Shown: one piece after another, positions 1-64,000 of the stretch
Layout of the letters: each line of letters opens with the position of its first letter
How positions within the stretch are numbered: the stretch's first letter is position 1
Source: an uncultured Chromatiales bacterium
Lineage (GTDB): Bacteria; Pseudomonadota; Gammaproteobacteria; SZUA-140
Direction of reading: 5' to 3'
Length of the DNA stretch: 64,000 bases
NCBI GenBank assembly: GCA_964437335.1
Contig: CAYTGL010000011.1
Coordinates: 6,990 to 70,989 of the forward strand
Translations under genes and position numbers: made by a program
The notes under the pieces: generated by a model
What the model saw: only the letters and a program-made list of their open reading frames with translations
What the model was told of the DNA's origin: nothing
Databases searched by the model: none

Positions 1-670
1 CTGCCTCCCGACCTTCGTAGAAATAGACGACAACATACTTGCAGCCCCTCATGAACTCTCTGATTTCCTCAAATGTTCCAGAAAGATCTTTTCCGGTGGG
101 GCTGCCAGCCCTTGTGCGAAACACAGCGATCAGACAGTCGGACTTCGGGATTAATTCCTCATTTATCATTCCCTGTGGTCGTCCTCGAAGTCCAGGGGTG
201 GCGTGAGTTTCCCACTTTACAGGTTCCAGCATTATGTGGTTGTCGGCGTTATGGGCAGCGTTCCACCGGAGGATGCTGTCTGTGATTGCTTGTCGCTCTT
301 TGGTCGCATCACCCGGCGAACCGATCATTACCCCAATTCTGCGATACATCGATTGTCCACCTTTTGTCGTGAACTCCACATGGTCAACGATTGATCGGGC
401 GGCATTCTGGCCTGCTGCTGTGATCCACAGACTGAGTGAAGTCGATGATCGTAGTTTGCCGATAAGCCCCAGCTGGTTTAGGCGAGACACCAGACCTTCA
501 AGCTCTTCGTAGGTCAACTGCAACTCGGAGATGGCTCGTGCATGTGTAGTCTTCGTCTCTTCGGGCGTCGTCCAGTGTCGGTCTAGTCCGATCATGCCCG
601 ACTGGTCTGGGGATGTGCAGTGTTTGTCGAGATACCGAAGAAGCGACAACTCAACAGCGGTCAGTTTCAT
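1..670 (-). CDS. Hypothetical protein, N-terminal ~223 codons only (ORF continues past the window start); start ATG at 670
   Basis: Manual translation of the minus strand from 670 is open to position 1 (MKLTAVELSLLRYLDK...IGVMIGSPGDATKERQAITDSI...); weak resemblance to DUF4062-type N-terminal domains. Absent from the ORF track because no stop lies inside the window. Confidence 0.45.
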   Translation of the reverse strand, partial: MKLTAVELSLLRYLDKHCTSPDQSGMIGLDRHWTTPEETKTTHARAISELQLTYEELEGLVSRLNQLGLIGKLRSSTSLSLWITAAGQNAARSIVDHVEFTTKGGQSMYRRIGVMIGSPGDATKERQAITDSILRWNAAHNADNHIMLEPVKWETHATPGLRGRPQGMINEELIPKSDCLIAVFRTRAGSPTGKDLSGTFEEIREFMRGCKYVVVYFYEGREA

Positions 671-691
671 GGACTGTCACCTTTCTTCGGC

Positions 692-2737
692 TCACTCCAC
701 CCCTAACGCCTTGAACGCTGCGTCTCGTGGATCAGAGTAGAAGCTAGTCTGGAACTTGGCGAACAACTCGCCCGGAATCGTCGGGATGTCTCTCACGCTC
801 GCCATTGGCAGCAGGATGCGTTTGGCTCCGCCATCATGGGCGACCTGCAATGACTCGGCCAAGTTCTCGACCGGAATGATGTTGCCGCCCAGGCTCATGC
901 TGCCCAAAACCACCATCTGCGACTGAATTGGTTTGCCAAGGACCGCTGAACAAAGCGCCACGAAGGTCGAAAGCGTCATCGCCGTTGTCGCTCCCGTGTT
1001 GTGCAGTTCAATGACATGCAGGTGATAGTCGTGATCGAGGGCCTTGATCGAGGCGCTGACGTGGCTGGAATTTGCTTTGAAATAGTCGAAGCCGACCTTC
1101 ACTGCCTCCTTGGCCTGGGAGTTTGAGCCGAAGCCCGACATCTTGAGCGAACCGTTGCCCGGTGTCACCTGAGTCTCAATCCGGTACAGGCCCAAGTGTC
1201 CGCCGCTCCCCACAGCCACTGTGTGCATTACACCGGGGTTGAGCGGTCCATCGGGGATCAGGGTTCCACCTCCTTGCTCGGGCACGCCGATGAACTTCTC
1301 CTCCAATGTTTCCAGGTCGATGTAGGAGAAGTGAACGTCGTAAAACTCCATCCCGCCGATCTTCTTCAGTTGTTCCTTTACCCGACGCCGTGTTTCCAGG
1401 GCGTACTCCAGGCAGCGCCGCACCGCCTCTTTGTCGTATTCCTCGTTTGGATAAAGCAATTTCAGCAGGCCGGAAACGGTATGCTTGACGGCAATCGTAT
1501 CCCGCTGGTTCAAATCACGGCCCAGGCGAAAATACTTGCTAATCGCATCACCGAAGTTTCGCTTTCGCATTTCCCGCATGTACTCGGCCAAATAATCCAC
1601 GATCAGCCCGTACTGGTTCGTGAAGAACTCGGGCCGCATCTTGGGAATTTCCCAACCGGGGATATAGGAATGGAAGCGGTCGAAAAAGGCAGAGTCGATC
1701 ATGGCTTCCGGGAACGGTGCAAGCAGGTGGCTGGTTTTCACCAGCGTATCTACCGACTGATTGATGTTGCCGACGAAGACCATTGCCGCATAGGCCGAGA
1801 TCGAGTCTTTCCCACGGGCGAATGAACCGGAGGCCATGTAATCCTTCATGATCTGTATCCCGTCCTTATCCTTGAACGAGATGCCCGCCACTTCATCGAA
1901 GGCCACCACGTCCCACAGCCCCACCAAGCCCATCTTTCCTCGACCGATATTGTTGTAGAAGAGGTTGGGGACGCTCGTTTGGCCCCCGGAGATTAGGATG
2001 CTGTAGGGGCTGATCTCTTTGTAGATGTGGCTCTTTCCAGTGCCCCTTGGGCCAAGCTCACAGACGTTGTAATTGTTTTCGACTAAAGGCACCATGCGGC
2101 AGAGAATGTGCCACTTCACCCGTTGCTCGAATTGCGTCGGTTCGTAACCGCAGGACCGCAGTAGCACGTCGATCCACTGTTCTTCGGTGAAGTTCCGACG
2201 ACCGGCGAACACCTCTTCCATATCCATGCCTGGCATCTGGATCGGCTTGAGGTCTTCAACGATGAAGGGCGACCCCTTCTGTCCCTCCTCGAAGAAATAC
2301 TGCATCGTAATGATGCACCAAATGCCGCCTGCCAGCAGCTTCTCGTATTTCTTGATGAAGCTCGTCGAAATCTCCGCCCCTTTGACTCCCAAGTTGAGAA
2401 GTTGGGCTTCATACACGTCACGGCGTTCATTGAGCGTGACGTTCACCTTGTCGATGATCTTGTAGCTCCCTCGCTCACGAATCACCGACTTTACCTTTTC
2501 GGATTCGTCGGGACGGACATAATTCTCGGCCAGAATTTTTTTGACCGTTTGCAGGCCGTCTTGGATCATCTCCTCATCATTCGAGGCGCAGTGCGATCCC
2601 AGCAGGTATTCAAGGACATAAACGGGGACGTTGGCCCCTTCCTTCACCAGCTTGGTAAGGTCTTTGCGCACGACCTTGCCAGGGAAGTGCTGATTGAGCA
2701 AGTCGTCCAGCCCAGTGTCGATAGTCTCAGAAGTCAT
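692..2737 (-). CDS. brxL: BREX type 1 Lon-like protease BrxL
   Basis: 681 aa; N-terminal MTSETIDTGLDDLLNQHFPGKVVRKDLTKL...VYVLEYLLG matches the conserved BrxL N-terminus; Walker-like GPRGTGKSH; Lon-protease-like C-terminus; 11-bp overlap with pglZ. Confidence 0.9.
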   Translation of the reverse strand: MTSETIDTGLDDLLNQHFPGKVVRKDLTKLVKEGANVPVYVLEYLLGSHCASNDEEMIQDGLQTVKKILAENYVRPDESEKVKSVIRERGSYKIIDKVNVTLNERRDVYEAQLLNLGVKGAEISTSFIKKYEKLLAGGIWCIITMQYFFEEGQKGSPFIVEDLKPIQMPGMDMEEVFAGRRNFTEEQWIDVLLRSCGYEPTQFEQRVKWHILCRMVPLVENNYNVCELGPRGTGKSHIYKEISPYSILISGGQTSVPNLFYNNIGRGKMGLVGLWDVVAFDEVAGISFKDKDGIQIMKDYMASGSFARGKDSISAYAAMVFVGNINQSVDTLVKTSHLLAPFPEAMIDSAFFDRFHSYIPGWEIPKMRPEFFTNQYGLIVDYLAEYMREMRKRNFGDAISKYFRLGRDLNQRDTIAVKHTVSGLLKLLYPNEEYDKEAVRRCLEYALETRRRVKEQLKKIGGMEFYDVHFSYIDLETLEEKFIGVPEQGGGTLIPDGPLNPGVMHTVAVGSGGHLGLYRIETQVTPGNGSLKMSGFGSNSQAKEAVKVGFDYFKANSSHVSASIKALDHDYHLHVIELHNTGATTAMTLSTFVALCSAVLGKPIQSQMVVLGSMSLGGNIIPVENLAESLQVAHDGGAKRILLPMASVRDIPTIPGELFAKFQTSFYSDPRDAAFKALGVE

Positions 2738-5348
2738 CGCTGAATGCCTTATCGATAATCACGTCCACGCTCGACTGTTCGATGTCCGTGTCGGCATCCC
2801 GCAGCACGAGCCGGTACTTTGTCTTCTTGTTGAATTGCCGGTCTTCAAGCACCAGCACCACCTGCTTCGTCCGCTCTTCCATGTTGTCCGAGCCACTATC
2901 GAAGGTCACCTTCTCAATGTTCGTCACTGGCTCGTTGCCCTCGAAGATTGCCACCTTGAGGGTAATCGGTTTGACCCGGTCGCTCACGGCCTCGGTCTGA
3001 AGAAGCTGAAAGCGGTACTTGGGCGTCGTAATTCGATGATTGACGCCCAGCACCTGCACACCCACCCGCCGTGCTGCTGTTTCGCCCTTGGTCTTCCCTT
3101 TGACGTGCCGCACGGTCACCACTGGCACTACAATTTCCTGCGGCATGGTGCCGCCGTGGATGTAGCGAGCACCCCCGGTGAAGTGGAACAGGTTCACCGC
3201 CCTCGGAATCCAGAACTCCATGTCGCCTTCCGCCTGGGCCGTCGTTTTCGTGCTGCCATGGTAAGCTTCGTCCACGTCTGGCAAATTACGCCCCAGAAGG
3301 TAACGCTTCTTGGCAAGTATCGTGCCGGGGGGCTTGTCTTCCAGCTTGCTCTTATGCGGCTCAGACGGAGGCGTCTCACGGAACAGGAAGCCATGGTCAG
3401 CGGTCACCACCACGTAATTGCCGTTCAGGCTGTTGATCACAAATCGCACGAGTTCGCCCACTTCGTCAATCGTCTTACGCACGGCATCAAATGTGTCGCC
3501 TTCGGTGGCCAGCTTTTCTCCCCGGCTATCGATCTCATCGTGGTAGATGTAAACCACCTTCTTCCCAGCAACCAGGTCTCGGCCTTCTTCCTTCTTCATC
3601 GCCAACAGCACGTCAGCCTTTACCGCCATGCCATCGACAGCGGCCAGAATTTCGTTTCGCTGCTCTAGCGACCCGCACGACTTGCCATCGACCAGGATGT
3701 GTCCCTTGGCATGATATTCCAGCGTCTTGTGTGGCAGCAGACTTGCCATGCCCAAGGCGGTGTGTGACGGCAGCACGCTTAACTGCGAACCCAGCGATGC
3801 CTCAATTCGATACTTGCCGTTGAGTTCCTGCTTGAGTTCCTGGGCCGCCTCATAACGGAAGCCGTCGCTGATAATCACATACGCCCTACGATTCTCGGCC
3901 TCTTTCAGGCGAGGCTCAACATGATTGCGGTAGAAGTGGTACTGATTGGGAACGTCCGGGATCTTCCAGTTAGAAAGCATTCCGCCTTCGACGAACTTGC
4001 CCCAGGCCAGGGCGAATGTGGGGATGAACCAGTTCGTGTAGGCCGCTTCCACTTGCTCCCGCAACTCCTTGACGATGTTGCCGTATTGGCAGATGTCTGA
4101 GAACTCGCAGAAATGCCGGTAAAGCTGATCAAATAGGAATAGTTCGTCCTCATAAGCCCGGTACATCGCTTGGGCGCTGTCGAAGTCGAATCCCTTACGG
4201 TGAGAGTTTTGCAAGTGGAAGAATTCGGCAGCGGTTACCAGCGCCTCGTAGGCCGCATGAAGTTCCTTTCGACGAACCGAGGGGGAGCCAGACACGGTAG
4301 GGGAAGCCCAATGCCCGGATTGCCGCCTACCCGCAATCTCTCGCACTTCCTCGACATCGATTGTGTCGGCAGTGGCGATCACCCGGTCCCGCAGATGGCA
4401 GGCAATCTCAAACTCAACGCCCGTAAAGGTCATCACGTCGATCAGATGGTCGATTTCAAAAGCATGCAAGTGGTCGTCCAGAGTGATCCGCTGGGCCACG
4501 TATTCCGCCAGCCCGTCATAACTGCCACCTTTGCTGGAACTGTCCCGCCAATTCGCCAGGCAAACGACCGTGTTGGCTCGTCCGGCTTGCGGGAGCAGGA
4601 GGTGTTCCAGCGATGTTGGCAGCTTACCGTGAAGATGCTGAGCGAAGTCAGTCACCAACAACCGGATCAACAGGTTCTCCAGGCTGGGCGTTTCCTCGGC
4701 GTATCCAAACGACTTCTTGATAAACCTCCAGAACGGCTCTTCGAGGTCGAATTTTTCGATCTGCTCCCAAGCTGGGATCGGCTCCCTTAGGTCGATGTCC
4801 TCGATGTCGGCGTAAAGTTGGAACAGCGTCCGCAGAATGTTGAATAGTTCCGGTTGGTCGGCCTTCACCACTACCGCAAGCATCTTCCGGTCCAGGTCAT
4901 CTGCCGTGTCTTCGGGTGAGGCCAGCATCTTAAGCTTTTGGAGCCGGTCCTTGTTGTCGAAAAACTTGCGGCGCTGGACCAGATGCTCCCGAAGATGCTG
5001 AGCAGCCAGACCGAGTTCTTGGAGGATGATCGATGCTCGGTCGGCCCGAAAACTGCCGCTGTAGAGCCGAATGTCGAGCAGCCAATCGTTCTCGTAGTCA
5101 GGCTCTTCCTCGGGCGAGTAGACCAGGAACTTTGAGTCTGGTTCGCCGTGCTCCACTCGCAGTTTGGTTTCCAACGCCCCGGTTCTATCCAGTCGGATGA
5201 CCTGTACGCCATCGATGGGCGAAAAAAGCTGGCCTGTCAGGTAACCCACAAATTCCTTATCAGGATCATTCCAAAAAACGATCCGCTCTTCTCGGAAGAG
5301 TTTGTCGAGGGCGTCATTGACTTGTTTGGTGTCCATAAGAATCGTCAT
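2727..5348 (-). CDS. pglZ: BREX alkaline-phosphatase-superfamily protein PglZ
   Basis: 873 aa; N-terminus MTILMDTKQVNDALDKLFREERIVFWNDPDKEF is typical PglZ; sits between the methyltransferase and brxL in the operon. Confidence 0.9.
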   Translation of the reverse strand: MTILMDTKQVNDALDKLFREERIVFWNDPDKEFVGYLTGQLFSPIDGVQVIRLDRTGALETKLRVEHGEPDSKFLVYSPEEEPDYENDWLLDIRLYSGSFRADRASIILQELGLAAQHLREHLVQRRKFFDNKDRLQKLKMLASPEDTADDLDRKMLAVVVKADQPELFNILRTLFQLYADIEDIDLREPIPAWEQIEKFDLEEPFWRFIKKSFGYAEETPSLENLLIRLLVTDFAQHLHGKLPTSLEHLLLPQAGRANTVVCLANWRDSSSKGGSYDGLAEYVAQRITLDDHLHAFEIDHLIDVMTFTGVEFEIACHLRDRVIATADTIDVEEVREIAGRRQSGHWASPTVSGSPSVRRKELHAAYEALVTAAEFFHLQNSHRKGFDFDSAQAMYRAYEDELFLFDQLYRHFCEFSDICQYGNIVKELREQVEAAYTNWFIPTFALAWGKFVEGGMLSNWKIPDVPNQYHFYRNHVEPRLKEAENRRAYVIISDGFRYEAAQELKQELNGKYRIEASLGSQLSVLPSHTALGMASLLPHKTLEYHAKGHILVDGKSCGSLEQRNEILAAVDGMAVKADVLLAMKKEEGRDLVAGKKVVYIYHDEIDSRGEKLATEGDTFDAVRKTIDEVGELVRFVINSLNGNYVVVTADHGFLFRETPPSEPHKSKLEDKPPGTILAKKRYLLGRNLPDVDEAYHGSTKTTAQAEGDMEFWIPRAVNLFHFTGGARYIHGGTMPQEIVVPVVTVRHVKGKTKGETAARRVGVQVLGVNHRITTPKYRFQLLQTEAVSDRVKPITLKVAIFEGNEPVTNIEKVTFDSGSDNMEERTKQVVLVLEDRQFNKKTKYRLVLRDADTDIEQSSVDVIIDKAFSDDF

Positions 5349-5944
5349 TTCGTCGGCAACGGTGGAACTGTCTTCGTTGGCTCATCGAGCCAAATGTGAA
5401 TCACGCTGTCAAGGTTATTCAGGCAGTTCCAGAAATACGGGAATGCGTTCTGCAATGTCGCCTCCTGAATCTCACGAACTTGCTCCTCTTCGTCCAATTC
5501 GTTGACATTCACATGAAAGAGACCGCCATAGCCGTAGAACAGCTTCTCAACAGCGGCCTCAACGGTTTGATTCGCCCCGTGGAAGAAGCGATGATCGTTT
5601 ATTGGCAGACGACCCAATGTTTCCGACCATTTCTTGCGAACGTACCGAGTCCATGCCAAGAGGTCTTGTCGGTCACAGCACTGATTCACGATGTTGTGGA
5701 TGCGATTGAAGTTGATCGAGTCTTGCAGAAGAAATTGTCGCAGTAGTGGCAGTTGTGCCTGAAACGCAACCTTATCGTAGCCCTCAAAACTGGAGTCGAT
5801 CTGGCCGGTGGGAAATGTGATCTTCGTTGAATACTTGAAGGTTACGCCGCCACTCTGGACGATGCTACTTTGGCGCAGGCGATTCACTTGCCGCTGATAC
5901 GCACGGAGAATGATTAATTCGTCGTTTGTCAAAGCTCGTGTCAT
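5345..5944 (-). CDS. Hypothetical protein (199 aa) embedded in the BREX operon between pglX and pglZ
   Basis: ATGA-type 4-bp overlaps on both sides (its stop overlaps the pglZ start at 5345-5348; its start overlaps the stop of the 178-aa ORF at 5941-5944); no recognisable motif. Confidence 0.6.
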   Translation of the reverse strand: MTRALTNDELIILRAYQRQVNRLRQSSIVQSGGVTFKYSTKITFPTGQIDSSFEGYDKVAFQAQLPLLRQFLLQDSINFNRIHNIVNQCCDRQDLLAWTRYVRKKWSETLGRLPINDHRFFHGANQTVEAAVEKLFYGYGGLFHVNVNELDEEEQVREIQEATLQNAFPYFWNCLNNLDSVIHIWLDEPTKTVPPLPTK

Positions 5945-6477
5945 GCTTGCGTCTCGCTTTCGCCGTCGAACTCCTTGCCGTACTTTTCATACATGAAGCC
6001 GAGAGCGTTCAGCGCCTGTGGTGAACCGCTCTCAAGTGGTTGCGCTCCAGTTATTAGAGTCTGGCGAAGGGATTGAACCGTTTGCGTAATCGTCCCCTGG
6101 TCAAACCCTTGGATTTGCGATGTTCGCAGGGAGAAATCCTGGTGGTAGGCCGCTACGCCGGAGGTAAGCAATGTGCCTGAATCGGTATCCAAGACAAGCA
6201 GCGTTGGATCAACGTCGTAGCACTTCTGGTTATTTTTGTCGGCGTCCACTCGATACGGTGCGATTAACATCCAGTCACGTCTAGTCGAAGGATCGCCAGA
6301 AACGGCAACCTCAATGTGCGTGCATTTGTCGAGGAACTGCGACGGATGTACTTCAAGGCTCGCCCTTTGCTGGTAGTCGGGAATGTCATATACCTTGACG
6401 TTATTGCTGCCGACGTCAGCCCACAGCTTCGACGCCGCATCATGCTTGTCTTCAAACCATCTTTCTTTGGCACCCAT
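5941..6477 (-). CDS. Hypothetical protein (178 aa) embedded in the BREX operon directly downstream of pglX
   Basis: Starts 10 bp after the pglX stop (6488), same strand; 4-bp overlap with the 199-aa ORF; no recognisable motif. Confidence 0.6.
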   Translation of the reverse strand: MGAKERWFEDKHDAASKLWADVGSNNVKVYDIPDYQQRASLEVHPSQFLDKCTHIEVAVSGDPSTRRDWMLIAPYRVDADKNNQKCYDVDPTLLVLDTDSGTLLTSGVAAYHQDFSLRTSQIQGFDQGTITQTVQSLRQTLITGAQPLESGSPQALNALGFMYEKYGKEFDGESETQA

Positions 6478-6487
6478 GATCTAGCTC

Positions 6488-9400
6488 CTATTCTTTGTCC
6501 TTAGTTCCTGATACCGCCTTCACTTCCGCCAACAAATCACCGAACTTGCCGTAATTCGCTTTTACGCCGTCGTCGAGGTCGAGCTTGATGCGATGGTCGG
6601 CGTAGTGACGGAGCTTTTCGTCGAATGATTGAACCTCGGCCAGCTGTTTGACAACAGTCGCCTTTTCTGTCTCCAGACGCTTTTTATGTTGGCTGGAAGT
6701 GGCGGCGGCGATTTCGTCCGTCAAGTGGTCGATGCGGGCAGTCATCTTACCGAGCAGTGGAATCACGTACTCAGTGCGCATCCGAGCCAGGGTGCTTTCG
6801 TTGTAGCGGTGGAGGTAGACGAGGGCCTGAAAGCCACGCTGCTTGCCGCTAGAGAAGAGCCAGTAGATGGGCCGCCGCTTGTAGAGCGACAGGTGATGCT
6901 TGTAGAAGTCGGCAGCGAGATAGCGACGGATAGTGTCTCGTGGCGACTCGCCTTTCTTATCGCCCAGGCTCTCGGCCACGAACTTGAGGTTCTCCTCCAG
7001 ATGCTCCTTCGGCCATGCGGTGGCGACGAACTTCTCAAATCGACTGGCGGCATCGTCGGGGAACCAGTGGAACTCGGTGAGCGGAATGATCCCATCTTCG
7101 TCAGCCGGGAAATTGTGGTATTTCGATGGATCGAAGCCGACGTTACCGCTGTGGGCATAGATCAGCCCCGGCTCATCGAGGCTGTACCGGCCCATCATAC
7201 AGCCGGTGGAATAGGAGATGAGCCGCTTGATGTCTTCTTCACAATTAGGGCGATAGAGGGTAATGTGATCATCGGATACTTCCGGGGAGAGTTCATCTTG
7301 GAGACCGTAGGCACGGATCACCGCTTCATTGTTTTTTATTTCGGCTGCCTTCATGTTCCGCAGTATGTCATGGCAACGAGTTACCCATCGTTGATGGGAC
7401 AGACGCACGAGCGGTTCATCAGACCCGCTGCTGGGCAGCAAATCAAGTGTTGAAAAGTCCCACGAATACTCTGAATAATTCCAATCGTTTTTGTGTTGGC
7501 GTACGATTTTCTCAACTAGATCAGAGTCCACTGAGGACAGTGGTGGCACTGGGAGCGTCCTGATTTGACCTACTTCAAAGCCAACTGTTGGGCTGACGAT
7601 TTGCAGGAGCGAGGTTGTTACCGTGCTGTTGAGAATTCCGATAAGGCCAAGCATGTCGTTGGCGTTACTGCAATAAATCCCGCATCCCTTATGACCGATT
7701 ACAAAACCTTCACCGAAAGCTCGAAAAGATGGTGCAGCAATAGAAATAAGACTCCACGTAATTCCAGGCTTGAAATAATATGACTCTGATGGGCACTGGT
7801 TTCCCACGGTTTTCAGCACTTCGTATGAGGCTGCATCAAAGGAAAGGACAAACTCGTTATTCCCGTACCACCTGCGAAATGCCCCTCCCTTATTGTACGG
7901 GAACCACTTTGCGTCACTTTGCCATGCACTGGTCCGAGAATGATGGCCGAATCCTAGTTTTGAACAGGCGACCTCGAACCAGTACCTGATAAAGCGGTCG
8001 TTGTCTCCAGTCGCAAGACCTTGGCGAAGCGTCGCTGACTCTCCCAAAGATGGCATCTCTGCAAAACAATTTCTTGTACGGTCGCTTATCCAATATGCCA
8101 GCGGAGAACCGGGGATTTTCCTGAATTCGTGTCCAGAGGTCTGATAGGGATTCGCCGCTTGGAATCGACGCTGCAACTCGTCGTTGCTTGCAACGCTTCC
8201 CTGCTTTTCAAATAGCTTTAAGTAACTCCCTCGCAATTCTGGCATTACCATATTGCGGAACGTAAAAGCGCAGGTGCCAAAATCTGAACCAAACACTCCA
8301 CGACCATTGTGAACAAAGGTTTCAAATGATTGATGGTTGACTAGACTCTGCCGCATGTCTTGGAACGATGAAAGAAACATCCAGTTCGGAATTGTAATCA
8401 TTCCAACGATTCCGTTGGCTGCCGCAAAACTAGTGTTTCGAGAAATGAAGCAGCCGTATAAATCAGCTTTTGCACTCGTGTATACTGCCGTTACGAACTG
8501 CTTTAGTTGTTTGGAATAATATTTCCCTCCCATGTAGGGCGGATTTGAAACGACTGCTTTGTATTGTCGTGCCAGTAAGACAGTCTGTTTAAGCATCGGC
8601 CAGAATGACAGTGCCGTAGCACTTTCGAACATCCCGCCTTCCATCGTCACAGACCGCACTCGAACAAGAGTCGTTGCCAGGTGATCGGACAACAGCTTTG
8701 GCACCCGAATCAACGAGCCAAACGTCTTGCCGTGCGCAAACAACTCGATCAATTGCGAAACATCTGCCTGCGAGATGTCGCCAGTTGAGCCATCAGGTAA
8801 TGGCGCATTGATCGCTTCCGTAATCTCCTTGGCATCCAGTCCCTTGCTCTCTTGAATCGACAGCACATGCGGCTGCACGCCTCGCTCGAAGATGCTGCGG
8901 TCGTCGGCTCGGGCCTTCATCATCAAGGCGAAGGCGGCAAGCTGTGCAGCCCGGTCGTCGATCTCCAAGCCGTAGAGATTCTTCTCCAAGATCAGCCGGG
9001 GGATGTCCTTGGCCCGGTAGCCTCGCTCTTGGTAGATCGCCTTCAGCAAGTCATAAGCCTCGACCAGGATGTGACCGGAACCGCAAGCCGGATCGAGGAG
9101 CGTGAGTTCCTCCGGGTTCAGACCGTCTGGCGTGATCTCGGCCAGCTTCGCCTGCACTTCCGGCGTTTGCTCGGCAGGCTCGATGTAGTATTCCATCCAG
9201 TATCGCTGATCACCCTCGTTCTCGGGCTTCGTGGACAGCGGCGAGTCGGGGTAGGTGGCGACCCACTGGCGGCCAAGGCTATTCTGCACCAGATACTTGA
9301 CGATCCAATTCGGCGTAAAAAGTTGCGTGGCGGCGGGAATGTCCTCGCTCTTGACCACCTTGCCAATGACCTGATCCTTCTTTTCGCTAATGTAGAACTG

Positions 9401-10033
9401 GTACAACCAGCCGATGATCTCAACGTCCTGCCAGCCCTCCTCGGGAATCTCGTTGATCAGATTGCGAATGAGTGAATCGGAGTGCAGCAAGTGATCGGGC
9501 AGGAGCAATTCCGTCTCATCGTCGATTGACTCGAACAAAAACGGCATCGCCTTTTGCAGAGCGTTGCACTGCGCCAACAGCAGCATCCGGTAGAGTTCTT
9601 CCTCTTTGGTGCCATCGAGCTTGAGTTCGACCACCTTCTTCTTGTCAAGGTCCGGCAGATCGACATGCTCGGCATGACCCACGATCTCGGGCAGGTAGTG
9701 CCCCTCGGAATGGCTCAACACCCGATAGCCATGCTCCAAGTAACCATGCAATTCCAAAAAGCGGATAGCGACCAGCCGGTTGAACCACGTATAGGCGACC
9801 GCTTCCATCGTTTGCCCGAAACCATCCCGCTTGATGCGAGCTTCGAGCTTCTTTCGCTTTTCGCCCACAGCTTTCGTGTGTGGCTTCCCAGCGATGATCG
9901 CCACATCGCCTTCGACCGTCATCGGCTCGATCTTCTTGGCGGTCAGTCCATACTGCGCAGCACGGCTCGTCACCGCCTCGATAAAATCACGGCGAGCCTG
10001 GGGAGCGTAGGATTTGAGCTTGTTGCGGTTCAT
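6488..10033 (-). CDS. pglX: BREX adenine-specific DNA methyltransferase PglX
   Basis: 1181 aa; NPPY catalytic motif (VVSNPPYMGGKYY); AdoMet-binding LDPACGSGHIL; N-terminus MNRNKLKSYAPQARRDFIEAVTSRAAQ typical of PglX. Confidence 0.9.
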   Translation of the reverse strand: MNRNKLKSYAPQARRDFIEAVTSRAAQYGLTAKKIEPMTVEGDVAIIAGKPHTKAVGEKRKKLEARIKRDGFGQTMEAVAYTWFNRLVAIRFLELHGYLEHGYRVLSHSEGHYLPEIVGHAEHVDLPDLDKKKVVELKLDGTKEEELYRMLLLAQCNALQKAMPFLFESIDDETELLLPDHLLHSDSLIRNLINEIPEEGWQDVEIIGWLYQFYISEKKDQVIGKVVKSEDIPAATQLFTPNWIVKYLVQNSLGRQWVATYPDSPLSTKPENEGDQRYWMEYYIEPAEQTPEVQAKLAEITPDGLNPEELTLLDPACGSGHILVEAYDLLKAIYQERGYRAKDIPRLILEKNLYGLEIDDRAAQLAAFALMMKARADDRSIFERGVQPHVLSIQESKGLDAKEITEAINAPLPDGSTGDISQADVSQLIELFAHGKTFGSLIRVPKLLSDHLATTLVRVRSVTMEGGMFESATALSFWPMLKQTVLLARQYKAVVSNPPYMGGKYYSKQLKQFVTAVYTSAKADLYGCFISRNTSFAAANGIVGMITIPNWMFLSSFQDMRQSLVNHQSFETFVHNGRGVFGSDFGTCAFTFRNMVMPELRGSYLKLFEKQGSVASNDELQRRFQAANPYQTSGHEFRKIPGSPLAYWISDRTRNCFAEMPSLGESATLRQGLATGDNDRFIRYWFEVACSKLGFGHHSRTSAWQSDAKWFPYNKGGAFRRWYGNNEFVLSFDAASYEVLKTVGNQCPSESYYFKPGITWSLISIAAPSFRAFGEGFVIGHKGCGIYCSNANDMLGLIGILNSTVTTSLLQIVSPTVGFEVGQIRTLPVPPLSSVDSDLVEKIVRQHKNDWNYSEYSWDFSTLDLLPSSGSDEPLVRLSHQRWVTRCHDILRNMKAAEIKNNEAVIRAYGLQDELSPEVSDDHITLYRPNCEEDIKRLISYSTGCMMGRYSLDEPGLIYAHSGNVGFDPSKYHNFPADEDGIIPLTEFHWFPDDAASRFEKFVATAWPKEHLEENLKFVAESLGDKKGESPRDTIRRYLAADFYKHHLSLYKRRPIYWLFSSGKQRGFQALVYLHRYNESTLARMRTEYVIPLLGKMTARIDHLTDEIAAATSSQHKKRLETEKATVVKQLAEVQSFDEKLRHYADHRIKLDLDDGVKANYGKFGDLLAEVKAVSGTKDKE

Positions 10034-10452
10034 CCGTTCTCGATTTCTTTCTCGTCATGTTGTACGGGAAACACACCTCGACCACTGTCAGATCGTTCGA
10101 TGGCTCCGGCCAACACAATCGGCGATAATCTTTGAAGAAGTTCAAGTAGGTCAGGCCAATCGAACACTCGCACCACGCAGCTTTGATACATCGTCACAAT
10201 CGTTACAATCCATGCTGGAGTCTCCTTGAGGTGACGACTAGCGGATGAGCCACGAACATACTCCCAGAGAGAGAAACAAAAGCTGTTCGTGCCGCCGTAT
10301 TGCTTAGTCTCCATATAGCCAAAATCTGGAAGGTATGAACTCCATTCACCTCTGAATTCATCTTCACCAAAGTAGACCGAGGAAACCGATATAAAATGGC
10401 CATTCTTGAAGATGTAGTGGTCTTGAGACAAGGCATGCACTCCTAAAGACAA
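10030..10452 (-). CDS. Hypothetical protein (140 aa) embedded between brxC and pglX
   Basis: Stop overlaps the pglX start by 4 bp (10030-10033); the segment is visibly AT-richer than the flanking BREX genes; no recognisable motif. Confidence 0.5.
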   Translation of the reverse strand: MSLGVHALSQDHYIFKNGHFISVSSVYFGEDEFRGEWSSYLPDFGYMETKQYGGTNSFCFSLWEYVRGSSASRHLKETPAWIVTIVTMYQSCVVRVFDWPDLLELLQRLSPIVLAGAIERSDSGRGVFPVQHDEKEIENG

Positions 10453-10472
10453 CGGTGATTCGATTTAGGCTC

Positions 10473-13400
10473 CTACCGAATTTGAACCCGTTCACCCCTA
10501 GCGACAGCTTCTTCCAACTCTCTTCGCAAGGCATCCAGGAAGCCTTCAACGTCTTCCTGAGTTTCCAGGTACGTTGTCTTAACCATGGACGATGGCCTTA
10601 TTTCTTTGCGTGGCTTGACTACCACAACTGGCTCATCGCTCTTCTTCGTCTGCTCGTGCTTCTTCTTGAGAAACTCGTCGATCTTCGCCAATGCCCCATC
10701 GAGTGCCCGCTCCGCTTCCTGCACAGCCTGGGCAATGTGGGCCACGCTTTCTTGCTTCTCAACCGACTTTCGCAGTGACTCCAACGGCCCTAAGCAGCTT
10801 GAGCGGAGACTCTCTTCACTACCGAACTTCTCGACCTCCTGCGTAAGCTGTGACTGCAACTCATTGATGCGGGCCAGGGCCTCGACTCGTCGTTGGCTGA
10901 CAATGGCCGAATTGGTCCCCTCGACCGTCGTGATTAGTGCTTCGGCCTCATGGACGAGGTTGTAGGGGCTGGGGGCAGAAAGGATTTCTTGCATTCTCCC
11001 TAACGATTTGCGGGCCTTTTCGTCCCGTTCCAATTCCAACCTATTCAGGCCGAAGCGGTCGTGGGCCTTGCGTAGCTTTTCCCAGGTCGGCTTTTGATAC
11101 CGGTAGAAGTTGTCGATGTCGTGGAACTCTTCCGCCAAGTCAAGTAGTTCGGCTTTGTTCTCGATGAATCGAGCTATAAACTTACCCGGCTCGTCGGCAG
11201 CCAAGAGTGCCTTGATGACTAACAGGCCGTCCGTGATCTCGGTTTGGCCTGGGTAGTTGCCCGTGTCGGCCAGAGTCTTGTATTGCAACAGCGACGACTG
11301 CCAAGCCTGGCACTTCCCCTTAAGGAACTCGAATAGCCCGTCTTCGCTGTCTGGTCCCATTTCGGAGAAAACGTCTTTGCCCAGGTTGCGACATTGTTGC
11401 AGCACCTTGGGATCGGTCATTTTGCGACGGACGACGGTGATGCTTCGCTGCTTGCGGGGAGCAGTGATGTTCTCGAACACCTTGTCCATAGCGATGGAAG
11501 CACCGTTGGTCACTAATTGGATTTCCCCCAACACAAGCAACCTGGCGACAAGGATCAGCACTTCATCGTTTGACCAGCCATACGGTCGCTTTTCATAGCG
11601 GTCGAGCATGTCGAACAATACGACGGGGTGATTGGCCCGATCTGAGAGGCCAATGAACTCACGCACTTCCTCCAGCGCCCGGTCGTTGACGCCCGACATG
11701 GCTGCCTTTTGAATGTCGTTGGCTCGCAGAATCGCTTGCAGTTCTCGCTTTGGCTCATCACTGAACTTGGTGACGTAGGCCATCTTGGAGAAGCTGTTGT
11801 CGATTAGATACTCCAGCGACTCGTCCAAAGCCGTGAGCGGTGCCGATGATTTGATGTCCACTCGTTGGCCGGCAGCGAAGTATGTGGCGTCGGCCATCAG
11901 ATTACCGAGCAGTTGTCGCAGCCGCTCCCGGCGTTCCCGATTATCATCGGCCATGGCTCGGTGGATGCGTTTGGTCGTCTCCGGCAGTGTATCGTCCGAT
12001 TTGGCTCGCAGGAACTTCTCAGTTTGGAGGTACTGCCGTAGTTCACGGGCCAGGTTGGGATCGTCGTTGATCTTTATGATGATTTGCCCGCCATCCTGGC
12101 CACTTTCCCGTTGGAACCGAGCGTCTTCGAACAACTCAGGGTCGGCTTCCCCCAATGGCGTGAAGACCTGAACGGTTAGGTCTTTGTCCACTCGGCTGCC
12201 GTAGGGAAAAGCATCGCAAACTCGATTGAACGAAAAGTCCATTTTGTTCGCTTGGTAGCGATGTTTGCGTGTGCCCTTGAGAACATCATCGAAGACAATT
12301 TCTCCCAGTACCTTGGCTTCTTCGCTGCTGGAGAGATCGACCGACTTGATCTCCCGGTTAATGTCCCGTTCTTCATTGGTGAGGAAGAAGAAGTTATCGC
12401 CGCTACGGTTGATCAGCGTTTCTTTTTCCAGCCGCAGCAGCGACTCCTCGATTCGCTTCTTGAGCGCCAATCGGTCGGCGTCAATCTCATCGATGCAGAG
12501 GGTGGTCAGATTATCGATGTTTCCTCGAATTTCATCCACGTAGCGAATGAGGAACAATACCCGCAGAACGTCGATGTCGAAAGGCTTGAGGCTGGCGTTC
12601 TCCTGAGCCTGGTCGATGGTTCGTTTGACGGCAGTGTCGAGGAAAGATTCGATGGACGGATAGAAGCGGTACAGTGGCACCAGCACACCAACTTCGGCAT
12701 CGGCAACGGCTTTACCTGCCGATTGAAAGGCGTCGAGGATCGACCGCTCACCCCGAGATAGGTGTAGACCTGTTGCCCCCGCTTTGCGAATCGCCTCAAA
12801 AATGCGCTGCACTAATTGGAACTGGTAAGGGGCAAACGGATAGTTACGGCAAAAGTCGTCGCTATCCTTGTACTTATTGAAGGTCATCCCTACGTTGTGG
12901 AACGAAAGCTGGTTGCGAAGGATGTCTCCCTTCTCCCGAAAGATGTCTTCCAGCTTGCCTTGCACGGCGTCCCACTTCGCTAACAGCCGCTCCTGAATGA
13001 CTTCGTCCACGTTGGCGCTGGAGAGCGATAAGCGGGTCTTGAATCGGCCTTGAATCTTGGAAAAGTCGTGCGACTTTGTGCTGCGCAAATCTCCCAGCAC
13101 GGCGTCGATATCTTCCTGAGAGGTAACCACCACCCACGCTCGGCCATTACACATGGTTCCCAGGTCTTCGGTGATCGTTTGCAAATTGAGCATCAGATGG
13201 GTATCGCCACCGATAAACTGGCCGACTTCATCGACGAGGAAGATAATGCGATGTTCCGGCCCTTGGCGGTCGAGGTATTCCTTCACCCATTTGCAGAAGT
13301 TCTCGACTGTGAGGGAGAAGTTGTCTTCGGCTTTGTCGATCCACTTTGCACAAGATTCCTTGGACTGCCCAAGTGTAGCGGCCAGTGCCTCGACCACTTC

Positions 13401-14036
13401 GTCCCGGTTAAACTCATAGGCGTCCCGTTCAGCGAGCCAGTTATTGCCCGTGGCCTTTTCAAACGCTTTGTGAAATGTGGGGAGCAGCCCTTTTTCGTCG
13501 AGGTATCGCTCCATGTGGGCGATGTGAGGATGATCGGGGCTGTAGCCCTGCATTTCGTTCAGGACTTTCAGGAAGACGGCCAATATGGCATCTCGTCCGG
13601 CCCGAGTATCCGCCTTGCTGTCGATATTGAACAGGATGACATCGGTATGGGAGCCAACGGCCCGCTTGATGTCGCCGTAGAGCATGGCGTCCTTGACCTT
13701 GCTCTCGAAGAAATCGACGGCTGGCTTGGACTCACCATTGTGCTGATGCGCCTCGTTAGCAAGCAGGTAGGACAAGATCTTGATGAAGTGCGATTTGCCC
13801 GAGCCAAAGAAGCCCGATATCCAAACGCCGATCCGCCCCGACAGATCTGTGTCCTTAGGGTGGTCAATCGCCTCCACATAGGAGGAGAAGAACTTGCGGA
13901 AGTGCTGGTCGAGTTCCTTGGTAACTACGAACTCATCTAATTCTTGCCAGACGGTGTTTTCATCTAGCTGGTCCGCTTTCACGACGCCGTTGATTGGACG
14001 GTCAATCGGCTTCCTAAATAGCTCGTTGATCTGCAT
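10473..14036 (-). CDS. brxC: BREX ATPase BrxC (PglY-like)
   Basis: P-loop GFFGSGKSHFIKILSYLL. The conserved BrxC N-terminus MQINELFRKPIDRPINGVVKADQ begins at the internal Met at ~14036; the ORF-track start at 14213 would overlap brxB by 165 bp, so the internal start is preferred (position +/-1 nt). Confidence 0.88.
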   Translation of the reverse strand: MQINELFRKPIDRPINGVVKADQLDENTVWQELDEFVVTKELDQHFRKFFSSYVEAIDHPKDTDLSGRIGVWISGFFGSGKSHFIKILSYLLANEAHQHNGESKPAVDFFESKVKDAMLYGDIKRAVGSHTDVILFNIDSKADTRAGRDAILAVFLKVLNEMQGYSPDHPHIAHMERYLDEKGLLPTFHKAFEKATGNNWLAERDAYEFNRDEVVEALAATLGQSKESCAKWIDKAEDNFSLTVENFCKWVKEYLDRQGPEHRIIFLVDEVGQFIGGDTHLMLNLQTITEDLGTMCNGRAWVVVTSQEDIDAVLGDLRSTKSHDFSKIQGRFKTRLSLSSANVDEVIQERLLAKWDAVQGKLEDIFREKGDILRNQLSFHNVGMTFNKYKDSDDFCRNYPFAPYQFQLVQRIFEAIRKAGATGLHLSRGERSILDAFQSAGKAVADAEVGVLVPLYRFYPSIESFLDTAVKRTIDQAQENASLKPFDIDVLRVLFLIRYVDEIRGNIDNLTTLCIDEIDADRLALKKRIEESLLRLEKETLINRSGDNFFFLTNEERDINREIKSVDLSSSEEAKVLGEIVFDDVLKGTRKHRYQANKMDFSFNRVCDAFPYGSRVDKDLTVQVFTPLGEADPELFEDARFQRESGQDGGQIIIKINDDPNLARELRQYLQTEKFLRAKSDDTLPETTKRIHRAMADDNRERRERLRQLLGNLMADATYFAAGQRVDIKSSAPLTALDESLEYLIDNSFSKMAYVTKFSDEPKRELQAILRANDIQKAAMSGVNDRALEEVREFIGLSDRANHPVVLFDMLDRYEKRPYGWSNDEVLILVARLLVLGEIQLVTNGASIAMDKVFENITAPRKQRSITVVRRKMTDPKVLQQCRNLGKDVFSEMGPDSEDGLFEFLKGKCQAWQSSLLQYKTLADTGNYPGQTEITDGLLVIKALLAADEPGKFIARFIENKAELLDLAEEFHDIDNFYRYQKPTWEKLRKAHDRFGLNRLELERDEKARKSLGRMQEILSAPSPYNLVHEAEALITTVEGTNSAIVSQRRVEALARINELQSQLTQEVEKFGSEESLRSSCLGPLESLRKSVEKQESVAHIAQAVQEAERALDGALAKIDEFLKKKHEQTKKSDEPVVVVKPRKEIRPSSMVKTTYLETQEDVEGFLDALRRELEEAVARGERVQIR

Positions 14037-14047
14037 CGCCCCTGCTC

Positions 14048-14623
14048 CTATGGAATTAGCCGAAAGGCACGGTAGTAGTTGTCGCTTCTGATTTTTCCGA
14101 ATAGCCTCAGTACAGTGCCGTCGTAGTTGCCGGGGTAAAACGTCACCAGTGGCGTATCCCCCATGATCGAATGGAGGTTGTTTAGTAGAGAGTGCGAACG
14201 AAGGATCGGCCACACGCTGCCGATGCCTGAGAGCAACACGAGGTCTTGCTCTTTCGGTTGGACTTTCACCTCAAACAGCGGCGCTAGTTTCTGCGGGTGA
14301 AGGATCTTCTCCAATTGCCGCAGGACGAAATCGTCGCCTTTGGTCTTCTGGACTTCCAGCGTTTTGTCCAGCAATTTCCGTTCACGCAAATGTTCGATCA
14401 CAAAGTCGAACAGATTGACATGCGTGATATTCATGCCCGACCTGTGCTTGGGGGCGTGCTCCATCAGGAAGGCAATGTGCTTGCGAACTCGCAGTTCCTC
14501 TTCCGGTGGATAGTCGAAAATGAAGAAGGCGATCTCGTTGCCCAGGCCACGACCGCTGAGGAAGTCATCCGAAGTGATCCGGGGCAAAATTTGATTCAGG
14601 CGTTCTTCAAAGTTGGTCGTCAT
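14048..14623 (-). CDS. brxB: BREX protein BrxB (DUF1788)
   Basis: 191 aa; N-terminus MTTNFEERLNQILPRITSDDFLSGRGLGNEIAFFIFDYPPEEE is typical DUF1788/BrxB; 4-bp overlap with brxA. Confidence 0.85.
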   Translation of the reverse strand: MTTNFEERLNQILPRITSDDFLSGRGLGNEIAFFIFDYPPEEELRVRKHIAFLMEHAPKHRSGMNITHVNLFDFVIEHLRERKLLDKTLEVQKTKGDDFVLRQLEKILHPQKLAPLFEVKVQPKEQDLVLLSGIGSVWPILRSHSLLNNLHSIMGDTPLVTFYPGNYDGTVLRLFGKIRSDNYYRAFRLIP

Positions 14624-15210
14624 GTTCCCACCTGAATGCAGCGGAGGACGTATTCTTCGTGTTGCTTATCCAGGTAGCGAAGCACGGGTTTGGCGATGTG
14701 GACCCGCTGAAGTTTACGGGTCTTGGTGCTGTCGATGTAGCCGACCTCTGCCAGGACGGTGTAAACCGACGAACGCAACCGCATGATCGTTGACTCCGCC
14801 CACTGCGGCATGTCGGGATCACGGCCCCGGCAGTCCTCGATGAAATCGTTCCAGACGTTGAGCGAAAGCGATTCTTTGAACGTGCGGTACTGGTCCCGCA
14901 CCACCAGGTCGAGGAAGTCGCCCAGGAGATTGCTGGCCTTTACTGCTGCGGCCAGGCAGGCGTGTGTCGCCTCGGTGCTTGAGCCGTCCCGAACCAGTCT
15001 CCAAAGCGGGGCTTCGACGGAGGAGAGGCGACCACGGATGAGAACCGAAAGCCGCTTGGCGGTTTTCGGGCTGCGGGCCTGGAGGGCGTTCTTCTCGTAT
15101 ATTGCCGCCCGCCATTCCCGGCTGCTGACCTCCCGCAAAAGGAGATCGGCGACTACCCTACTTTCGGGTAGTTTCAACGCTCCTGCGGTTATGTCGGCGC
15201 TGTAACGCAT
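14620..15210 (-). CDS. brxA: BREX protein BrxA (DUF1819)
   Basis: 196 aa; first gene of the operon; MRYSADITAGALKLPESRVVADLLL is the BrxA-type N-terminus. Confidence 0.85.
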   Translation of the reverse strand: MRYSADITAGALKLPESRVVADLLLREVSSREWRAAIYEKNALQARSPKTAKRLSVLIRGRLSSVEAPLWRLVRDGSSTEATHACLAAAVKASNLLGDFLDLVVRDQYRTFKESLSLNVWNDFIEDCRGRDPDMPQWAESTIMRLRSSVYTVLAEVGYIDSTKTRKLQRVHIAKPVLRYLDKQHEEYVLRCIQVGT

Positions 15211-15479
15211 TCTGGCCCCGCTTAATCAGATCGGGAGCCGAAGGCAGCTTCGCCTTCGGAGTCTCCCATCAACGCTTGCAGATTGTAACGGACGACGATT
15301 CGACTGTAAAGTATTTACATAACATCTTTTGTGTTCTACAATCCGGCTTGTTTTTGGCGGTGGCGCTTCCTGGCTGTTCTGGATCACCCTTTTTCGATGA
15401 GGGGCTGAATTGGTTTCCAGGCCCACCAGACGGGTGGTAAGCGGAATCGCCACCACTTCCGTGGTGAGAGGGTGACGAG

Positions 15480-16496
15480 ATGAGCAACCGGATGGCCTTG
15501 GTCGATCCGTATCTGGATGATGTCGAGCAGTGTTCAGGCAATCGCCCTACCAGTTTTGTTTGCCCGATCCTGTTAGAGGAGTCAGCTGGAGTCGAACTTA
15601 TCGACGGTCACATTCTGCCTCAACGGTTGAAGACTGCGGCGAGGGCGACGGTACTCCAGCGCAAGGACGTGGACAACTTCTTCGGCCACACAATTGAGCC
15701 ACCGCTGATCGAATTCTTGAACAGTATCACGCACAACAAAGCCAACTTTTTGGAGCAGGCGAAAGGAATTCAGATTGTAAGCGTGAATGCTGGACCACTC
15801 GATCTTTTCGTCCCCAACCGGAAGTCGAACCCCCCCTTCCCTAAGCTCCGGTTCCAAGACAGCAAGGGGGTGACGATTGCCTCTCGGCACGTCAAAGGGA
15901 CGCTCGCCAACCTTGGCGGCAAAGAGGGATTGGCAGAAGTTCGTGGAAGCATGTCATTCCACAAGCCATCATTGGATGGGGCCTTGCTCAAGTCGCCGCA
16001 TCTAGCGCTGTTCCGCATTGCTGGCTATCGTTGGGCGTTCAGTGCGCCAGGTCGGTATATCGGTACTACGTTGAAGCAGTTCTTTCGTACAGCGGGCGAG
16101 CAATCGGATGCCGAGGCGTTGTTCGCTGAATTCGCAGCAGCCTTTCACGTCATCCTCAATGACACATTCTCCTTCAATACGTTGACCGATTCGACTGTCT
16201 TGCTGCATGACTATTTGGACGATCCGCATTCGGTCGATCCATTTGCAATCTCCTGCGTCTTCGCTGTTAACGACCGCACGATTCTAGTGACATTGCCTTT
16301 CTGCTCTGGCGACTGCGATTTTCCAGCACGGCTTGATGATTATCGACGCCTTTTAAGCGATTGGCAACTGAACCATCGAATTATTCGGGCGACATTGAGT
16401 AAGGATGGCATAAAGCCAGAGTCGATCATCCAGATGAAGTACACGGAGAACCCGCCGCAAGAATTGATTCGGCCAATACGGTGCGAGGAAGAATGA
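15480..16496 (+). CDS. Hypothetical protein (338 aa), divergent from brxA
   Basis: Long ORF with good coding appearance; possible CP...DGHI..P HNH-like pattern near the N-terminus (weak). Confidence 0.55.
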   Translation: MSNRMALVDPYLDDVEQCSGNRPTSFVCPILLEESAGVELIDGHILPQRLKTAARATVLQRKDVDNFFGHTIEPPLIEFLNSITHNKANFLEQAKGIQIVSVNAGPLDLFVPNRKSNPPFPKLRFQDSKGVTIASRHVKGTLANLGGKEGLAEVRGSMSFHKPSLDGALLKSPHLALFRIAGYRWAFSAPGRYIGTTLKQFFRTAGEQSDAEALFAEFAAAFHVILNDTFSFNTLTDSTVLLHDYLDDPHSVDPFAISCVFAVNDRTILVTLPFCSGDCDFPARLDDYRRLLSDWQLNHRIIRATLSKDGIKPESIIQMKYTENPPQELIRPIRCEEE

Positions 16497-16580
16497 ACGC
16501 AACATTCGAGGTCATTGTTATCCCTAATAGGCAGATAACAAGTACATTCAAACAGTAGTCGAATTCGTGGAGCATTTGCT

Positions 16581-17294
16581 ATGAGCAGTTGGCAGGAAAA
16601 AGCACGATCCTCACGGGCCGCTGAATTGGTCCGGTGGTATTTGCGGTTCAACGGCTACTTCTCCATCGAGAACTTCATAATTCACGAGGCAGACGATCCA
16701 AAAAGGATCAAAGATGGATTGATCCCAGAGATGACAGAATTAGACATCGTTGCCGTGCGATTACCATACTCCCTCGAAGATGCGCAAAACATGCTGATGA
16801 TGGCAAATCACGAATTGTTGGTTGATGGCGGAGCGAACAAGATCGACGTTATTCTTGGCGAGATTAAGACCGGGAAGAGCAATTCACCGAATAAGCGATG
16901 GGTCAATGCCAGTCAGCACAAGGGAATGATTGAGTATGTCGTGAGATTCTGTGGAGTGATGCCGGACGGCAAGGCGCTTACTTCGGCGTGCCAGACAATT
17001 TCCAAGCACTACTGTTACAATGCCGAGGCTCACAGAATCAGATATATGATGTTCTGCAACTCGGAGAATGACCGCCACAAGGAGCGGGGGGTGTCGTACA
17101 TAACGTATAAGGCCATCATCGAATTCTTGGTGTCCATTCGTGGTCAAAGCTGGACAGAAGCCGGTGTAGGCGTCGCTTCACGTCATCAACAATGGGATGC
17201 TCGCATTAGCGGCATGTTCAGAATTGCGAACGATGACTCCTTATCAATGGAGAAAAAACTCGAAGCGGTCACGGGCATTTTTGACCTCGGTTGA
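16581..17294 (+). CDS. PD-(D/E)xK nuclease-fold protein (Hjc/NucS-like core)
   Basis: Motif E-x-TELDIVAV ... VILGEIKTGK matches the D ... (D/E)xK active-site arrangement of restriction-endonuclease-fold enzymes. Confidence 0.55.
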   Translation: MSSWQEKARSSRAAELVRWYLRFNGYFSIENFIIHEADDPKRIKDGLIPEMTELDIVAVRLPYSLEDAQNMLMMANHELLVDGGANKIDVILGEIKTGKSNSPNKRWVNASQHKGMIEYVVRFCGVMPDGKALTSACQTISKHYCYNAEAHRIRYMMFCNSENDRHKERGVSYITYKAIIEFLVSIRGQSWTEAGVGVASRHQQWDARISGMFRIANDDSLSMEKKLEAVTGIFDLG

Positions 17295-17414
17295 CGACAT
17301 CTCAGTCTCCGCCCTAACTTCTCCTCCATCTCATATTCGTGGACACCATCTCAGAACTCGCCTGCTGACTCATTGTGGTAGAATCTGCTTTTTTTCCCCA
17401 AAGGACTGTGAACG

Positions 17415-17720
17415 ATGCCTGGTAGTTCTGAAGTAGGCTATTCCGACCGCACCAAGATTCAAATTGATTTCTTTCGTCACCTAACGACATTGAACGCAAG
17501 CGTACTTGGTTTTTATGCAGCGATTTTTCGAGAGAGGGTTAGTTGGATTGTGTGCGGGATCGTGTTGGCTTCTCTAATTGGAAGTCTTGCAACGCAGTTG
17601 ATTTTGGTAATTTGGCCAGTTGACGATAAACTTAAATGGTATCAGTGGGTTCCCATGTTAATGTGCGAGGGGTTGTTTCTTATCGGCGTTGTCGCAGTTC
17701 TATATCATTTAACACGCTGA
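17415..17720 (+). CDS. Small membrane protein (101 aa, two predicted transmembrane helices)
   Basis: Hydrophobic stretches WIVCGIVLASLIGSLATQLILVIW and GLFLIGVVAVLYHL; follows the nuclease gene on the same strand. Confidence 0.45.
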   Translation: MPGSSEVGYSDRTKIQIDFFRHLTTLNASVLGFYAAIFRERVSWIVCGIVLASLIGSLATQLILVIWPVDDKLKWYQWVPMLMCEGLFLIGVVAVLYHLTR

Positions 17721-18265
17721 AGAACTCGACGTCGCTTGCATCACCCAGTTCGAGTTCGACAACTATCAGCAGGTCGTTGATCAGGAGCGACTTTGCATCG
17801 TCTCCAGATCAACTTTCACGTTGTCGGAAGGCTTAAAGGCCACGTTGGGCAAACGATTGACTTCGAATAGCTTGGCGTCGAAGACAATCACAACCGTTTC
17901 GCCGCTACCTTATCCGAGCGGTTTGTTGTCGGCGTTTACCACCGTTGCGTAGACCAATGGTTGGACCAACAGCCCGGCGAGTTCCGCATCCAGGTAAATC
18001 ACTTGCGCCTTGATTCTTTCGAATTCAACGCTACTCAATGAAATTGCTGTGTTGCTCACAGGAAAGGTCTCAACTGGAGCCGCCATCCGTTGTGTGCGAA
18101 ATCGCTCTGATCGTCCGATCCGAGCCTGGCACGACAGCGTTTGGGCAGTATCGGCATACTCAGGAACGGGCCGGATTGCTCGATCAGCGATAACCATTCA
18201 GTATGATGATGTGGGATCAGAAAGAAGAAGCTTTTCGGGTTGCTCACCACCTATCAGGCAGATTT

Positions 18266-19177
18266 TCAATGCCCAGTTGCCTCAGCGCTGTCGCAAGAGC
18301 AGGGCTTTATGCATTGATTGAGCGTGCCGTTCCGAAGGTGGGCGTTTAATTCGGTGATCGTGATTATCTGGCTCGATTGCGGACTTTCCGCTTCTTGAAC
18401 ACGACCGATGAACCATTTGTCTACCGTGCAGATGATCGCCGGAAGTGCGAACAAATAGAGGAGGGAAATATCTATTCCATCATTCTTCCGCTTCTTACTT
18501 GTCGGGTCATAAGAACTGTCCGACTGAGCAGCATGACTGATACGATCCGCTAAGAAATGCCCCAATAGGTCTAGCTTGACAGCGAAGTCGGGTGCTTCGC
18601 CTGACTTTGGTTGTAGTTCAACCAGTACGATCGCTTTGACTTTCTCCGGCGACCAGCCGGCATCTTTTGCAAGGCACTTCATTTTGTCGATGAACTTAAT
18701 CCAGCGATCACGTTCTTCGGAAACCACGTTTTTCGCTAGCGCAAGATCAGCTTTAATGAGGTGAGTTCCTTGAGAATCCTGGTACTTTATTCCCCGCTTC
18801 AAATCATCAGGTGAAGTAGCCGAGACGAGCAATCGCCACATTGCCTGACCGTGAGACTTGCCATCATCGATATTGAACTCGGACTCCGTGAATAGACCTG
18901 CCATTGCTGCCAACATAGGCCCCCCTGGCAGAATTGGCATTTCCGGATCTAGCACGCTGTTCAGTTCGTGAATGCGTTGAGTCCAGTCACCCCAGGTGAT
19001 GCGATTCTCCAAGAGAGCGATCAACAACTCGGCAACCGCCACCTCTGAAATCGAAACAAGAACTAGGTCTCGGTTCTCGCCAATCAACTTAAGATCCGGT
19101 CGTTCAAGATCTTGGTGAATATGTGCTCGCACGGCACAGGTATCAAGTGCTAGTCGAACTGAAGTAGTCAAGCACAT
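18266..19177 (-). CDS. Hypothetical protein (303 aa), possible PIN-like N-terminus
   Basis: N-terminal LALDTCAV resembles the first acidic motif of PIN domains; otherwise unrecognised. Confidence 0.45.
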   Translation of the reverse strand: MCLTTSVRLALDTCAVRAHIHQDLERPDLKLIGENRDLVLVSISEVAVAELLIALLENRITWGDWTQRIHELNSVLDPEMPILPGGPMLAAMAGLFTESEFNIDDGKSHGQAMWRLLVSATSPDDLKRGIKYQDSQGTHLIKADLALAKNVVSEERDRWIKFIDKMKCLAKDAGWSPEKVKAIVLVELQPKSGEAPDFAVKLDLLGHFLADRISHAAQSDSSYDPTSKKRKNDGIDISLLYLFALPAIICTVDKWFIGRVQEAESPQSSQIITITELNAHLRNGTLNQCIKPCSCDSAEATGH

Positions 19178-19426
19178 ACTTGTTCACCTTTTTGCGTCAA
19201 GACGAAGTTTGCCGAGTCTTCCACAATGTAACACGAGCTATTGAACTGTCTGTTGATAATTCGGTTATGCCCCCGACACATAGCTTGTCCGATTGCCCGC
19301 CAACCCAGCCAGGCAGATTCAACGTCGCTTCCATTTCACGAAGGCAAGGCACCACGACCCCGTCCCACCCTGCCGTGAAGCCCATGCTTGGAAAGAATTG
19401 CCCTTGGGTTTCAAGCAAAGTAACAT

Positions 19427-20578
19427 TTGCCCATGCCCCAATCCATCCCCACTGGCCTAACTCAGGAACACGTCCTCCGCACCCTTGCGGACCTGGATGC
19501 CGGCATCGATCATCCATTTGGCAAGCCGACCGGCTACGAACTGGTCCACAACGACAACCGGTATGCCCCCAAGGCGGTCATTGGCCTGTCTTGCCGCTAC
19601 TCCATCGGTCGCATCCTTCAACCCGAAGAGTTCAGCGGCGGCGAGGCCCCAGGGCAAGCAAACTTCGTCCTGCGTAAACTTGGATTCACTGTGGTGAAAA
19701 AGGGCGAAGAAGAGATTGAGCCGCAGCCTGGCACGGAATGGACGGCAAACGAAGTCCAACTCATCGTGGCCGATTATTTTGCGATGCTGGAAGCCGAACT
19801 TCTCGGCCAACCGTTCAAGAAGTCGGATCATCGAAAGGCACTGATGCCCCAACTCTCTGGCCGATCCAATGGGTCCATCGAGTTCAAGCATCAAAACGTG
19901 AGCGGCGTCCTGGTCGAACTGGGATTGCCTTACATTGAAGGCTACAAACCACGCAGCAATTACCAGGGTATTCTCGCTACCGAGGTTGAAAGCTTCCTGG
20001 ACCAGCATCCTGGCTTCTTGGAAAAGCTGGCCACCGCACCCACCTTGAACCCGGCTTTGAGCGTGCAGATTTCAGCACCCGATTTCGATCAGGTCATCGA
20101 ACCGCCGCCCCAGAAGACAATTGGCCCCAAGCTAACGACCAAACCTTGGTTGACCCGCAAAGCTCGCAAGATCGATTTTGCTGAGCTTGATGCGGTGAAC
20201 CGCCGCCTGGGGAATCTCGGTGAACAATTCGTGTTCGATTTGGAACGGTATCGGTTGAAAGAAGCAGGCCGAGACGATTTGGCTCAGAAGGTGACGTGGG
20301 CATCAAGGGACATTGGCGACGGCCTGGGCTTCGACATTCTTTCGTTCGACGACGCCGACGATTCCGAGAGAATGCTGGAAGTCAAAACGACTGGCCTGGG
20401 AAAGTTCTTTCCCTTCTACGTCACCGGCAACGAGGTCCGCTGTTCAGAGGATATTCCGCAGCAATACCAGCTTTTTCGAGTGTTTGATTTTGGCCGGGAA
20501 CCTCGGCTTTACATCTTGCATGGCTCACTACGGGAGTTATGCCAGCTTGACCCGGTGTTGTATCGGGCGGTGATTTAG
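19427..20578 (+). CDS. DUF3883-domain protein (restriction-associated C-terminal domain)
   Basis: C-terminal GDGLGFDILSFDD...MLEVKTTG...FYVTGNEVRCSE...YQLFRVFDF fits the DUF3883 signature; N-terminal half unassigned. Confidence 0.55.
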   Translation: MPMPQSIPTGLTQEHVLRTLADLDAGIDHPFGKPTGYELVHNDNRYAPKAVIGLSCRYSIGRILQPEEFSGGEAPGQANFVLRKLGFTVVKKGEEEIEPQPGTEWTANEVQLIVADYFAMLEAELLGQPFKKSDHRKALMPQLSGRSNGSIEFKHQNVSGVLVELGLPYIEGYKPRSNYQGILATEVESFLDQHPGFLEKLATAPTLNPALSVQISAPDFDQVIEPPPQKTIGPKLTTKPWLTRKARKIDFAELDAVNRRLGNLGEQFVFDLERYRLKEAGRDDLAQKVTWASRDIGDGLGFDILSFDDADDSERMLEVKTTGLGKFFPFYVTGNEVRCSEDIPQQYQLFRVFDFGREPRLYILHGSLRELCQLDPVLYRAVI

Positions 20579-20804
20579 CTCAAAGCACGCTCGGAGCTAC
20601 CACGCTTTCGGCTAGTTCCACCAGCATTTCCGATCGCAGTCAGTGGCGAAATTCGGAGCGTAGCAGTTAGTTTGGCACGATTGCCCGCTTACTTGCCCCC
20701 AGTATCCTGATTTCCTCATCGCTGCGTAAGGGCTGTCCCGAAGCCATCACCCAAAGATGGAAGACATTCAACGGGAGGCCGAGTAGGGATTGATTTCGAT
20801 CCAA

Positions 20805-20865
20805 GCAGAAAGCACGAAGAGGCCGTCGAATGGATGATGTCGGACGGCCTCTTCGTGCTTTCTGC
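20805..20865. repeat. Perfect 23-bp-stem inverted repeat (hairpin) with 15-nt loop
   Basis: gcagaaagcacgaagaggccgtc ... gacggcctcttcgtgctttctgc; followed on the + strand by a T-rich tract (ctctatttcttccgctttt); possible terminator for the DUF3883 gene. Confidence 0.6.
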
Positions 20866-21809
20866 CTCTATTTCTTCCGCTTTTAGCCCGCTGACTTTTC
20901 TGAGTCGAATTGGTGGGCCGATAATATGACTCAACAAAAGCATCGATTACAGCCAGTCGGTGTATAAAACTATAAAGAAGCTTTTTCAATGACATTTCTG
21001 CCAGGAAACGGACATAATCTATTGAGGGCGCAAGATTGCGAGCGCAGTTCCTCCCTACGGCACAGGTTGAATCCGCATGCTCTAACCATGAAAGGGACGT
21101 TTATATGAATACAGTAGTAGTAATTGTTATTATTGTAACAGTGGCTGTAGTTGTATGTCGCAAGACACTAACAATTATTTGGAAGTAACATGTTATACGC
21201 CAAAATAGCTGTGACAAAACATCGCCCTAACGAAATAGAAAGGCGAAGCTAAGGCGAGAGGTAGGTCCTCTCGCCTTCTTCGTTTTCCCGCCTCCTCCAA
21301 CTCTCTTGAGCCAGCATGTAATCGAGAATGAGTTCGATTTCGACGAACCATCTTCCCTGCTGCAATGCCACCAATCCCGCTGTCGCTACTCCCGAGAATG
21401 GGTCTAGAACTAACCCGCCCCGTTGCAAACCCGACTAGATGCAAGGTTCAATCAGGCGGGGAGGGAGTGTGGGAAATGAGCGGCCTTTTTGGGGTTTGCC
21501 TCCAACCCGCCAGGCATCCCGCTTGTTCCTCTCCCACCCAGGCCGAAGTCGCTTGCCCCTGCTTTGCGTAGCGGGTTCTGTGTTTCCTTTCCCGAGCGCA
21601 TTCAGTTGCCCCGCCGTCCATCCTGGAACTCTGCGGCTTCTTGATTGCCGTTAGACCTCTGCAAGCTTGGCTGCCTCGATTTCAATCGACGATTCAAGAC
21701 AAATCTGCCCGTCTAGTCGATAATCCCGCAGACCGAAGTAGGCGGGGAAGCTAACGCAACAATCAGCCTTCCCATCTCACATCTTGCTACTTCGTTGATG
21801 GCGTCCGCC

Positions 21810-21876
21810 TTACTGAATCACCAATGCCGATAACGGAGTCTCGTTTACTCCGTTATCGGCATTGGTGATTCAGTAA
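21810..21876. repeat. Perfect 30-bp-stem inverted repeat with 7-nt loop
   Basis: ttactgaatcaccaatgccgataacggagt / ctcgttt / actccgttatcggcattggtgattcagtaa; lies in the 1.5-kb non-coding gap upstream of the HNH gene's 3' end. Confidence 0.65.
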
Positions 21877-22072
21877 CCGGCAGGTCCTGGCAGGCATGGC
21901 ATAGACGTTGCATTATTCTATTGCAATGGACATCGGTGAGAGATTGCATGAGCGTTGTTGCCCAAAGTCGGAAAACTCAATCGGCGGTGCGAACAATGGA
22001 CCGGAAAAAAGATTGGCTGCGACACAGAGTCAAGTTCGTAGTTCGAGACACCACGCAGTTCCGTGAGCAACG

Positions 22073-22990
22073 TCAGGATTTCTTTCGCCGAAGAAACGAT
22101 TCCCAGCGTAGCTTCAGCGCCCGACTGCTTGGCTTCTTTGACGAGCATTTGAGAGCTACGCCGTCGAATTCGGCATATCCAGCTTCTCTTGCAGCGGGAT
22201 GAATTTGAACGACAAGTTTCTTCGGTTCAATGCCGATCAAATCCAGGTCGAATAGGGTATGCAGGTCAGCCCGCAGCAGCAATCCATTCTCTGGATGGTT
22301 GTCTCTCTCGCCTCTGTAAGGCTTAATGTGAGCGGCCTCCAAAACGTCCAATAAACGGCACCCAGAGATCATGCAGTTGTCGCCGTATCTTTCCCGTAGC
22401 GACTGCCTGAACACTTGTTGACCTCGGCGGGCTTTGATTTGGCGAAAAGCGATTTCTCTCCAGTCGCCCGGTTCTGGGATGTATTCTGGTCCCCCAATAC
22501 TTTCGCTCGCCTCAACATCGACTAGGTATTCTGAGCCATCGATCTTCTTGAGATGACTGATCCACGATGATTCAAGCGCCCTAGCGGCCTCATCGGCCAA
22601 CATCACTCCCGAAGCTGGCATTCTCCAATAGACTTCCGCAAGTGGGCCATCTTTGATGTCCTCTACCGACAACGGAGTCTGCTCATCCGGATTCAAGATT
22701 CGGTCGAGCACCACGTCTGCACCCAAAGAGGTCTCTCTCCGCAGATTGCGTTCGGGATCAAAATGAGGTTTCTCGGAGACGTGCGAGATACTCGTTCCCG
22801 CAGCAATAATTCCCCTAGGCGACACTCCTTGCTTGAGAAGAAAAACCCGGTCGCCAGGCACCATTTTCTTTGAGTTGCCTGTGCTCCAACGAGTCTTGAA
22901 CGGCTTGCCTTTCGCCGTTTGCTTGCAAACTTTCTCCAAATCCTCCCAGTGCCATCTCGCCGGGTTCCAGGTCAATACAAAGGTTGCCAT
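22073..22990 (-). CDS. HNH endonuclease family protein with N-terminal reader-like domain
   Basis: C-terminal CMISGCRLLDVLEAAHIKPY...NGLLLRADLHTLFD is the HNH (HNH_2-type) motif; N-terminus MATFVLTWNPARW resembles PUA/EVE-like modified-base reader domains (weak). Confidence 0.65.
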   Translation of the reverse strand: MATFVLTWNPARWHWEDLEKVCKQTAKGKPFKTRWSTGNSKKMVPGDRVFLLKQGVSPRGIIAAGTSISHVSEKPHFDPERNLRRETSLGADVVLDRILNPDEQTPLSVEDIKDGPLAEVYWRMPASGVMLADEAARALESSWISHLKKIDGSEYLVDVEASESIGGPEYIPEPGDWREIAFRQIKARRGQQVFRQSLRERYGDNCMISGCRLLDVLEAAHIKPYRGERDNHPENGLLLRADLHTLFDLDLIGIEPKKLVVQIHPAAREAGYAEFDGVALKCSSKKPSSRALKLRWESFLRRKKS

Positions 22991-23419
22991 ACGGTGAAGA
23001 ACCTCGCCTGTTAGCCATTTGCTTCATCGAGCCATTGGAGCCGCTTACCGATTATATAACCCTTCATTGGTTGCTCCACAATTGCCCCTGCTTCAGTCAG
23101 CGGCTTTACATGATCTTCACCGGCCAAAGCGACCAATGGCGACTCCGCCAAACCAGCCGACTCCATTTGCTCTTGAACTTTTCGCCCCCATGCTCGGCGT
23201 CTGCGATTCGCATGCTTCTTAATGTCACATTGTATGGCGCTATCATCGCAGTCGGATCGACTAGCCCGTGAAGCGCTGACAAGATGAACCAGCGACCTCG
23301 TTGCTCTGCATAAGTGCGGGACTTCTTGAACAGTGAGGAAATGTAAAGATCAGCAGCCGGTGCTGCATCCTTCAGTTTACGACCGCAACATGCGACAAGA
23401 ATGGTTGAATCCAATGGAA

Positions 23420-24403
23420 CTACTCCCCCATTTCCTCCACCCACTTCGTCGTCACCCGCACGTATTCGCATTTTCCACCACCCAACCGACCCACACTTTC
23501 CGTCAAGTCGTGTGCGGCACCCAATACGATCAAGCCAAAGGTGCCGTTGTCAAGAACCGCCTTCACCTGGGCGTCGTGACGAGCTTCAATCGTAGCTGGG
23601 TCGAGCTTGACTTCGCCCGTGGCAGCAAGCGGCTGTGCGTTCTGGTATGCCACTGTTTCTTCCAGCGGCAATACGTCGTCCAATTCGCCGGAAACAAGCA
23701 GTCGGCCCGCCGCTCCAATCTCCAGCATGCGGACCTTGTGTTCATCCAGCATCACTTGCAACTTGTTTTGAATTTCCAACGCCTCGTCGCCTAGCTTTCG
23801 AGCCTCCTCAAGTTGCTGGCGGATTACTGGCATTTGTTCACGCTCCATCGAACGCAAAACGGCAATTTTCGCCTGATAGTCGCTCAAAGCATCCGGCGAA
23901 AGCCCCTCACTGTAAACTGCCTTTAAGCCATGGTGCTTGATGAGGCAGCGGAGCAGCGCAATTTGTTCGATTTGAACCAAATCGACTTCCAGCAAAAACT
24001 CTTGGTACAGCCGGTCGATCTCGTTCGGTGACATCTTTTGATCGTTTGCAGTTTCCACGTCTTGGGCGAATAAAGCCTTGGGGAGGAAATGCCAATCTCG
24101 GAGATGAATGATGCGGGAGGTTGGCTTGTCAGTCGTTTTGCTGGATTCGACCTTGGCCACACCTGGCAGTTGCCGCAGGAGGTCAGCAATGGATGAATCC
24201 AGGTCGTCGATCTGAATGCTGCTCTTGGGAACGTAATTGGCAACGGCTTCGGCGGACTCCTCTTCCTGCATAGCGACCTGATGCTGAAGAAAAGGAAGAT
24301 TGGGCACGGAAGGATATCGGCAGGTCGGGAACACAGCCGGAAGAACTAGAGCGGCGGCCAGCAAGCACAGGACCGCCACAATGATTGCCCCTCGAACGCC
24401 CAT
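23420..24403 (-). CDS. Membrane-anchored hypothetical protein (327 aa)
   Basis: N-terminal signal/TM segment (AIIVAVLCLLAAALVLPAVF); starts 1 bp after the stop of the NERD-helicase gene, so probably co-transcribed. Confidence 0.55.
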   Translation of the reverse strand: MGVRGAIIVAVLCLLAAALVLPAVFPTCRYPSVPNLPFLQHQVAMQEEESAEAVANYVPKSSIQIDDLDSSIADLLRQLPGVAKVESSKTTDKPTSRIIHLRDWHFLPKALFAQDVETANDQKMSPNEIDRLYQEFLLEVDLVQIEQIALLRCLIKHHGLKAVYSEGLSPDALSDYQAKIAVLRSMEREQMPVIRQQLEEARKLGDEALEIQNKLQVMLDEHKVRMLEIGAAGRLLVSGELDDVLPLEETVAYQNAQPLAATGEVKLDPATIEARHDAQVKAVLDNGTFGLIVLGAAHDLTESVGRLGGGKCEYVRVTTKWVEEMGE

Positions 24404-26416
24404 TTATTGTCCCCTTTGCCTGGCCAATTCTGCTTGGCGATCTAAGATCTTCACCCATTCGGCAACCAGTCCCTCACCTCGGTAAGCGAAAACCTCCAGG
24501 TATTCGATTGCTCTCGTACAACCAACGTAGAAGTTAATCCTGCCAGCCAGGTCTCGATCAAACTCGTTTGCCGAAGCGAGCAGGACGCAATATGCATCAT
24601 AACCTTTCGCCGAGGCCGTGGTGGAAAGGGTGAGCGTGGATCGCTGGCCCAGCAGCTTGTCCTGCTCCCTGAAAGCAACATGCAGTCCGTCGATGCCCTT
24701 GATCCCGGCGGCGACAACAGCGGCGGCAATTCGTTCGACCCGGTTCTTTCTCATCGAAAGTACCAAGATATCCTGAGGACGAACTCGCTGCTCTTCAATC
24801 AGCCAACGCAACCGAGTTACGATGTCCTGAACTTCTGCTGCCGGCGATGGTGCCATCGAAAGCTTGGGTGCCTCGCCACCACGAACTGCGAAGTTGACCT
24901 TCCAAAATCCTTCTGCGGGCAAAATCAACTGCTTATCTTCCAGGCTGGCAATATCACCAAATTCCTTCGTGGGAACATCGGCCTTGTCGTCAGCCGCCGT
25001 CCCATACAGCACGTTAAAGGCGGCTTCCACAATGGGACGAGTGTTGCGAAAGCATTGGGACATCACGTGTGCCCGGCCACCCCTGACGTTAAGGCCAACA
25101 GACAACCAGTTGGGCCGCTTTCGTCCGAGGAAGTTCTGGGCATCGTCGTAGAAGACGTAAATGTTTGGATCGTGTCCTTCAGCAACCTGGCAAAGTTCCT
25201 TGAGCAGCCGGAAATCTTCTTCCAGGAAATCCTGCCCTTCGTCCACGAAGATCGCATCGTAAGCCACGGCGTCAAAGATTTCGGGATGCTTCTGCTTTAC
25301 GTCCAGCAGTTCCTTCAAGTATTGCGCCGCCCGATCTTCATCTGTCCCAGCTTCAATTCGTTGGTATCGCCACAGCCCCTTCTGGGACAAGTGCCACATC
25401 AGCCGATTGTAGGAGAAGACTTCGACTCCCTCGGCAGGAAGTGGCTGTCCAGTTCGCTGTTGATAAGCCAGCCCGATTTTCTTTTCCAAAAAGGGCACCA
25501 GCGACCGGTTGTTGCAGACCGCCAGTATTCGTGGTGCCGGGCTTGAGTCCTTAAACAGATCGTTTTCAACCTGCAACCGCTGTAGCCGTCGAGCGAGATT
25601 GTTCGCCAAGACGATTGTCTTACCGCTGCCGGCCACGCCACGGATCAATCGTGGCCCTTCGTGCCAATTCTGCGAGGACAGCTTCTGTTGTTCATCCGAG
25701 AGCGTTTTGTACGTTTCGGCGGCCTCATCAAACAGTTCCCCCAGCGTCCCCTCAGGAACCCGACGAACTTCCCTTTCTTCGGGGCCGTGAAACAGTACCG
25801 AGGAATCGCCAAAGGCCGCCCAAACCGCTGCTATTTGATCAGCAGGCCACGATTTCATTCCCAAATTGGCCAGTTGTATTTGGCCAATGCTACGAAGGCG
25901 GTCGCCCAATCCTGCGAGATCTTCGCTGAAGATGAACTCGTTCGGGCAATAAGCTTGGTCGCCCCACCTGGCTAGCCAGGTCGCCTTGCTGATCCTGGGA
26001 AAGGCCACCCAATACTTGAAGGACAAGAACAAATCGCCGTCAAATGCCTGCTCGGTGGCATTCTTGACGTCGAACATGGCACTGCGGACCTGAGCCACGG
26101 GGTTTCTCGTGCGGTTGCCGCTTTCGTACCGGAACCGAAGCTGGCCCCCTGGCTCGATTGCTTCAATTTGATCCAGATCGTGGCCCTTCACTTCGATGAC
26201 GTGCAGGCCAGCCACGGTATCGACCAGAACCAGGTCGGGAGGCCGTTTGGTGGTGCGAGCCAAGCTTGGTTCACAAAGCACGGTGGCGTCCGGGTGGTTG
26301 AATCCCTGGACTAAACTGGCCATCGTCTGTCGATGGGCGTCGTTGCCAGCGTCCTCCCAGCCGAAGACACGACATTTCGCAGAATTCACCAGTCGTTCAA
26401 GCTCGTTTTGTCGCAT
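24404..26416 (-). CDS. NERD-domain nuclease fused to UvrD/SF1-like helicase
   Basis: N-terminal PDLVLVDTVAGLHVIEVKGHDL (NERD, PD-(D/E)xK-like); Walker A IRGVAGSGKTIV; Walker B IFVDEGQDF; SF1 helicase C-terminal region. Confidence 0.75.
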   Translation of the reverse strand: MRQNELERLVNSAKCRVFGWEDAGNDAHRQTMASLVQGFNHPDATVLCEPSLARTTKRPPDLVLVDTVAGLHVIEVKGHDLDQIEAIEPGGQLRFRYESGNRTRNPVAQVRSAMFDVKNATEQAFDGDLFLSFKYWVAFPRISKATWLARWGDQAYCPNEFIFSEDLAGLGDRLRSIGQIQLANLGMKSWPADQIAAVWAAFGDSSVLFHGPEEREVRRVPEGTLGELFDEAAETYKTLSDEQQKLSSQNWHEGPRLIRGVAGSGKTIVLANNLARRLQRLQVENDLFKDSSPAPRILAVCNNRSLVPFLEKKIGLAYQQRTGQPLPAEGVEVFSYNRLMWHLSQKGLWRYQRIEAGTDEDRAAQYLKELLDVKQKHPEIFDAVAYDAIFVDEGQDFLEEDFRLLKELCQVAEGHDPNIYVFYDDAQNFLGRKRPNWLSVGLNVRGGRAHVMSQCFRNTRPIVEAAFNVLYGTAADDKADVPTKEFGDIASLEDKQLILPAEGFWKVNFAVRGGEAPKLSMAPSPAAEVQDIVTRLRWLIEEQRVRPQDILVLSMRKNRVERIAAAVVAAGIKGIDGLHVAFREQDKLLGQRSTLTLSTTASAKGYDAYCVLLASANEFDRDLAGRINFYVGCTRAIEYLEVFAYRGEGLVAEWVKILDRQAELARQRGQ

Positions 26417-26768
26417 CGGCCTTGCATGTCCCCGTCGCTTTCGAATGTTCCACCCAATTGGACATTATGCCTGCTGGGGGACGATGCACAAAGAGATGGT
26501 CGGGGATGGAATGGTTGCGGCAGCGGCAGCTTTGGCTATTCTCAGGATCGCCGATACTTCTGTCCTCTACTGTTGGATATCTGCTCCGGTGACTCCTTTC
26601 GGCTAGAAGCCATCGTGGAATCGACTGGTCAACGAGACAAGGCAGACGAACAACCCTTTGTAGTTTGGCGACGACGAGAGTTCGGTGAGGGGCGGCGGAG
26701 TTGCTACTTGGTCGAGGTTGGCAGCAAACGAGTGAGCTATGAGAAACTAAACGCTTTGAGGCAACGTA

Positions 26769-28562
26769 ATGACAGCTAGTCCAATCACACTGTCGTTTCC
26801 GACACTCTGCTCTCTCTTGTCGAACAGCGCCTTTGAGAAGGACGTTGAATTCGCATTAGAACTGGCTTCATCGAACACCTTGGAGCAAGACTTGCGGATT
26901 TTGCTAGAAGAAAAGGCTTTTGACTTGAACGATTTGATGTGGGGTGTTCTTTGTACGGCACTACTACAACATAACGATCCGGGGACAGTGGCACTTGAAT
27001 CGAATCTTACGGCAATTGTTGCTGCCGTTGGAATCGACGAGGCTCGTAAAGCCTATCGTAACAAACTCCTGGTCAATTGCGAGGACACGCTAGAGGACGC
27101 TCGTTATGAAATCGCTGTGACAGCACAACTTTGTCGAATACTTGATGCTGGATCAATACGCCTTGAATATCCCATCCCCGGCTCGAAGAACAATTCGGAC
27201 GTGTTCGGAACTCTTGATGGCGAGTCAATCCGAATTGAAGTGACGGTACTTCATGAGTGCCTTCCGCCGGCTGCTGATCTCGATTTGGATGACGTTGTTC
27301 GTGCTGCCACAATGGACTCCGGATTCATTGTCAATTTGAATCGAGTGCTTGCAAATCAAGACCATGCGGAAAGAGTGCGCTCAATAATTGAGCTTCTGCA
27401 CGAATCACACATGAAAGCAGAAGGCGAGTATCAGGAAATTGACCGTTTGCCTTTCGAGTGGCGAGGCGGAGCATATCACTGTGAGCGACGAGAGTCTCCC
27501 ATAAAGACCATTCAATTCGATCTGCCTGTTGAAACTCGACAGATCATTCATCCTGTTTTTACCAGAAGCACCACACCACCGCACATCAAAAAAGATTTTG
27601 AGCAACCCGCTGGAGTTACGTCACTATTTGACGTCCCACGGAACCCCGATACGCACAATGATAATCCTCTAAGTACAAAAGTTCGGCAAATGCTCGATGC
27701 TAAGCGTCGGCAATGTGAAGACGGCGTTGTCAATATAGTTGCCTTGTGTAACCCATTGCCATTCCACGACAGAAAAGTCGCAAGTGCGGTGTATGGCGTG
27801 CCAATGGTTATCGTTCCCTACGATGAAGACGAAACCGGGATGCGACATTTTAAGGAGACACTTGTCCGAAGAAATCACAAGGCCCCGTTCTCGCCCGACA
27901 ACGTGATGAGCGATGACGAACGAGAAGAGTTTCTTGAGCCGTTTAGAAAGCTATCAGGGGTGTGGCTGTTTCGCTTGGGAATTTATGCCAGAAGTCAGCT
28001 ATTGCCTAATTTCAACGCCGCTCGGACGATCCCGGACAAGCTCGTTGATTTCTTGTCCGTTAAAGAAATCGCTACACCTGCTCCTCTCGAACCTAGCGAA
28101 TGCACTGTCGAATTGGCGGGCCTCAGCAATGCGAACGACGGAGTGCCTGCGATGGCTGATGACTATGTCACTGTATGCCGCAGCTACGAACAGGCGAGAA
28201 ATGCATTGGCAGAACTTAGGAGAACTGGCGTGCCTTTTTCGGAGCTTGAGTCAAGGCTCGACCAGCTCAAACGCACTTCCGATACACAGGGACAAGCATT
28301 CTGCGAGCCAATCGAAGAGGAATGGGCCATTAGTTTTGTGCTGGAGTGTGGCGGCTTTCCCCAAGCTGATGCATGCCTTAGCTCCTGGGCAATGGAGAAT
28401 GGCATTGTAAGTCCAGTGGAAGATCGCCGGCGGTGGATCGAAGAGAACGCATACTTTCGCTGGTTAAATGAGTGCTATCACCACGGCAATGATGTGCGAC
28501 ACTGGTACGAGGCCGAAATTGCATACGGCGAAGTCCACCCCGAGGGCAAGGGGGCGGAGTAG
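26769..28562 (+). CDS. Hypothetical protein (597 aa)
   Basis: Long uninterrupted ORF of lower GC; no recognisable motifs. Confidence 0.55.
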   Translation: MTASPITLSFPTLCSLLSNSAFEKDVEFALELASSNTLEQDLRILLEEKAFDLNDLMWGVLCTALLQHNDPGTVALESNLTAIVAAVGIDEARKAYRNKLLVNCEDTLEDARYEIAVTAQLCRILDAGSIRLEYPIPGSKNNSDVFGTLDGESIRIEVTVLHECLPPAADLDLDDVVRAATMDSGFIVNLNRVLANQDHAERVRSIIELLHESHMKAEGEYQEIDRLPFEWRGGAYHCERRESPIKTIQFDLPVETRQIIHPVFTRSTTPPHIKKDFEQPAGVTSLFDVPRNPDTHNDNPLSTKVRQMLDAKRRQCEDGVVNIVALCNPLPFHDRKVASAVYGVPMVIVPYDEDETGMRHFKETLVRRNHKAPFSPDNVMSDDEREEFLEPFRKLSGVWLFRLGIYARSQLLPNFNAARTIPDKLVDFLSVKEIATPAPLEPSECTVELAGLSNANDGVPAMADDYVTVCRSYEQARNALAELRRTGVPFSELESRLDQLKRTSDTQGQAFCEPIEEEWAISFVLECGGFPQADACLSSWAMENGIVSPVEDRRRWIEENAYFRWLNECYHHGNDVRHWYEAEIAYGEVHPEGKGAE

Positions 28563-28941
28563 ACTTCGTTTGGAAAGATTCCTGCGTCCAACCAAAGCTG
28601 GGACTGCTCGAAGCTGGCCGCCGAGACGACGGCTGTTGCTAGTGCCCGACTCCGCAGTATACGCTGAGTACGACCTCGCCTTCCGAAGCTGCAATTGTCC
28701 GGGGCTTACGCATCCCAAATGACCATTGTTCCAGCGAGGTCGGCTTGCTTGCACTTAGCGGAATGGCGGCTATGCTAAACCTCGTCAGCATACCTGCCCC
28801 ATGCTGGCAAAATTTCCGCCCCGTTGGCTACTGCCCCGCCAACGGGGCTTTTTCGTTTGGTGGCTCAGCCCGTTGTCTACCCAAGCTCGTCGCCGTGGTG
28901 CGGAGGGCCGACCATTAAGTTGCCAAATCAAGGCGAATACG

Positions 28942-29313
28942 ATGACTGATAACCCCCGACTTGTGAGGCTCCAGGGAGACCTACCTAGGTCCGCCCACAG
29001 CATTGAGTACACGGAAGAGGGGACGCTTGTTGCCGACTTATACGACTTCAGTGAAAAAGCAAATGACATGTTAGGGGGAGACGTCGCCTGGATAATTACG
29101 GTTCCCAAAGAAGCCGTTCCGCAGGTCGTGGCTCTCCTGAAACAGGAATCTGCATTGCAGGACAGCATAAACGAACTGCCGGGGACAACAGACGATCCGA
29201 TGTTGGACTTTCTTCCGCTGCTGCCTCTGCAATTTAAGCACATCCCCGACTTCCAGAAATGGCTTGAACGCAATGGCATCTCTTACACTAAGGAACGTGA
29301 TCCCTGGCCTTAA
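28942..29313 (+). CDS. Hypothetical protein (123 aa; start at internal Met MTDNPRL)
   Basis: ORF-track entry 28801..29313 trimmed to the first Met that has coding-like sequence after it. Confidence 0.4.
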   Translation: MTDNPRLVRLQGDLPRSAHSIEYTEEGTLVADLYDFSEKANDMLGGDVAWIITVPKEAVPQVVALLKQESALQDSINELPGTTDDPMLDFLPLLPLQFKHIPDFQKWLERNGISYTKERDPWP

Positions 29314-29335
29314 ATCATTGCAACGATTCCCTGAT

Positions 29336-29707
29336 TTATCTGGGCCATTTCCACTCGCTCATCGGCGGTCCACCTGCGTTTACCCATGCTTGAAGCTCCT
29401 CGTAGCTCCAGCGGACCAGCCGTCCAATCTTGATTGGCTGGGGTATTCTTCCTGTTTGCGTCATCTGCCAGATCGTCCTCGCTGAGACATTGAGGAGCTT
29501 CGTTGCTGCCTTCGTGTCGATCAACAGTCCCTTGTCCTCCGGCATCTTCTGCCCGGCAAGATTCGCATGGTGGGAAGCTCGGAGACGGGCCTCTCGTTGC
29601 GGATCGAAGCCGACAGCGACATTAACTGCCTTTTGAACGATCTCCGACAATGCGGCCTCGAAGCCAGCATCCAGCGTAAACGTGACCTGCATCTGAATTG
29701 TTTTCAC
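29336..29707 (-). CDS. AlpA/excisionase-like HTH DNA-binding protein
   Basis: C-terminal LLNVSARTIWQMTQTGRIPQPIKIGRLVRWSYEELQAWV matches the HTH_17 (AlpA/Xis) pattern. Confidence 0.6.
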   Translation of the reverse strand: MKTIQMQVTFTLDAGFEAALSEIVQKAVNVAVGFDPQREARLRASHHANLAGQKMPEDKGLLIDTKAATKLLNVSARTIWQMTQTGRIPQPIKIGRLVRWSYEELQAWVNAGGPPMSEWKWPR

Positions 29708-30081
29708 GAGTCGTCCTCCGAACGTGGGGCGATGGTTCTATTGGCTGAAGTTGCTCAATTCAAACCAAGAACGCAAAAGTCCGCCACCTTGGGTGTGGCC
29801 GTGGGGGTTGCGGTGTGACTTGCGGCTATTCGGCTGGTGTGGAAGACCCACCTGCCCAACACCGGGGGGTGCTCGTTGCGCCCCGTTTCCTCTATGCCAG
29901 AACTCCCTACGCCTCGCTGGGAGCGATCTGCCAGATGTTGGCGTCTTCGGCATTGGCGTGACGATGCGTCGTGGTGTGGCCCTTGCTATTGCAGACAAAA
30001 GTGCTGCAAGACACGAGAGGTGATAAAGTCCTGCATCACATCACGGAGTTGACCGCTGAGGAAATCTTGGCGGTGGTGGAT

Positions 30082-31425
30082 TTATTGGCCAATCGGTCGA
30101 TTCTTAAGGAGGAATAGTTTTTGCTTCCAATACTTGAATAAGTCAGTTGTGCTCGGATCAGGAAGAGGGAGTTTCTTTCGGGATGCTACTGGAAACCCCT
30201 TTGCCACGTCAGCAATTAATCGCCTCCGAAGTTGTTCGGGTAGTGATTGGAATATGCCTCTGACCAATTCGATCTCATTGTTCTCGACCAATACGTCGAG
30301 ATGTTTAATAAGCAAGTTGTTTCGGCCTCTCTCCATCATAAGGCGAGCAGCCGTAACGAAAGCGCCGACTAATGCTGATGGAGGTTTGTTTGGACCAACA
30401 GGATCAAGGGGCTGTAATTTCCGATATTTCTTGAAGCGTGACATAAGTCCGTGCATATCGTCGTCCACGCTTGCGAAGTCTCGCTCTTCTTGGACCTCCC
30501 GCACTTCTTCTATAGAGCTATCTTTAACATCGGATTTGAGATAGGTTCGTGCAAATTCTAAGAAGCGTTGGCCGTGGTATAATAAGAAGTCTGACTTTGA
30601 TGTCTTCGCAACGTCACCCACCATTTGCCATGCGGGGCCAATTGTTCTCTGGCCGACCTTCCACCACCAATCATCGTTCTTAGTTTCATTGGTGACAAGT
30701 ATTATCGGCTGTCCATTCAAGGTTGCCGCCTGATTCAAAGTCTGTTTCCATAGCAGCCAATCGCCATGTTTTTCGTCGTGCGGTTTGCCTTGGTCTTGGG
30801 TTCCGGGTGGAATACCTTTGTCGATACGCTTTTTTCCTTCATCGAGCATTGTAGTTCGCTCGTCCTCAGACGGCTCCTTGCCAATCTTGCCATCGAATAA
30901 GCTACACACCTGAGCAAAGACCTCATCCTTACAGGGATCGGTGGTCAAGGCGGTCTTGGTTTCCTCCAGTTTTTGCAACTGTTGCTTAGCAGTATCCTTT
31001 AGCGGCTCTGTAATATCTTCAATCTGGATCAGTGGGTGCCGACGCTTGTCGATTAGTTGCCAGAGTGTGTTGTGGAAATTGTCGCATTCAGTTAGAAGTT
31101 TGTCCGTATATGTTTTGAAAAGTTTGTGTTGATCTAACAGAACGCCGACTCGGTTCTTTGCGAACTCGTAGGCGACTTGATGGGGAATCCAAAGGTGCTT
31201 CTTGAGCGACTCCAGAATGCCAAGAACATCGTGTCGGGTTTCAGGTGAGTAACGATACAAATCAAGAAGGAAGCTGGTGTCAAAAACGAAAAGTGCTTCC
31301 TTCCAGATTTCCGCCTTTCGCTCATCGGGGACCGGCATGAACTGCGGAAAAAGTTTGTCGAGCATTGCAACCCCGTCGAAGTTAATTGGCATGGTCACGT
31401 TTTTGCGAGCGGACCTCGCATACAA
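30082..31425 (-). CDS. PIN-like domain protein (DUF4935-like)
   Basis: N-terminal ALFVFDTSFLLDLYRY motif typical of PIN-like DUF4935; true start may be the internal Met MPINFDG or MLDKLF. Confidence 0.55.
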   Translation of the reverse strand: MYARSARKNVTMPINFDGVAMLDKLFPQFMPVPDERKAEIWKEALFVFDTSFLLDLYRYSPETRHDVLGILESLKKHLWIPHQVAYEFAKNRVGVLLDQHKLFKTYTDKLLTECDNFHNTLWQLIDKRRHPLIQIEDITEPLKDTAKQQLQKLEETKTALTTDPCKDEVFAQVCSLFDGKIGKEPSEDERTTMLDEGKKRIDKGIPPGTQDQGKPHDEKHGDWLLWKQTLNQAATLNGQPIILVTNETKNDDWWWKVGQRTIGPAWQMVGDVAKTSKSDFLLYHGQRFLEFARTYLKSDVKDSSIEEVREVQEERDFASVDDDMHGLMSRFKKYRKLQPLDPVGPNKPPSALVGAFVTAARLMMERGRNNLLIKHLDVLVENNEIELVRGIFQSLPEQLRRRLIADVAKGFPVASRKKLPLPDPSTTDLFKYWKQKLFLLKNRPIGQ

Positions 31426-31607
31426 AATAGCACGCCACGGTCGATTCGTACGACCAACTCCACCGCCCGAAGTAATTCGTTATGGTTATAACGTGCCTTC
31501 CATCAAGGGACCAGTTGACCAATCGGCAAATGGGTTCTCGTCCAACGGCACCGCAGGCAGTGCCCCCGCTTTGATTTTGGCGTTCAGCTTCTGGGATAGT
31601 CGGAGAA

Positions 31608-32660
31608 TCATCGTCGGCGAGCACTCCACGCAGCCATCGAACGGACCCTGCTGTCACTTACGGCAAACTCTCTTCGATTCAGAACCTTGCCAGCCAAGCT
31701 CTTGATCTCAGCCACCATTTTGCCACCACGTGAGATGGTCAGCAGGATGTAGGTGTCTTCGGCAGCGAGGAATTTCGAGTGCGGGTCAGGATACTGGCTA
31801 CCCTTGCCGCTGAGCGAAGTGTTGTAATACGCCAGCCCGTCCACCTCCGCCAACTCGGCAAAATAGCCGAAGCCTGTAATGCAACAGGTGCCTCGACGAA
31901 ACAGCTCGTGCCATTGTTTCTGAGCCTGATTGCGAATGCTGGAATTCCGCTCGTTGTACAGCGTGACGACCGAGCCAGGCATGAGCTGCTCATACCAGCG
32001 GAATTGCTCGGAATCCTCGCCAAACGGATGGCAGGTCTGCCAGGTGGTTCCCAAGTCGGAAATGTGGTTGAAATCCAGGGCGATGAACCGCAGATCGAAC
32101 TCAGGCACATCAAAGTGCCATTTCCATTCGTCCCCAGGCAGTTCAAAGAAGCGACGGAAGGCGGTTGCCTCGATATCGTAAACCGGCTCGGCTGGCGGTT
32201 TGCTTCCCCGACGCCGCACTTCTCGGTCGTGGTTACCCAAGACAGGCATGAAGGGCGTCGAGCGGAATAACGCCGGATACGCATCGATCAGCTTCGCATA
32301 CGGCTCAATGCAATCGATGTTGCCCTCGCCGCACGTTTGCCAAATGCTGGCAATGTTGTCGCCTGCCGTCAGTAGCAGGTGAACGTCTTCTTTCAAAAGC
32401 GCCGACAAGTCAGGCTTGCCCTGCCAATCGGCGACGACAGCCACCTGCAGATCGTTGGTGGGATAAGCCTTGAATGTTGCATCCACTGACCGCTGGGTGC
32501 CGGTGCTGACCGAGTAATGGTAAGTGGCGTCTCGATGCTTCAGTGGAATTTCAACGTGGTGCAGCGTTGTGCTTTCTTCGATCCGCACCGTTTCGCCGTA
32601 ATCTGCGGTCAAGCCAAAGCTCACCACGGAGTCACCCGGCTTGTCGGTCATCCAGTTCAC
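31608..32660 (-). CDS. Calcineurin-like metallophosphoesterase
   Basis: Motifs [23 protein letters not shown] (metallophosphoesterase motifs I-III). Confidence 0.7.
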
Positions 32661-33114
32661 GACGATTTTGCTGGGATCGTTAGACTTGTGCGTCAGCTAA
32701 ATCCGCTGGATGTTCGCAGCTTCGGCAGCGGAGGCGAGCGAGATGGCAAGAAGGAATAGGAAGCACTTCAAAGGCAATCCTCGATTTTGGGGCGTTGCAT
32801 GATCGCACAGCGGTGATTGGACCATCGAATTATGACGACTTTCCAGTCGCATTTGACCCCTGACTCATTTTTATCCGATGCCGGCCCATTTTGCCCATTG
32901 AATACAACAGCGTTCGAATCGGCGAAATTCCACGTTACGAGTATCCTTCACATGGCCGCCCACGGACTTGTTGATCGATACGTGGATGACCTGCTCAACC
33001 CGTTTGATTCAATGGTGGTACTGCGGTAGATTCCTTCCAGTGGAGAGACGGTTGACGTGCGGCATTCGTTTGCCAGCGGCGTCCCTTCAAGCAATCAATC
33101 TGGAAACCGCACCA

Positions 33115-33312
33115 ATGGCCGAAGGCACAATTAAGAGGTTAACCGACAAGGGGTTTGGATTCATCAATACAGGTGGTGCAAAAGACCTCTTCTTCCACTC
33201 GTCGAATGTCGAGGGAACGACGTTCGAGCAACTGCGTGAAGGCCAGAAGGTTTCTTATACCGAAGCCCGCAGCGACAAAGGGCCATGTGCTGAGAACGTC
33301 AAGCCGGTGTAG
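33115..33312 (+). CDS. csp: Cold-shock protein (CspA family)
   Basis: MAEGTIKRLTDKGFGFINTGGAKDLFFHSS... with RNP-1-like KGFGFI; 65 aa; ORF-track start 32968 is upstream and out of family range. Confidence 0.9.
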   Translation: MAEGTIKRLTDKGFGFINTGGAKDLFFHSSNVEGTTFEQLREGQKVSYTEARSDKGPCAENVKPV

Positions 33313-33469
33313 CTCCGCTGCCTGACTGACTATGCCCGAGGCTTCACCTGCACACCTCCGCAGTAAGGCAGCGCAGTCGCAATGAATCTTAAGAGCAGCG
33401 AAGTGCCCAGCTAGTCCTGTTCTGCCCAGCGTGCAAGAAGTGCGGCATGGAGCCTGATACACACCCAGA

Positions 33470-34420
33470 TCAATCGAGAAACGCCACCGAAGCCATTGCC
33501 CTCGACTGGCTTTCGGTGTTCATCGCCACTCGATGCCAACCATCCAGATGAATCGTGGCGTGGTCGGCATGCGAAACGGCTCCCCGAACGAACACGGTTG
33601 GGTCACGCTGCATCGTCTGCCAATTCCACTTGGATGCAGTAGAGTTCTGCTTCAACAGGGCCTTGTACTCTGTCTCCGTCAGTCCATTCGGGTACTGTCG
33701 GGAAACGTAAACGGTGGTTCCGCCCATCCGATACAACCGTTCGCACGTGTGCGGCTTGCCCCTCCCTCGGCGTAGCGGCTCATTGTGAAGGACCATCTTC
33801 TCGTCGGCCACGACACCGGGAGCCGGTACAAAGAACCATTCACCTTGGCGAATGAATGTGTCGGTCTTGCGGCGGTGGCGCTTCTTCCGCTTGCCCTTTT
33901 TCCCGCTTTCCAGGCTGCGAACGAACTCGGGTTTGAGGGCTTCCTTGGCAGTGACGACGCTGCTGACGGCAGCACGCTCAGGCACTCCGGCGACGAACCA
34001 ATGTCGTTCGTCGTGCCCGCAGAGGAACTTGTCCTTGATGTCAGGAGCGTGAGGATGTTCGGCAGGCTGCCGAACCATCAAGAGCAAATGGCGATCCTTC
34101 GGCTGCACGTCGAGAACTTCGACCTCGGCGTCATCATTGGCCTGGATGTCGAAGAATTCTCCTCGACGGTCGTGGCCGATGTCGATCACCACGGGACCGG
34201 CAGCGGGCCGCCAGCGGTTCTGCACCAGCGGGCGCACCTTGGCACGAGCGCCGAGCTTCTCGAATTTGTGTTGAATGAGAATTGCGTCCATGCGGTTATG
34301 GACATGAGCAGGGGCAGGGAGGTTCGCTCGAAATTGACTTTGAAACCTGGCGTCCGAAGAATCCCATCGGCGAACCTCTCGTCTCACCCACGTGTCTTTG
34401 ACTGGTTCCAGTCCGGTCAA
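33470..34420 (-). CDS. Hypothetical protein (up to 316 aa; true start may be an internal Met near 34291)
   Basis: Coding-like ORF; the antisense + ORF over the same span looks non-coding; no motif recognised. Confidence 0.5.
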   Translation of the reverse strand: MTGLEPVKDTWVRREVRRWDSSDARFQSQFRANLPAPAHVHNRMDAILIQHKFEKLGARAKVRPLVQNRWRPAAGPVVIDIGHDRRGEFFDIQANDDAEVEVLDVQPKDRHLLLMVRQPAEHPHAPDIKDKFLCGHDERHWFVAGVPERAAVSSVVTAKEALKPEFVRSLESGKKGKRKKRHRRKTDTFIRQGEWFFVPAPGVVADEKMVLHNEPLRRGRGKPHTCERLYRMGGTTVYVSRQYPNGLTETEYKALLKQNSTASKWNWQTMQRDPTVFVRGAVSHADHATIHLDGWHRVAMNTESQSRAMASVAFLD

Positions 34421-34431
34421 AAGGAGACTGC

Positions 34432-35344
34432 CATGTCTGTCGCTCTTCCCAAGCTGCGTGTAGGCGATCCCCTACGCCACGAAGCCCTTATAGTCTTTCC
34501 GCTCTTTTCCGAACAAGATGGTGAGGTTGATTACCGCTTGTCGGATGAAGCCTTGGCCGAGCAGTCTCTCCTGGTCGAAGAAGTTAGCGAAGGCGGTTCC
34601 GTGCCTGACCTCCTGGTGGAGAATAAGGGTGACGTTCGAGTCCTGTTCCTAGAGGGTGAAGAACTTGTGGGGGCAAAGCAAAACCGAATTCTGAATACGT
34701 CAGTTCTGGTGGCCGCCCACACCAAGATCAAGATCCCCGTATCCTGCGTGGAGCAGGGTCGGTGGGGCTACAAATCTCGATACTTCGGGTCGAGTGGCTC
34801 TCATTCTCCCTCGAAGCTGCGTCGGGCGCTCAAGGGGTCGGTGAGCAAGTCAATCAAGGAAGAGCGAGGCTACCGATCCGATCAGGCCGAAGTTTGGAAG
34901 GAAGTCGCCTGCCTGCACGCTGCTCATGCTGTTGATTCTGGAACAGGGGCCATGTCGGACGCTTTCGACACCTACCAGGAGCGCATCGCCTCGTATCGGG
35001 AGCAGCTGAATTACGCCGAAGGGGCTTCTGGTGTTGCCGTGGCCATTGGAGATCGAGTGGTTTCCATTGATCTCTTCGATAAACCGGCGACTTGCCGCAA
35101 GGTTTGGGACCGGCTGCTCTCGGGTGCCGTGTTCGATGCGCTGGAAGCCGGTCAAACCGACAACGTTGCCTCGGCAGCAGATGTGGAACAGCTTTTGGCG
35201 GCTGCTGGCGATCTGTCCTGGGAGCAATCCAAAGCGGTTGGAGAGGGCGTCGAGTACCGGGCCGAGTCCAAGCGAGGCGACCACGCTTCGGCCCTCGCCT
35301 TCGAGGACACATTGGTTCACAGCAGCGTGCTGTCGGCGGGGTAA
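34432..35344 (+). CDS. Hypothetical protein (~304 aa, start MSVALPKLRV after an aaggag RBS)
   Basis: ORF-track 33785..35344 trimmed to the Met at 34432, which is preceded by aaaggagactgcc; the upstream part of that ORF is antisense to the 33470..34420 gene. Confidence 0.55.
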
Positions 35345-35464
35345 TAGGCAGGGCAGGCTTTCGGTCATCGTCTCTCGCCGTCCTTCGGCGTTGCCTCGAC
35401 GAGAAGCGAGGCGAGCGGGCCAGGGCAGGCTGGAGAACGCCATGCTTTGTAACGTATGCTGATC

Positions 35465-35545
35465 CCTGTTGCCGGTCTCACTCTAAGCCAAACTCTCTTC
35501 GATTCCGCACCTTGCCAACCAAGCTCTTGATTTCAGCCCCCATCT
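35465..35545 (-). pseudogene. Remnant of the 3' end of a metallophosphoesterase paralog
   Basis: About 70 bp at ~85% identity to 31660..31730; translates to GGKMGAEIKSLVGKVRNRREFGLE* versus [25 protein letters not shown]... at the C-terminus of the 31608..32660 gene. Confidence 0.6.
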
Positions 35546-35569
35546 TGCCGCCACGTGCAGTTAGTCCTC

Positions 35570-36232
35570 TCACCGCAATTGCTGCGACACGCTTTCAGCC
35601 ACTTGTTTCGCCAGAGCTTTATTTCCTTTTGCATTGAAGTGAACTCCATCCGTGGATTGCCAGTCCGCATGGTCTTTCACCAGTTCGAACAGGTCGTTCG
35701 TCGAAACGCCATTTGCCTTCATGATCTCAGCGGCAAGCTTGTTCCGCACTTTGACCCGATCCGTTCGTTCAGCGAAGGTTTGCAAGTCCGTCTTCTCACG
35801 CACTGGCGTCGTGGTTGCCCAGATTAGGTGGGCACCGTTCGAATGCTCTTTCACGGCGGCAACGGTCTTGGAAAGTCCATCTCGGTATTGCTCTTCCGTA
35901 TAGCCCCAGCCATGCAGACCATTGTTGAAGTGGATTGCAGCGAACTTGTACTGCTTGAGCAGCAGCAGGAGATCGTCATTGAACGTGGGATCGGACACAC
36001 ATTTCGAGGTGGTAAGGCGTGCGCAGTAAGCTTTCCCGACAAGATGTTTTTCGACACCGCCAAAATATCCTCTGGTGATCGAATCTCCCACAAACAGAAC
36101 TCTGGGAAGATCGTCTTTGTCAGCATCCGTGATCCAAACGTCGATCCACTCGATTCGTTCACGTATCGGTTCAGCAGCCGGCAAGGAATGGCACATTGCC
36201 AACAGGGACAACAAAGTGCAGAAATACTTCAC
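35570..36232 (-). CDS. SGNH/GDSL-family hydrolase, secreted
   Basis: Signal peptide MKYFCTLLSLLAMCHSLPAA; GDSL block VLFVGDSITRGY; later G and DGVH blocks. Confidence 0.8.
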   Translation of the reverse strand: MKYFCTLLSLLAMCHSLPAAEPIRERIEWIDVWITDADKDDLPRVLFVGDSITRGYFGGVEKHLVGKAYCARLTTSKCVSDPTFNDDLLLLLKQYKFAAIHFNNGLHGWGYTEEQYRDGLSKTVAAVKEHSNGAHLIWATTTPVREKTDLQTFAERTDRVKVRNKLAAEIMKANGVSTNDLFELVKDHADWQSTDGVHFNAKGNKALAKQVAESVSQQLR

Positions 36233-36377
36233 GGGTGGTTCCCTTCAAGGTAAAGAGGCTGATTATAGCCCGTCGAAGCTTGTTTCACTGGACCCCATTG
36301 AACGGCGGTGAAAGCTCAGGCCCGCCATTCCCTTCAGTGCCCCCGGCACAAGTTCCAGAGCCAACTTTGCTTTACCG

Positions 36378-36971
36378 CTAGCTTGCCTCCGGCTCCCACG
36401 GGTACTCCATGTGCTTCGCCGTCTTTCTGGAGACTTCTTCCCCAAGCAACTTCGCCACGACATGCAAACTCATGTCGATGCCTGCCGCAATTCCCGCCGA
36501 GCAAATCACTGGACCATTGTCCACAACTCGTCGGTCCTCGTGGACAACTGTATTGGGAGCCGTCTGGCGAAGCAGATCGATGGCTCCGTGATGGGTAGTG
36601 GCTTCCAACCCTTCCAACAAGCCCGCTTTGGCGAGCAACAATGCCCCCGTGCAAACCGAAAGCACGAGTTCGGCCTTTTCGGCCACGGCTGCGATCCAGT
36701 CGATCAAGAGCGTGTTGTGCATTTGCACCCTCGATCCCTGCCCACCTGGAACAAGCAAGATGTCGGGGGCAGGGCAATCGTCGAGTGAGTAGTGCGGATT
36801 GACGCTGAGGCCGTTGCGGGCAATCACCGGCCCTAGCTTTTCAGCAACGGTGAAGACGTGAAAGGCCGCCGGTTCCACGAAATGGCTGGCAACTGAGAAA
36901 ACTTCGAATGGGCCACAGAAGTCCAAGACTTCGGCGTCGGGGAAAATCAGGATGGCTAAGTTGCGTGGCAT
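36378..36971 (-). CDS. DJ-1/PfpI (ThiJ) family protein
   Basis: Nucleophile-elbow SVCTGALLLAKAGLL; start taken at the internal Met MPRNLAILIFPD (the ORF track extends to 37034). Confidence 0.75.
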   Translation of the reverse strand: MPRNLAILIFPDAEVLDFCGPFEVFSVASHFVEPAAFHVFTVAEKLGPVIARNGLSVNPHYSLDDCPAPDILLVPGGQGSRVQMHNTLLIDWIAAVAEKAELVLSVCTGALLLAKAGLLEGLEATTHHGAIDLLRQTAPNTVVHEDRRVVDNGPVICSAGIAAGIDMSLHVVAKLLGEEVSRKTAKHMEYPWEPEAS

Positions 36972-37414
36972 TTGTTGCTCGTCTTCAGTTCGTTTGCACT
37001 GGCTTTGAATTTGTCGCCGGCGACAGGTTGCCATCAGTTTCGGCAGTTGCGCTCGAATCTAACCCCCGCTCCCTGCGTAAACATACGGTAACTTCAAGAT
37101 GCGTCTGTGATAACTGCCACTGGTGGTGCGATTTGGTTATTCCCATCGCTCGCCCCCTCCGGGGCGAGCGATCTTGCCTTACTCAGCCCCAACAAAGTTC
37201 CCACCAAGTGCAACCCCACTCACACCAAGCCCAGCGACGTTCCCAGCCAGGTGTAACTTCTACCAACCAAGATGCAACGGGCTTTCCCAAGGGGTTGTAC
37301 CGAGTCGGCCACTTCCAAGCTTTCCACAAGATCAAATCAAACCGACCCATCCCAATCGGCGAAAATCCACGATTCATGTCTTCGGGATCATTCCCCCAAC
37401 GAAGTCCGATCCTA

Positions 37415-37430
37415 GTCAATTTGTACCTTT
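37415..37430 (+). promoter_or_regulatory. Copy 1 of the repeated motif (AGTCAATTTGTACCTTT), ~30 nt upstream of the RuvB-like gene
   Basis: Shares the TTTGTACCTT core with six other sites in 41.5..44.6 kb. Confidence 0.45.
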
Positions 37431-37463
37431 GCGGTCCTTCCACTCCCCCCTCAGGAGACCGCA

Positions 37464-38420
37464 ATGTCGGAACCGAACGATTTTCGCCCCAATGCCCTGA
37501 GCCACCTGGTTGGACAGGAACACGTTCGCCAGGTTGTCAGCACCGCACTCGATTACAGCTTCCAAGAGCAAGTTTCCTTCCCGCACGCTTTGGCACTCGG
37601 TCCACCAGGCGTCGGCAAGACGGCTATGGCCAGGGTGATCTCCCAAGAACTTGCGTCGGGATTCCACGAATGCCTGGCTTCAGCGATCACATCTCCAGCT
37701 GAATTTTTCGCTGTGCTGATGCGTGCCAAGGATCTGGACGTCGTGTTTTTTGACGAACTTCACGTTTTGGACCCGGCCTACCAACACGCACTTCTGATTG
37801 CGACGGACGAAGGAAAGATCTTCTTGCCGAATAGCAATGGCGGTGCCCCTCAAGCAATCAACTTGGCAAAATTTTCCCTCATAGCGGCCACGACAGACGA
37901 ACACAAAGTTATTCGCCCTCTGGTCGATCGGTTCAAGCTCATCTTGCGTTTCTCTTATTACACCAAAGTGGAGTTGGCCGAGATTGTTCGCACCCGAGCC
38001 AAGGGACTTGGCTGGCAGATTAAGAGTGATGTCGCTGATCCGATCGCTGAACGAAGCAAAGGCGTTCCACGCCTGGCAATTCGTCTGTTGCAAAGCTGCT
38101 GGCGTGTATGTCGTGCAGGTGGCGACCACACCATCACCCGCAAACACTTGGAACGAGCGTGCGCTCTGGAACAGATCGACGCCAATGGGCTCGACGCAAC
38201 TGAGCAGCAGTACCTGGTGTTGCTTGCAAACGGCCCGCTGAGATTGAACGTGCTGTCCAGCATCCTCGGTCTTCCCGCCCGAACGGTTTCCCACGTCACC
38301 GAGTCGTTCCTGATCCGCAGCGGCCTGGTTACCAAAGATAAGAACGGCATGCGGATGCTTACTGCCAAAGGAATGGAGCACCTGGGAGCGTCACATTCCG
38401 GTAAGGATGGTGGCAAATGA
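37464..38420 (+). CDS. RuvB-like AAA+ ATPase (divergent Holliday-junction helicase homolog)
   Basis: FRPNALSHLVGQEHVRQVV (RuvB N-terminal pattern), Walker A GPPGVGKTAMAR, Walker B VVFFDELH, sensor and winged-helix-like C-terminus; divergent from canonical RuvB; 4-bp overlap with the next gene. Confidence 0.65.
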   Translation: MSEPNDFRPNALSHLVGQEHVRQVVSTALDYSFQEQVSFPHALALGPPGVGKTAMARVISQELASGFHECLASAITSPAEFFAVLMRAKDLDVVFFDELHVLDPAYQHALLIATDEGKIFLPNSNGGAPQAINLAKFSLIAATTDEHKVIRPLVDRFKLILRFSYYTKVELAEIVRTRAKGLGWQIKSDVADPIAERSKGVPRLAIRLLQSCWRVCRAGGDHTITRKHLERACALEQIDANGLDATEQQYLVLLANGPLRLNVLSSILGLPARTVSHVTESFLIRSGLVTKDKNGMRMLTAKGMEHLGASHSGKDGGK

Positions 38421-38896
38421 CCGACAACAAGCCGTCGCAATCGTATCTATCTTGTACGGACGTCGCTCGTCGCCTGGGCCTGAGTCGCCAGCGTTTCTGG
38501 CAGCTTCGGCGTGATGGCATTTTCCCTCAGCCTTTGGTTGATGAAGAAACAGGGCGGCAGTTCTACACGCAGGAACAACTCGATTTGTGTTTGGATCTGC
38601 GCAAAAGAAACGTCGGCATGAATGGTAGAGTCGTTTTGTTCTATTCAGTTCGGCCAACAGCAACGATGCCCAAGCCCACAAAGAAGAAGCCGTTGTCGAA
38701 GCCGACGACGGGACAGCACCAGGCGATCATCGAATCGTTGAAAGCACTTGGCCTGGTCGGCGTCATCGATGCTCAGGTGGAGACGACGATCAAGCAACTG
38801 TACCCTGCGGGGACAAGCCGCCCAGATCACGGTGAACTTGTGCGGAACATTTTCCTGCACATACAGCGAAACAATTCCAGCAATAACGTCAAGTGA
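38417..38896 (+). CDS. Excisionase/AlpA-like HTH protein
   Basis: LSCTDVARRLGLSRQRFWQLRRDGIFPQP is an HTH_17-type motif; immediately upstream of the tyrosine recombinase. Confidence 0.6.
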   Translation: MTDNKPSQSYLSCTDVARRLGLSRQRFWQLRRDGIFPQPLVDEETGRQFYTQEQLDLCLDLRKRNVGMNGRVVLFYSVRPTATMPKPTKKKPLSKPTTGQHQAIIESLKALGLVGVIDAQVETTIKQLYPAGTSRPDHGELVRNIFLHIQRNNSSNNVK

Positions 38897-38938
38897 TAAT
38901 AGCCATTATCAGCCCAGTTAGAGGGAGAAAGCGTAAAC

Positions 38939-39877
38939 ATGGTGTCACATTCACGTCCCGAAGGCCGCAAGAATTCGGGCGATAATGTTTTCGGCGGTGT
39001 GCCAGTTGGTCAGGAAGAGGCATCTCTCCTCAGCCAGTTTCTGTCGGCGCAGGACTTGGCCGAAAACAGTCGCCGTGCAGTCATCAATGATGTGCGGAAG
39101 TTTACCAGATGGTTTGCCGAGGCAAACCATGAGCCGTTCACAGTCGGCCGTGTCACCACTCGTGACATTGCCGACTTTCGGGATCACCTGCGCCGCAAGC
39201 AGGATCAAGCCGTCGCCACAGTCAACCGTGCCTTGATGTCGATTCGCCGCTACTTTGGCTGGTTGGTTGAGCAGGGTCACCTTCATGCCAATCCCGCAAA
39301 GGCAGTCAAAGAGCTGCGAACCGTGGAACTTTCGCCCAAGGGGATGGATCGTGCGGCGGTGCGACGACTGCTCCGTGAGATCGAGCTTCGGCAGGACGTA
39401 CGGGCCAACGCCATTTTCCACCTGCTGCTCTACACTGGCTGCCGCTGTGGCGATCTCGTGAACCTTGACATGGCCGACCTCCTTGTGAGCGACCGCAGCG
39501 GTTCAGTGGTCTACAGATTCGGTAAAGGCAACAAGCAGCGATCGGTGCCGTTGCCCGTTCCTGCCCGTCGAGCATTAGCGACCTACCTGGAAACTCGGCC
39601 GCCTTCGGAAAGTCAGCGGATCTTCATCGGCGAACGAGGTCCACTCGGCGAGCGGGGAATTCGAGCGTTGTGCGACAAATACTCAGCTCTGATCGGCGTG
39701 AAAATCCACCCACACCTACTGCGGCACACGATGGCCCACGGCTATTTGGATGCCAACCCTGGTGACCTCGTCGGGCTTGCCCAACTACTTGGCCACAGCA
39801 ACTTGAACACGACCGCACGATACACAAAGAAGAGCCAGGAAGAGTTGCGGGCGGCAGCGGAGAAGGTTGAGTATTGA
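38939..39877 (+). CDS. Tyrosine site-specific recombinase (XerC/D-type integrase)
   Basis: Core-binding N-terminal domain plus catalytic box [38 protein letters not shown] (R..H..R..Y). Confidence 0.85.
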
Positions 39878-39981
39878 TCGGAACCTCATGAATTGGGGTT
39901 ATGCGCCTTTTCCGCCGTGTGGTAACACCATGCTCGTTCGAGCCCCCCTTCGTCCTCGGTAGCGACTATTCAACTCCTCGT

Positions 39982-41487
39982 CTAGCGTTCGTTTTGCTCC
40001 TGGTTGGGATCTTGTGGTTCATAGTTTAGAAGAAAATCGACTGGTTGCATTCCGGCTCCAATCCCAACATCGAATTGCTCTGGGTGCTGTAGTGCTTGAA
40101 CAGCCCTATTAAGCAAGGCGAAACAAATATTTGATCGCTCGATCATCATTGCTCGCACCTCTCCAGGATCGAGTTCTAGGTCGTCGTTTACCTTGTTCAC
40201 AACCGATGCCGCAAACTGATGGGCGTGTTTGAAGCACATTGAAGCAAAAAATGGAAATGGCACGAGTGTCGTGTACTTCGTAATTGTCTCGATCATTCGC
40301 AGAAGGATATCGTCCACAGGATCTATCGGAAGATTTATGTCAGCAACGTCGGGCAATTCATTGTATTGCTGCTCAAGAAGCAACACTTTAAGTGACAGTT
40401 CCGTTGCCAATTGCCGCCGATCTAAAGCGACCTCCCTGGCTGCTACATCCCGCCCAATTTGGTGTAGCGTTTGCTCCAGCTCATAAGCATGCGCTTGCTC
40501 ACGCCCTGCTGCTTCGTGGCGCTTTACCACACTCGGATCTGCATTTCGAATACTGCGTTGATGCTCAGCAAGAAAGTGCAACGCACTAATTCGAGCCTGG
40601 GCTGCGAGAGCCTGGTCTGAACGACTTTGTGCGTCCGCTGTGCGGGACAGTTCACGACGAGTCATAGACATCTCGTCTCTTTGCAACGCAAGCTCCTTCC
40701 CTTGGAGTAAAATTGAGTAGATCGCACCAGCGACCGCTAGTGCTGATAACAGAGAGCTTGCAAAACCAAATGTGTCGCCCAAACTTCCTGTAAGACCAAG
40801 AAAATCACCAAGGGACATTTTGATCGGAAATTGACCACCAGCGGTGCCATTGCCGTGCTTAGACTTCTCGAAGAGGCGATCCGCTAGAGGCTGCTCACCT
40901 GACGTAAAGAACCACATACCTAAAACAACTAACGTAAAACACAGCAGCCAAACTATGGGTACTCCGATGAGAAGGGATCGAAAGCTAAGTAGCGGGGGAG
41001 CAATCTTGTGATCATCATTCTCCTGGACGTTCTTGATTATTGCCTTGGCTCGTTCATGGATGGGGGCGGCCTCCATTGTCGCCGTTAATTGACCTAATGT
41101 TAGAGCGAGAGAGGTGGCGTGTGACGTATTGTCGATTTCTTTTCGAAGCGCATGTGCGGCTCTTAGTGCTTCATTGCGGTTTGCCCCGTTGGGCATTGCG
41201 TCAAGGTCCGAAATCAGTGAATCGACGGACTCTAATGCACTTTTCTCTCGACGAGTCAGGGCCAACATAACTGCCAGCACTACCAAGATAGTCGCCAAGA
41301 CGAGCGTGGCCCAAAAAGGGATCGCCGTTGCCAATACCATTCCAGCAATGCCGCTCAAAAGTGCGGCAATTGCTTTCGACTTTGTAAGATTCAATGTAAC
41401 CGCCTTTGAGTGTAGTCTCTGCACTGGAGCTGAAAGCGTATGCCAACAAGCCGAGACATTTTTGCGCAGTCCTAGTTTCGCCTCCAA
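39982..41487 (-). CDS. Membrane protein, unknown function (501 aa)
   Basis: Several hydrophobic helices and a coiled-coil-like central region; low GC. Confidence 0.5.
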   Translation of the reverse strand: MEAKLGLRKNVSACWHTLSAPVQRLHSKAVTLNLTKSKAIAALLSGIAGMVLATAIPFWATLVLATILVVLAVMLALTRREKSALESVDSLISDLDAMPNGANRNEALRAAHALRKEIDNTSHATSLALTLGQLTATMEAAPIHERAKAIIKNVQENDDHKIAPPLLSFRSLLIGVPIVWLLCFTLVVLGMWFFTSGEQPLADRLFEKSKHGNGTAGGQFPIKMSLGDFLGLTGSLGDTFGFASSLLSALAVAGAIYSILLQGKELALQRDEMSMTRRELSRTADAQSRSDQALAAQARISALHFLAEHQRSIRNADPSVVKRHEAAGREQAHAYELEQTLHQIGRDVAAREVALDRRQLATELSLKVLLLEQQYNELPDVADINLPIDPVDDILLRMIETITKYTTLVPFPFFASMCFKHAHQFAASVVNKVNDDLELDPGEVRAMMIERSNICFALLNRAVQALQHPEQFDVGIGAGMQPVDFLLNYEPQDPNQEQNER

Positions 41488-41497
41488 CCAATCATCT

Positions 41498-41513
41498 GGT
41501 TACCTTGTACCTT
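41498..41513 (+). promoter_or_regulatory. Motif copy 2 (GGTTACCTTGTACCTT) upstream of the DUF932 gene
   Basis: About 60 nt upstream of the start at 41572. Confidence 0.45.
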
Positions 41514-41571
41514 CCCAGTGCGAGCCGCTCAACGGTAGCGGCAAACGCAAAATGCACTAGGGAGACTTACG

Positions 41572-42552
41572 ATGCCAGCTGAAATTTCCTTCGTCAATGG
41601 AAAAGCTGAAGCCGCCTTCGCCTTGAAGCCAGCGTGGTGGGACGCTGCAAACCGTTGCACGCTCGACCACGTGCCCGACTCGGCAGGGATGATTCGGGCC
41701 GCACATTTGAACTGGGAGGTTCAACCGCAACCGATCTACAACGCCGACGGCCGAATCATCGAAGGGTATAGCACGACGGTTCGCTTGGACACGGGTTTGC
41801 ACCTTGGCGTGATGTCCGATCAATATCGTGTCGTTCAGAACGCCGAGGGTTTCCGTTTTCTCGACAACTTGCTGCGAGATGGCGTCATGCGGTACGAGTC
41901 GGCTGGTGCCTTGCGTGGCGGCCGCACCGTGTGGGCCTTAGCTCGAATGCCTTCGGTGGACACGATCGCTGAAGGCGACGACGTGTGCCGCTACTGCTTA
42001 TGGCTGAATTCGCACGACGGCACGGGCGCAATCTACGCCATCCCCACCAGCGTGCGAGTGGTTTGTGCAAATACAGCCGCCTTGGCAATCCGTGGCCAGC
42101 GTGGGATTAAACACATGGGCGACATGGACGCCAAGCTGAAGCAGGCGCATGAACTGCTCAGCCAAGCCGACCGCCAATTCACCGACTTTAGGGATAATGC
42201 CCAACTGCTTGCCAACCGCCGATATAGCCCAGTTGATGCCAAGCAGTACGTTGCAACCTTGTTGCCAGAACCAGAAGAGGCAGGCCGTTCGCTTTCGATC
42301 CGTGAACGCAAGGTCGAAGAAATCCGCATCGCACTCCGTAGCGATCGGCAAAATATCGCATCGATCCAAGGCACCTGGTGGAGCCTTTACAACGCCGTCT
42401 CTGAGGGAATCGACCACGGCCGTTTCTACGGGTTCAAAGGCAAAGGCCAACAACGGGCCGAAAACCGTATGACTTCCGTCATGATGGGCCAGGGGGCGGA
42501 ATTCAAACGCCAGGCTTTCGATCTGGCCGTATCGATGGCGCAGGCTTCGTAG
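41572..42552 (+). CDS. DUF932-family protein (phage/plasmid-associated)
   Basis: Conserved WLNSHDGTGA block and overall length ~326 aa typical of DUF932. Confidence 0.65.
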   Translation: MPAEISFVNGKAEAAFALKPAWWDAANRCTLDHVPDSAGMIRAAHLNWEVQPQPIYNADGRIIEGYSTTVRLDTGLHLGVMSDQYRVVQNAEGFRFLDNLLRDGVMRYESAGALRGGRTVWALARMPSVDTIAEGDDVCRYCLWLNSHDGTGAIYAIPTSVRVVCANTAALAIRGQRGIKHMGDMDAKLKQAHELLSQADRQFTDFRDNAQLLANRRYSPVDAKQYVATLLPEPEEAGRSLSIRERKVEEIRIALRSDRQNIASIQGTWWSLYNAVSEGIDHGRFYGFKGKGQQRAENRMTSVMMGQGAEFKRQAFDLAVSMAQAS

Positions 42553-42565
42553 CATCTTCACTTCC

Positions 42566-42590
42566 CGCCCACCCGGCTCCCGCCGGGTGG
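42566..42590 (+). terminator. GC-rich hairpin after the DUF932 gene
   Basis: cccacccggc tcccg ccgggtggg followed by ctttgtc. Confidence 0.5.
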
Positions 42591-42652
42591 GCTTTGTCAA
42601 ACGCATACAGCAAGAGCCGCCGGCCATTGGCCGGCGGCTTCGTCTTTCTCAA

Positions 42653-42670
42653 GTAGTTGATTTGTACCTT
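42653..42670 (+). promoter_or_regulatory. Motif copy 3 (GTAGTTGATTTGTACCTT), preceded by hairpin 42614..42638
   Basis: Hairpin gccgccggcc attg gccggcggc, then the motif, then the small ORF at 42705. Confidence 0.5.
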
Positions 42671-42704
42671 TGACGGCTGCGATCTACAGCTCGACCGAGT
42701 CCAA

Positions 42705-42905
42705 ATGGAGTCATTCACCATGTCGATAGATGACGGCCCAAACCGCACTTTTCGCAATCACTACATGTGCCCCATTTGCGAACACGAATGGTCAGACGAG
42801 TTGACTGCCACTTGTGATGACGATTGCCCAAGATGCGGCACACGACACATTTCGCCTTTCGATAGTGAGGAAATTGCGGACGATGGTTCGTCGGTGATCG
42901 ATTGA
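42705..42905 (+). CDS. Small zinc-ribbon protein (66 aa)
   Basis: CPICEHEW ... CDDDCPRCGTRH (two CxxC pairs); start at MESFTM after ggag. Confidence 0.5.
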   Translation: MESFTMSIDDGPNRTFRNHYMCPICEHEWSDELTATCDDDCPRCGTRHISPFDSEEIADDGSSVID

Positions 42906-42961
42906 ATTGTCGGCATTTGATAACACCCGCCCTCATAAGGGGCGGGCTTCGTCGTTCGCAG

Positions 42962-42979
42962 GTAGTTGATTTGTACCTT
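42962..42979 (+). promoter_or_regulatory. Motif copy 4 (GTAGTTGATTTGTACCTT), preceded by hairpin 42925..42947
   Basis: Hairpin cccgccc tcataa ggggcggg. Confidence 0.5.
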
Positions 42980-43026
42980 CCCAAAGCGAGTCACACACTC
43001 ATCAACACTCGCACAGGGAAAACCAA

Positions 43027-43446
43027 ATGATCTTTTCAGTCATCTATTCCGTGGATTGCCCCGCCGACGAAAACATCAACAACTTCGCCCCGCCCGACCT
43101 GGTTTTGTGGGACCAAACAGAGGGCGACGACCAATACGAGTACGACTATCTCGAAGGCAGCTGGGAATACGGGCATCACCGAAAATGGGCTGCCCTCCTC
43201 AATCGAGAGCAATTCGACCAATTCATCGCTCGATGTAACCTTATCGCCGAAAACATCCAAACGATGGGTTCTCTGGGAGCCCCTGGTTTTGATTTCGGCT
43301 GGGCACCAGCACTTTCATTCAATGGCCACGACCCTTGTGCCATTCAGAACGCATACGTCACTCCAATCCCCGAAGTTGAACGAGAAACCTGCGACGAACG
43401 GGATTGGCAGCGTGTGCGTAGTGCCATGCTGGCGGTGTACGGGTAA
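43027..43446 (+). CDS. Hypothetical acidic protein (139 aa)
   Basis: ORF begins ~50 nt after motif copy 4. Confidence 0.5.
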   Translation: MIFSVIYSVDCPADENINNFAPPDLVLWDQTEGDDQYEYDYLEGSWEYGHHRKWAALLNREQFDQFIARCNLIAENIQTMGSLGAPGFDFGWAPALSFNGHDPCAIQNAYVTPIPEVERETCDERDWQRVRSAMLAVYG

Positions 43447-43512
43447 TGTTCTTCGTTCTGCCTGGTTCAGCAAGGCCCGCCCCCGCAAGGGGGCGGGCTC
43501 GGTTATATCGAG

Positions 43513-43530
43513 GTAGTTGCTTTGTACCTT
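43513..43530 (+). promoter_or_regulatory. Motif copy 5 (GTAGTTGCTTTGTACCTT), preceded by hairpin 43475..43499
   Basis: Hairpin gcccgccccc gcaa gggggcgggc. Confidence 0.5.
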
Positions 43531-43580
43531 CGTGGGCAAACGTAACCACCAAGCCAACTGCAACGAGGGGGAGAACAACT

Positions 43581-43790
43581 ATGACCGAAGACCAGGCCCG
43601 ATCAGCACTCGCCGAACTGTTGGGACGGTACACAATCGGCAGCGTGCTCCACTTGCTGGCAGACGTTCAACGAGAGCACGCTGATGAAGCACGGCTCATT
43701 GATGATGCCGCAGCGTACGAGCAACTCAAAATGATCGAGCACACGCTGTTCGTCGTGGGCCTTGGCGTCGATGCCGCAAATCCATCGTAA
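43581..43790 (+). CDS. Hypothetical small protein (69 aa)
   Basis: Start MTEDQARSAL preceded by a gagggggag RBS. Confidence 0.5.
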   Translation: MTEDQARSALAELLGRYTIGSVLHLLADVQREHADEARLIDDAAAYEQLKMIEHTLFVVGLGVDAANPS

Positions 43791-43820
43791 CTCAGTCAAT
43801 TCAACTACGGAGCAACCGAC

Positions 43821-44096
43821 ATGCCGATATTCCAGATCGAACAGTATGAACTGCACACTATGAAGTATCGTGTTGAGGCTGTCACGGAAGCCGAGGCAAT
43901 CAAGCGATTGCTGGACGGCGAAGCCGAAGCAGTCGAAAGCAGCTTTGACTTCATCGAAACCGCCGATGATTTCGGTTTGCCTGTCGATGAGAATCGTGAC
44001 CTTGCCGAAGAATTGCGAGCATTGGACGTGGAGATCGGCGACCACGTGATCCCATCGATTCGATCCATCGAACAGGTTGATGAGCAGCAGCCTTAG
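43821..44096 (+). CDS. Hypothetical small acidic protein (91 aa)
   Basis: ORF MPIFQIEQYELHTMKYRVEAVTEAEAIKRLLDGEAE...; followed by hairpin 44116..44135. Confidence 0.45.
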   Translation: MPIFQIEQYELHTMKYRVEAVTEAEAIKRLLDGEAEAVESSFDFIETADDFGLPVDENRDLAEELRALDVEIGDHVIPSIRSIEQVDEQQP

Positions 44097-44153
44097 CGGC
44101 CGTTGTCAGCTAACCGCACCGTCGTTTGACGGTGCGACGTAGCTCTGCTTGTT

Positions 44154-44170
44154 CAGTTACCTTGTACATT
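44154..44170 (+). promoter_or_regulatory. Motif copy 6 (CAGTTACCTTGTACATT), preceded by hairpin 44116..44135
   Basis: Hairpin gcaccgtc gtttgac ggtgc. Confidence 0.45.
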
Positions 44171-44207
44171 GTAAGTGCGACCCCTCACCCCACAAAGGAG
44201 AACAAAA

Positions 44208-44495
44208 TTGGTCGCACCAGCAACACCACGTTTTCGCCTCGGCACAGCCGTTGCCACGCCAGGGGCACTGGCAACCCTTGAAGAAGCAGGCCAGACACCA
44301 GCCGAACTACTGGATCGCCACATTCGTGGCGATTGGGGAGACCTGGACGAAGAAGACAAGCAAGCGAATGAGGACGCCCTGAAGCACGGGGCACGAATCC
44401 TTTCGGCCTACCTGCTGTCCAGCGGCGAAAAGATCTGGGTGATCACCGAGGCAGATCGCAGCAGTACGTGTTTGCTGCGGCCCGACGAGTATTGA
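44208..44495 (+). CDS. Hypothetical protein (~95 aa; probable TTG start after an aaggag RBS; ORF-track Met at 44175 is the alternative)
   Basis: caaaggagaacaaaa TTG GTC GCA ...; conserved-looking C-terminal block RGDWGDLDEEDKQANEDAL ... IWVITEADRSSTCLLRPDEY. Confidence 0.45.
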   Translation: MVAPATPRFRLGTAVATPGALATLEEAGQTPAELLDRHIRGDWGDLDEEDKQANEDALKHGARILSAYLLSSGEKIWVITEADRSSTCLLRPDEY

Positions 44496-44553
44496 CCTAT
44501 TGGTCTTCATGAGCAAAACCCGACCCACGGAGTGGGTCGGGTGGCAAGGCGAC

Positions 44554-44569
44554 AGTTACTTTGTACCTT
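44554..44569 (+). promoter_or_regulatory. Motif copy 7 (CAGTTACTTTGTACCTT), preceded by hairpin 44517..44541; no ORF follows
   Basis: Hairpin cccgacccac ggag tgggtcggg; downstream lies hairpin gtctggga gttgg tcccagac (44596..44617) and no convincing + strand ORF. Confidence 0.4.
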
Positions 44570-44704
44570 GTGTTGCAAAATTGAAAATCAAACAACTCTT
44601 TTCGAAAAAGTCTGGGAGTTGGTCCCAGACTGGCCTGTCCTGGCAGATAACGCTGCCCATTTTTTTTCATGGGGCTTCGATGCGAGCCGACGAGTGGCTT
44701 TCTT

Positions 44705-44994
44705 TCACCGATTACCCCAGGTGTCCCTGTCCCAATCGAGGGCAGATCGCTTCTGCGATGCCTTTCGCTTTTCTGGTTCGGGCGTAATGGAATTGACGCC
44801 CCGATTAAGGCTCTCCTCAATCCACGACTTTCGGGTAACCCACCGTCCACCTAGCTTCGCAAACCGAACAAACCCAGGTTGCGGATTTGCTGGGTCGGGT
44901 CGATATATCAGGCGATAAACTTTCCGATAGGTCCACGGCTCGCCTAAGTACTCGACCACCTGTTGGAGTGTAAGTATGTCGGTTGGGTCGCTGC
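44705..44994 (-). CDS. AlpA/excisionase-like HTH protein (~96 aa; start MEMSSDPTD inside ORF-track entry 44705..45172)
   Basis: LTLQQVVEYLGEPWTYRKVYRLIYRPDPANPQPGFVRFAKLGGRWVTRKSWIEESL is an HTH_17 pattern. Confidence 0.55.
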
Positions 44995-45102
44995 TCATTT
45001 CCATTGGCTCAAAGCGAGGATGATTCGACTTCGGGGGGCATTGGGGATCTGACCTCGTGTGCAGGGACAAGCCTGGCACGAAGCTCAACGGTGGTTGCCT
45101 AC

Positions 45103-46062
45103 CTAAATAAAATTGCCGCAGCCAAGGCATAGGCGTATGTTTACGGGAACCATTGTCCCGCATCTCGGGCACGGTCTCTTCGGAACATAAGCGTCGTGCT
45201 CAGCGTTCTTCGCCATGCTGTCCGCAGCCGAACCCAGCACTGCCAACCCCACAAGCGCCGTGGCTCCTGCAACAACGGCCACCGTTTTCCCAATCGCTAA
45301 CAATTGCTGTTTTGTTGCCTCCATTTCCTTCTTGGCTTCTAGATCCGTCAGCGTTTCTCCTTTCTTGTAGTAACTTGTACGTAAACCATCAGATACGTAG
45401 AGTTCATGGGGCGAAAGCGACGTTACCTTGAGTTCAACGGGAGCAGCCTGATTGATCGAGATGTCCAAAGTTTCTTTGAAGACCGAATAGGTATATTGTC
45501 CGCTGACCCCATCGGAACGAATGATGTTTCCGTCCGACGTGAATTGAATGGATGGGGCATCGCCGTCACCAGCATCCCATCGCCCAATCAAATACTGTCG
45601 GCGAATGGGGATGTCTGTCAGGCAGTTCAGAGCCAAGAGTAGCCCAAATATGGCGATCAAAAGAAACACGCCAGCCAATGCAAGCAGTGGAGGAAATGCT
45701 CGTGTGGCCAATGCGAGGAAAGCGGCGATCGCTAAGGCTGCCGATAAAACGATGAGGTAGATCACCAGCCGACTGCCTAGTTTGGGCTTCAGCAGCCAAG
45801 CGACGATGGCCTCCTCATCTTGCTTGCCCAAATGCTGAAGAGTACCATCCAGCCAAGAGTTGGCACCCTGCTTGTACCTCTTCGAATAAGGAAGCTGGTT
45901 CAATTCTGGGACCCGAGACGTAGGCATCCATTCAGGCATACCCTCTCGCCACACCAGGTCTGTTTGCAGAAGCTCTCCAGACCTGGCAAGTTCGACAAGC
46001 CGTTCGGACTCAACTGGCCCCAAATGGTTGCCGTGCCGACCGTAGTACCACCCGTCTGCCAT
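45103..46062 (-). CDS. Membrane protein with N-terminal GYF-like DUF4339 domain and C-terminal zinc ribbon
   Basis: MADGWYYGRHGNHLGPVESERLVELARSGELLQTDLVWREGMPEW (DUF4339-like); two TM helices; C-terminal CPRCGT...CLGCG. Confidence 0.6.
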   Translation of the reverse strand: MADGWYYGRHGNHLGPVESERLVELARSGELLQTDLVWREGMPEWMPTSRVPELNQLPYSKRYKQGANSWLDGTLQHLGKQDEEAIVAWLLKPKLGSRLVIYLIVLSAALAIAAFLALATRAFPPLLALAGVFLLIAIFGLLLALNCLTDIPIRRQYLIGRWDAGDGDAPSIQFTSDGNIIRSDGVSGQYTYSVFKETLDISINQAAPVELKVTSLSPHELYVSDGLRTSYYKKGETLTDLEAKKEMEATKQQLLAIGKTVAVVAGATALVGLAVLGSAADSMAKNAEHDAYVPKRPCPRCGTMVPVNIRLCLGCGNFI

Positions 46063-46089
46063 TTCAATACCCCTTGTTCACGTTGAATG

Positions 46090-46803
46090 TCAACGGCCAG
46101 AAACATTGGAGCGGCCACGCTCGTAGGCGTCCTGAATGGTTTGCCTGCCCCGGTCGTATGCCTCTCGAATCTTGGCAGCGTCATCGTAAGTGGAGCGATC
46201 GTTCCCTTCCGACGCTGATACCACTTCCAGCCAAATCTGTCGGGCATTCTCGGACGAGAACGTCAGTTGCCGCAACGTCGAGTAGGTGCTCCACTGGCCT
46301 TGGTCGTAAGCACGTAGGCACCAATCCCTGGCGGAGCCTGGATCACCGTACTCCGCTTCGTGCTCGATCACCCGCCGATAGATCGTGGTGAGGTCCGGGT
46401 TGAGTTCAGACCAGTCCCAACGAATCTGGTCAGATCGCAGCAATTGTTTGTATAGACGCACAGCTTCAAATCGGTCCTCTTGATCCCAAAGAGCATGGAT
46501 CTTGTCGATCTGCTCTTGCATCGCCAAAGTCTTCTGCTTTATCTCTTCTGAGCTGCTAAAACTGAAGCGACTCGCTTGGGGCCTGCAACTGACATACAAG
46601 AGGAGCACGATCCCCACGATTGCACCAGCGATGGCCCATGTTCTCCCCGTGAGATTTGTACGCCCGTTGTTTGCCGTATCACGTGGCGACCGTGGCATGG
46701 GCGGAGGCACTGTCTTTGGCTGCGAGGGCAGAGGTGTTGAAACAAAACTTGGTGGTAGTGGCGGCGGCACCCGATTTGTCGGTGGCGGTAAAGGATCAGT
46801 CAT
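46090..46803 (-). CDS. Proline-rich membrane-anchored hypothetical protein
   Basis: PPLPPS/PPPMP N-terminus, one TM helix (WAIAGAIVGIVLLLYV); 8-bp overlap with the next gene. Confidence 0.5.
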   Translation of the reverse strand: MTDPLPPPTNRVPPPLPPSFVSTPLPSQPKTVPPPMPRSPRDTANNGRTNLTGRTWAIAGAIVGIVLLLYVSCRPQASRFSFSSSEEIKQKTLAMQEQIDKIHALWDQEDRFEAVRLYKQLLRSDQIRWDWSELNPDLTTIYRRVIEHEAEYGDPGSARDWCLRAYDQGQWSTYSTLRQLTFSSENARQIWLEVVSASEGNDRSTYDDAAKIREAYDRGRQTIQDAYERGRSNVSGR

Positions 46804-47389
46804 CGTAAGCCCCTGTCTTGGTGTCTCGGGATAGTTCTCGTTGGATCAGATCTTCTAGCTCCAGATCTTCGAACTCTGGAACTGCTGCTGGGGAACGAAG
46901 GTCTTCATTCAATTGGTGCGTGATTCTGGATAATTCATCCAGTTGAGCCTCAGTAAGCCCAATGCCCTCCATGCGTGCGTTGCGGTCATCCCGTCGCAGC
47001 ACAACTTCCATCCGAGCAATCGCTCGGTCGTACGCCGAGGCGGTGACATCCAGGCGTTGAATTTTTTGAACAACGTCCTTGAGTTCCTGGGCGTAGATCC
47101 GCCAATCAGGATGAGTGCCAGTCTGCTTGATTGACTGGCCTTTCAGCCGTTGAATTCGGCCGAGGACAGCTTGCCGCTCTTCTTCTAAACGGGACATGGC
47201 TTGAAGTACCTTGTCCCGCTGATACTTCAACTGGCCCAACTCTTGCTTTGGAGGCACGACGGTGGACGCCGTACCGCCGTCGCCGCTTTTCCCCTGTGGC
47301 ATGGTTTCATGGCCACAGCCTGCAAGGGCGATTAGGATCAGCGGGCACGCCGCCCACTGCTTTAACGAACTCGATTGCCAACTGGTCAC
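46796..47389 (-). CDS. Putative lipoprotein, coiled-coil
   Basis: Signal plus lipobox-like ...LIALAGCGHE; heptad-rich remainder. Confidence 0.5.
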   Translation of the reverse strand: MTSWQSSSLKQWAACPLILIALAGCGHETMPQGKSGDGGTASTVVPPKQELGQLKYQRDKVLQAMSRLEEERQAVLGRIQRLKGQSIKQTGTHPDWRIYAQELKDVVQKIQRLDVTASAYDRAIARMEVVLRRDDRNARMEGIGLTEAQLDELSRITHQLNEDLRSPAAVPEFEDLELEDLIQRELSRDTKTGAYDD

Positions 47390-47425
47390 TACCGATCCCT
47401 TTGCGGTGGAAGATCAACTAGAGTC

Positions 47426-48238
47426 CTAGTTCTTGTTTCCAAGAATCCGATCGATCTCGGCCAACGTATCTGTGGGCGTTTGAGTGGCTGCGATGAATGC
47501 GTCCACGGAGTCGATCTCCGCCGTGACCTCCGACTCATTCCACTTTTCATCTTCACCGAGCAGTTCGGCTTCCACGTCGGCATACAGGTCGTTCACCTTG
47601 TCTTCCAGGCCGTCGATGTTGGCCGCCAGGGTCTTGTCGCTTTCGCCCATGGCGGCCGAAGCATCCTGCATTGCCTTCAATGCAATGCTCTTGGAGTCAA
47701 TCTCGGCGATCTGGCTTTCCAGGCTGGTGAGGCGGCGCTGATACTCGGTCTGCTTGCGGTCGAGAGAATCGACAACCTTTTGCAGACTGGCCTGTGATTG
47801 CTGAAAGCCACCCAACTGGGCGACGAGTTCTTTTCTCGCCAACAGCACTTTGTCGCCCATGGCTTTGAGTTCATCCGATGAGTATGTCCTGCCACCAACT
47901 TCGGCTTCCTCACCCGATGCCAAGTGCTCCCGCAGTTTGGACAGCGTGGTGTCGAGACTCTTAAGCTTGTCATCGAGTGGAGCCGTCTGACGAGCAATCT
48001 GATCCTTCTTAACCTGCGCCTTGATCTTCGCTTTACGAAGTCCGTCGATCCCATTTTCCAGGGCGGCGACCGAGATGCCGATCTCTTTGCGCTTGACGTC
48101 CATTTCTCCCAGTAGGGAGTCAATCTTCGCCAACAATTGTTCCTTGGCCACTTCGCCACGTGCCCCGCAACCACCGCCAACTGCGGTAACAGCGCCGATG
48201 ATGACGAAGCGGACGAGAATTGACTGAACTTGATTCAT
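47426..48238 (-). CDS. Coiled-coil lipoprotein (start MNQVQSILVRF; ORF track extends to 48400)
   Basis: Signal/TM then GGGCG lipobox-like site; long coiled-coil. Confidence 0.5.
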   Translation of the reverse strand: MNQVQSILVRFVIIGAVTAVGGGCGARGEVAKEQLLAKIDSLLGEMDVKRKEIGISVAALENGIDGLRKAKIKAQVKKDQIARQTAPLDDKLKSLDTTLSKLREHLASGEEAEVGGRTYSSDELKAMGDKVLLARKELVAQLGGFQQSQASLQKVVDSLDRKQTEYQRRLTSLESQIAEIDSKSIALKAMQDASAAMGESDKTLAANIDGLEDKVNDLYADVEAELLGEDEKWNESEVTAEIDSVDAFIAATQTPTDTLAEIDRILGNKN

Positions 48239-48414
48239 TGCCGTGCCCTTACATTCCAATGTGGATGGTTTGCTACCGCTGGCCGAAGGCGAGCGGACAA
48301 GCGTTCGCTGTAACAACGACGCCCGACAAGCGACAATTATACGTCTCGACACACACTTTTGTACATTTTTTTCGCAGCTCTCCCTGACCGATCCAGACAC
48401 GGGAGACTGCGCCG

Positions 48415-48795
48415 ATGGCTAAGCAAAAACCAAAGATCCAACACGCTGAGATCGTGCAGCACTTTGCCGCAAAACTGCGGGAATTGCGGCATTCTCGTGG
48501 GATGACCCAAGCGGAACTGGCTGGCCAGGCCAAGGTCACCGTGAGTTACGTGGCTCGATTGGAAGCAGCAGGGGCGGCACCTGGCATCGATTTGGTGGGC
48601 CGATTGGCCGATGCCCTGGGGACGACGGTCGGCGAGTTGCTGCCAACCATGGCCGCCTATGACGAGATCACCACCCTTCGTGACCGAGCGAGAAAACTCG
48701 CCGACCAGCTCATCTCTGGGGCGGATCGAGAGACACTGCTAATGATTTGCCCGTTGTTGGCCCGATTGGGCGAATCACCGACGAGACGGCGTTAG
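48415..48795 (+). CDS. XRE-family HTH transcriptional regulator
   Basis: LRELRHSRGMTQAELAGQAKVTVSYVARLE is the classic HTH_3/XRE pattern. Confidence 0.7.
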   Translation: MAKQKPKIQHAEIVQHFAAKLRELRHSRGMTQAELAGQAKVTVSYVARLEAAGAAPGIDLVGRLADALGTTVGELLPTMAAYDEITTLRDRARKLADQLISGADRETLLMICPLLARLGESPTRRR

Positions 48796-48864
48796 GTTTG
48801 GATTCGGTCTCCCGATCGGCGAAGATGGACTTGGCCACTTTCCATCACTAGCCGAGGGGAAGCC

Positions 48865-49086
48865 ATGCAACGTCGCCACTTCTTCATTGCCGCTATGCTT
48901 TTCTTAATGGGCGGAATTGGCGGCGTGTGCCACGCCGCCAATAAGAAGTACGTGTTCAAAATCCGCACCAAGAGCGGCGGTATTGTGGGCAACATCGTGA
49001 TCGAAGCCCCCGATCAATTCGCCGCCGTGGCAAAGTTGATGCAGCGTTATCCAGGTTGCGAAATCCTGGAGGGGCGGGAGGGGTGA
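48865..49086 (+). CDS. Small secreted hypothetical protein (73 aa)
   Basis: Signal-like N-terminus FFIAAMLFLMGGIGGVCHA. Confidence 0.4.
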   Translation: MQRRHFFIAAMLFLMGGIGGVCHAANKKYVFKIRTKSGGIVGNIVIEAPDQFAAVAKLMQRYPGCEILEGREG

Positions 49087-49106
49087 AGTTCAGTGCCGAT
49101 TTGGCA

Positions 49107-50924
49107 TCAATCAGTCTGATCAATTTCATTTTCTCGATGCCGATAGACGCTCATTTTCGAGCAACCCACCTTTTCGGCGATCTCGGCGGGCGACATTCCT
49201 CCTTTTGATAGTCGGCGGATTTGCTTGATCTGTCGAATGTTGAGGCCACCACCTCCCAGCTTTCGCTCCACCGGAAATGGATCGTCAGGGGTGGCGTCGA
49301 AGACCGGTTTGAGCTTTTCTTGCAGCCATTGGAGAGCCCTGAAGACGTTTCCAAACGGCTTGTTCGTGTAGCACTCGATCAGGCTCTTGCTGCCCAGCGG
49401 AGATCCGTGTCCAAGAAAGATTTCTGAGATCTCGCCTCCAAACTCTTCACGTATCCAATTGGAAGCTGTGTCACGCAACGCCTCTTGGGGCAGTCGTGGA
49501 AACTCAGGCTCAGCGGTCTCGACACGGTCGAGAAGCCGATTCCACATATTTGTTAATTGATGATTTGGATTCCCGCCCTTGGTCGGCTTTGTGAATGAGT
49601 GCCCAGCTTCATTGAGCAGTGCGATGGACGTGGAACGAAATGGAATCTCACCTGTGGTTCCGTCTGCTCTCTTGACGAGTGTTCGCTTGCGTCGTCGATC
49701 GAGTACCCACTCCATGCCCTGAACGGTCAGAGGCCAAAGCAGCCATTCGGCGTATACCTCGGTCTTTGTCCTGATCCGCCGCACGAATGAATCGTCCTCG
49801 GTGAAGTCAAAAGCAATATACTGCGCATATGGGTGCTTTTGACGTAGCGTAATCTCGCCCACCCGCAACGTGGCACATTCCATTCGCTTGAAACCGAGAT
49901 TCAAGCCGCAGAGCAACAAAAACCGCTCAAATGGAACGGCGAACTCATTAAGCGTCTTGAGTTGTTCGACGGTGTAAGTGCGGACTTGCTGGGACGGAGC
50001 AGTTACAGGTGCAGACTTGTCTTTGTTCGACTTTCGGATCGCTAACTTCAACTCATCGAAATCGGTCGGCTTTTTCCAGTCGAAACGATCTGATTTTGAG
50101 AGCCAGCGCATGAATTCCTTGATTCGCTTGGCGTGCTCACGGCAAGTTTTGACAGCAAGCGGACCCGTGCCGTCTTTACGAGCTGGTCTCTGTCTCCAAA
50201 CCTCAATCATCGCATCGCAGCCATCGAAAGTCAGCTTGGACAGCGGCCAATTCAGTTGGTGGGCATTGAAAGACCGTATTCGCTCAAGTGCCGCCAGGTA
50301 CTTCTGCGCTGTATCGCTCAGACGCTTCTCGGTGAGACCTTCCTCTGGATCAGGGTCAACCAACATTCGAACTCGAATGTGATCGTTTTCATAGGCATCC
50401 AGTGCCTCCTTAACCGTAGCTTCTGTGGGATCATGTCCATTCGAAGCTTGAGCGAAGAACCGCACTTCCTCCATGAGGCCCTCTGAAATGGATGCAACCT
50501 CCTGCGACCCCAATTCGTATGCGTCCTCATCTTCGGGCGCAAAGTGGACGAAGGGAAAAATGTTGCGCCACTTTTCAAGAGTCGTGACGTAGTCGAACCG
50601 ATGCCCCATATGGGGTTCGCCCGATGGACGTGTAATCATGTCCATCGGAATTCGGACGCTTGACTCCCCTTGCTCGAATGCTTTGGCGATGTACAGGGTA
50701 AGCTCGTTCCACTCCGAGTCGCCGAGCGTTTCTACGGCGTAATCCCAAAGCTCCTGGATTCGCTGTTTTCGACGCTCCGATTCCCGCTCATTGGTTGTGA
50801 AGCGGAACTTATGGCCGTCCACCTTCCCGCTCTTCGTAGCCTTTCGTCCTAGCTTGGCGCAATAGCGGCCCGTGGCTTTATCTCGACTCAGCGCCGTTCT
50901 TCGAGACTTGCTGCGTGTAGACAT
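49107..50924 (-). CDS. Large tyrosine integrase (phage-integrase family) with C-terminal HTH
   Basis: Catalytic region ...LRDTASNWIREEFGG...FLGHGSP...YTNKP (R/H/Y residues); C-terminal MSPAEIAEKVGCSKMSVYRH HTH; immediately 3' of the tmRNA gene. Confidence 0.75.
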   Translation of the reverse strand: MSTRSKSRRTALSRDKATGRYCAKLGRKATKSGKVDGHKFRFTTNERESERRKQRIQELWDYAVETLGDSEWNELTLYIAKAFEQGESSVRIPMDMITRPSGEPHMGHRFDYVTTLEKWRNIFPFVHFAPEDEDAYELGSQEVASISEGLMEEVRFFAQASNGHDPTEATVKEALDAYENDHIRVRMLVDPDPEEGLTEKRLSDTAQKYLAALERIRSFNAHQLNWPLSKLTFDGCDAMIEVWRQRPARKDGTGPLAVKTCREHAKRIKEFMRWLSKSDRFDWKKPTDFDELKLAIRKSNKDKSAPVTAPSQQVRTYTVEQLKTLNEFAVPFERFLLLCGLNLGFKRMECATLRVGEITLRQKHPYAQYIAFDFTEDDSFVRRIRTKTEVYAEWLLWPLTVQGMEWVLDRRRKRTLVKRADGTTGEIPFRSTSIALLNEAGHSFTKPTKGGNPNHQLTNMWNRLLDRVETAEPEFPRLPQEALRDTASNWIREEFGGEISEIFLGHGSPLGSKSLIECYTNKPFGNVFRALQWLQEKLKPVFDATPDDPFPVERKLGGGGLNIRQIKQIRRLSKGGMSPAEIAEKVGCSKMSVYRHRENEIDQTD

Positions 50925-51112
50925 GGCACTTCCCTGTCATTGGATGCGCCACACAAAGCGAGTTGGAAGCCCTGTCCCATTATCGGCCCATCCGGGGCAC
51001 TATGGGACTTTTCGAGCCTCTCTATGGGACAAAAAGGCTCGAACTAATGGGACTATCGTCGTGAATCGCCCAGTTTCCAGCTAATTTCTGTGGCAAACTT
51101 AGAGTCAGAAGT

Positions 51113-51152
51113 GCCATAAAAATAGCCACTTGCGTCCAAAAACACAAGTGGC
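51113..51152 (-). terminator. Rho-independent terminator of ssrA
   Basis: On the minus strand, GCCACUUGUG UUUUUGGA CGCAAGUGGC followed by UAUUUUUAUGG, directly after the tmRNA 3' end. Confidence 0.6.
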
Positions 51153-51159
51153 CATTGGA

Positions 51160-51520
51160 TGGAGGCGGCGGGAATCGAACCCGCGTCCCGCGATATTTCA
51201 ATAACAGCCTCTACGCGCGTAGTCGAACTCATTTAAGGTTTCGCCGTTCCACCCCCTGTCGACCGGGTGTTGGATTGGCTAGCCGGGGACGGCTTTTTAG
51301 CCCGGGGCGTTCCCAGCGGTGACCCCAGGCGAGTCGAATTTGACGGCCGGCTTTTGGGTCTCTTCGACGAAGACCCGCAGTCGGGGTTGCCGTTACTAGG
51401 CAGCCAGTGCGAGATTATTCTCGGCAAGTAAAATCGTAGTCAGCTTTTTACGTGGCCAACTGACCAACCACGGCACGCCACTGATACATCAGGCTATCCG
51501 GTCGATACCAGTTCGCCCCC
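51160..51520 (-). ncRNA. ssrA: tmRNA (SsrA), ~361 nt
   Basis: 5' end GGGGGCGAACUGGUAUCGACCGGAU (tmRNA 5' consensus). 3' end GGACGCGGGUUCGAUUCCCGCCGCCUCCA (T-arm plus acceptor). Acceptor stem pairs with G3:U70. Internal tag reading frame GCC GAG AAU AAU CUC GCA CUG GCU GCC UAG UAA gives AENNLALAA**. CCA is not encoded. Confidence 0.85.
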
Positions 51521-51682
51521 TTTACCTTAAGAATAGATGCAACCGCGCTGACGCGCGATCCGTAACCGACCAACTACCTACGCTTAGCCGCGGCGGCTTT
51601 TCGCAAAAATCCGCCCTCGGCCTCCAAAATTCTAATCCCCACGGCTCACAAGGGAAGGGCACGACGGCCTTTCCCAAACAGC

Positions 51683-52162
51683 TCACGTGGTTTCCGTCCC
51701 GTCGGCATCGCCGGGCGCCGGCCAATTGTGGAACCGCCGCAAAGCGTGGCGGACTGTGCTTCGCAACTCTCTTCCGCTAAAAGGCTTAGCAATCACGCGA
51801 AAGGTCTCGAGATCCCGCGCCTCGCGTTCGATATCCGAATCCAGCTCGGCCGACATCAAAATGCAGGGCAGCAACAGGTTGCAACGACGCAGCAGCCGCA
51901 CCACCTCCAAGCCGGTGAGCTTGGGCATGTGCATATCGATCAGGATCACATGGACATCTTGGGTGTTGACAATTTCCAGCGCTTCTTCGCCGTCGCCCGC
52001 CAAATAGGTTCGAAACGCCGGCTCGAAGAGGCCGCGGAGTGTCTCCCGCAGTTCTCGGTCGTCGTCCGAAATCAAGATGGAAGGAAGCTGCAAAGTCATA
52101 ACCCATTCACCCAAAGCCCGTTGGGCAGAGTGCAAGGTGACAGTTTTCTGAACCGTGTTCAA
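51683..52162 (-). CDS. Single-domain response regulator (CheY-like receiver)
   Basis: ILISDDD...VHVILIDMHMPKLTGLEV...AKPF receiver-domain motifs (phospho-acceptor Asp in ILIDMHMP); start possibly at the internal Met at ~52099. Confidence 0.75.
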   Translation of the reverse strand: MNTVQKTVTLHSAQRALGEWVMTLQLPSILISDDDRELRETLRGLFEPAFRTYLAGDGEEALEIVNTQDVHVILIDMHMPKLTGLEVVRLLRRCNLLLPCILMSAELDSDIEREARDLETFRVIAKPFSGRELRSTVRHALRRFHNWPAPGDADGTETT

Positions 52163-52563
52163 TATACTGCAAACACTGCGCCAGACTGCATCTTTAATTC
52201 GAGCCTAATCAGTAAGGCTATACATCGCAAGCTGTTTGTAGCAGGGACACCGTTTTCAACCAAGACAGGATGGGCAGTTTGAGAGTTCTGTGGGGCAGCA
52301 ACTGCGCCGCCTGCTGTCATTTCGGCATCCTGGGCGGCCTCACTCGGCGGGAATTCCAGCAAATCCCAAATTTCTTTCCAAAGATTGCAGTCCAGGTCGC
52401 GAAATGCTGGTTGTGGATGTTGGTGTGGCCTGTCAGGTAGCCCGCGAATCTTGGCCCAGGGCGAAGCGAGCCGCGGGTGGGGGGCAACCAGGGCATGCAA
52501 CAGCCGCAACATCGTTGCTGTTAATTCCAGCGGGGAATGAAGCTTTTCGTGGAGGGAATTCGA

Positions 52564-53367
52564 ATGATTAAGAAGTTTCTAGGATCGGCCGCGTTGCTGC
52601 TGCTGATCGATGGCGTGGTGTTCGGCTTCGGCGGAACGCGGTGGACCTACGACTCGGCCCGCACGGCGCTGGGCATGGGCCGCGATTCCATCCGGCAAAA
52701 TATGCCGATCGGGTTCGAAATCGAACGGGCCAAGCAACAGTTGGCCGATGTTCGCCCCATGATCACCAACCATAAGCACCGGATGCTCGAAGAAGAGGCA
52801 CAACTGGCCATCCTCGATCGCCAGATCACGGCCCAAGAGAAGAAGCTCACCGAAGATCGCGGTGAAATCCTGATTCTCAAGAACGACCTCACCTCGGGCA
52901 AAGAGTCGTTCCGCTACGGCGGCCGGATCTACACCGTGTCCGACGTCAAGCAAGACATGACCCGCCGCTTCGATCGGCTCAAAACCAACGAGGCCACGGT
53001 GGAAAAAATGCGGCAAACGCGCACGGCGCGCGAGCGGCGGTTGGCGGCCCTGCAAGATAAGGTGGCGGCCATGGAAGCCTCCGTCCGGCAGATGGATGCC
53101 GAAGTCGGCAATCTCGAAGCCCAATTGCAACTCGTCGAAGCAGCCGAGGCGGGATGCGAGTATAATTTGGACGATAGCCCGCTCAGCCGACTCAAATCCC
53201 TCATGGCCGATCTCCAAACCCGCGTGGAAGTTCGGGCACGGATGGCCGACAGCGAGGTCGACGCTTATCAAGAGATCCCGGTCGGGGCGAGCCATTCCGA
53301 CAGCATTGTGGACGAAGTCACTCAATACTTCGAAAACAACCACGGTCAGGTTGTGCTCTCGAATTAG
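52564..53367 (+). CDS. Membrane-anchored coiled-coil protein
   Basis: N-terminal TM (FLGSAALLLLIDGVVFGF), then long heptad-rich region; start at the second Met of ORF 52537. Confidence 0.55.
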   Translation: MIKKFLGSAALLLLIDGVVFGFGGTRWTYDSARTALGMGRDSIRQNMPIGFEIERAKQQLADVRPMITNHKHRMLEEEAQLAILDRQITAQEKKLTEDRGEILILKNDLTSGKESFRYGGRIYTVSDVKQDMTRRFDRLKTNEATVEKMRQTRTARERRLAALQDKVAAMEASVRQMDAEVGNLEAQLQLVEAAEAGCEYNLDDSPLSRLKSLMADLQTRVEVRARMADSEVDAYQEIPVGASHSDSIVDEVTQYFENNHGQVVLSN

Positions 53368-53542
53368 ATCGACCCACAAGTACCAAAGTATCGAACGCAA
53401 AGGCACGATCACGCCAGGCAACCGCAGCGATTGGGGTTGTCTGGCGTGTGAAGCCATCCGCGGTTTGGGGGCTGGACGGCGGCCGCGGAGAGGCAATTTC
53501 GCTGGTCCACAGGTCACACGGTTTTCCGCTGGCACGAGATCG

Positions 53543-55147
53543 ATGATGCTCCAGTCTTGGCGAATCAAGATCAAAGAAGTCGAAGCCGCCATGCAAGCGC
53601 AGCGGCTCGATGAAGCCCAAGCGTTGCTGCAGGAGGGCGATCTGATCAGCTTTGCGCCCGCCAAGCGTTTGCTCTCCAAGCTGGGCAAGTTGTTCATTAA
53701 ACGCGGCAGCGAGCAAACCCGGTTGGGCAACACCGCCGCCGGTTGGCACGACCTGCGGGCTGCCCGGCAGGCCGGCGCGTTGCCCAAGCAACTGCAACCC
53801 TTGCAAGAGGCGCTGGCCCAACGCTCGCTAACCGAAGCCAATGCCGCCTTGGCCGCGTTGAATATCGATGCGGCTGCCGAAGCGGTGCGCCTGTTGGATC
53901 GTCGGGGCGTCGACAGTGAGCCGTTTCGGCAGTTGAAGCAAGTCGTGGGGCTCTTGGAGTCCGCTCGCGGACAGATCGAATGCGGCCGATTCGGGGCTGC
54001 CGCCGGCGCGGTGGAAACCGCGGCCCGCCTGCGGAGCGATTTAGCCTCGCTCACCAGGTGGCGATGGCAAATTCAAAAAGATTTGCAGGCCTGGCAGGCG
54101 TTGCGCGGGCAACTTTTTGTCGCCTGGGAGAAAGCCGATTGGGCCGGGGTACTAATTCCGGCCGACCAAATGCTGGCCATGGCGCCCCGCGAGGCCCACA
54201 CCTTGCAAATGCGAAATCACGCGTGGGATCGGCTGAAAAGTCACTCGCCAACCGCCACTTACCCTGTGCATGGTTTTCCGCAAATTGCCGCGGCCGAATC
54301 GCACCAGCAGCCCAACTCCAAACCAAACATGCGCAGCGCCCATCAACCACCAAACCAGCGAGGCCTATTCAACGACCGTGGCCCAAACGGCCATCTCTTG
54401 AATGGCAACGGCGGCCTCCCCCGTTCACCGCGGATTCAACCCGACCTGGGGCAAATTCGCCTCGCCTCGGTGGGCGCCCGGCGTTCGTTGTCGGCCGCGG
54501 CCTCGCCAGCCGCGCCGGAGAAACCGCCAGCGGGCAAGCGGTTCGTGATTTGGGTCGATGGCGTCGGCGGGTTTCTCGTGTGCGAGGGGAACGAAGTCAC
54601 GCTGGGCCAGCCCGTGGCCGGTGTCGATATTCCCATCCTGGCCGACCTGTCCCGCCAGCACGCCGTGATTCGCCGTTCGGGCGAAGGCTACCTGCTCGAT
54701 CCCCGCCGCGAGGCCCGTGTCAACGGCCGCCAGGTCAGCGCCGTAACCATGCTCGGCAGCGGCAGCGAGCTAAGATTGGGGGCGGGCGTCACCTTGCGAT
54801 TCAGCCGGCCCAATTCGCTCAGTCACAGCGCGCGGCTCGATTTTGTCAGCCGGCATCGCACCCAGCCAGCCGTCGATGGCGTGCTGTTGATGGCCGATTG
54901 CCTGATTCTGGGCGCAGGGCCGAATTGCCATGTGCATTGTCCGCGCTGGCCGCGGCAAGTGATGCTGTTTTACCAGCAAGGCCAATTGTGCTGCCGTAGC
55001 GAGGGGCCTTTGGAAATTGACGGGAAGTTGCTCGCCCCAGGGAAAAACGGCGGTTGCCAAACCGTTATTCATCGCGGGGCTCGCATTGAAACAGACGCCT
55101 TCGCGTTGGTTCTGGAGGAATTGGCCGACCTGCCGGCGGGTTCTTGA
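53543..55147 (+). CDS. FHA-domain protein
   Basis: FVIWVDGVGGFLVCEGNEVTLGQ...DIPILADLSRQHAVIRRSGEGYLLDPRREARVNGRQV is an FHA fold signature; start taken at MMLQSW (the upstream part of ORF 53096 overlaps the previous gene out of frame). Confidence 0.65.
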   Translation: MMLQSWRIKIKEVEAAMQAQRLDEAQALLQEGDLISFAPAKRLLSKLGKLFIKRGSEQTRLGNTAAGWHDLRAARQAGALPKQLQPLQEALAQRSLTEANAALAALNIDAAAEAVRLLDRRGVDSEPFRQLKQVVGLLESARGQIECGRFGAAAGAVETAARLRSDLASLTRWRWQIQKDLQAWQALRGQLFVAWEKADWAGVLIPADQMLAMAPREAHTLQMRNHAWDRLKSHSPTATYPVHGFPQIAAAESHQQPNSKPNMRSAHQPPNQRGLFNDRGPNGHLLNGNGGLPRSPRIQPDLGQIRLASVGARRSLSAAASPAAPEKPPAGKRFVIWVDGVGGFLVCEGNEVTLGQPVAGVDIPILADLSRQHAVIRRSGEGYLLDPRREARVNGRQVSAVTMLGSGSELRLGAGVTLRFSRPNSLSHSARLDFVSRHRTQPAVDGVLLMADCLILGAGPNCHVHCPRWPRQVMLFYQQGQLCCRSEGPLEIDGKLLAPGKNGGCQTVIHRGARIETDAFALVLEELADLPAGS

Positions 55148-55171
55148 ATGCCGTAGCGGTCTCGATAGAGA

Positions 55172-57286
55172 ATGGTAAACATGATGAACCTGCGAGCCAC
55201 CACCACCGAAGAGCCTCGGGAGCCGATGGGCGCCGCCACGCGGTTCACCTATCCCGGCGGTTCGCGGCCACTCAGCGGCTACACCATCAAACGCGCCGTC
55301 GGCCAGGGGGGCTTTGGCGAGGTGTATTACGCCACCAGCGATGGCGGCAAAGAAGTCGCCCTCAAGCTGATCCGCCGCAATCTCGATGTCGAGCTGCGGG
55401 GAGTCTCGCACTGTCTGAACCTCAAGCACCCCAACCTGGTCGATCTGTTCGACGTCCGCCGCGACGACCGCGACGACGCCTGGGTCATCATGGAGTTTGT
55501 CCGCGGCAAAAGCCTCGAAGACAGCATCGCCGCCCACCCCCAAGGCATGCCCACCCCCGACGTGCTGCGGTGGTTCCTGGCCGTGGCCTCGGGCGTGGCC
55601 TACCTCCACGACCAGGGCATCGTGCATCGCGATCTCAAGCCGGCCAACATCTTCGATGACCAAGGCGCCATCAAAATTGGCGACTATGGCCTCAGCAAAT
55701 TCATCTCCTCCAGCCGACGCAGCGGGCAAACCGAAAGCGTGGGCACCGTGCATTACATGGCCCCCGAAATCGCCAACGGGCGCTACGGCAAAGAAATCGA
55801 TATCTACGCCCTGGGCGTGATGCTCTACGAAATGCTCACCGGAAACGTGCCCTTTGAAGGCGAAAGCGTGGGCGAGGTGCTCATGAAGCATCTCACCGCC
55901 GAACCCAACGTGCAGGGCCTACCCACGGCATTTCGCCCAGTGGTGGCCCGAGCACTGACCAAAGACCCCGAAAAGCGGTTTTCCACCGTGGCCGAAATGC
56001 TCACGGCGATGGCGGCCGGCGGATTGCCGGTGGATCGCGCCCTGACAGAAATGAGCGCGCGCGGCGAAGCGTTGCCGCCCAGCGCGCCCTCGGGGCAAGC
56101 TCCCGATAGCAGCGCGGTTCCACCCCAACGGCCGGGCCGCATGGTCTCGCCGCCGCCCGCCGCGAGACCGCCATCCGCGCAGCCAACCACACCACCGCTA
56201 CAACAAGAACCGGTTTGGAACGTGGTTCGCAACGCCACGTACGGCGTTGTGCAAGCCTGGAAGACGACCGACCTGCCGACGCCGCTGAAGGTGTTGATTC
56301 TGTTCGCCTCGTTTGGCGTGCTGGTGCTGTTCGCGCCCATGTGGTTCACGTTGGTTACTTCGCTGCTGGTGTTGTACGCCGTTTACTTTGTGATTCGGGC
56401 AGGCGTGCTGGGCGTGCGGCAGGGTATGGCGCGAGGGCAGTCGCCGCTGGGCGGTTGGTCTCCACCCCCCGCGCCCATTCCAGGTCAGCTCGTGGGGTCG
56501 CCGCCAACCGTGCCGGTGGGAAGTTTCGCCGCGGACAAGCCGATTGCCGGCGTGGCGGCGGCTCAGCAAGTGGCCAGTCCTTCCGCGCAGCCTCAGCGGG
56601 CCAAGCGTCGCTGGAACGCAACGCCGGGCTCGGCCTTACTGCCGCCGCGCGGCGTGCGCGAACGCATCACCGAACTGCTCGGCTCGCTGGCTCTGGGCGC
56701 CGTCGTCGCCACGGCCGTGAGCCTGATCCTGGTGCTGCTGCTCGGCAACCGCAGCCAGGTGGAACAATGCGTGTGGTTGGCGCTGGTAGGCGTAACGGGA
56801 ACGTGGGCTCTGCTTATCGCCGGCAAGTTTTGGGAAGGCCGCGCAGGCGAGCCCATCGTGCGGCGGTTTGTGCTGCTGCTGATTGGTTTAGGCATCGGTC
56901 TGGCGGCTTACGGCGTGGACCAGGCCCTGCTGGTCGATCTGCCGATCACCTCGCGGGACTTCCAATCCGAGCATCAGCCCAACTCGTTCGAAGCGGCCGA
57001 ATTGTTTTCCGCGGGCCAGCCGAACTTGAAACTATACCTGGCCTACTTTGGGTTCCTGTTCCCCGTGCTGCGGTGGTGGAAGATGGTCGACCCGGCCCGC
57101 TGGACGCGGTTCAGCATCCTCTCCACGCTGCTATGCGTGGGCTGGGCGCTGGTGCTCTGGCTGGCCTGGCCCTTCCCGCAAGCCTGGGGAATCATGGCGG
57201 CTTGCACGATCGCCGTCTCGGTGCAACTGGCCAGCCCCTGGGTGGGCGAACCAAACCGCCGCGCCGCCCGTGCTCAATCCGCATAA
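55172..57286 (+). CDS. Hanks-type Ser/Thr protein kinase with C-terminal multi-pass membrane region
   Basis: GQGGFGEVY (Gly loop), AVK-equivalent VALK, HRDLKPANI (catalytic loop), DYG (DFG-equivalent), YMAPE; C-terminal half hydrophobic. Confidence 0.85.
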   Translation: MVNMMNLRATTTEEPREPMGAATRFTYPGGSRPLSGYTIKRAVGQGGFGEVYYATSDGGKEVALKLIRRNLDVELRGVSHCLNLKHPNLVDLFDVRRDDRDDAWVIMEFVRGKSLEDSIAAHPQGMPTPDVLRWFLAVASGVAYLHDQGIVHRDLKPANIFDDQGAIKIGDYGLSKFISSSRRSGQTESVGTVHYMAPEIANGRYGKEIDIYALGVMLYEMLTGNVPFEGESVGEVLMKHLTAEPNVQGLPTAFRPVVARALTKDPEKRFSTVAEMLTAMAAGGLPVDRALTEMSARGEALPPSAPSGQAPDSSAVPPQRPGRMVSPPPAARPPSAQPTTPPLQQEPVWNVVRNATYGVVQAWKTTDLPTPLKVLILFASFGVLVLFAPMWFTLVTSLLVLYAVYFVIRAGVLGVRQGMARGQSPLGGWSPPPAPIPGQLVGSPPTVPVGSFAADKPIAGVAAAQQVASPSAQPQRAKRRWNATPGSALLPPRGVRERITELLGSLALGAVVATAVSLILVLLLGNRSQVEQCVWLALVGVTGTWALLIAGKFWEGRAGEPIVRRFVLLLIGLGIGLAAYGVDQALLVDLPITSRDFQSEHQPNSFEAAELFSAGQPNLKLYLAYFGFLFPVLRWWKMVDPARWTRFSILSTLLCVGWALVLWLAWPFPQAWGIMAACTIAVSVQLASPWVGEPNRRAARAQSA

Positions 57287-57333
57287 AATCGAGGATTAAT
57301 GAACTTCCCGATGATTTCGTCATTCCCGCGCGA

Positions 57334-57372
57334 ACCTCGTCATTCCCGCGAAGGCGGGAATCCAGACGCGGC
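57334..57372. repeat. Short palindromic element GTCATTCCCGCGAAGGCGGGAATCCAG (ATTCCC-N8-GGGAAT), with a half copy just upstream
   Basis: Same core recurs at ~58958..59023 (two cores), 60375..60402 and 62877..62904. Confidence 0.6.
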
Positions 57373-57504
57373 GGATACGACACTTCAATCACCATCGGCC
57401 CGGATCGTGATTGATGAATCGGCACGTTATTCATCGTCGCCTACCTACCCTTTAAGAGTCCATTACGCCCGAGCATCATTTGCCCGAGCATAAGGAACAC
57501 TGAG

Positions 57505-58932
57505 ATGCACGAGATCCTCTTCGACGCCGAGCAAGCCAACGCCGCCTCGCCGCTCCGGGGAAGCGCCGTGCAAGCCCTGCACGACTTTGGTCTGCCGGGT
57601 ATCGTGCTGCTGATCCTGGCCTCGGGCGTGCTGATCTATGCCTTCACGCGCAACGTCCGCCTGGCGATTTCGGCCACGCTGGCTGGCTCGTTCATGCTCG
57701 TCGCCTCGGGCTGGGTGTTTCAGTTGGCGCGCGCACCTCAAACGGCCATGGTCGAGCTTCCCCAGGGTGGCACCGTTCAAGTGTGGCCCGAAGAACCGCG
57801 TCATCAAATCGAGATTCCCCCAGCCGCCGCCGCGCCCAGCGAGGGCCTCCTCAAACTTACACTGGCCACCGAATCACCCGACCTGGTGATCTACACCGTG
57901 GCGGGTTCCCAGAGAGCCGAGGCCGCGGCGGCCATCGACCAACTGGTGGGAGCCGCGGGCCAAGGCTACAAGTTTTCGGCAGCCCACGCGGGCGATCAAC
58001 GCATTTATACACGCACGCAAACGGATCAAACCTTACGATCGTTCACGCTCACGCCCCGCTCGGTGGAACTGCAATTCGCCAAGCCGCCGACCAAGGAACA
58101 GTTGGCGGCCATTGACGCCGTGATTGAGCCACTGGCCGAAACGTGGAAGCTCACGCAGAAAAGCGGCTGGACCGGCCAGGGTACAATCCGAACCCAACAA
58201 CTGGCCAGCCAGGGAAGCGACGCCACCAGCCTTGCCTCCGGCTCGATGGCGAGCGGTTCAAGTGCTACCCGCGCCAATGGCAATGTTGCCGTGGACGATG
58301 CCGTCAACGTTGCCGTGGACGATAAGCTTTGGCTAGCAACGGCGAGGGCTGCTTCACGAGGTGCGTCCCCAGGCAAGCCGGCTTCGCAAGAGTGGATTCG
58401 TATGGCCGATCAGCCCGGCCGCATGGTCGAAGGCGCCTATGTCAAGGTGGCCAGCAGCGGCCGGTTTCTCTTGGCGCACGAATGCCAGCCTTCGCTGCAA
58501 GCGGCCATCGCCAACGAGGTTCGCAACTATGTGGGCCTCCGCTTGGGGACGAAAGCCGAACAGCGCATCGATGTGCCGAGGGAATGGATCGAATCGCACG
58601 TGGTCAAAGCCGGCCCCCTGGAGCAAGACGTAGCCAGCGCCACGGTCGATGGCGGCGGCAAACGGCTGCATGCCCTGCTCGTGTTTGATCAGCGAGCTCA
58701 AGAAGACCTCAAAGCCATGCTGCGCGACCGGCAGGTGCAAAACCGCAGTCTCTTCGCCATGCTGGTCCTCGGTGGCCTGGTATCGGTTTTCGGCGGCGTG
58801 TTCGGATACTTGAAAGTGGATACGGCAACCAAGGGCTACTACTCCGCCCGGTTGAAGTTCGCCCTGGCGGCGACGCTTTTTTTGGTTTCGGCGGCGATAG
58901 TTTGGGCGGTGAGGAGCGACCTGTTTTGGTAG
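57505..58932 (+). CDS. Hypothetical membrane protein (475 aa)
   Basis: N- and C-terminal TM helices; Ala/Gln-rich middle. Confidence 0.5.
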   Translation: MHEILFDAEQANAASPLRGSAVQALHDFGLPGIVLLILASGVLIYAFTRNVRLAISATLAGSFMLVASGWVFQLARAPQTAMVELPQGGTVQVWPEEPRHQIEIPPAAAAPSEGLLKLTLATESPDLVIYTVAGSQRAEAAAAIDQLVGAAGQGYKFSAAHAGDQRIYTRTQTDQTLRSFTLTPRSVELQFAKPPTKEQLAAIDAVIEPLAETWKLTQKSGWTGQGTIRTQQLASQGSDATSLASGSMASGSSATRANGNVAVDDAVNVAVDDKLWLATARAASRGASPGKPASQEWIRMADQPGRMVEGAYVKVASSGRFLLAHECQPSLQAAIANEVRNYVGLRLGTKAEQRIDVPREWIESHVVKAGPLEQDVASATVDGGGKRLHALLVFDQRAQEDLKAMLRDRQVQNRSLFAMLVLGGLVSVFGGVFGYLKVDTATKGYYSARLKFALAATLFLVSAAIVWAVRSDLFW

Positions 58933-58957
58933 AATTGACCCGTGCGGCCGCGAAGGC

Positions 58958-59023
58958 GGGAGTTTGTCATTCCCGCGAAGCCTGCCCTCGTGAAGACGGG
59001 GGGCGGGAATCCAGGGCGGCGGA
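58958..59023. repeat. Two adjacent copies of the ATTCCCGCGAAG-type palindromic element
   Basis: gtcattcccgcgaagcctgccctcgtgaagacggggggcgggaatccag. Confidence 0.55.
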
Positions 59024-59144
59024 TTGAGCGTGACTATCAGAATCACACCGAACTCAAATTCTGGCCCAGGCAGGTAATTCTTCAACACTTCGCAAAACAG
59101 CCAGACCGCAGGCATCTCCTCAATAAAACCACTCTCAGGTCGCC

Positions 59145-59783
59145 ATGGCTCTTAGCGAATATGATCGCGTGTTGATTGGTCGCATTCGCCAGTCCCAAGA
59201 CGAAGCGTGGGATGAAATGATTGCCCGCTTCGAAGGCCGGCTGCTGGCGTTTGTCGATAGCCGCCTTCATAACCGGGCAGCCGCCGAAGACGTGGTGCAA
59301 GAAACCTTCATTGGGTTCCTGACCAGCCTCCCCAACTACGACGAGCGGCGTCCGTTGGAAAGCTGGCTGTTCAGCATCGCGGCCCACAAGCTCACCGATC
59401 ACCTGCGCCGCGAAGGCCGCCGGCCGCGCGTGCCCCTCGTGGCCCAAGGCTCAAGCAACGCCAGTAGCTGGGACGTGCCCGGCGCCGCCCGCGGCGCCAG
59501 CAGCATTTTGCGCAGCGGCGAGCGGCAACGGTTGGAGCGCGACGCGCTCACCACGGCCATGGCTGAAATCCTCGACCACTGGCGCAGCCGAGGCGACTGG
59601 GAAAAGGTGCGCTGCCTGGAACTGCTGCTCGTCCGCGGTTGGGCCAACAAAGACGCCGCCACCCAACTAGGGCTCACCGAGCAAGTGGTGGCCAACTACA
59701 AGTTCGACTTCCTCTCCAAGCTGCGCACGGCAGTTCGCAAGCAAGGGCTGAACCACGACGTGTTCCCGGAGCTCAAACCTTAG
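59145..59783 (+). CDS. ECF-family RNA polymerase sigma factor
   Basis: Region 2 (VVQETFIGFL, SWLFSIAAHKLTDHLRR) and region 4 HTH (VRGWANKDAATQLGLTEQVVANYKFDFLSKLR). Confidence 0.8.
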   Translation: MALSEYDRVLIGRIRQSQDEAWDEMIARFEGRLLAFVDSRLHNRAAAEDVVQETFIGFLTSLPNYDERRPLESWLFSIAAHKLTDHLRREGRRPRVPLVAQGSSNASSWDVPGAARGASSILRSGERQRLERDALTTAMAEILDHWRSRGDWEKVRCLELLLVRGWANKDAATQLGLTEQVVANYKFDFLSKLRTAVRKQGLNHDVFPELKP

Positions 59784-59908
59784 GGATCGAGAACCATATA
59801 ACGAAGGGTGGCTGGGGTCTGGTTGCCGCTCGCCAGTCGTGGGCTACCAGGCAGCCGCTGCCGGCAACCAGCCCCCAGGCGAATCCGGCCCCACGCGATT
59901 TCTGAAAG

Positions 59909-60337
59909 TTGCGAGTTTTGCCAGATAAATTGCCTATGAACATCACTTCCGAAGAACTCGAAGCCTACCTCGACGAAGGTCTCGCCGCGGCCGATATGGC
60001 GCGGATTGAAGACGCCCTGAGGGCCGATCCGGGGCTGACCTCGCAGTTAGCCGAGGTTCAAGCCCGCCGCGATACCGACGGCCACAGCCTCGGCAGCATT
60101 TGGCGGCGCGAGCGGCTCACCTGCCTGTCCCGCGATCAATTCGGCGCCTACCTGCTCGGCACGCTCGAACCCGAGATTGCCGACTACGTGGACTTCCACT
60201 TGGAAACAATCGGCTGCCGCTACTGCCAGGCCAACCTGGCCGACCTGCGGGAACAGCAGGCCCAGCAAGCCACGGGAACCGAAACGCGGCGACGCAAATA
60301 TTTTCAGTCGAGCGTGGGCTATTTGAAACCAAAATAA
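59909..60337 (+). CDS. Putative zinc-binding anti-sigma factor (142 aa)
   Basis: HxxxCxxC motif (DFHLETIGCRYCQ) characteristic of ZAS-type anti-sigma N-terminal domains; immediately downstream of the ECF sigma gene. Confidence 0.55.
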   Translation: MRVLPDKLPMNITSEELEAYLDEGLAAADMARIEDALRADPGLTSQLAEVQARRDTDGHSLGSIWRRERLTCLSRDQFGAYLLGTLEPEIADYVDFHLETIGCRYCQANLADLREQQAQQATGTETRRRKYFQSSVGYLKPK

Positions 60338-60552
60338 ATGGTGATCAGGATCGAGGATTAAATAATGTCCCAATGTACTCGTCATTCTTGCGAAGGCGGG
60401 AATCCAGCTTACGTAGGTCGTGCACTGCATGACACAATGCGGGTCGATACTATATCATCGGCAATCTTGGTTCGGCGTTGAAATCGAATGCACGGCGTTG
60501 AGGGCATCGTGCGAGCCCCAGTGGTAACATGGAGCGTGATTAGCGATTCCAC

Positions 60553-60585
60553 CCGCATTGTGGCAGGCAAGTAAGCCTGCCCTAC
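60553..60585. repeat. REP-like hairpin element CGCATTGTGGCAGGCA(a/g)(g/a)A(a/t)GCCTGCCCTAC
   Basis: Six copies: 60553..60585, 60686..60719, 61931..61961 (inverted), 62060..62092, 62130..62163, 63055..63087; contains the inverted repeat GGCAGGC ... GCCTGCC. Confidence 0.7.
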
Positions 60586-60891
60586 GGGAACTGGCCTGGG
60601 TGCGGCCCGAGGGATCATAGACTGAACGCTCACAGTGACATGCAATCGAGCCCCTGCGCGAATAGAAAAGAGATTGGCGATTCAGACCGCATTGTGGCAG
60701 GCAGAATGCCTGCCCTACCTTTGCTCTTGCATTCTACATGAAACGCCTGGAAAGCAATGTGTGTCACCCTACTTGGGAAGAGAATCGCATGCGTTCTGCC
60801 TCATTTCGACCTGCATTTGGTGGGTACAAGCACAGCCACCCTACGAAATGCACCCAGGCTACGCTTGCTGAATGGTTACATTATTGGCTCG

Positions 60892-61758
60892 TTAAGGTAG
60901 GTCGTGATATCGAATCAGGACGGCAAGATTGTCATCCTTGAAACTCTGGAGTAGTTTTCGCCCAAAGACACACAAGGACTTTTCCCAAGGATGTCCAAAT
61001 ATGCCGCTTTCCAGATCAGGTGAAATAAAGACGTGGTAGTTTCCTATGGGTGCGACGCTTATGGGCCAAGAACTCACATCCAAAATACGAGAGTCATGTG
61101 GATCAAAACGGTAGCATTGGTGATTCAAGTCCAACGCAAAGACGTAGTCTCCTTTAGACGTGCATTGCTGAAACGCACTGATGACAGTCCTCCTAAGAGA
61201 CTCTTCGGCCAGCTGAAAGGCCAAGCTATCCTCGGACTGCAATGTAAGTAATGGACCCACGCCCCAAGTCAGTGCCCCAGGTGGCTCATTGATTCCAGGC
61301 CATGACGACGGATCAGCGCCACGTCGAAAGGAGAATTCCGCCGTAAACCACTCCCATATACGTACCATTTCTTCATCGGACAGCCCCTTCCATCCTCTCT
61401 TCGCTCGATCCTGTTCCCTAAACAATTCTCCGTCTTTGCACCACTGCCTGAAATCCGACGGCTTTAGTAAGAACTCTCGCTGAATCTTATCGATGTTGCC
61501 GACTGCATAAGGCTGCTCCAAGCAATTCATGAGTCGCTCACATAGATCACCCAGATGATCGTCCCGACCAACGTGAAAGAAACCATTCAATCCCATCAGA
61601 AACCAACCAGATGGACGCTTGGCAAGACTGAAGAGTCTCTTGTTGGAAGGTTGAGCGACGATGGTGAGTTGTTCGCCATGATCGATAGAAGGCTCAACTA
61701 TGCAGTTGATGCCTCTTTTCTCAATGGTTCTTCGAATCTTATCGTAGTCAGAGGGCAT
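60892..61758 (-). CDS. Hypothetical protein (288 aa) between the repeat copies
   Basis: Lower-GC ORF flanked on both sides by REP-like elements; no motif recognised. Confidence 0.5.
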   Translation of the reverse strand: MPSDYDKIRRTIEKRGINCIVEPSIDHGEQLTIVAQPSNKRLFSLAKRPSGWFLMGLNGFFHVGRDDHLGDLCERLMNCLEQPYAVGNIDKIQREFLLKPSDFRQWCKDGELFREQDRAKRGWKGLSDEEMVRIWEWFTAEFSFRRGADPSSWPGINEPPGALTWGVGPLLTLQSEDSLAFQLAEESLRRTVISAFQQCTSKGDYVFALDLNHQCYRFDPHDSRILDVSSWPISVAPIGNYHVFISPDLESGIFGHPWEKSLCVFGRKLLQSFKDDNLAVLIRYHDLP

Positions 61759-62177
61759 TTAGCACACGCATGAGCGAAAGAGAAACTCAAAATGCAGGAC
61801 CATTATGTATCCACGGGTCTTCAATGATTAGCCAAGAATTGTAGTGTTCGTTGGTTAGATATATCGTACTGGTGTTGCGATCAAACACGAATCGCCGACC
61901 ATCGCCAACCTTATCCGTGATGTAGTGAATGTAGGGCAGGCTGCTGCCTGCCACAATGCGGGTAGAATCGCCCCTCCCGGTCGCACGCGAAGGGGCGATG
62001 CGGCCAAGAGCCAAGACCATGCAAAAGACTCCGCCAAGAGCGACCATGACACAACCTCGAACCGCATTATGGCAGGCAGAACGCCTACCCTACATTGGCT
62101 GCGCAAATAGAGAAGAGATTGGCGATTCGAACCGCATTGTGGCAGGCAGAATGCCTGCCCTACCTTTGCTGGGCATT

Positions 62178-62285
62178 ACCGAGCAAGTGGTGGCCAACTA
62201 CAAGTTCGACTTCCTCTCCAAGCTGCGCACGGCAGTTCGCAAGCAAGGGCTGAACCACGACGTGTTCCCGGAGCTCAAACCTTAG
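62178..62285 (+). pseudogene. Duplicated 3' fragment of the ECF sigma factor gene (last ~36 codons)
   Basis: Identical to 59676..59783; no upstream coding continuation (preceded by a REP-like element). Confidence 0.7.
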
Positions 62286-62410
62286 GGATCGAGAACCATA
62301 TAACGAAGGGTGGCTGGGGTCTGGTTGCCGCTCGCCAGTCGTGGGCTACCAGGCAGCCGCTGCCGGCAACCAGCCCCCAGGCGAATCCGGCCCCACGCGA
62401 TTTCTGAAAG

Positions 62411-62839
62411 TTGCGAGTTTTGCCAGATAAATTGCCTATGAACATCACTTCCGAAGAACTCGAAGCCTACCTCGACGAAGGTCTCGCCGCGGCCGATATG
62501 GCGCGGATTGAAGACGCCCTGAGGGCCGATCCGGGGCTGACCTCGCAGTTAGCCGAGGTTCAAGCCCGCCGCGATACCGACGGCCACAGCCTCGGCAGCA
62601 TTTGGCGGCGCGAGCGGCTCACCTGCCTGTCCCGCGATCAATTCGGCGCCTACCTGCTCGGCACGCTCGAACCCGAGATTGCCGACTACGTGGACTTCCA
62701 CTTGGAAACAATCGGCTGCCGCTACTGCCAGGCCAACCTGGCCGACCTGCGGGAACAGCAGGCCCAGCAAGCCACGGGAACCGAAACGCGGCGACGCAAA
62801 TATTTTCAGTCGAGCGTGGGCTATTTGAAACCAAAATAA
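62411..62839 (+). CDS. Second, identical copy of the putative anti-sigma factor
   Basis: 142-aa translation identical to 59909..60337; inside repeat copy 2. Confidence 0.55.
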   Translation: MRVLPDKLPMNITSEELEAYLDEGLAAADMARIEDALRADPGLTSQLAEVQARRDTDGHSLGSIWRRERLTCLSRDQFGAYLLGTLEPEIADYVDFHLETIGCRYCQANLADLREQQAQQATGTETRRRKYFQSSVGYLKPK

Positions 62840-63316
62840 ATGGTGATCAGGATCGAGGATTAAATAATGTCCCAATGTACTCGTCATTCTTGCGAAGGCG
62901 GGAATCCAGCTTACGTAGGTCGTGCACTGCATGACACAATGCGGGTCGATACTATATCATCGGCAATCTTGGTTCGGCGTTGAAATCGAATGCACGGCGT
63001 TGAGGGCATCGTGCGAGCCCCAGTGGTAACATGGAGCGTGATTAGCGATTCCACCCGCATTGTGGCAGGCAAGTAAGCCTGCCCTACGGGAACTTGGGCC
63101 GTAAGGACTTTTATGTCGACGATTTTTTGAGCCGGTACGAAGATATGTGCAACACTTTCCCAAAGCCTGAGTGGGCTGCCTCGCAAATGCTTTCGAAAAC
63201 CCCCTTGCCTGATTATCTCGCTGAAGGTTTGCGGTTGCTTTCAGAGGATGGCATTGATGTGGACAGTCTGTAGATGTAACCAAGTACAGCGTGTGCGATG
63301 CAGGATAAACAATAAG

Positions 63317-63973
63317 ATGCACTTCAAGATACTTGTTCTTTTCGCTCCCGTGCTGATTTGGTTGGGTGTTGTGGGCTATACGGCCGATTCGGCAAGAAGT
63401 GCTCCCCAACCACTGAAGCTTGCCTGGGAGCAGTTAGTGCCGGATAATGAAGAACTCGACGCTCGTGAACAGTTGACAAGTTTTGGCCGGTATGAGTTAC
63501 AGAACAAGATGGTCCGGCAGGCGCAAAAGGATAACGAAAAGGCAATGTTTGCCATTCGGCTCCGCGTATCCGGCCTCGTCGAGCCCATGTTGAATCGTTC
63601 GGTATCGTCTCCTAACCAGCCGCTGGCACTTCTGCATGGGCAATATGTTGACCAGGAACACCAGGATCGCTTCGGCAAAGACGCTACGATCGGTATCTGG
63701 GTACGTGACTTTAGCTCCGTGAAAAACCTAAAAATCGGCGACGAGTTCGAGTTGCAGGGAAAGATTATCTACGTGGTGTATCACGTCGCCGATGATGTCG
63801 ACATCGTCAAGCACATCTGGAGACAACGGGACATCAACACGAGCGTTGCCTACTTGCAGCCACACCTCACCGGTTTCTCGCGTGACGTGCGAATCTATAT
63901 GGTAAACCCGAAAGTCGTCGCGGTAGCGAAAGTACAGTCTTCGAAAGATCGCGAAAGCCAGAACCAGAAATAG
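63317..63973 (+). CDS. Secreted hypothetical protein (start MHFKILVLFAPVLIWLGVVG)
   Basis: Signal peptide-like N-terminus; ORF-track entry 63248 trimmed to the Met preceding the hydrophobic segment. Confidence 0.5.
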   Translation: MHFKILVLFAPVLIWLGVVGYTADSARSAPQPLKLAWEQLVPDNEELDAREQLTSFGRYELQNKMVRQAQKDNEKAMFAIRLRVSGLVEPMLNRSVSSPNQPLALLHGQYVDQEHQDRFGKDATIGIWVRDFSSVKNLKIGDEFELQGKIIYVVYHVADDVDIVKHIWRQRDINTSVAYLQPHLTGFSRDVRIYMVNPKVVAVAKVQSSKDRESQNQK

Positions 63974-64000
63974 CCACGATTGGCGGGTTCCATCGACTGA

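Follow-up and report, generated by a model that had tools for sequence, protein, structure and literature searches.

Two candidate accessory genes at the pglX-pglZ junction of a type 1 BREX operon

The window, by which we mean the whole 64-kb stretch of DNA that was analysed, carries a type 1 BREX operon on its minus strand between 692 and 15210, as a sequence-only reading of the same DNA had recognised: brxA, brxB, brxC, pglX, pglZ and brxL are all present on that strand in canonical order, and all six have Pfam support. Two further genes, called ORF-A and ORF-B here, lie between pglX and pglZ. From the brxA end, the features are as follows.

15282-15310, minus strand: sigma-70-like promoter match upstream of brxA, agreeing at 10 of 12 positions; a consensus match only
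14620-15210, minus strand: brxA, 196 aa; Pfam BrxA, E 1e-48
14048-14623, minus strand: brxB, 191 aa; Pfam BrxB, E 8e-42
10473-14213, minus strand: brxC; Pfam BrxC domains; GTG start as listed
10030-10452, minus strand: a third unknown ORF, 133-140 aa, an orphan in the brxC-pglX gap
6488-10033, minus strand: pglX, 1181 aa, BREX N6-adenine methyltransferase; Pfam Eco57I, MmeI_Mtase and N6_Mtase
6485-6489, minus strand: AGGAG resembling a Shine-Dalgarno sequence, straddling the pglX stop, with the ORF-A ATG 7 nt downstream; read from the sequence
5941-6477, minus strand: ORF-A, 178 aa, ATG start, pI 4.7; unannotated alpha/beta single-domain protein
5345-5944, minus strand: ORF-B, 199 aa, ATG start, pI 6.5
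2727-5348, minus strand: pglZ, 873 aa; Pfam PglZ, E 2e-60; possible alternative start at the second ATG, at 5336
692-2737, minus strand: brxL, 681 aa; Pfam BrxL_N, BrxL_ATPase and Lon_C; BrxL, E 2e-144

The packing of the two genes is as tight as had been described, and the coordinates, overlaps and gap are all confirmed in the sequence. The stop of ORF-A shares an ATGA overlap with the start of ORF-B (gcaagcATGAcacg at 5941-5944), the stop of ORF-B shares another with the first ATG of pglZ (cgaaATGAcgat at 5345-5348), and 10 nt separate pglX, with its TAG stop at 6488-6490, from the ORF-A ATG at 6477. Because alignments of homologous PglZ proteins start at residue 4-5, translation of pglZ could instead begin at its second ATG, 12 nt beyond the first; this would leave an 8-nt gap after ORF-B rather than a 4-nt overlap, and the packing is tight in both cases. 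The listed GTG start of brxC overlaps brxB by 166 nt, so its true start is probably nearer 14040, and brxC alignments with relatives start at residue 11-60. The central region of PglX (400-1000) is hypervariable between loci. The sequence-only reading held that both genes must be co-expressed with BREX; what stands of this is an arrangement suited to co-expression, from which we infer co-transcription. Promoter and terminator matches in 1-16000 are no more numerous than in shuffled controls, with none at the A/B junctions, and an Rfam scan of the same interval found no RNA element. The third ORF (10030-10452), which the sequence-only reading overlooked, is translationally coupled to pglX, its stop overlapping the pglX ATG; it appears in public annotation as a 133- or 136-aa protein, belongs to a two-member cluster, has a GC3 of 0.475 and no Pfam match, and is missing from related loci.

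ORF-A and ORF-B are genuine genes, not ORFs that arose by chance. Both are conserved as ORFs in related loci, with 17 homologues of ORF-A (48-100% identity) and 46-57 of ORF-B (31-100% identity), and homologue N-termini confirm both start codons. Values of pN are low (0.09-0.35) against a saturated pS (0.66-0.81), and the two genes are thus under strong purifying selection. The earlier impression that neither product has a recognisable motif was borne out by profile searches, which place neither in a characterised family. Both are without a match in Pfam, NCBIfam, PADLOC and PHROGs (best E 0.1), searches of PDB sequences with single sequences or with profiles A1, A2 and A3 gave nothing significant, and neither protein matches a PDB fold. 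Neither Pfam nor NCBIfam matched any of the 46 ORF-B relatives, Pfam returned nothing for eight distant ORF-A-family relatives, and PADLOC gave isolated noise matches only among 61 ORF-A-family members. PADLOC-DB 2.0.0, whose BREX accessory models we take to include BrxD, BrxE, BrxF, BrxHI/HII, BrxP and BrxR, yielded no family for either protein at E ≤ 10, so that neither matches a BREX accessory protein in that database. There is no homology between ORF-A and ORF-B, between ORF-A and either the 281-aa protein of locus L004 or the DUF8426 protein of L026, or between either ORF and the RES proteins described below, and no hidden extra copies emerged when every six-frame ORF of the window and of 29 loci was scanned with HMMs.

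The ORF-A family, which comprises 87 representative clusters at 50% identity in an exhaustive HMMER search, consists of single-domain proteins of ~170-200 aa. Among 61 members aligned at identities down to 21% (alignment A3), R76, D78 and H112 are invariant and K51, S60, D88, D90, P91 and R118 nearly so. ORF-A appears to be enzyme-like or ligand-binding, a description drawn wholly from this conservation pattern because its structure model is poor (pLDDT 52.7). The model of ORF-B, whose family forms 57 clusters at 90% identity, is confident (pLDDT 82) and consists of a helical bundle with a beta-hairpin for which Foldseek found no PDB match. Its conserved features are a basic N-terminal helix, an invariant Gly-rich FYGYGGLFH loop and a Pro-rich C-terminal WLDxPxxxVPxxP tail, and from model and alignment together ORF-B appears to be non-enzymatic. 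A HEPN four-helix bundle was considered for ORF-B and rejected: equal or better scores go to de novo helical bundles and ion-channel helices, the Rx4-6H motif and any Pfam HEPN match are absent, and Foldseek returned nothing.

The contents of the pglX-pglZ slot differ from locus to locus. Related Planctomycetota loci were gathered with ORF-A or ORF-B as the query, and the counts that follow describe that set, which does not give the fraction of planctomycete BREX loci lacking both genes. ORF-B occupies the slot without ORF-A in at least 10 loci, namely those with the order pglX-B-pglZ (L001, L009, L010, L012, L013, L014, L016 and L018/L019), L003, and L026, where the order is pglX-DUF8426-B-pglZ; overall, it occurs without ORF-A in at least 15. 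Conversely, L028/L029 read pglX-A-pglZ with ORF-B absent, and ORF-A is also found without ORF-B in L005/L006. The two stand together in L007 (pglX-RES-A-B-pglZ), and their A-B order is likely repeated on a 1.7-kb contig that apparently carries both P0003 and P0019; in L008, RES and x287 lie between them. The slot also holds defence-type cassettes, among them RES and x281, the latter with a weak PD-T7-1-like match. BREX-embedded copies of ORF-B spread across the entire neighbour-joining tree, including its deepest branch (L016), and this distribution argues that ORF-B is ancestrally tied to BREX.

Sequence identities indicate that the occupants of the slot have moved separately. The C-terminus of PglX and the N-terminus of PglZ in the window are 77-91% identical to those of L007/L028 and 53-65% identical to those of L001, whereas ORF-B in the window is 81-83% identical to its counterparts in L001/L009 and 55% identical to that of L007. 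Since the backbone resembles one group and ORF-B the other, ORF-B was swapped into the window as a cassette, and ORF-A and ORF-B, judged in this way, do not share one history with respect to the backbone. Taken together, the presence/absence and identity patterns show gene-by-gene cassette exchange at the pglX-pglZ junction.

Insertions of this kind are widespread. Of ~9,000 genomes with both pglX and pglZ, ~7,000 have genes between BREX components, and in ~5,000 of those ~7,000 no known defence system is found among the inserted genes (Went et al. 2024, PMC11341690). The pglX-pglZ hotspot, to which the sequence-only reading had appealed, is therefore already published, and because unknown genes are common there, their presence is less remarkable than that reading held. 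In Salmonella StySA (BREXSty), PARIS (ariA/ariB) lies between pglX and pglZ, is co-expressed from the BREX promoter and has been proposed to act as a complementary layer (PMC11341690). ORF-A and ORF-B are like PARIS in being extra genes on the BREX strand at the same junction. They differ in that PARIS is an obligate pair of an OLD-ABC ATPase and a TOPRIM nuclease, whereas they are small, single-domain and not an obligate pair; neither matches AriA or AriB in Pfam, or in PADLOC even at E ≤ 10. A second precedent is BrxU, a GmrSD type IV restriction enzyme whose gene is likewise a defence accessory built into a BREX operon. BrxU, however, has ParB/DUF262 and HNH/DUF1524 domains, and Pfam and PADLOC find neither these nor any other nuclease signature in ORF-A or ORF-B. 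One survey treats accessory genes such as BrxU as backup effectors and lists nucleases alone; at the 12 of 41 places covered, a whole-word search of its text for 'RES' gives just the journal abbreviation 'Nucleic Acids Res', and no mention of RES domains as effectors embedded in BREX was found there (PMC12839542). Our literature search turned up no publication that describes an accessory gene of planctomycete BREX or places NTD1-RES in BREX.

On balance, and with considerable room for doubt, we think it probable that ORF-A and ORF-B are independent, separately exchangeable accessory genes in the pglX-pglZ hotspot of a Planctomycetota type 1 BREX lineage. According to this interpretation, both would be expressed as part of the BREX transcript, with translational coupling to pglX and pglZ. 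ORF-B would be the usual occupant of the slot, in practice a seventh BREX gene specific to this lineage, and may serve as a non-enzymatic helical partner, whether latch, adaptor or regulator, of the effector whose gene follows directly downstream. That effector would be PglZ where the locus is BREX, and elsewhere an NTD1+RES protein of the NAD+-targeting toxin type. ORF-A may be a small enzymatic or ligand-binding protein that provides BREX with a further layer, either as a backup effector or as a sensor, comparable to PARIS or BrxU in other BREX loci. These biochemical roles are putative, as is any defence phenotype that the genes may confer.

The recurrent adjacency of ORF-B and RES genes accords with such a partner role and has also prompted a rival reading. 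In L004, L008, L027 and L022/L023, ORF-B lies 38-129 nt upstream of a HEPN_RES_NTD1+RES gene on the same strand, an order that occurs in two separate ORF-B clades (L022/L023 and L004/L008/L027), and L007 has RES, ORF-A and ORF-B together. A small protein gene upstream of a toxin gene is the typical layout of type II toxin-antitoxin systems, so that ORF-B may be read as the antitoxin or immunity protein of an NTD1+RES toxin, with an orphan antitoxin, kept for anti-addiction or as a remnant, in BREX loci without RES, and with ORF-A unrelated. In Xre-RES systems such as ParST and MbcTA, the antitoxin carries an Xre HTH and a DUF2384/COG5642 domain. The resemblance to these systems is the small upstream ORF-B followed closely by a RES-domain gene in the loci just named. 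The differences are that ORF-B has neither the Xre HTH nor the DUF2384/COG5642 domain of known RES antitoxins and that the RES proteins here, of ~395 aa, carry a HEPN_RES_NTD1 domain and an N-terminal CxxC...CxxC motif. In addition, tblastn finds no RES gene anywhere in the window, and most ORF-B genes, in at least 15 loci, have no RES nearby, yet they show strong purifying selection and tight coupling to pglZ. The order in L007 is RES-A-B, and ORF-B and RES do not co-diverge: between L007 and L022 ORF-B is 61% and RES 47% identical, between L004 and L022 ORF-B is 42% and RES 62% identical, and the two identity patterns are in this respect incongruent. We therefore consider the antitoxin reading unlikely. 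Two points weigh against the partner role that we favour as well. The nearness of ORF-B and RES may mean no more than that two cassettes use the same hotspot, with pglX remnants still present in L004, L008 and L027. ORF-B also occurs with no obvious effector nearby (L002, L017, L020/L021, L024 and L025), and its C-terminal tail is conserved in these solo contexts too, which argues that its partner is not specifically PglZ or RES.

The opposite reading, in which ORF-B, and possibly ORF-A, is an integral BREX subunit that bridges or regulates PglX and PglZ and has no role outside BREX, would make the solo and RES-linked copies decaying leftovers. It accords with the pglX-pglZ position of ORF-B, fixed throughout the ORF-B tree, with the tight packing of ORF-B in all BREX loci and with L004, L008 and L027, where pglX remnants are still present and remnants of both pglX and pglZ adjoin ORF-B. 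The supposed leftovers, however, are intact ORFs with motifs and tail conserved, ORF-B has been swapped between backbones without co-evolution with the adjoining PglX and PglZ, and the A-only BREX loci L028/L029 are entirely without ORF-B, from which we conclude that ORF-B is dispensable for this BREX type. We doubt, for these reasons, that it is an integral subunit.

It is highly improbable that the two genes are selfish or neutral passengers of a recombination-prone junction that contribute nothing to defence. Cassettes are indeed shuffled there, the GC3 of ORF-A and ORF-B (0.59-0.60) is slightly below that of the BREX genes (0.63-0.74), and the orphan in the brxC-pglX gap indicates that the operon tolerates insertions. 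Against this stand purifying selection kept up long enough for synonymous sites to saturate, a strictly operonic packing that preserves the frame in all loci, and the defence-type character of the neighbours in the slot (RES). Moreover, tblastn with the window proteins found neither among INPHARED (GenBank) phages or PLSDB plasmids, and IMG/VR viral contigs, which were scanned only with peptide patterns derived from alignments A1 and A2, yielded no relative. Least probable is the toxin-immunity pair that the sequence-only reading had put among its candidates, or any dedicated two-gene module or two-component defence system, since the 4-bp A/B overlap in the window and the A-B order of L007 and probably of the 1.7-kb contig are outweighed by ORF-A without ORF-B, ORF-B without ORF-A, their separation in L008, their lack of homology, their different origins relative to the backbone and their unequal family sizes, a reading that the presence/absence pattern largely refutes.

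Beyond the preferred reading of two independent accessory genes lies a bolder and, in our estimation, improbable one, in which ORF-B would be a new fold acting as a portable 'effector latch' that restrains the PglZ nuclease or the NAD+-consuming NTD1-RES toxin and sets it free when BREX is attacked or bypassed, and ORF-A would be a small enzyme of a new kind, sensing or processing the trigger. The anticodon nuclease PrrC, encoded within the type I restriction-modification locus EcoprrI and kept latent by the host system, offers a conceptual model for such a BREX-embedded guard, with no sequence or fold similarity to ORF-A or ORF-B. If the latch were real, planctomycete BREX would have a built-in guard or abortive-infection layer comparable to PrrC in EcoprrI and PARIS in Salmonella BREX.

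Published work places uncharacterised genes between pglX and pglZ in thousands of BREX loci. The present case yields two conserved, well-delimited protein families, one of which, ORF-B, has a confident model and no PDB match. The pattern of ORF-B is informative because it is a near-constant seventh gene in the BREX of one phylum and is also paired with RES effectors. If ORF-B regulates PglZ or RES, it would provide a handle on the control of BREX effectors; if it does not, the list of candidates is still narrowed, and the exchange of single genes as cassettes at this junction still stands.

The type 1 BREX operon is complete on the minus strand (window 692-15210), with all six genes identified by Pfam, and it carries two additional ORFs between pglX and pglZ:

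14620-15210, minus strand, brxA
14048-14623, minus strand, brxB
10473-14213, minus strand, brxC
6488-10033, minus strand, pglX
5941-6477, minus strand, ORF-A (A), 178 aa, between pglX and pglZ
5345-5944, minus strand, ORF-B (B), 199 aa, between pglX and pglZ
2727-5348, minus strand, pglZ
692-2737, minus strand, brxL

The sequence-only reading had described these ORFs, their 4-bp overlaps and the 10-bp gap correctly: the coordinates hold, ATGA overlaps are read from the window at 5941-5944 and 5345-5348, 10 nt separate the pglX stop from ORF-A, and AGGAG lies 7 nt 5' of the ORF-A ATG. Because alignments of homologous PglZ proteins begin at residue 4-5, pglZ may instead start at a second ATG 12 nt downstream, which would place it 8 nt from ORF-B. 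The A/B junctions gave no promoter-like or terminator-like match, and such matches across window 1-16000 were no more numerous than in shuffled controls; brxA itself is preceded by a sigma-70-like site. From the gene packing, with no such match at the junctions, we infer that A and B are probably co-transcribed with the BREX genes.

By sequence criteria both are real genes. Homologues of A fall into 17 clusters (48-100% identity) and those of B into 46, or 57 after profile search; their collinear N-termini confirm both start codons, and GC3 is 0.59-0.60, slightly lower than in the BREX genes (0.63-0.74). A third ORF (10030-10452, minus strand, 133-140 aa) takes up the 439 bp that separate brxC from pglX. 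It ends in a TGA that overlaps the pglX ATG, and AGGAG precedes its candidate starts; its GC3 is only 0.475, Pfam gives no match, and in public annotation it appears as a protein of 133 or 136 aa belonging to a two-member cluster. None of the related BREX loci has it, and brxC and pglX lie 5-15 nt apart in L007, L018 and L028. Genes with NOV_C (19427-20578, plus strand), HNH_2 (22073-22990, minus strand) and UvrD-like helicase (24404-26416, minus strand) domains lie near the operon among several ORFs without a Pfam match, so that its surroundings look like a defence island.

As proposed earlier, neither A nor B shows a recognisable motif: Pfam, NCBIfam, PADLOC and PHROGs gave at best E 0.1, and PDB sequence searches, single-sequence or profile, gave no match. 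Pfam likewise gave none for every B relative and eight distant A-family relatives, nor did PADLOC for all 61 A-family members, and the protein database's own Pfam annotation, with newer families than our local copy, is empty for all A/B relatives. The fold of B is without a known match, and both families appear to be new. No homology was detected between A and B, or to other cassette proteins or the HEPN_RES_NTD1+RES protein (RES), and HMM scans for hidden extra copies were negative. The four genome hits all come from Planctomycetota MAGs, Rubripirellula among them; searches of phage and plasmid records and pattern scans of IMG/VR viral contigs detected neither protein.

Junction contents in 29 loci, mapped by tblastn with the window BREX proteins and called genes (L001-L029, related loci; x281, x250 and x287, other junction ORFs; primes, BREX gene remnants)
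pglX-B-pglZ: L001, L009, L010, L013, L016, L018/L019
pglX-B, short contig ending there: L012, L014
B-pglZ, short contig ending there: L003
pglX-A-pglZ, without B: L028/L029
pglX-A-B-pglZ: window; probably also a 1.7-kb contig carrying the homologues P0003 and P0019
pglX-RES-A-B-pglZ: L007 (RES of 392 aa)
pglX-[173 aa, DUF8426]-B-pglZ: L026
pglX'-B-RES-x287-A-pglZ', BREX remnant: L008
pglX'-x281-B-RES, BREX remnant: L004
pglX'-B-RES, BREX remnant: L027
pglX-A-x250, without pglZ or brxL: L005/L006
B-RES, defence island without BREX remnant: L022/L023
B alone: L002, L017 (beside CBASS), L020/L021, L024, L025

RES proteins are ~395 aa long, share an invariant N-terminal CxxC...CxxC motif and are encoded within or next to BREX junctions:

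L007 8795-9973, between pglX and ORF-A
L004 10635-11828
L008 7910-9097
L022 10324-11505
L027 10644-11831

x281 (L004 9150-9995) and x250 (L005 10566-11318) form a cassette family at the same junction, 45% identical, with a PD...E-type motif and a weak PADLOC match to PD-T7-1 (E 0.003). Directly after the L007 BREX operon, a 304-aa ORF, a Piwi-domain protein (439 aa) and a SIR2_2 protein (375 aa) at 15858-19222 look like a short prokaryotic Argonaute-SIR2 system. In L005 (1181-9953) the BREX genes appear split into many frames, which could reflect assembly errors, and both pglZ and brxL are absent; beyond them the other strand carries an IS1595 transposase and an N6_N4_Mtase/Mrr_cat gene. In L015 (136-1458) B and pglZ are on the strand opposite that of the pglX 3' end, and the breakpoint falls within the 5' part of B; this sequence is either truly inverted or an assembly chimera.

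B behaves as a lineage-specific seventh BREX gene. BREX-embedded copies spread over the entire neighbour-joining tree, deepest branch included, and the BREX junction is therefore its ancestral home. This distribution also suits an integral BREX subunit, a reading that has to accommodate both the copies outside BREX and the mobility of the gene. The window PglX C-terminus and PglZ N-terminus are closest to L007/L028 (80-91% and 77-83%), but B shares 81-83% identity with L001/L009 and only 55% with L007, so B was exchanged as a cassette, with breakpoints at or very near gene borders. B and RES are incongruent as well (61% and 47% identical between L007 and L022; 42% and 62% between L004 and L022), and together these discordances indicate gene-by-gene shuffling of independent modules in one hotspot. 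PglX residues ~400-1000 (encoded within window 6488-10033) are 23-57% identical, against 80-95% for the N- and C-terminal parts in the same loci, which would fit an exchange of the target-recognition region.

B usually lies directly 5' of an effector gene, pglZ in BREX loci and RES elsewhere, and appears non-enzymatic; we therefore propose that B acts together with the effector encoded downstream or regulates it, as a latch or adaptor. This proposal is weakened by the solo copies, and RES adjacency may be a by-product of a common hotspot. B carries a basic helix (R14, R18, Q19, R22, R24), conserved R69-Q70-F71 and C90 with R92, an invariant loop (F136-G138-G141-L142-F143-H144) and a C-terminal WLDxPxxxVPxxP tail; the tail is kept in every genomic context, hinting at one partner shared by all of them, which again weakens the effector-partner proposal. 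That B is an orphan RES antitoxin is a less likely reading that would fit the B-RES loci. RES-linked copies fall in two separate clades of the B tree, with solo copies interspersed.

An exhaustive HMMER search shows that A belongs to a wider family, with 87 representative clusters reaching E<1e-3 and 63 reaching E<1e-10, nearly all of them single-domain proteins of 160-235 aa. In a 61-sequence alignment, with identity down to 21%, R76, D78 and H112 are invariant and K51, S60, D88, D90, P91 and R118 nearly so, a pattern that would fit a catalytic or ligand-binding site better than a pure binding partner. By analogy with PARIS and BrxU, likewise embedded in BREX loci, A may be a small accessory factor, enzyme-like or ligand-binding, that adds a layer to BREX; both roles are candidate functions.

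Cassette exchange at the junction might suggest passenger genes; non-synonymous differences from relatives of 0.09-0.35 per site, with synonymous differences saturated (0.66-0.81), point to strong purifying selection on both. The earlier proposal of a true pair, as toxin-immunity or two-gene module, fits the window arrangement and fails on A without B in L028/L029 and widespread B without A; the two are independent accessory cassettes in the pglX-pglZ hotspot.

The junction had rightly been called a known insertion hotspot (PMC11341690), and because embedded genes there are well documented the phenomenon itself is not new: in Went et al. (2024), ~7,000 of ~9,000 genomes had genes inserted among the BREX components, ~5,000 of these without a known defence system there, with BrxU and PARIS the commonest known inserts (PMC11341690). 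A 2026 survey of auxiliary nuclease effectors in BREX loci lists REase, HNH/GmrSD, OLD/TOPRIM, HKD, HEPN, Schlafen and PIN effectors; RES domains, or anything like A or B, were not found in its text, where the whole word 'RES' is a journal-name abbreviation in all of the 12 places covered, out of 41 (PMC12839542). The A and B families appear to be new, as do the near-fixed presence of B in the BREX of one phylum and the association with RES. Genes of no known role are common at the pglX-pglZ junction, and A and B are a case of it.

Follow-up and report, generated by a model that had tools for sequence, protein, structure and literature searches.

A gene from a rare mobile-element family nested in a type 1 BREX operon at the brxC-pglX junction

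Introduction

The nesting of accessory genes within BREX operons is an arrangement that is already known. In the pEFER BREX island of E. fergusonii, brxU sits between brxC and pglX (PMC8565348), and PARIS (ariA/ariB) is embedded in the BREX (StySA) island of Salmonella D23580/LT2 (PMC11341690, PMC9009780). BrxU is a large GmrSD-like type IV restriction enzyme with a DUF262/DUF1524 nuclease and a demonstrated defense activity (PMC8565348), and PARIS is a two-gene ATPase/Toprim system located between pglX and pglZ. BREX proteins are also targeted by small proteins that phages make early and that lack enzymatic domains: Ocr of phage T7 targets PglX (PMC7261183, PMC11341690) and OrbA of phage ICP1 targets BrxC (PMC11580459).

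Here, we analyze a type 1 BREX operon found in a 64,000-nucleotide stretch of DNA from an uncultured Chromatiales bacterium (the whole stretch is hereafter called the window), in which a short gene that we name orfX lies between brxC and pglX. Like brxU, orfX is a non-canonical insert in the same place of a type 1 BREX operon, but its 133-aa product displays no recognizable domain. Like PARIS, it is an accessory module nested in the operon and, judging from its anatomy, would be transcribed along with it. The family to which orfX belongs is previously undescribed.

Results

A complete type 1 BREX operon with three nested ORFs

A complete type 1 BREX operon occupies the leftmost 15 kb of the window, on the minus strand, and its core genes were identified using Pfam and PADLOC, with E-values ranging from 1e-42 to 0. 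The gene order is brxA-brxB-brxC-(orfX)-pglX-(178 aa)-(199 aa)-pglZ-brxL. Three extra ORFs are therefore nested in the operon, namely orfX and, between pglX and pglZ, which is the slot of PARIS, two ORFs of 178 and 199 aa, in keeping with the original prediction of orfX as a third embedded gene. The features are as follows.

15210-14620, minus strand: brxA (Pfam/PADLOC)
14623-14048, minus strand: brxB (Pfam/PADLOC)
14036-10473, minus strand: brxC, 1187 aa in the gene call of the identical contig L001 (PADLOC BrxC, E = 0); the mechanical ORF reaches 14213
10432..10472, minus strand: brxC-orfX spacer, 41 nt
10030..10452, minus strand: full mechanical ORF, 140 aa counted from TTG 10452
10432..10452, minus strand: in-frame upstream extension of orfX, with alternative starts TTG 10452 and GTG 10440
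10440..10444, minus strand: AGGAG, Shine-Dalgarno-like, 8 nt before TTG 10431, as read from the sequence
10030..10431, minus strand: orfX, preferred model, TTG start, 133 aa plus stop, protein P0001
10030..10033, minus strand: 4-bp ATGA overlap, made of the orfX TGA (10032-10030) and the pglX ATG (10033-10031)
10033-6488, minus strand: pglX, 1181 aa (PADLOC PglX, E = 0, with model positions 1-1171 aligned from residue 1)
5348-2727, minus strand: pglZ (Pfam/PADLOC)
2737-692, minus strand: brxL (Pfam/PADLOC)

Beyond the operon, the window has the character of a defense island, with genes encoding NOV_C, HNH_2, UvrD-like and PIN_8 proteins, and the whole BREX region appears to lie in a mobile island adjoining a tmRNA gene.

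The two anatomical claims from which this work started, that is, an ORF placed between brxC and pglX and a stop codon overlapping the pglX start by 4 bp, are both borne out by the sequence and by the unambiguous PADLOC matches of the two neighbors. The start of orfX is most likely TTG 10431, giving 133 aa, rather than TTG 10452, which is located 20 nt past the brxC stop codon (TAG 10475-10473). We prefer TTG 10431 because the AGGAG lies 8 nt upstream and because the N termini of the family described below align there, and 10432..10452 is then probably an untranslated leader. An existing 133-aa call (P0001, an NCBI record) is identical to the orfX product, and the Logan gene call begins at GTG 10440, yielding 136 aa.

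Since a scan of the brxC-orfX spacer on the coding strand found neither a promoter-like site nor a credible terminator, the simplest reading is that orfX is co-transcribed with the operon, and the anatomy of the locus suggests that it is probably co-expressed with PglX. An Rfam scan of 9800-10700 found nothing but a sub-threshold CRISPR-DR match inside pglX, which was rejected. Two alternative ORFs in the orfX region (77 aa on the minus strand and 71 aa on the plus strand) were likewise rejected, their codon scores being negative.

Base composition and coding potential of orfX

As originally described, orfX is AT-richer than the BREX genes that flank it. Its GC content is 0.469 versus 0.548 for the window, at the 2.5th percentile of 420-nt windows, and its GC3 is 0.48 versus 0.68 +/- 0.08 in windows of BREX core genes. 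The further proposal that this shift points to a later insertion holds only in part. The shift is there, but it cannot on its own date an insertion, because the central part of pglX shows just as strong a shift (GC3 0.46) and genes of the orfX family lie 3-10 GC points under their own locus in all six phage or mobile-element loci with DNA. The AT shift may thus be a property of the family.

Codon statistics are equivocal as evidence that orfX is a gene. The annotated frame scores +0.10 bits per codon, the best of the six, with values between -0.15 and -0.49 for the others. Compared with real-gene windows this score is at the 17th percentile, and compared with off-frame windows it is at the 94th. 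The codon adaptation of orfX is the lowest in the operon. It is homology, in the form of the family profile match presented next, that settles the matter and shows that orfX is a genuine, intact protein-coding gene, which contains neither frameshifts nor internal stops.

OrfX belongs to a rare protein family

The original prediction held the product to be unrecognizable, which is true of standard libraries: searching Pfam and NCBIfam (at E <= 1), PHROGs and PADLOC with OrfX returned nothing, and a word-indexed protein search returned only its own sequence. An exhaustive HMMER scan does, however, reveal a family. Using phmmer against 1.84 billion representative proteins, with a cut-off of E <= 1e-3, we found 18 proteins including the product of the window itself (P0001). 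Two of these, P0008 and P0011, are long repeat proteins whose matches are repeat-driven artefacts, and they were rejected as relatives. The remaining ~16 credible remote relatives, 110-190 aa in length, align to residues ~12-135 and are 30-49% identical to OrfX. A profile search added members, with 22 proteins at E <= 1e-3, to reach ~30 distinct sequences (P0003-P0034) among roughly 15 billion proteins. As a family, these are small proteins of about 100-140 aa.

Membership of OrfX in this unnamed family was confirmed with a leave-one-out family HMM, which, although built without the query, matches it with 87.5 bits (E 6e-20 in a 1.8-billion-sequence space) over HMM positions 4-115 of 126. The family is characterized by the motif GYxxSQxVGDxxGLxYxLxE and by a C-terminal helix with the motif WPDLIxLLxKLSPIALAG, and its invariant positions are of the G, W, D, L, S and A types. 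OrfX keeps the invariant or nearly invariant residues G11, G46, W74, V76, W92, P93 and D94, as well as L95, L98, L99, L102, S103, I105 and A108 (P0001 numbering, alignments A1 and A2), while the SQxVGD portion is degenerate and reads TKQYGG. With 24-37% identity in family alignments, OrfX is the most divergent member. Because it matches the family over its full length and keeps the invariant residues, orfX is not the decayed insertion that had been envisaged as one possibility.

The family is without a Pfam, NCBIfam, PHROG or PADLOC model, and when 16 and 21 family members were searched with Pfam and PHROGs, only isolated matches turned up here and there (best E 0.0018-0.0032). No homologue was found by tblastn in the 50,697 genomes of isolated phages in INPHARED, which include T7-like and ICP1 phages, nor did PLSDB plasmids match orfX by tblastn or blastn. 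When IMG/VR and JGI metagenome contigs were scanned for patterns in two alignment orders, there were matches, but tblastn confirmed none of them; this null is partly a limit of the method since some family members derive from JGI samples. The sole other contig with orfX, L001, matches the window at 100% identity across 20.4 kb; it therefore brings no comparative signal, and nothing shows selection for orfX at this position.

A predicted alpha+beta fold resembling neither regulators nor DNA mimics

OrfX and its relatives are acidic proteins, with a pI of 4.0-5.4 in 28 of 32 family sequences (4.97 for OrfX), but the net charge of about -7 makes OrfX only mildly so. An AlphaFold2 model computed from an alignment of 21 sequences (pLDDT 81.5, pTM 0.72) was used in place of a single-sequence model (pLDDT 34), which was useless and discarded. 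It predicts an alpha+beta fold in which a curved beta-sheet is accompanied by a long helix, with the hydrophobic C-terminal helix packed on the sheet. A structural search with this model returned no significant neighbor, curved-sheet NTF2-like and SnoaL-like folds (e.g., 2chc and 3gzr) being listed among the closest known. A sequence profile search of the PDB gave only matches at E ~1, to an RNA polymerase subunit and to Tsi3, which we rejected as chance. The modeled fold of the family is thus apparently unmatched among known structures.

Glycines and hydrophobic residues make up the invariant positions, along with a single Asp and a single Ser, and no invariant residue is of the catalytic type. 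Since this composition matches a structural core and not an active site, we infer, albeit weakly, that OrfX is a non-enzymatic binding protein.

It had also been suggested that the product could be a regulator or an antitoxin, and neither role is supported by our results. No HTH, RHH, AbrB, WYL or antitoxin domain was detected in OrfX, or by Pfam in 16 family members. A transcriptional regulator of the BrxR/WYL or C-protein type was rejected on these grounds and because the predicted fold is a sheet plus helix rather than an HTH. An antitoxin of a type II/IV toxin-antitoxin system was rejected as well, because no toxin adjoins orfX, whose neighbors are brxC and pglX, and no toxin partner was found in the other family contexts. 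A DNA-mimic anti-restriction protein of the Ocr or ArdA type was the third candidate to be rejected, the charge being too mild and no sequence or structural likeness to Ocr, ArdA or other solved inhibitors being seen.

Relatives of OrfX are encoded by phages and integrative elements

Apart from the orfX locus, the readable contexts of the family are phage genomes and integrative elements. Among ten contexts that we read, nine are early or replication modules of phages or integrative elements, one is ambiguous and none is a BREX locus:

L042: phage with terminase, Mu-type portal, Sipho_Gp157, HNH and two methyltransferases
L044: phage-like array with VRR_NUC, an SNF2 helicase and an intein-bearing N6_N4 methyltransferase
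P0020: Prim-Pol element with HTH_17
L045/L046: integrative element with integrase, DUF1580, HTH_17 and DUF3987
L047/L048: phage-like module with ERF, helicase, DUF4326 and DUF5131
P0021: serine-recombinase element with two HTH_17 genes
P0024: array of ~27 small co-directional ORFs
P0031: context with a Toprim protein, ambiguous
L049: DUF3310 array
L050: phage with Gp3-like, YqaJ, PhageMetallopep and ParB_N

The relatives are co-directional with these replication or early modules and do not use lysogeny or moron positions. No neighboring gene was found to be conserved across the mobile-element contexts and the window, orfX being the only gene that they have in common. Set in a BREX operon, orfX falls outside the phage or integrative-element modules that otherwise house its family, whose association with BREX rests on a single locus.

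Anti-defense and host-takeover genes cluster in such early and replication parts of phage and mobile-element genomes. An inhibitor or modulator is the function that we judge likeliest, because the relatives of OrfX adjoin orphan methyltransferases, DUF4326, DUF5131, ParB_N, primases and recombinases. We tentatively propose that OrfX is an inhibitor or modulator of mobile-element origin, of the anti-defense or host-factor-binding kind. For the anti-defense role in particular, this is guilt by association only.

The brxC-pglX junction is a recurrent cargo slot

We surveyed 40 loci encoding PglX relatives (L002-L041), of which 26 have both gene ends visible. The closest PglX relatives, with 61% identity, are found in Planctomycetota MAGs. 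In 14 of the 26 loci, brxC and pglX are separated by a mere 9-88 bp, and in the other 12 the junction harbors 0.4-3.8 kb of unrelated cargo. This cargo corresponds to AbiEi/AbiEii in four loci, and elsewhere to a PIN toxin-antitoxin pair, Fic/Doc, HNH, AAA_14/DUF4143, Schlafen AlbA_2, DUF429 or AAA_15/AAA_21 (the AbiEi/AbiEii, PIN, Fic/Doc and HNH cargo being found in L006, L015, L025, L035, L040, L029 and L017). With unrelated cargo in 12 of 26 operons, together with the precedents of brxU and PARIS, the brxC-pglX junction qualifies as a recurrent cargo slot.

The orfX family is absent from all 26 junctions, and a six-frame scan with the family HMM found no copy in any of the 40 loci, nor a second one in the window. 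These results establish orfX as an extra gene from outside the ancestral operon, as originally suggested, and as cargo unique to the window locus among 27 junctions. They also led us to reject the possibility that orfX is a core type 1 BREX component, since it is not conserved in BREX operons and has no PADLOC match. The absence from close homologs, which the original prediction would have counted against the ORF, is real as far as BREX operons are concerned, but it does not refute the gene because the relatives reside in phages and other mobile elements. By position, orfX falls in the same class of cargo as BrxU, PARIS and the toxin-antitoxin or Abi modules: it is non-core, nested, on the same strand and lacks a terminator of its own. 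That orfX is a real gene of a mobile-element family, carried as cargo in a hotspot, is a conclusion in which we have high confidence. The comparison of junctions suggests that orfX would have entered the operon by horizontal transfer, which we base on this comparison because absence from the other junctions is stronger evidence than the AT shift.

The ATGA overlap needs to be considered in the same light. PglX relatives start with ATGAA(C/T), save for one ATGCAT, one GTGAAC and one truncated match, and the cargo ORFs in L012 and L015 end in the same ATGA overlap on the pglX start. Since the conserved pglX start supplies the TGA, the overlap is no evidence for a special relationship between OrfX and PglX. 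It is a means by which cargo is repeatedly joined to the operon, and it is compatible with termination-reinitiation coupling.

An overlap that needs no special selection, because it simply follows from the conserved PglX start ATGAAC, is also what would be expected if orfX were a neutral hitch-hiker heading for decay, that is, a recent capture that is intact but functionless in its host. The presence of orfX at only one of 27 junctions fits this possibility, as do its divergence, the highest in the family, and its codon adaptation, which no operon gene undercuts, both of which relaxed constraint would also explain. Against it, orfX has its full length, a start, a Shine-Dalgarno-like sequence and all the invariant and nearly invariant residues, and its reading frame is undamaged. 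Because OrfX is ~30% identical to every known relative, its capture either happened long ago or drew on a donor that has not been sampled, and an ORF that had long been neutral would not remain open over 133 codons when each random codon has an estimated ~5% probability of being a stop. We regard neutrality as quite unlikely.

The nature of the junction cargo bears on a different alternative, namely that orfX is a stand-alone accessory gene for anti-phage defense or superinfection exclusion, riding in BREX and widening its protection. All the identifiable junction cargo in relatives is of the defense or toxin-antitoxin type, which favors a defense role instead of an anti-defense one. Precedent exists in brxU, between the same two genes, and in PARIS, and the defense-island character of the window fits as well. 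Phages and satellites carry defense genes, and phages or integrative elements would then carry orfX homologues to exclude competitors. However, orfX has no PADLOC match and encodes one small protein devoid of an effector-like domain or invariant catalytic-type residues, with no partner gene conserved across contexts, and the mobile-element copies lie inside replication and early modules rather than in lysogeny or moron positions. The toxin-antitoxin and Abi cargo shares the slot and orientation of orfX, down to the ATGA overlap in L015, but consists of recognizable two-gene or enzymatic modules, whereas orfX is a single gene matching none of them. We consider an accessory defense function unlikely, even though the rest of the cargo at this junction speaks for it.

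Discussion

What is new in this locus is the cargo and not the arrangement, since orfX represents a rare family with a phage and mobile-element pedigree and a confidently predicted fold that has no clear structural neighbor. The explanation that we favor overall, with modest confidence, is that a gene of a mobile-element family is carried as BREX cargo and may encode a product of the inhibitor or modulator type. The anatomy of the locus suggests that orfX would be transcribed with the operon, translated from its own AGGAG/TTG start and terminated on the pglX start codon, and termination on this ATGA would physically couple the synthesis of OrfX to that of PglX. The role of OrfX would then be to benefit the mobile island or to adjust the system, and not that of a core part of BREX. 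The mobile island that appears to hold BREX could itself profit from such a factor.

Ocr and OrbA offer the closest parallel for a protein of this kind. As noted above, both are small early phage proteins that lack enzymatic domains, the orfX family is acidic and is found in early regions, and the targets of the two inhibitors are the products of the very genes that flank orfX. This resemblance is one of context only. Unlike Ocr and OrbA, OrfX is encoded in a host operon. It is far less strongly charged than a DNA mimic, matches no sequence in the phage genomes searched and does not match any solved inhibitor.

The same parallel raises the possibility that orfX is a former phage inhibitor that has been domesticated and is now used by the operon as a built-in modulator, for example by binding PglX or BrxC and delaying restriction until the host is methylated, or by serving as bait for phage counter-defense. 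The location of orfX directly upstream of pglX, to which it would be translationally linked, is in line with this scenario, as are the phage and mobile-element origin of the family and the fact that known phage inhibitors hit both flanking proteins (Ocr for PglX, OrbA for BrxC). However, orfX is conserved in no other BREX locus that we examined and has no similarity to Ocr or to OrbA-bearing phages. We consider such a built-in modulator highly improbable. We give only slight credence to a former inhibitor domesticated in BREX and made in step with PglX, where it would act as a brake, an establishment timer or a counter-defense bait. If this were true, it would represent a new regulatory layer in BREX, and the family would be a new fold class of defense modulators.

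These possibilities have different implications for BREX biology. If OrfX binds neither of its neighbors, the locus is one more example of a permissive brxC-pglX junction, and part of this permissiveness may come from the recurring ATGA that the conserved PglX start creates. If OrfX does bind BrxC or PglX, it would offer a handle on the poorly understood mechanism and regulation of BREX, and the phage homologues would gain a testable anti-BREX role.

The pglX start codon as a docking point for cargo

Among the PglX relatives, the start of the gene reads ATGAA(C/T), the exceptions being one ATGCAT, one GTGAAC and one truncated match. As in the window, where orfX, the 133-aa minus-strand gene, lies between brxC and pglX, the TGA inside this start serves as the stop codon of unrelated upstream cargo in two further loci encoding PglX relatives:

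L012, 4493-6004: Schlafen-like cargo ending on the TGA of the pglX start
L015, 5135-6004: AbiEii cargo ending on the TGA of the pglX start (pglX start at 6001)

The TGA embedded in the pglX start offers cargo a ready-made place to dock at the brxC-pglX junction. Two other such loci hold contents of different kinds at this junction:

L008, 5317-6001: highly repetitive stretch between brxC and pglX in an Endozoicomonadaceae MAG
L025, 2177-6001: 3.8-kb cargo, the largest seen at this junction

In the L008 stretch, one strand codes for EALIMLV-type repeats, and the opposite strand carries a 164-aa ORF that is coiled-coil-like. The L025 cargo comprises AbiEi/AbiEii, a split AAA_15/AAA_21 ATPase and a 215-aa ORF of unknown kind, and therefore stacks several modules in one slot.

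Nested genes and genomic setting of the operon

The interval between pglX and pglZ is also occupied, by two nested genes chained to one another and to pglZ by 4-bp overlaps:

5941-6477, minus strand: 178-aa nested gene
5345-5944, minus strand: 199-aa nested gene

Both genes are absent from the 40 loci encoding PglX relatives, and neither product has a match in Pfam, NCBIfam, PHROG or PADLOC. A search for homologues of the 178-aa protein found none, and the 199-aa protein has four (75%, 62% and 32-34% identity).

On a larger scale, the window contains a tmRNA gene (tag AENNLALAA), whose BREX-side flank encodes three proteins:

51160-51520, minus strand: tmRNA gene
49107-50924: 605-aa HTH_23/HTH_7 protein
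41572-42552: DUF932
38939-39877: tyrosine integrase

Beyond these lie ARPP-1, PIN_8, a UvrD-like helicase, HNH_2 and a NOV_C (McrA-like) protein. A large defence island integrated beside ssrA is the probable location of the BREX operon.

Base composition and origin of the orfX family

The middle of pglX (window about 7400-8600; codons about 460-890) has a GC of 0.43-0.49 and a GC3 of 0.46-0.52, an AT shift as strong as that of orfX, which the other parts of the BREX core genes do not show. This part of pglX may be a specificity or target-recognition region that has been exchanged.

As for orfX, whose AT-richness the original prediction had taken to suggest a later insertion, its homologues have a GC 3-10 points below that of their own locus in each of the six loci from phages or mobile elements (L042, L044, L045, L047, L049 and L050). 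AT-richness seems to go with the family, rather than signalling recent transfer.

One JGI sample (3300047160; P0020, P0021, P0024 and P0031) and one sequencing-run series (Logan runs SRR21686406/408/412) together account for seven of the roughly 30 members known. Moreover, the mobile-element locus L045 encodes DUF1580, a planctomycete-associated family, and the closest PglX relatives come from Planctomycetota MAGs. The orfX family may be largely restricted to mobile elements from a single bacterial lineage or habitat.

Follow-up and report, generated by a model that had tools for sequence, protein, structure and literature searches.

A probable mosaic of defence-island cargo next to brxA in a type I BREX locus: two candidate single-gene defence families and an orphan ORF

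Among the accessory genes of BREX loci are BrxR, a WYL regulator, and BrxU/GmrSD (partly after PMC9122589). Stand-alone PD-(D/E)xK and HNH nucleases are also recurrent neighbours of BREX and were described as auxiliary or backup nuclease effectors, the criteria applied to such effectors being immediate adjacency (about 100 nt or less), a conserved orientation and recurrence across several phyla (PMC12839542). The present analysis concerns three ORFs, referred to as genes A and B and ORF C, located next to brxA in a 64,000-nucleotide stretch of DNA from an uncultured Chromatiales bacterium, hereafter the window. The original prediction read them as a divergent three-gene cassette composed of a protein of no evident family, a PD-(D/E)xK nuclease and a small protein with two transmembrane segments (2-TM).

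The neighbouring type I BREX locus is complete, in the order brxA-brxB-brxC-pglX-(two small ORFs)-pglZ-brxL, and its six core genes (BrxA, BrxB, BrxC, PglX, PglZ and BrxL) were all matched by PADLOC (E 1e-71 to 0); a defence-island setting is supported. The three ORFs were likewise recovered at the predicted positions, on the + strand (Table 1), divergent from brxA, with a spacer measured at 269 bp instead of 270 bp. The gaps amount to 84 bp between A and B and 120 bp between B and C, a Shine-Dalgarno-like sequence lies ahead of each start, and neither sequence scanning nor folding provided a convincing terminator between the three. Because they occupy one strand with short gaps and without a convincing terminator, A, B and C could be co-transcribed here. 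Folding of the inverted repeat found between A and B is not significant (z -0.8).

Table 1. Coordinates of the features described in the window
Feature	Position	Strand	Length	Description
Type I BREX locus	692-15210			complete
brxA	14620-15210	-		Pfam BrxA (E 1.2e-48); BREX context, outside the A/B/C trio
brxA/A spacer	15211-15479		269 bp	
Promoter-like hexamers	15282-15310	-		brxA/A spacer
Promoter-like hexamers	15314-15342	+		brxA/A spacer
Conserved 12-mer	15378-15389			TCTGGATCACCC, brxA/A spacer
Gene A	15480-16496	+	338 aa	
Inverted repeat, A/B spacer	16515-16541			perfect 8 bp, TTGTTATC-N11-GATAACAA
Gene B	16581-17294	+	237 aa	predicted PD-(D/E)xK nuclease
ORF C	17415-17720	+	101 aa	putative gene, two hydrophobic segments
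EVE-HNH_2 protein	22073-22990			same window as genes A and B

Gene A was present in 18 of 82 related loci, gene B in 64, and the two together in none, in a comparison relying on mostly short contigs (at least 1.2 kb of upstream sequence in only 33 of 62 B loci). When the neighbouring ORFs were clustered, neither A nor B had a conserved partner except among near-identical contigs, and tblastn found no ORF C in the 82 loci. The three-gene cassette is therefore not borne out, C being encountered nowhere else. Two observations had been named in advance as jointly contradicting it, a trio that never co-occurs in other genomes and nuclease motif residues that are not conserved among homologues: the trio was indeed never found elsewhere, but the motif was not lost, since the nuclease residues of B are conserved. 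We consider it probable that the region is a mosaic stretch of defence-island cargo adjoining a type I BREX on its brxA side, with two independent single-gene defence candidates and an orphan ORF, and not one system. A functional pairing of A, B and C specific to the window could exist.

Gene A belongs to a family which, according to the homologue searches, contains at least 120 clusters of proteins of about 330 aa, no member cluster having a Pfam domain. It is a real and conserved gene, whose homologues match it over the full length and share its start. None of A, B and ORF C matched Pfam, PADLOC, NCBIfam or PHROGs; Pfam gave nothing at E<=10 for 14 A-family members, searches of PDB sequences, whether by single protein or by profile, returned nothing, and A was absent from the phage and plasmid collections. 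C28, P29, H44, D65, E73, Y183 and P273 are 100% conserved in 108 family members, and K171 is shared by 99% of them. The AF2 model of A is confident (pLDDT 88.3), and no nuclease was present among the best 50 Foldseek matches listed for either PDB or BFVD. In this model, residues 40-71 constitute a predicted beta-beta-alpha unit (strands 40-44 and 57-61, helix 62-71), to which C28, H44, D65 and E73 map.

This motif and the predicted secondary structure suggest that A may be a nuclease. Its N-terminal beta-beta-alpha unit would then form a metal-dependent His-Me-finger (HNH_2-like) nuclease centre, with H44 as general base and D65 and E73 holding the metal, and the remaining 240 residues would serve in recognition or control. 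Alignment of the A profile by hhalign gave a probability of at most 0.2% with two Pfam HNH_2 proteins and of 1.3% with an HNH/HNH_5 protein; in view of the lack of a significant match, the HNH proposal for A stays at the level of the motif, which may also resemble the DRGH motif of Serratia/EndoG. DUF4238, found upstream of a B homologue in L082, was considered as a remote relative of A and ruled out by hmmsearch and phmmer, and the A profile had no significant hhalign match to DUF4238 proteins.

A divergent brxA/A pair with a homologous spacer is found in the window and in two other cases, L075/L076 (BrxA 81% and A 68% identical to those of the window) and L080, the homology extending over the brxA-upstream region (nhmmer E 3e-37 to 2e-55). 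P0024 is a probable fourth case, in which the same leader is translated in a mis-called N-terminus. The two promoter-like sites identified in the spacer by the promoter scan are back to back and flank the palindrome TGTAAAGTATTTACA, and no Rfam family matched this spacer. A reading of the conserved 170-nt non-coding element 5' of A as an RNA leader was dropped: the element is the sequence that precedes brxA in this BREX clade, as recognised because L080 begins within brxA. It is represented by three independent sequences only, nhmmer having found no further copies beyond the window, L075/L076 and L080. The regulatory region supposed by the original prediction to be common to BREX and the whole cassette is plausible for A and BREX only, B and C being specific to the window.

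The conserved spacer in three independent contigs and possibly a fourth, its back-to-back promoter-like sites around a palindrome and the precedent of auxiliary nucleases beside BREX (PMC12839542) would fit with A being a lineage-specific BREX accessory, serving as an auxiliary or backup effector or as a regulator, which would use the shared divergent control region, B and C being unrelated cargo. We nevertheless regard this as rather unlikely, as close homologues of A (58-62% identical) are instead located after a short pAgo/HNH-APAZ pair in L001 and L077, or beside SNF2 and an MmeI-type methylase in L002, BREX is not nearby in the case of distant family members, and the three cases come from sequences so related that shared ancestry explains them equally well. 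According to the mosaic reading, A would rather be a self-contained module, of a family occurring repeatedly at the edges of other defence systems, which shares in this BREX lineage a control region of about 270 bp with the divergent brxA and could act as a single-protein defence or auxiliary effector.

Within 6 kb of A-family genes were PDC-S65, DrmA/DrmD, pAgo with SIR2 or HNH-APAZ, SduA, RM and type IV enzymes, and in other contigs the family adjoins genes of short pAgo, DISARM-like and Shedu systems, an association with defence islands that is qualitative, established without a background rate and partly through generic PADLOC models. Housekeeping genes also adjoin A, for instance thiC in L071/72. 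Eight distinct arrangements were found 3' of A, the downstream gene being unrelated in each: gene B in the window, a 214-aa HExxH protein in L075, proteins of 224 and 306 aa in L001, an ADP-ribosylglycohydrolase in L002/L003, a 561-aa protein followed by Mrr_cat in L077, a DUF6602 PD-DExK protein in L080, a 216/224-aa protein in L007/L009, and a convergent gene in L004-L006, L008 and L073. Comparison uncovered no hidden homology among the downstream proteins.

In several loci a same-strand gene begins 4-70 bp after A, and a number of these genes encode hydrolases or nucleases, so that A could be conceived as a conserved sensor or adaptor associated with a variable effector slot, occupied by B here and by Mrr_cat, the DUF6602 PD-DExK protein, the HExxH protease or the ADP-ribosylglycohydrolase elsewhere. 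This explanation appears improbable to us: the convergent orientation of the next gene leaves A without a downstream partner in five of the more distant loci, B occurs in 64 loci without an A-like protein, and defence islands are nuclease-rich anyway.

Gene B is also real and conserved, its homologues being of full length with a common start in the alignment. The PD-(D/E)xK assignment made initially holds: across 40 distinct family members D55 never varies (100%) and E94 and K96 are retained at 97%, the core residues comprising E30, E53, D55, E94 and K96. In the AF2 model (pLDDT 82) and the alignment, strand 52-60 carries D55 and strand 88-95 ends in E94-x-K96. The best Foldseek matches (AF1548, R2 restriction-like endonuclease, Cap4, HamA, Cas4 and McrC) are all weak and all PD-(D/E)xK. 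A PDB profile search with the B family was empty, and a member-by-member scan of the family identified Tox-REase-3 in one member only (E 0.23). Gene B encodes a predicted PD-(D/E)xK nuclease of a family outside Pfam. The C-terminal half (about 130 aa) has its own family-specific residues (R154, R187, H202, Q204 and W205) and probably selects the target of what would be an independent stand-alone Mg-dependent endonuclease relying on D55 and E94-x-K96, most likely a solitary restriction-like or backup nuclease.

Members of the B family are often close to other defence systems, among them Gabija in two cases, PDC-M55C, a DRT-type helicase and Cas3/Cas6 with RES-Xre, and BREX was linked to B in none of the 64 other loci. 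Some homologues are near integrases, and one is plasmid-borne, close to a group II intron; together with a solitary and patchy distribution in variable contexts, this could designate B as a nuclease or toxin of mobile elements (homing-type, transposon-associated or toxin-antitoxin) and not a defence gene. Such an origin is nonetheless quite improbable, given that clustering of neighbouring ORFs revealed no conserved antitoxin-like neighbour or transposase beside B, that the gene is absent from phage records and has a single distant match in 72,556 plasmid records, and that its Gabija, CRISPR and BREX neighbours indicate defence islands.

The small 2-TM protein of the original prediction is recognisable from two hydrophobic segments of ORF C (residues about 43-68 and 78-99), but it is uncertain whether the ORF is a gene: a phmmer search of 1.84 billion representative proteins matched only ORF C itself, and its composition deviates (GC 43.5%, GC3 0.42) from that of A and B (GC3 0.61-0.62) and of the neighbouring genes (0.6-0.7). 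The succession of a nuclease and a small membrane protein, presented as typical of abortive-infection cassettes, is limited to the window, since a 2-TM ORF was lacking 3' of B in all of 24 other B loci. ORF C is a window-specific orphan, perhaps not even expressed, and neither A nor B has it as a conserved partner. A three-gene abortive-infection or defence operon with B as nuclease effector, C as membrane partner and A as sensor, despite the single strand, short gaps, Shine-Dalgarno-like sequences and defence-island location, is very improbable. The co-occurrence data largely refute it, and the missing homologues and divergent GC3 of C, the lack of 2-TM ORFs after B elsewhere, and the nearest A homologue, which occupies the same BREX position and is followed by an unrelated gene, also speak against it.

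Given that both families are outside Pfam and PADLOC and reside in defence-rich neighbourhoods, each protein is a reasonable candidate for a new kind of single-gene defence. If the mosaic reading is true, cloning and annotation would go astray wherever adjacent same-strand ORFs of a defence island are taken for a single system, and the units to test would be A alone and B alone. Of the two, A is the more interesting, considering the size of its family, its confident model, the lack of a nuclease among its best 50 listed matches and its recurrence by BREX and short Argonaute, and its position is relevant to the way in which BREX loci gain nuclease partners. A more specific proposal, which we put forward as tentative and rather doubtful, is that A represents a new family of anti-phage effectors acting as single proteins, with a fold unseen in PDB/BFVD and a degenerate His-Me-finger site (C28/H44/D65/E73), repeatedly recruited as a second line to the BREX 5' flank and to short-pAgo and DISARM-like loci and sharing the BREX control region in this lineage, while B would represent another new family, independent of the first, of restriction-like PD-(D/E)xK defence nucleases.

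Compared with the known systems, the motif of A (C28-x15-H44-I-L-P...Q-R-K-D-V-D65-N-F-F) resembles that of HNH_2 (PF13391; C-x14-H-I-K-P...L-R-A-D-L-H-T-L-F), a family exemplified in the window by the EVE-HNH_2 protein, and is placed on a predicted beta-beta-alpha unit. It differs by an Asp at the position of the last metal-binding His and by the missing Asn of NG, and the unit is N-terminal, followed by about 240 residues whose fold has no assignment. Gene B is predicted to have the N-terminal helix, then beta strands with D55 and E94-x-K96, of stand-alone PD-(D/E)xK nucleases (minimal cores of the Mrr_cat, AF1548 or Hjc-YraN type), without a match to any Pfam, PADLOC or NCBIfam PD-(D/E)xK model. 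As a single gene adjoining a BREX locus it recalls the auxiliary nucleases of PMC12839542, but has no BREX in its 64 other loci. With respect to the auxiliary effectors of the same study, gene A is divergent from brxA at a distance of 269 bp, in an arrangement recurring in three related contigs only. The order of B and the 2-TM ORF on one strand is that of abortive-infection cassettes combining a nuclease and a small membrane protein, whereas the pairing here is window-only and the membrane ORF an orphan of atypical composition. Like the BREX accessory genes BrxR and BrxU/GmrSD, A is placed on the brxA side of a type I BREX without being one of its core genes, and is kept in related loci; it differs from them in having no WYL/HTH or GmrSD domain, in being divergent and not co-oriented, and in occurring also with pAgo, with DISARM-like systems and alone.

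Divergent from brxA, the first gene of a complete type I BREX locus whose last gene ends at 692 (PADLOC; order brxA-brxB-brxC-pglX, two small unannotated ORFs, pglZ-brxL), the window carries the three plus-strand ORFs of the original prediction, here called A, B and C, each with a purine-rich Shine-Dalgarno-like stretch ahead of it. None of the three matched Pfam, PADLOC, NCBIfam, PHROGs or the PDB sequences. The region, part of a defence island, combines an orphan ORF with two single-gene families, both uncharacterised, A and B being probably independent modules. The two small ORFs inserted between pglX and pglZ (199 and 178 aa, 5345-6477, minus strand) have no Pfam or PADLOC family.

Features of the window and of compared loci (L numbers); positions are those of the window unless a locus is named
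Feature	Position	Strand	Remark
A, 338 aa	15480-16496	+	
B, 237 aa	16581-17294	+	
C, 101 aa	17415-17720	+	
brxA	14620-15210	opposite to A, B, C	Pfam BrxA, E 1e-48
Spacer, brxA to A			269 bp
PDC-S36 / NOV_C	19427-20578	+	PADLOC, E 7e-101
EVE + HNH_2 protein	22073-22990	-	Pfam HNH_2, E 3e-13
327-aa ORF + NERD+UvrD helicase	23420-26416 (NERD+UvrD 24404-26416)	-	
PIN_8 protein	30082-31425	-	
HNH-APAZ (436-454 aa) + short pAgo (484-487 aa)	L077 470-3257; L001 4347-7092		directly upstream of A homologues
HNH-APAZ + short pAgo	L003 14395-16682		5 kb from A homologue, frameshifted

Profile searches gathered more than 120 clusters related to A, nearly all of about 330 aa, none with a Pfam domain and with all but one of the named members called hypothetical; genome matches came from Planctomycetota, Acidobacteriota and one deltaproteobacterium. 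The model of A is confident (pLDDT 88.3, pTM 0.85) and gave no Foldseek match in PDB (best E 0.43) or BFVD. Among 108 members, seven residues (C28, P29, H44, D65, E73, Y183, P273) show 100% conservation and an eighth, K171, reaches 99%. H44 ends the modelled strand 40-44 and D65 lies within helix 62-71, behind strand 57-61, these three elements being predicted to form a beta-beta-alpha arrangement. Aligned by eye, this segment (CPILL..LIDGHILP..ATVLQRKDVDNFFG) follows, with nearly equal spacings, the HNH_2 motif of the EVE-HNH_2 protein of the same window (CMISG..LEAAHIKP..NGLLLRADLHTLFD), and the N-terminal unit of A may be a degenerate His-Me finger. HNH models found no match at E<=10 in any of the 14 A-family members scanned, and hhalign returned probabilities of 0.2% or less against two Pfam HNH_2 proteins and of 1.3% against an HNH/HNH_5 protein; since these profile tests gave no confirmation, a nuclease assignment for A is one that we infer, and A was not filed as an HNH protein. 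Some A-family genes are frameshift-split or match in two pieces (L003 8001-9016, L009 7599-8575, L008 6104-7073), which could reflect pseudogenisation or assembly error.

The closest homologue of A (P0018, 68% identical) occupies the same divergent position by brxA-brxB-brxC in contigs L075/L076, whose BrxA is 81% identical to that of the window, and is followed by an unrelated 214-aa HExxH protein. Contig L080 starts within brxA, its first 19 nt being the reverse complement of a brxA start, and continues with the same intergenic region, an HNH gene, an A homologue (61% identical) and a DUF6602 PD-DExK (NucC-like) protein. The intergenic region is kept in the window, L075/L076 and L080, including the exact 12-mer TCTGGATCACCC, and the mis-called N-terminus of another homologue (P0024) is a translation of the same brxA-upstream leader. 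Taken together, these cases make A a stable neighbour of brxA in this BREX lineage, with differing genes beyond it. Between brxA and A, a promoter scan revealed promoter-like hexamers placed back to back around the palindrome TGTAAAGTATTTACA, and in this lineage A would probably be expressed from a control region common with brxA. The spacer also holds an inverted repeat (15359-15370 / 15443-15454, GGTGGCGCTTCC / GGAATCGCCACC, arms 72 nt apart) and, directly upstream of brxA, a tight hairpin (15238-15259, CCGAAGGC-N6-GCCTTCGG), both possible operator or leader structures.

This recurrence would fit A as a dedicated BREX accessory, a role that we regard as unlikely. To our knowledge A is unlike any known BREX accessory (BrxR, BrxU). 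Other close homologues lie directly after a short pAgo system (HNH-APAZ + short pAgo; L077-79, L001), and that of L002 adjoins an SNF2 helicase and an MmeI-type methylase. Among genes up to 6 kb from A-family members, PADLOC recognised PDC-S65, DrmA/DrmD, pAgo/SIR2, SduA, RM and type IV enzymes. Less probable still is an arrangement in which A precedes a variable effector slot, as the changing genes beyond A might suggest; in distant A-family members the next gene is often convergent. In the favoured reading, as an independent module, A would act as a single-protein effector or an auxiliary factor. Near A homologues, a ~70-aa N-terminal module with weak alpha/beta-hydrolase similarity (L001 9712-9924, L077 6177-6389, L002 13333-13767, L080 3114-3242; 51-70% identity) occurs in proteins with differing C-termini (one Mrr_cat, one HExxH region), suggesting domain shuffling among these genes.

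Relatives of B were restricted to 16 clusters in an indexed search of 5.8 billion proteins, to which the metagenome scan added 61 loci, and B belongs to none of the curated families tested. The PD-(D/E)xK motif proposed for it proved genuine, the superfamily motif test placing B in PD-(D/E)xK: E30, E53-x-D55 and E94-x-K96 are invariant in the alignment, with conservation over 40 distinct full-length members of 100% for D55, 97% for E94 and K96, 95% for E53 and 93% for E30. The AF2 model (pLDDT 82) sets the conserved E/D/K residues on strands 52-60 and 88-95, behind an N-terminal helix, and its top Foldseek matches, weak as they are (E 9e-3 at best), are nearly all PD-(D/E)xK proteins (AF1548, R2 restriction-like endonuclease, Cap4, HamA, Cas4, McrC, AddB). 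Conserved motif, model and matches together identify B as a predicted PD-(D/E)xK nuclease of a family absent from curated libraries. This chemistry is supported by motif and predicted fold; its target and any role in defence we infer. B would be a solitary metal-dependent endonuclease acting as an independent module, its substrate chosen by the C-terminal domain, where R154, R187, H202, Q204 and W205 are conserved and proper to the family. That B is rather a mobile-element nuclease or toxin is very unlikely; its PADLOC neighbours within 6 kb include Gabija (2 of 19 neighbourhoods), PDC-M55C, a DRT-type helicase and AriA, one homologue (49% identical) has, within L082 103-6154, a DUF4238 protein on one side and a complete GajA-GajB pair on the other, and another adjoins Cas3/Cas6 and RES-Xre.

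C has the two hydrophobic segments attributed to it (about residues 43-68 and 78-99) and finds only itself among 1.84 billion representatives. At 0.42, its GC3 lies below that of A and B (0.61-0.62) and that of the BREX genes (0.63-0.74); C may have arrived recently from a foreign source, or be no gene at all. A 545-bp gap with several 12-nt inverted repeats (17721-18265) separates it from a convergent 303-aa ORF (18266-19177, minus strand) that matches no family (best Sigma70_r3, E 0.11).

The 82 related loci, which come from contig look-ups by exact protein, a genome scan, a metagenome scan and a single plasmid match, contain A in 18 cases, B in 64 and both in none; C, the 303-aa ORF and the two BREX-embedded ORFs are each absent from all 82. 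The A-family HMM had no match in the B loci, and clustering of all neighbouring ORFs gave neither family a conserved partner beyond near-identical contigs, many contigs being short (at least 1.2 kb upstream in 33 of 62 B loci). In the 24 further distinct B loci whose sequence runs far enough beyond the gene, B is never followed by a small two-TM ORF. C is no conserved component, and the proposed three-gene defence cassette finds no support; a true A-B-C operon, for all the adjacency of the ORFs in the window, is highly improbable.

Beyond C, further defence-type genes follow, and the island spans at least 30 kb; its EVE-HNH_2 protein resembles type IV restriction enzymes. A tmRNA gene (tag AENNLALAA, 51160-51520, minus strand), just right of which the GC content rises to 61-67% (53000-60000), may delimit the lower-GC island carrying BREX.

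Family A is of modest interest: its confident model lacks a PDB or BFVD fold match, and its members recur on the flanks of BREX and pAgo systems. The overall result is ordinary in kind. According to a 2026 survey, stand-alone PD-(D/E)xK and HNH nucleases are recurrent beside BREX loci and were proposed as auxiliary or backup effectors (PMC12839542), so that a nuclease beside BREX is a known pattern. Unlike the BREX-adjacent nucleases of that survey, B is not linked to BREX in any of the other loci compared.

Follow-up and report, generated by a model that had tools for sequence, protein, structure and literature searches.

A NERD-nuclease/UvrD-like helicase gene and the abutting gene for a predicted exported TIKI/ChaN-like protein are probably independent cargo of a defence island

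The window (the whole 64-kb stretch of DNA analyzed here) carries two minus-strand genes that meet end to start. The first (24404-26416) encodes a 670-residue fusion of a NERD nuclease of the PD-(D/E)xK class to an SF1 UvrD-like helicase, recognized from its open reading frame, Pfam and PADLOC matches and a structural model, and C3a187-type by profile. The second (23420-24403), called the partner gene below, encodes a 327-residue protein that has no Pfam match, is signal-anchored and probably exported, and appears to adopt a TIKI/ChaN/EreA/TraB-like fold. The junction reads caaTAAATGggc: the helicase stop codon TAA (24404-24406) is followed directly by the partner ATG (24401-24403), with no spacer between them (junction at 24401-24406, minus strand). 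The original prediction described a NERD/SF1-helicase fusion abutted by a gene for a protein with an N-terminal membrane anchor. The abutment is exact, the fusion is borne out by Pfam, PADLOC and sequence motifs, the neighbouring genes mark the setting as a defence island, and the anchor corresponds to a clear hydrophobic segment.

A purine-rich AAGGGGA lies 7-13 nt 5' of the partner start codon, and a promoter/terminator consensus scan found no terminator-like site at the helicase/partner junction. On the ORF map, the helicase gene is preceded by a divergent intergenic region of 352 bp (26417-26768), which is the presumed promoter. The scan found no sigma-70-type consensus in this region, a result that carries little weight for Planctomycetota. 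An EVE-HNH gene (22073-22990) shares the orientation of the pair, and downstream of it the repeat search identified a perfect inverted repeat with 30-nt, 100% complementary arms and a 7-nt loop (21810-21876). This hairpin could terminate a transcript carrying the helicase, partner and EVE-HNH genes. The helicase and partner genes are probably co-transcribed in the window. Their translation may also be coupled, because the direct contact of stop and start is seen twice, in the window and in L107, an independent metagenomic contig in which the junction is TGA/ATG.

The NERD domain of the helicase protein occupies approximately residues 41-141 (25994-26296, minus strand) and contains invariant E49, D61, E75 and K77; these residues are numbered one lower (E48, D60, E74 and K76) in helicase alignments A1 and A4, where the query row lacks Met1. 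The Pfam NERD match (residues 42-121) falls below threshold (16.2 against 22.1, E = 0.016), and the UvrD-helicase N-terminal domain (residues 242-285) scores above it (29.1 bits against a cut-off of 23, E = 1e-6). The PADLOC C3a187 profile, named "NERD+UvrD", aligns residues 59-659 with positions 46-558 of its 559 (E = 1.4e-29). Motifs, Pfam and structural matches place the SF1 core at approximately residues 238-651 (24464-25705, minus strand). This core includes a Walker A motif, GVAGSGKT (G260-T267, 25616-25639), and a Walker B motif, DEGQD (D392-D396, 25229-25243), each invariant or nearly so in 103 sequences. The nuclease PD..ExK triad and both Walker motifs are kept throughout these aligned homologues. 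The AlphaFold2 model has a pLDDT of 89, and its best Foldseek matches in the PDB are SLFN11/14 and PcrA/UvrD/Rep; a profile search of the PDB returned PcrA and UvrD1. More than 521 homologues were found, some of which carry a precomputed NERD match and are labelled, for example, "NERD domain-containing protein" at NCBI.

The partner protein begins with a hydrophobic signal-anchor or signal-peptide segment at approximately residues 6-26 (24326-24388, minus strand), recognized from Kyte-Doolittle hydropathy, occurrence across the family and flanking charges. The best 17-residue window has a mean of 3.04, the hydrophobic span covers roughly residues 5-26, and a helix occupies residues 4-19 in the model. 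Hydrophobic N-terminal segments are present in 105 of 120 family members, and a lipobox-like motif occurs in 11 of the 120. The N-terminal flank of the segment carries a net charge of +3.1 and the C-terminal flank +0.7, consistent with an N-in/C-out orientation. By these simple heuristics of hydropathy, charge and motif, as opposed to a dedicated predictor, the prediction is for an exported globular domain that lies outside the cytoplasm. Because charge distribution and lipobox-like motifs both point to export, we do not regard the partner as a cytoplasm-facing effector. The predicted topology leaves about five residues in the cytoplasm, with a single helix followed by a globular alpha/beta domain, and includes no pore-forming or multi-pass transmembrane architecture. 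Searches of Pfam, NCBIfam and PADLOC with the partner yielded only a sub-threshold PycTM match, on the transmembrane segment. Identification as a PilO-like protein (from one JGI name) or as a Pycsar-type transmembrane effector (from the weak PycTM match) was rejected, since the matches cover only the hydrophobic, coiled-coil N terminus.

The conserved globular domain comprises residues 80-327 (23423-24166, minus strand), as delimited by alignments A2 and A3 and the order of secondary structure. In the model, this order fits an alpha/beta fold with a parallel sheet, the core common to the TIKI/ChaN/EreA/TraB superfamily. Across 112 sequences, eight residues (H100, D103, H105, E146, E166, R234, R275 and H298) show complete invariance or conservation of at least 90%, and in the model they sit at strand ends or helix starts. 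Several of them invite comparison with this superfamily: H100 and H105 follow the first core strand, D103, E146 and E166 provide acidic groups, R234 and R275 provide arginines, and H298 lies in a C-terminal GGAHDL motif, so that the whole recalls the 2His/2Glu+Arg catalytic set. The top-ranked structural neighbour is ChaN, a lipoprotein; many superfamily members are secreted, lipoproteins or membrane-anchored, and the TIKI superfamily takes in secreted or membrane-bound proteases and esterases (PMC6254334). The partner differs in its long helical insertions (residues 126-158 and 170-228). Foldseek found no significant match in the PDB (best E = 0.057), and searching PDB sequences with a profile returned nothing. 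The Pfam models for TraB, ChaN-type haem-binding proteins and erythromycin esterase matched none of 112 family members at E <= 1, nor any of 10 distant members; scanning both sets gave only one TPR fusion besides coiled-coil or transmembrane noise. This large family comprises at least 1322 clusters at the 50% identity level.

In the window, the pair is surrounded by type 1 BREX, PDC-S36/NOV_C, EVE-HNH, PIN_8 and ARPP-1 genes. GC content is about 0.54 at this island versus 0.61-0.67 in the backbone past the tmRNA gene. Tyrosine integrase, DUF932 and HTH_17 genes are also present, and ArdC, SRAP and serine recombinases accompany the helicase in loci L086, L088, L119 and L120. Other close helicase relatives lie among TIR-STAND, type I restriction-modification, AbiTii and CBASS genes. 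No conserved DNA that would mark a mobile cassette is visible beside the helicase gene in nine loci, repeats flanking the pair in the window are short and at chance level, and the window contains no comM fragments. Viral contigs yielded no partner relatives and only two helicase relatives, both remote (24% identity), and therefore neither gene appears to be typically phage-borne.

Conservation of the partner next to NERD-helicases had been named beforehand as the refuting test of a two-component reading. Conserved synteny of this kind is not supported. Among the closest helicases, a clade of at least 72% identity, a partner-family gene lies within about 2 kb of the helicase in six independent loci, which are all of the clade's loci with at least one sufficiently long flank. 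Three other contigs of the clade give no information, because L091 and L119 stop 130-200 bp past the helicase and L109 is missing the upstream side. Outside this clade there is no partner gene in any of 31 loci at approximately 42-71% identity (flanks examined up to 10 kb), including the 17 that show at least 2.5 kb on both sides, or beside any of 73 more distant relatives. The partner is the only neighbour cluster widely common to helicase loci, and its eight occurrences all belong to the closest clade; they represent six independent loci, because L087 and L089 duplicate L086 and L088. Chance alone cannot explain the association, since every informative closest-clade locus has a partner gene.

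The association is loose in its arrangement. The partner may abut the helicase downstream, lie downstream beyond another gene, or lie upstream, and the intervening genes encode a 356-residue protein (L085), a GIY-YIG protein (L090) or an 84-residue protein (L086). Linked helicases are 72-94% identical to one another, versus 32-50% for the partners of the same loci, and helicase and partner identities are uncorrelated (Spearman rho of -0.03 over 15 pairs). In one comparison, helicases that are 94% identical over the 193-residue C-terminal fragment available from L107 carry partners that are 32% identical. Linked partners are scattered over the partner tree: P0023, for example, shares 70% identity with the unlinked P0003 and 57% with the partner in the window. 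We therefore reject simple vertical co-inheritance of one ancestral operon, because linked partners are polyphyletic and the two proteins do not co-diverge. With gene order that varies and identities that do not co-vary, the two-component operon originally envisaged does not behave as a fixed unit.

Partner genes also occur apart from the helicase, and none of six partner-homologue loci looked up separately has a helicase nearby. The neighbours in these loci are other genes of defence type: GmrSD_N, ASCH, HEPN_LA2681, YAcAr+SMODS, an NOV_C fragment and PLD-DEAD genes. Three of the six lie at a comM insertion site, with comM truncated at the same residue. Over 12 loci, nine have the partner as a tightly spaced downstream gene behind a co-oriented gene for a nucleic-acid enzyme.

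Together, these observations lead us to consider it probable, with moderate confidence, that a defence island acquired by horizontal transfer carries the helicase and partner genes as independent pieces of cargo, and that the two do not form a coupled two-component system; co-transcription and any translational coupling would then reflect gene packing as opposed to a shared mechanism. As part of this interpretation, the helicase would be a stand-alone NERD-nuclease/SF1A-helicase with an intact nuclease triad and ATPase motifs. It would load onto foreign or aberrant DNA, translocate using ATP, and cut through its N-terminal PD-(D/E)xK domain, following the logic of Nhi and other helicase-nucleases. 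The partner would be held by its signal anchor (or as a lipoprotein in some relatives), with the TIKI/ChaN/EreA/TraB-fold domain and its conserved His, Asp, Glu and Arg residues facing the periplasm; it is probably a hydrolase, either a protease or an esterase, acting on an envelope or extracellular substrate. Partner-family genes appear to be common in variable islands of Planctomycetota, often in first position at the junction where an island interrupts comM, and a hotspot of this kind could have repeatedly received different defence genes, those of this helicase clade included, beside partner genes. Three observations count against the two-cargo interpretation: the association at all six closest-clade loci, the stop/start abutment in two independent loci, and the predominance of the downstream position (9 of 12), which could make the partner a reusable companion module.

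A rival explanation is a looser pairing, in which the exported TIKI-fold partner is an envelope defence or exclusion determinant that has been joined repeatedly to varied cytoplasmic nucleases, giving a two-layer cassette without direct signalling. Such a protein might, for example, break down a component of a phage or of a conjugation system, or a peptide signal, in the manner of PrgY/TraB from enterococcal plasmids. In most cases the partner is found immediately 3' of a co-oriented gene for a NERD-helicase, a GIY-YIG protein, an ASCH protein or, after GmrSD_N, an unannotated 147-residue protein, and it lies just upstream of the HEPN_LA2681 and YAcAr+SMODS genes. Its link to the helicase clade is recurrent and polyphyletic, its family is large with conserved catalytic-type residues, and secreted or membrane-bound proteases and esterases are known in the TIKI superfamily. 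However, the partner has no PADLOC match, its family is absent from the viral contigs searched, its neighbours are too diverse for one mechanism, and the same pattern, which is drawn from 12 loci, would be expected if the partner merely flanked an insertion hotspot. We regard this looser pairing as unlikely. A bolder form of it is distinctly unlikely in our estimation: that the family is a new envelope-acting defence or exclusion determinant, an exported TIKI-fold hydrolase repeatedly recruited immediately 3' of diverse cytoplasmic nucleic-acid enzymes (NERD-helicase, GIY-YIG, ASCH and the gene after GmrSD) to form modular two-layer cassettes in Planctomycetota, with the helicase clade dependent on a nearby copy.

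Another explanation is that the helicase serves maintenance, replication or repair for an integrative element in which it resides, with the partner as another gene of that element. The integrase, DUF932 and HTH_17 genes of the window and the ArdC, SRAP and serine recombinase genes of the four other loci fit such a role, but no gene of the element accompanies the helicase consistently, its neighbours elsewhere are restriction-modification, CBASS, TIR-STAND and BREX genes, and the profiles that it matches best come from defence catalogues (C3a187, the DRT-associated NERD-helicase and GajB). We consider this explanation quite improbable. The proposal of a two-gene defence system, in which the cytoplasmic NERD-helicase detects or processes invading DNA and passes a signal to the partner as a membrane effector that causes, for example, membrane damage or abortive infection, draws on the abutment in the window and L107, the recurrence at all six informative loci and the shared defence island, but it is highly improbable, as an exported, single-helix partner with few cytoplasmic residues to receive a signal, absent from the 31 other family loci, separated by other genes in L085, L090 and L086, not co-diverging and mostly found without the helicase, does not suit a membrane effector coupled to DNA sensing.

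If the two-cargo interpretation is true, the window contributes a further uncharacterized NERD-UvrD nuclease-helicase to the candidates for single-gene defence, and stop/start abutment by itself is a poor sign of a two-component system. The partner is then the more useful by-product: a large, probably exported family with a TIKI/ChaN-like fold and no Pfam or PADLOC match, found in variable or defence islands of Planctomycetota (a label taken from the names given to homologues and loci), in many cases bordering an island that has inserted into comM. To our knowledge, almost no immune systems of Planctomycetota have been studied by experiment. The family and its tie to one narrow helicase clade offer a concrete, testable lead.

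Among known nuclease-helicase systems, the original prediction pointed to an Nhi-like identity, which the PADLOC Nhi profile (PDLC02372) did not bear out: it matched only residues 383-429, about 45 residues around Walker B (E = 0.0017, 15 bits), and one of 18 helicase-family members reached 2.6e-4. "Nhi-like" nuclease-helicase immunity is a single-gene system for which NERD is listed (PMC10952713). The present helicase resembles Nhi in combining a nuclease and an SF1 helicase on one polypeptide and in lying within a defence island. Most of its relatives also lack a conserved neighbour, as a single-gene system would show, although a partner-family gene is always near the closest clade. The Nhi helicase lies nearer the Upf1/DNA2-like branch, whereas the helicase here scores as UvrD/PcrA-like by Pfam, PDB profile and structure.

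Gabija GajB and the DRT-associated NERD-helicases share the UvrD-like ATPase core, and the weaker profile matches are consistent with this likeness: the RTasNERD-Hel model matched 18 of 18 family members (best E = 4.9e-15) and GajB models up to 18 of 18. These matches span only parts of the helicase core, however, and in both systems the helicase acts together with a second, separate protein, the GajA nuclease or a reverse transcriptase, and no gene for either adjoins the helicase here. The C3a187 model (PDLC01087) was matched by all 18 members (best E = 2.8e-37). C3a187 is a catalogued, uncharacterized cluster, to which the helicase is assigned here by profile, and was defined from three genes adjoining type III CRISPR-cas cassettes (Shah et al. 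2018, RNA Biol, PMC6546367). Its neighbours differ from those in the window, which are BREX and nuclease genes; the 64-kb window has no tandem-repeat array, and there is no cas-like domain among its annotated ORFs. Both nevertheless have a NERD domain fused to a UvrD-type helicase, both adjoin other immune systems, and the profile match between them is nearly full length.

The helicase (24404-26416, minus strand; 670 aa) and its partner (23420-24403, minus strand; 327 aa) were recovered on the ORF map as two co-oriented reading frames, at the very coordinates first given. At the junction caaTAAATGggc, the helicase TAA directly abuts the partner ATG, and a promoter/terminator consensus scan around the gene pair found no terminator-like hairpin at this position. 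About 200 nt downstream of an EVE-HNH gene (22073-22990, minus strand), positions 21810-21876 form a perfect inverted repeat with 30-nt arms and a 7-nt loop. This repeat may serve as a protein-binding palindrome or as a strong terminator for the string of helicase, partner and EVE-HNH genes.

The first gene encodes an active-looking nuclease-helicase fusion. Pfam places a UvrD/REP N-terminal helicase domain above threshold and NERD just under it, and the PADLOC defence-catalogue model "C3a187, NERD+UvrD" matches over nearly the whole length (residues 59-659, E=1.4e-29). In alignments of 18 and 103 helicases, full or nearly full conservation is seen for the PD-(D/E)xK residues E49, D61, E75 and K77, for Walker A (GVAGSGKT) and for Walker B (DEGQD). 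The confident AlphaFold model (pLDDT 89) is SF1-helicase-like, and its best structural matches are SLFN11/14 and PcrA/UvrD/Rep; PcrA and UvrD were also the only, weak, matches of the helicase profile to PDB sequences. The family comprises more than 521 homologues at 50-79% identity, mostly from Planctomycetota.

We scanned 80 helicase loci, one genome per species, by tblastn and with the partner-family HMM, and found no partner-family ORF in flanks of up to 10 kb. Further loci came from a metagenome scan and look-ups, and the results were binned by helicase HMM score. The partner gene was near every informative locus of the closest clade but absent elsewhere: where helicases were at least 72% identical, a partner-family gene lay within ~2 kb at every locus showing enough flank, whereas none was present at ~50-71% identity (0/23), at ~42-44% identity (0/8, partial hits included) or beside 73 remoter relatives. 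The result was the same at the 17 loci of the two intermediate groups with flanks of at least 2.5 kb on both sides. Thus, the predicted conservation of the partner beside NERD-helicase homologues fails for the family as a whole and survives in one narrow clade. The 68%-identical helicase of L121 adjoins type I R-M, AbiTii and CBASS genes, and the 71%-identical helicase of L120 is surrounded by TIR-STAND genes. In this marine (TARA) contig, the region 1885-15305 is a dense NLR-like island in which the helicase is embedded between two TIR-nSTAND-repeat (WD40/TPR) giants, a TIR-containing LRR-Roc-COR protein and a WD40 protein.

Within the clade, helicase and partner abut in the window and in L107 (TGA against ATG). 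A small GIY-YIG gene separates them in L090 and a 356-aa gene in L085; L086/087 has the order GIY-YIG, partner, 84-aa gene, helicase, and in L088/089 a divergent lipoprotein-type partner precedes the helicase. The ~86-aa GIY-YIG genes of L086 (8426-8686) and L090 (about 2120-2371) are 71% identical and lie directly upstream of the partner gene, so GIY-YIG and partner form a second recurrent pairing, whatever the gene order relative to the helicase. The HTH_17 genes of the window and L085 share a 53-residue match, beyond which nothing else was common to the flanks of the clade's loci. A short DUF2934 motif ends otherwise dissimilar proteins flanking the pair in the window (26769-28562, plus strand) and in L085 (8137-9012).

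Linked helicases are mutually 72-94% identical, whereas their partners share 32-50%, and the two identities are uncorrelated (rho=-0.03). The L090 and L107 helicases share 94% identity across the 193 C-terminal residues available for L107, whereas their partners are 32% identical with different N-terminal types. Linked partners are dispersed over the partner tree, often nearer to unlinked ones. Partner proximity within this one clade is real, recurrent, polyphyletic and positionally flexible, and calls for explanation.

Approaching from the partner side, we examined six homologues picked solely for long contigs, and none had a helicase of this family in the flanking sequence available. Their neighbours include GmrSD_N in a pAgo-SIR2 island, ASCH and HEPN_LA2681, YAcAr+SMODS, a NOV_C fragment and PLD-DEAD genes. 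Three of the six sit where an island interrupts comM, each time at the same residue. In the unrelated contigs L001 (7169-15926), L004 (6923-9035) and L117 (6106-9020), the inserted island truncates comM (ChlI/Mg_chelatase) at about residue 280-311, with an inward-reading partner-family gene at or near the junction; both comM fragments, 7.4 kb apart, are visible in L001. The pattern is suggestive of a hotspot or a comM-targeting element in Planctomycetota.

No credible Pfam, NCBIfam or PADLOC match was obtained for the partner itself, and no relevant Pfam family matched any of 112 relatives. It has more than 231 close homologues, and exhaustive searching at E<=1e-3 extended the family to 1322 clusters (50% identity). 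The N-terminal hydrophobic segment and the linker after it are variable. In the conserved domain that follows, H100, D103, H105, E146, E166, R234, R275 and H298 are invariant or nearly so, and the motifs are IIHLRDWH, VQxEQ, GAAGRLL and LGGAHDL. AlphaFold models the partner confidently (pLDDT 91), and the top two Foldseek matches, both below significance, were RRSP and BcR135. The TIKI superfamily includes PMT, HopBA1, Bcr135, ChaN and RRSP, with a 2His/2Glu+Arg catalytic set (PMC6254334); EreC and TraB were placed with it on family names. The partner is probably a member of this fold superfamily, in a large family that Pfam and PADLOC models do not match. An N-terminal hydrophobic segment is present in 105 of 120 relatives; its flanks carry mean net charges of +3.1 (N-terminal) versus +0.7 (C-terminal), and 11 relatives have a lipobox-like motif. 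The positive-inside rule and the analogy to lipoproteins such as ChaN indicate that the globular domain is probably exported. Hardly any of the protein would then be left in the cytoplasm to signal to a helicase on DNA, making the proposed coupling of DNA sensing to a membrane effector topologically implausible.

The pair sits within a defence island. Island annotation gives a type 1 BREX system, brxA to brxL (692-15210), canonical except for two ORFs of 199 and 178 aa (5345-6477, minus strand; 4-nt overlap; no Pfam match) between pglX (6488-10033) and pglZ (2727-5348). A NOV_C-domain protein (19427-20578, plus strand) matches the PADLOC candidate system PDC-S36 over near full length (E=6.7e-101) and is another candidate defence gene; EVE-HNH, PIN_8, metallophosphatase, ARPP-1 and HTH_17 genes are also present. 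A RuvB-like AAA+ gene (37464-38420), a Tyr integrase (38939-39877) and a DUF932 gene (41572-42552) lie left of the tmRNA gene (51160-51520, minus strand), which a 605-aa HTH_7 protein adjoins (49107-50924). GC content is ~0.50-0.57 on this side, which holds BREX and many nuclease genes, versus 0.61-0.67 in the backbone to the right, with its FHA/Ser-Thr kinase/ECF-sigma region. Positions 1-52000 resemble a genomic island, ~50 kb or larger, that integrated at ssrA.

The most economical explanation, which we consider reasonably likely, is that in these bacteria partner-family genes are residents of the margins of variable-island hotspots, next to which mobile defence cargo, including the helicase clade, would land. 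This model also accounts for ASCH, HEPN, GmrSD and SMODS beside other partners. A looser functional pairing, with the partner as an envelope-acting hydrolase and reusable companion of cytoplasmic nucleases, is possible at lower probability. It is doubtful that the helicase serves element maintenance instead of immunity. A strict two-component system is the least probable, given the family-wide failure of synteny and the topology that argues against direct sensor-effector coupling. The partner family with its hotspot behaviour is a modest separate lead.

The original observation is confirmed and its reading partly supported: the fusion and the nearby partner in the closest clade stand; sensor-effector coupling, family-wide synteny and membership in nuclease-helicase immunity (Nhi) are not supported. 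The match to the PADLOC Nhi model was confined to ~45 residues in the region of Walker B (E=0.0017), and the model matched 1 of 18 sampled relatives, weakly, against 18 of 18 for C3a187. That group, which has no function assigned, was defined by three NERD+UvrD genes in a survey of type III CRISPR-adjacent genes (PMC6546367). This catalogued, uncharacterised type gains a new member in the helicase, which shares the architecture and logic of Nhi but lies outside the Nhi sequence family.
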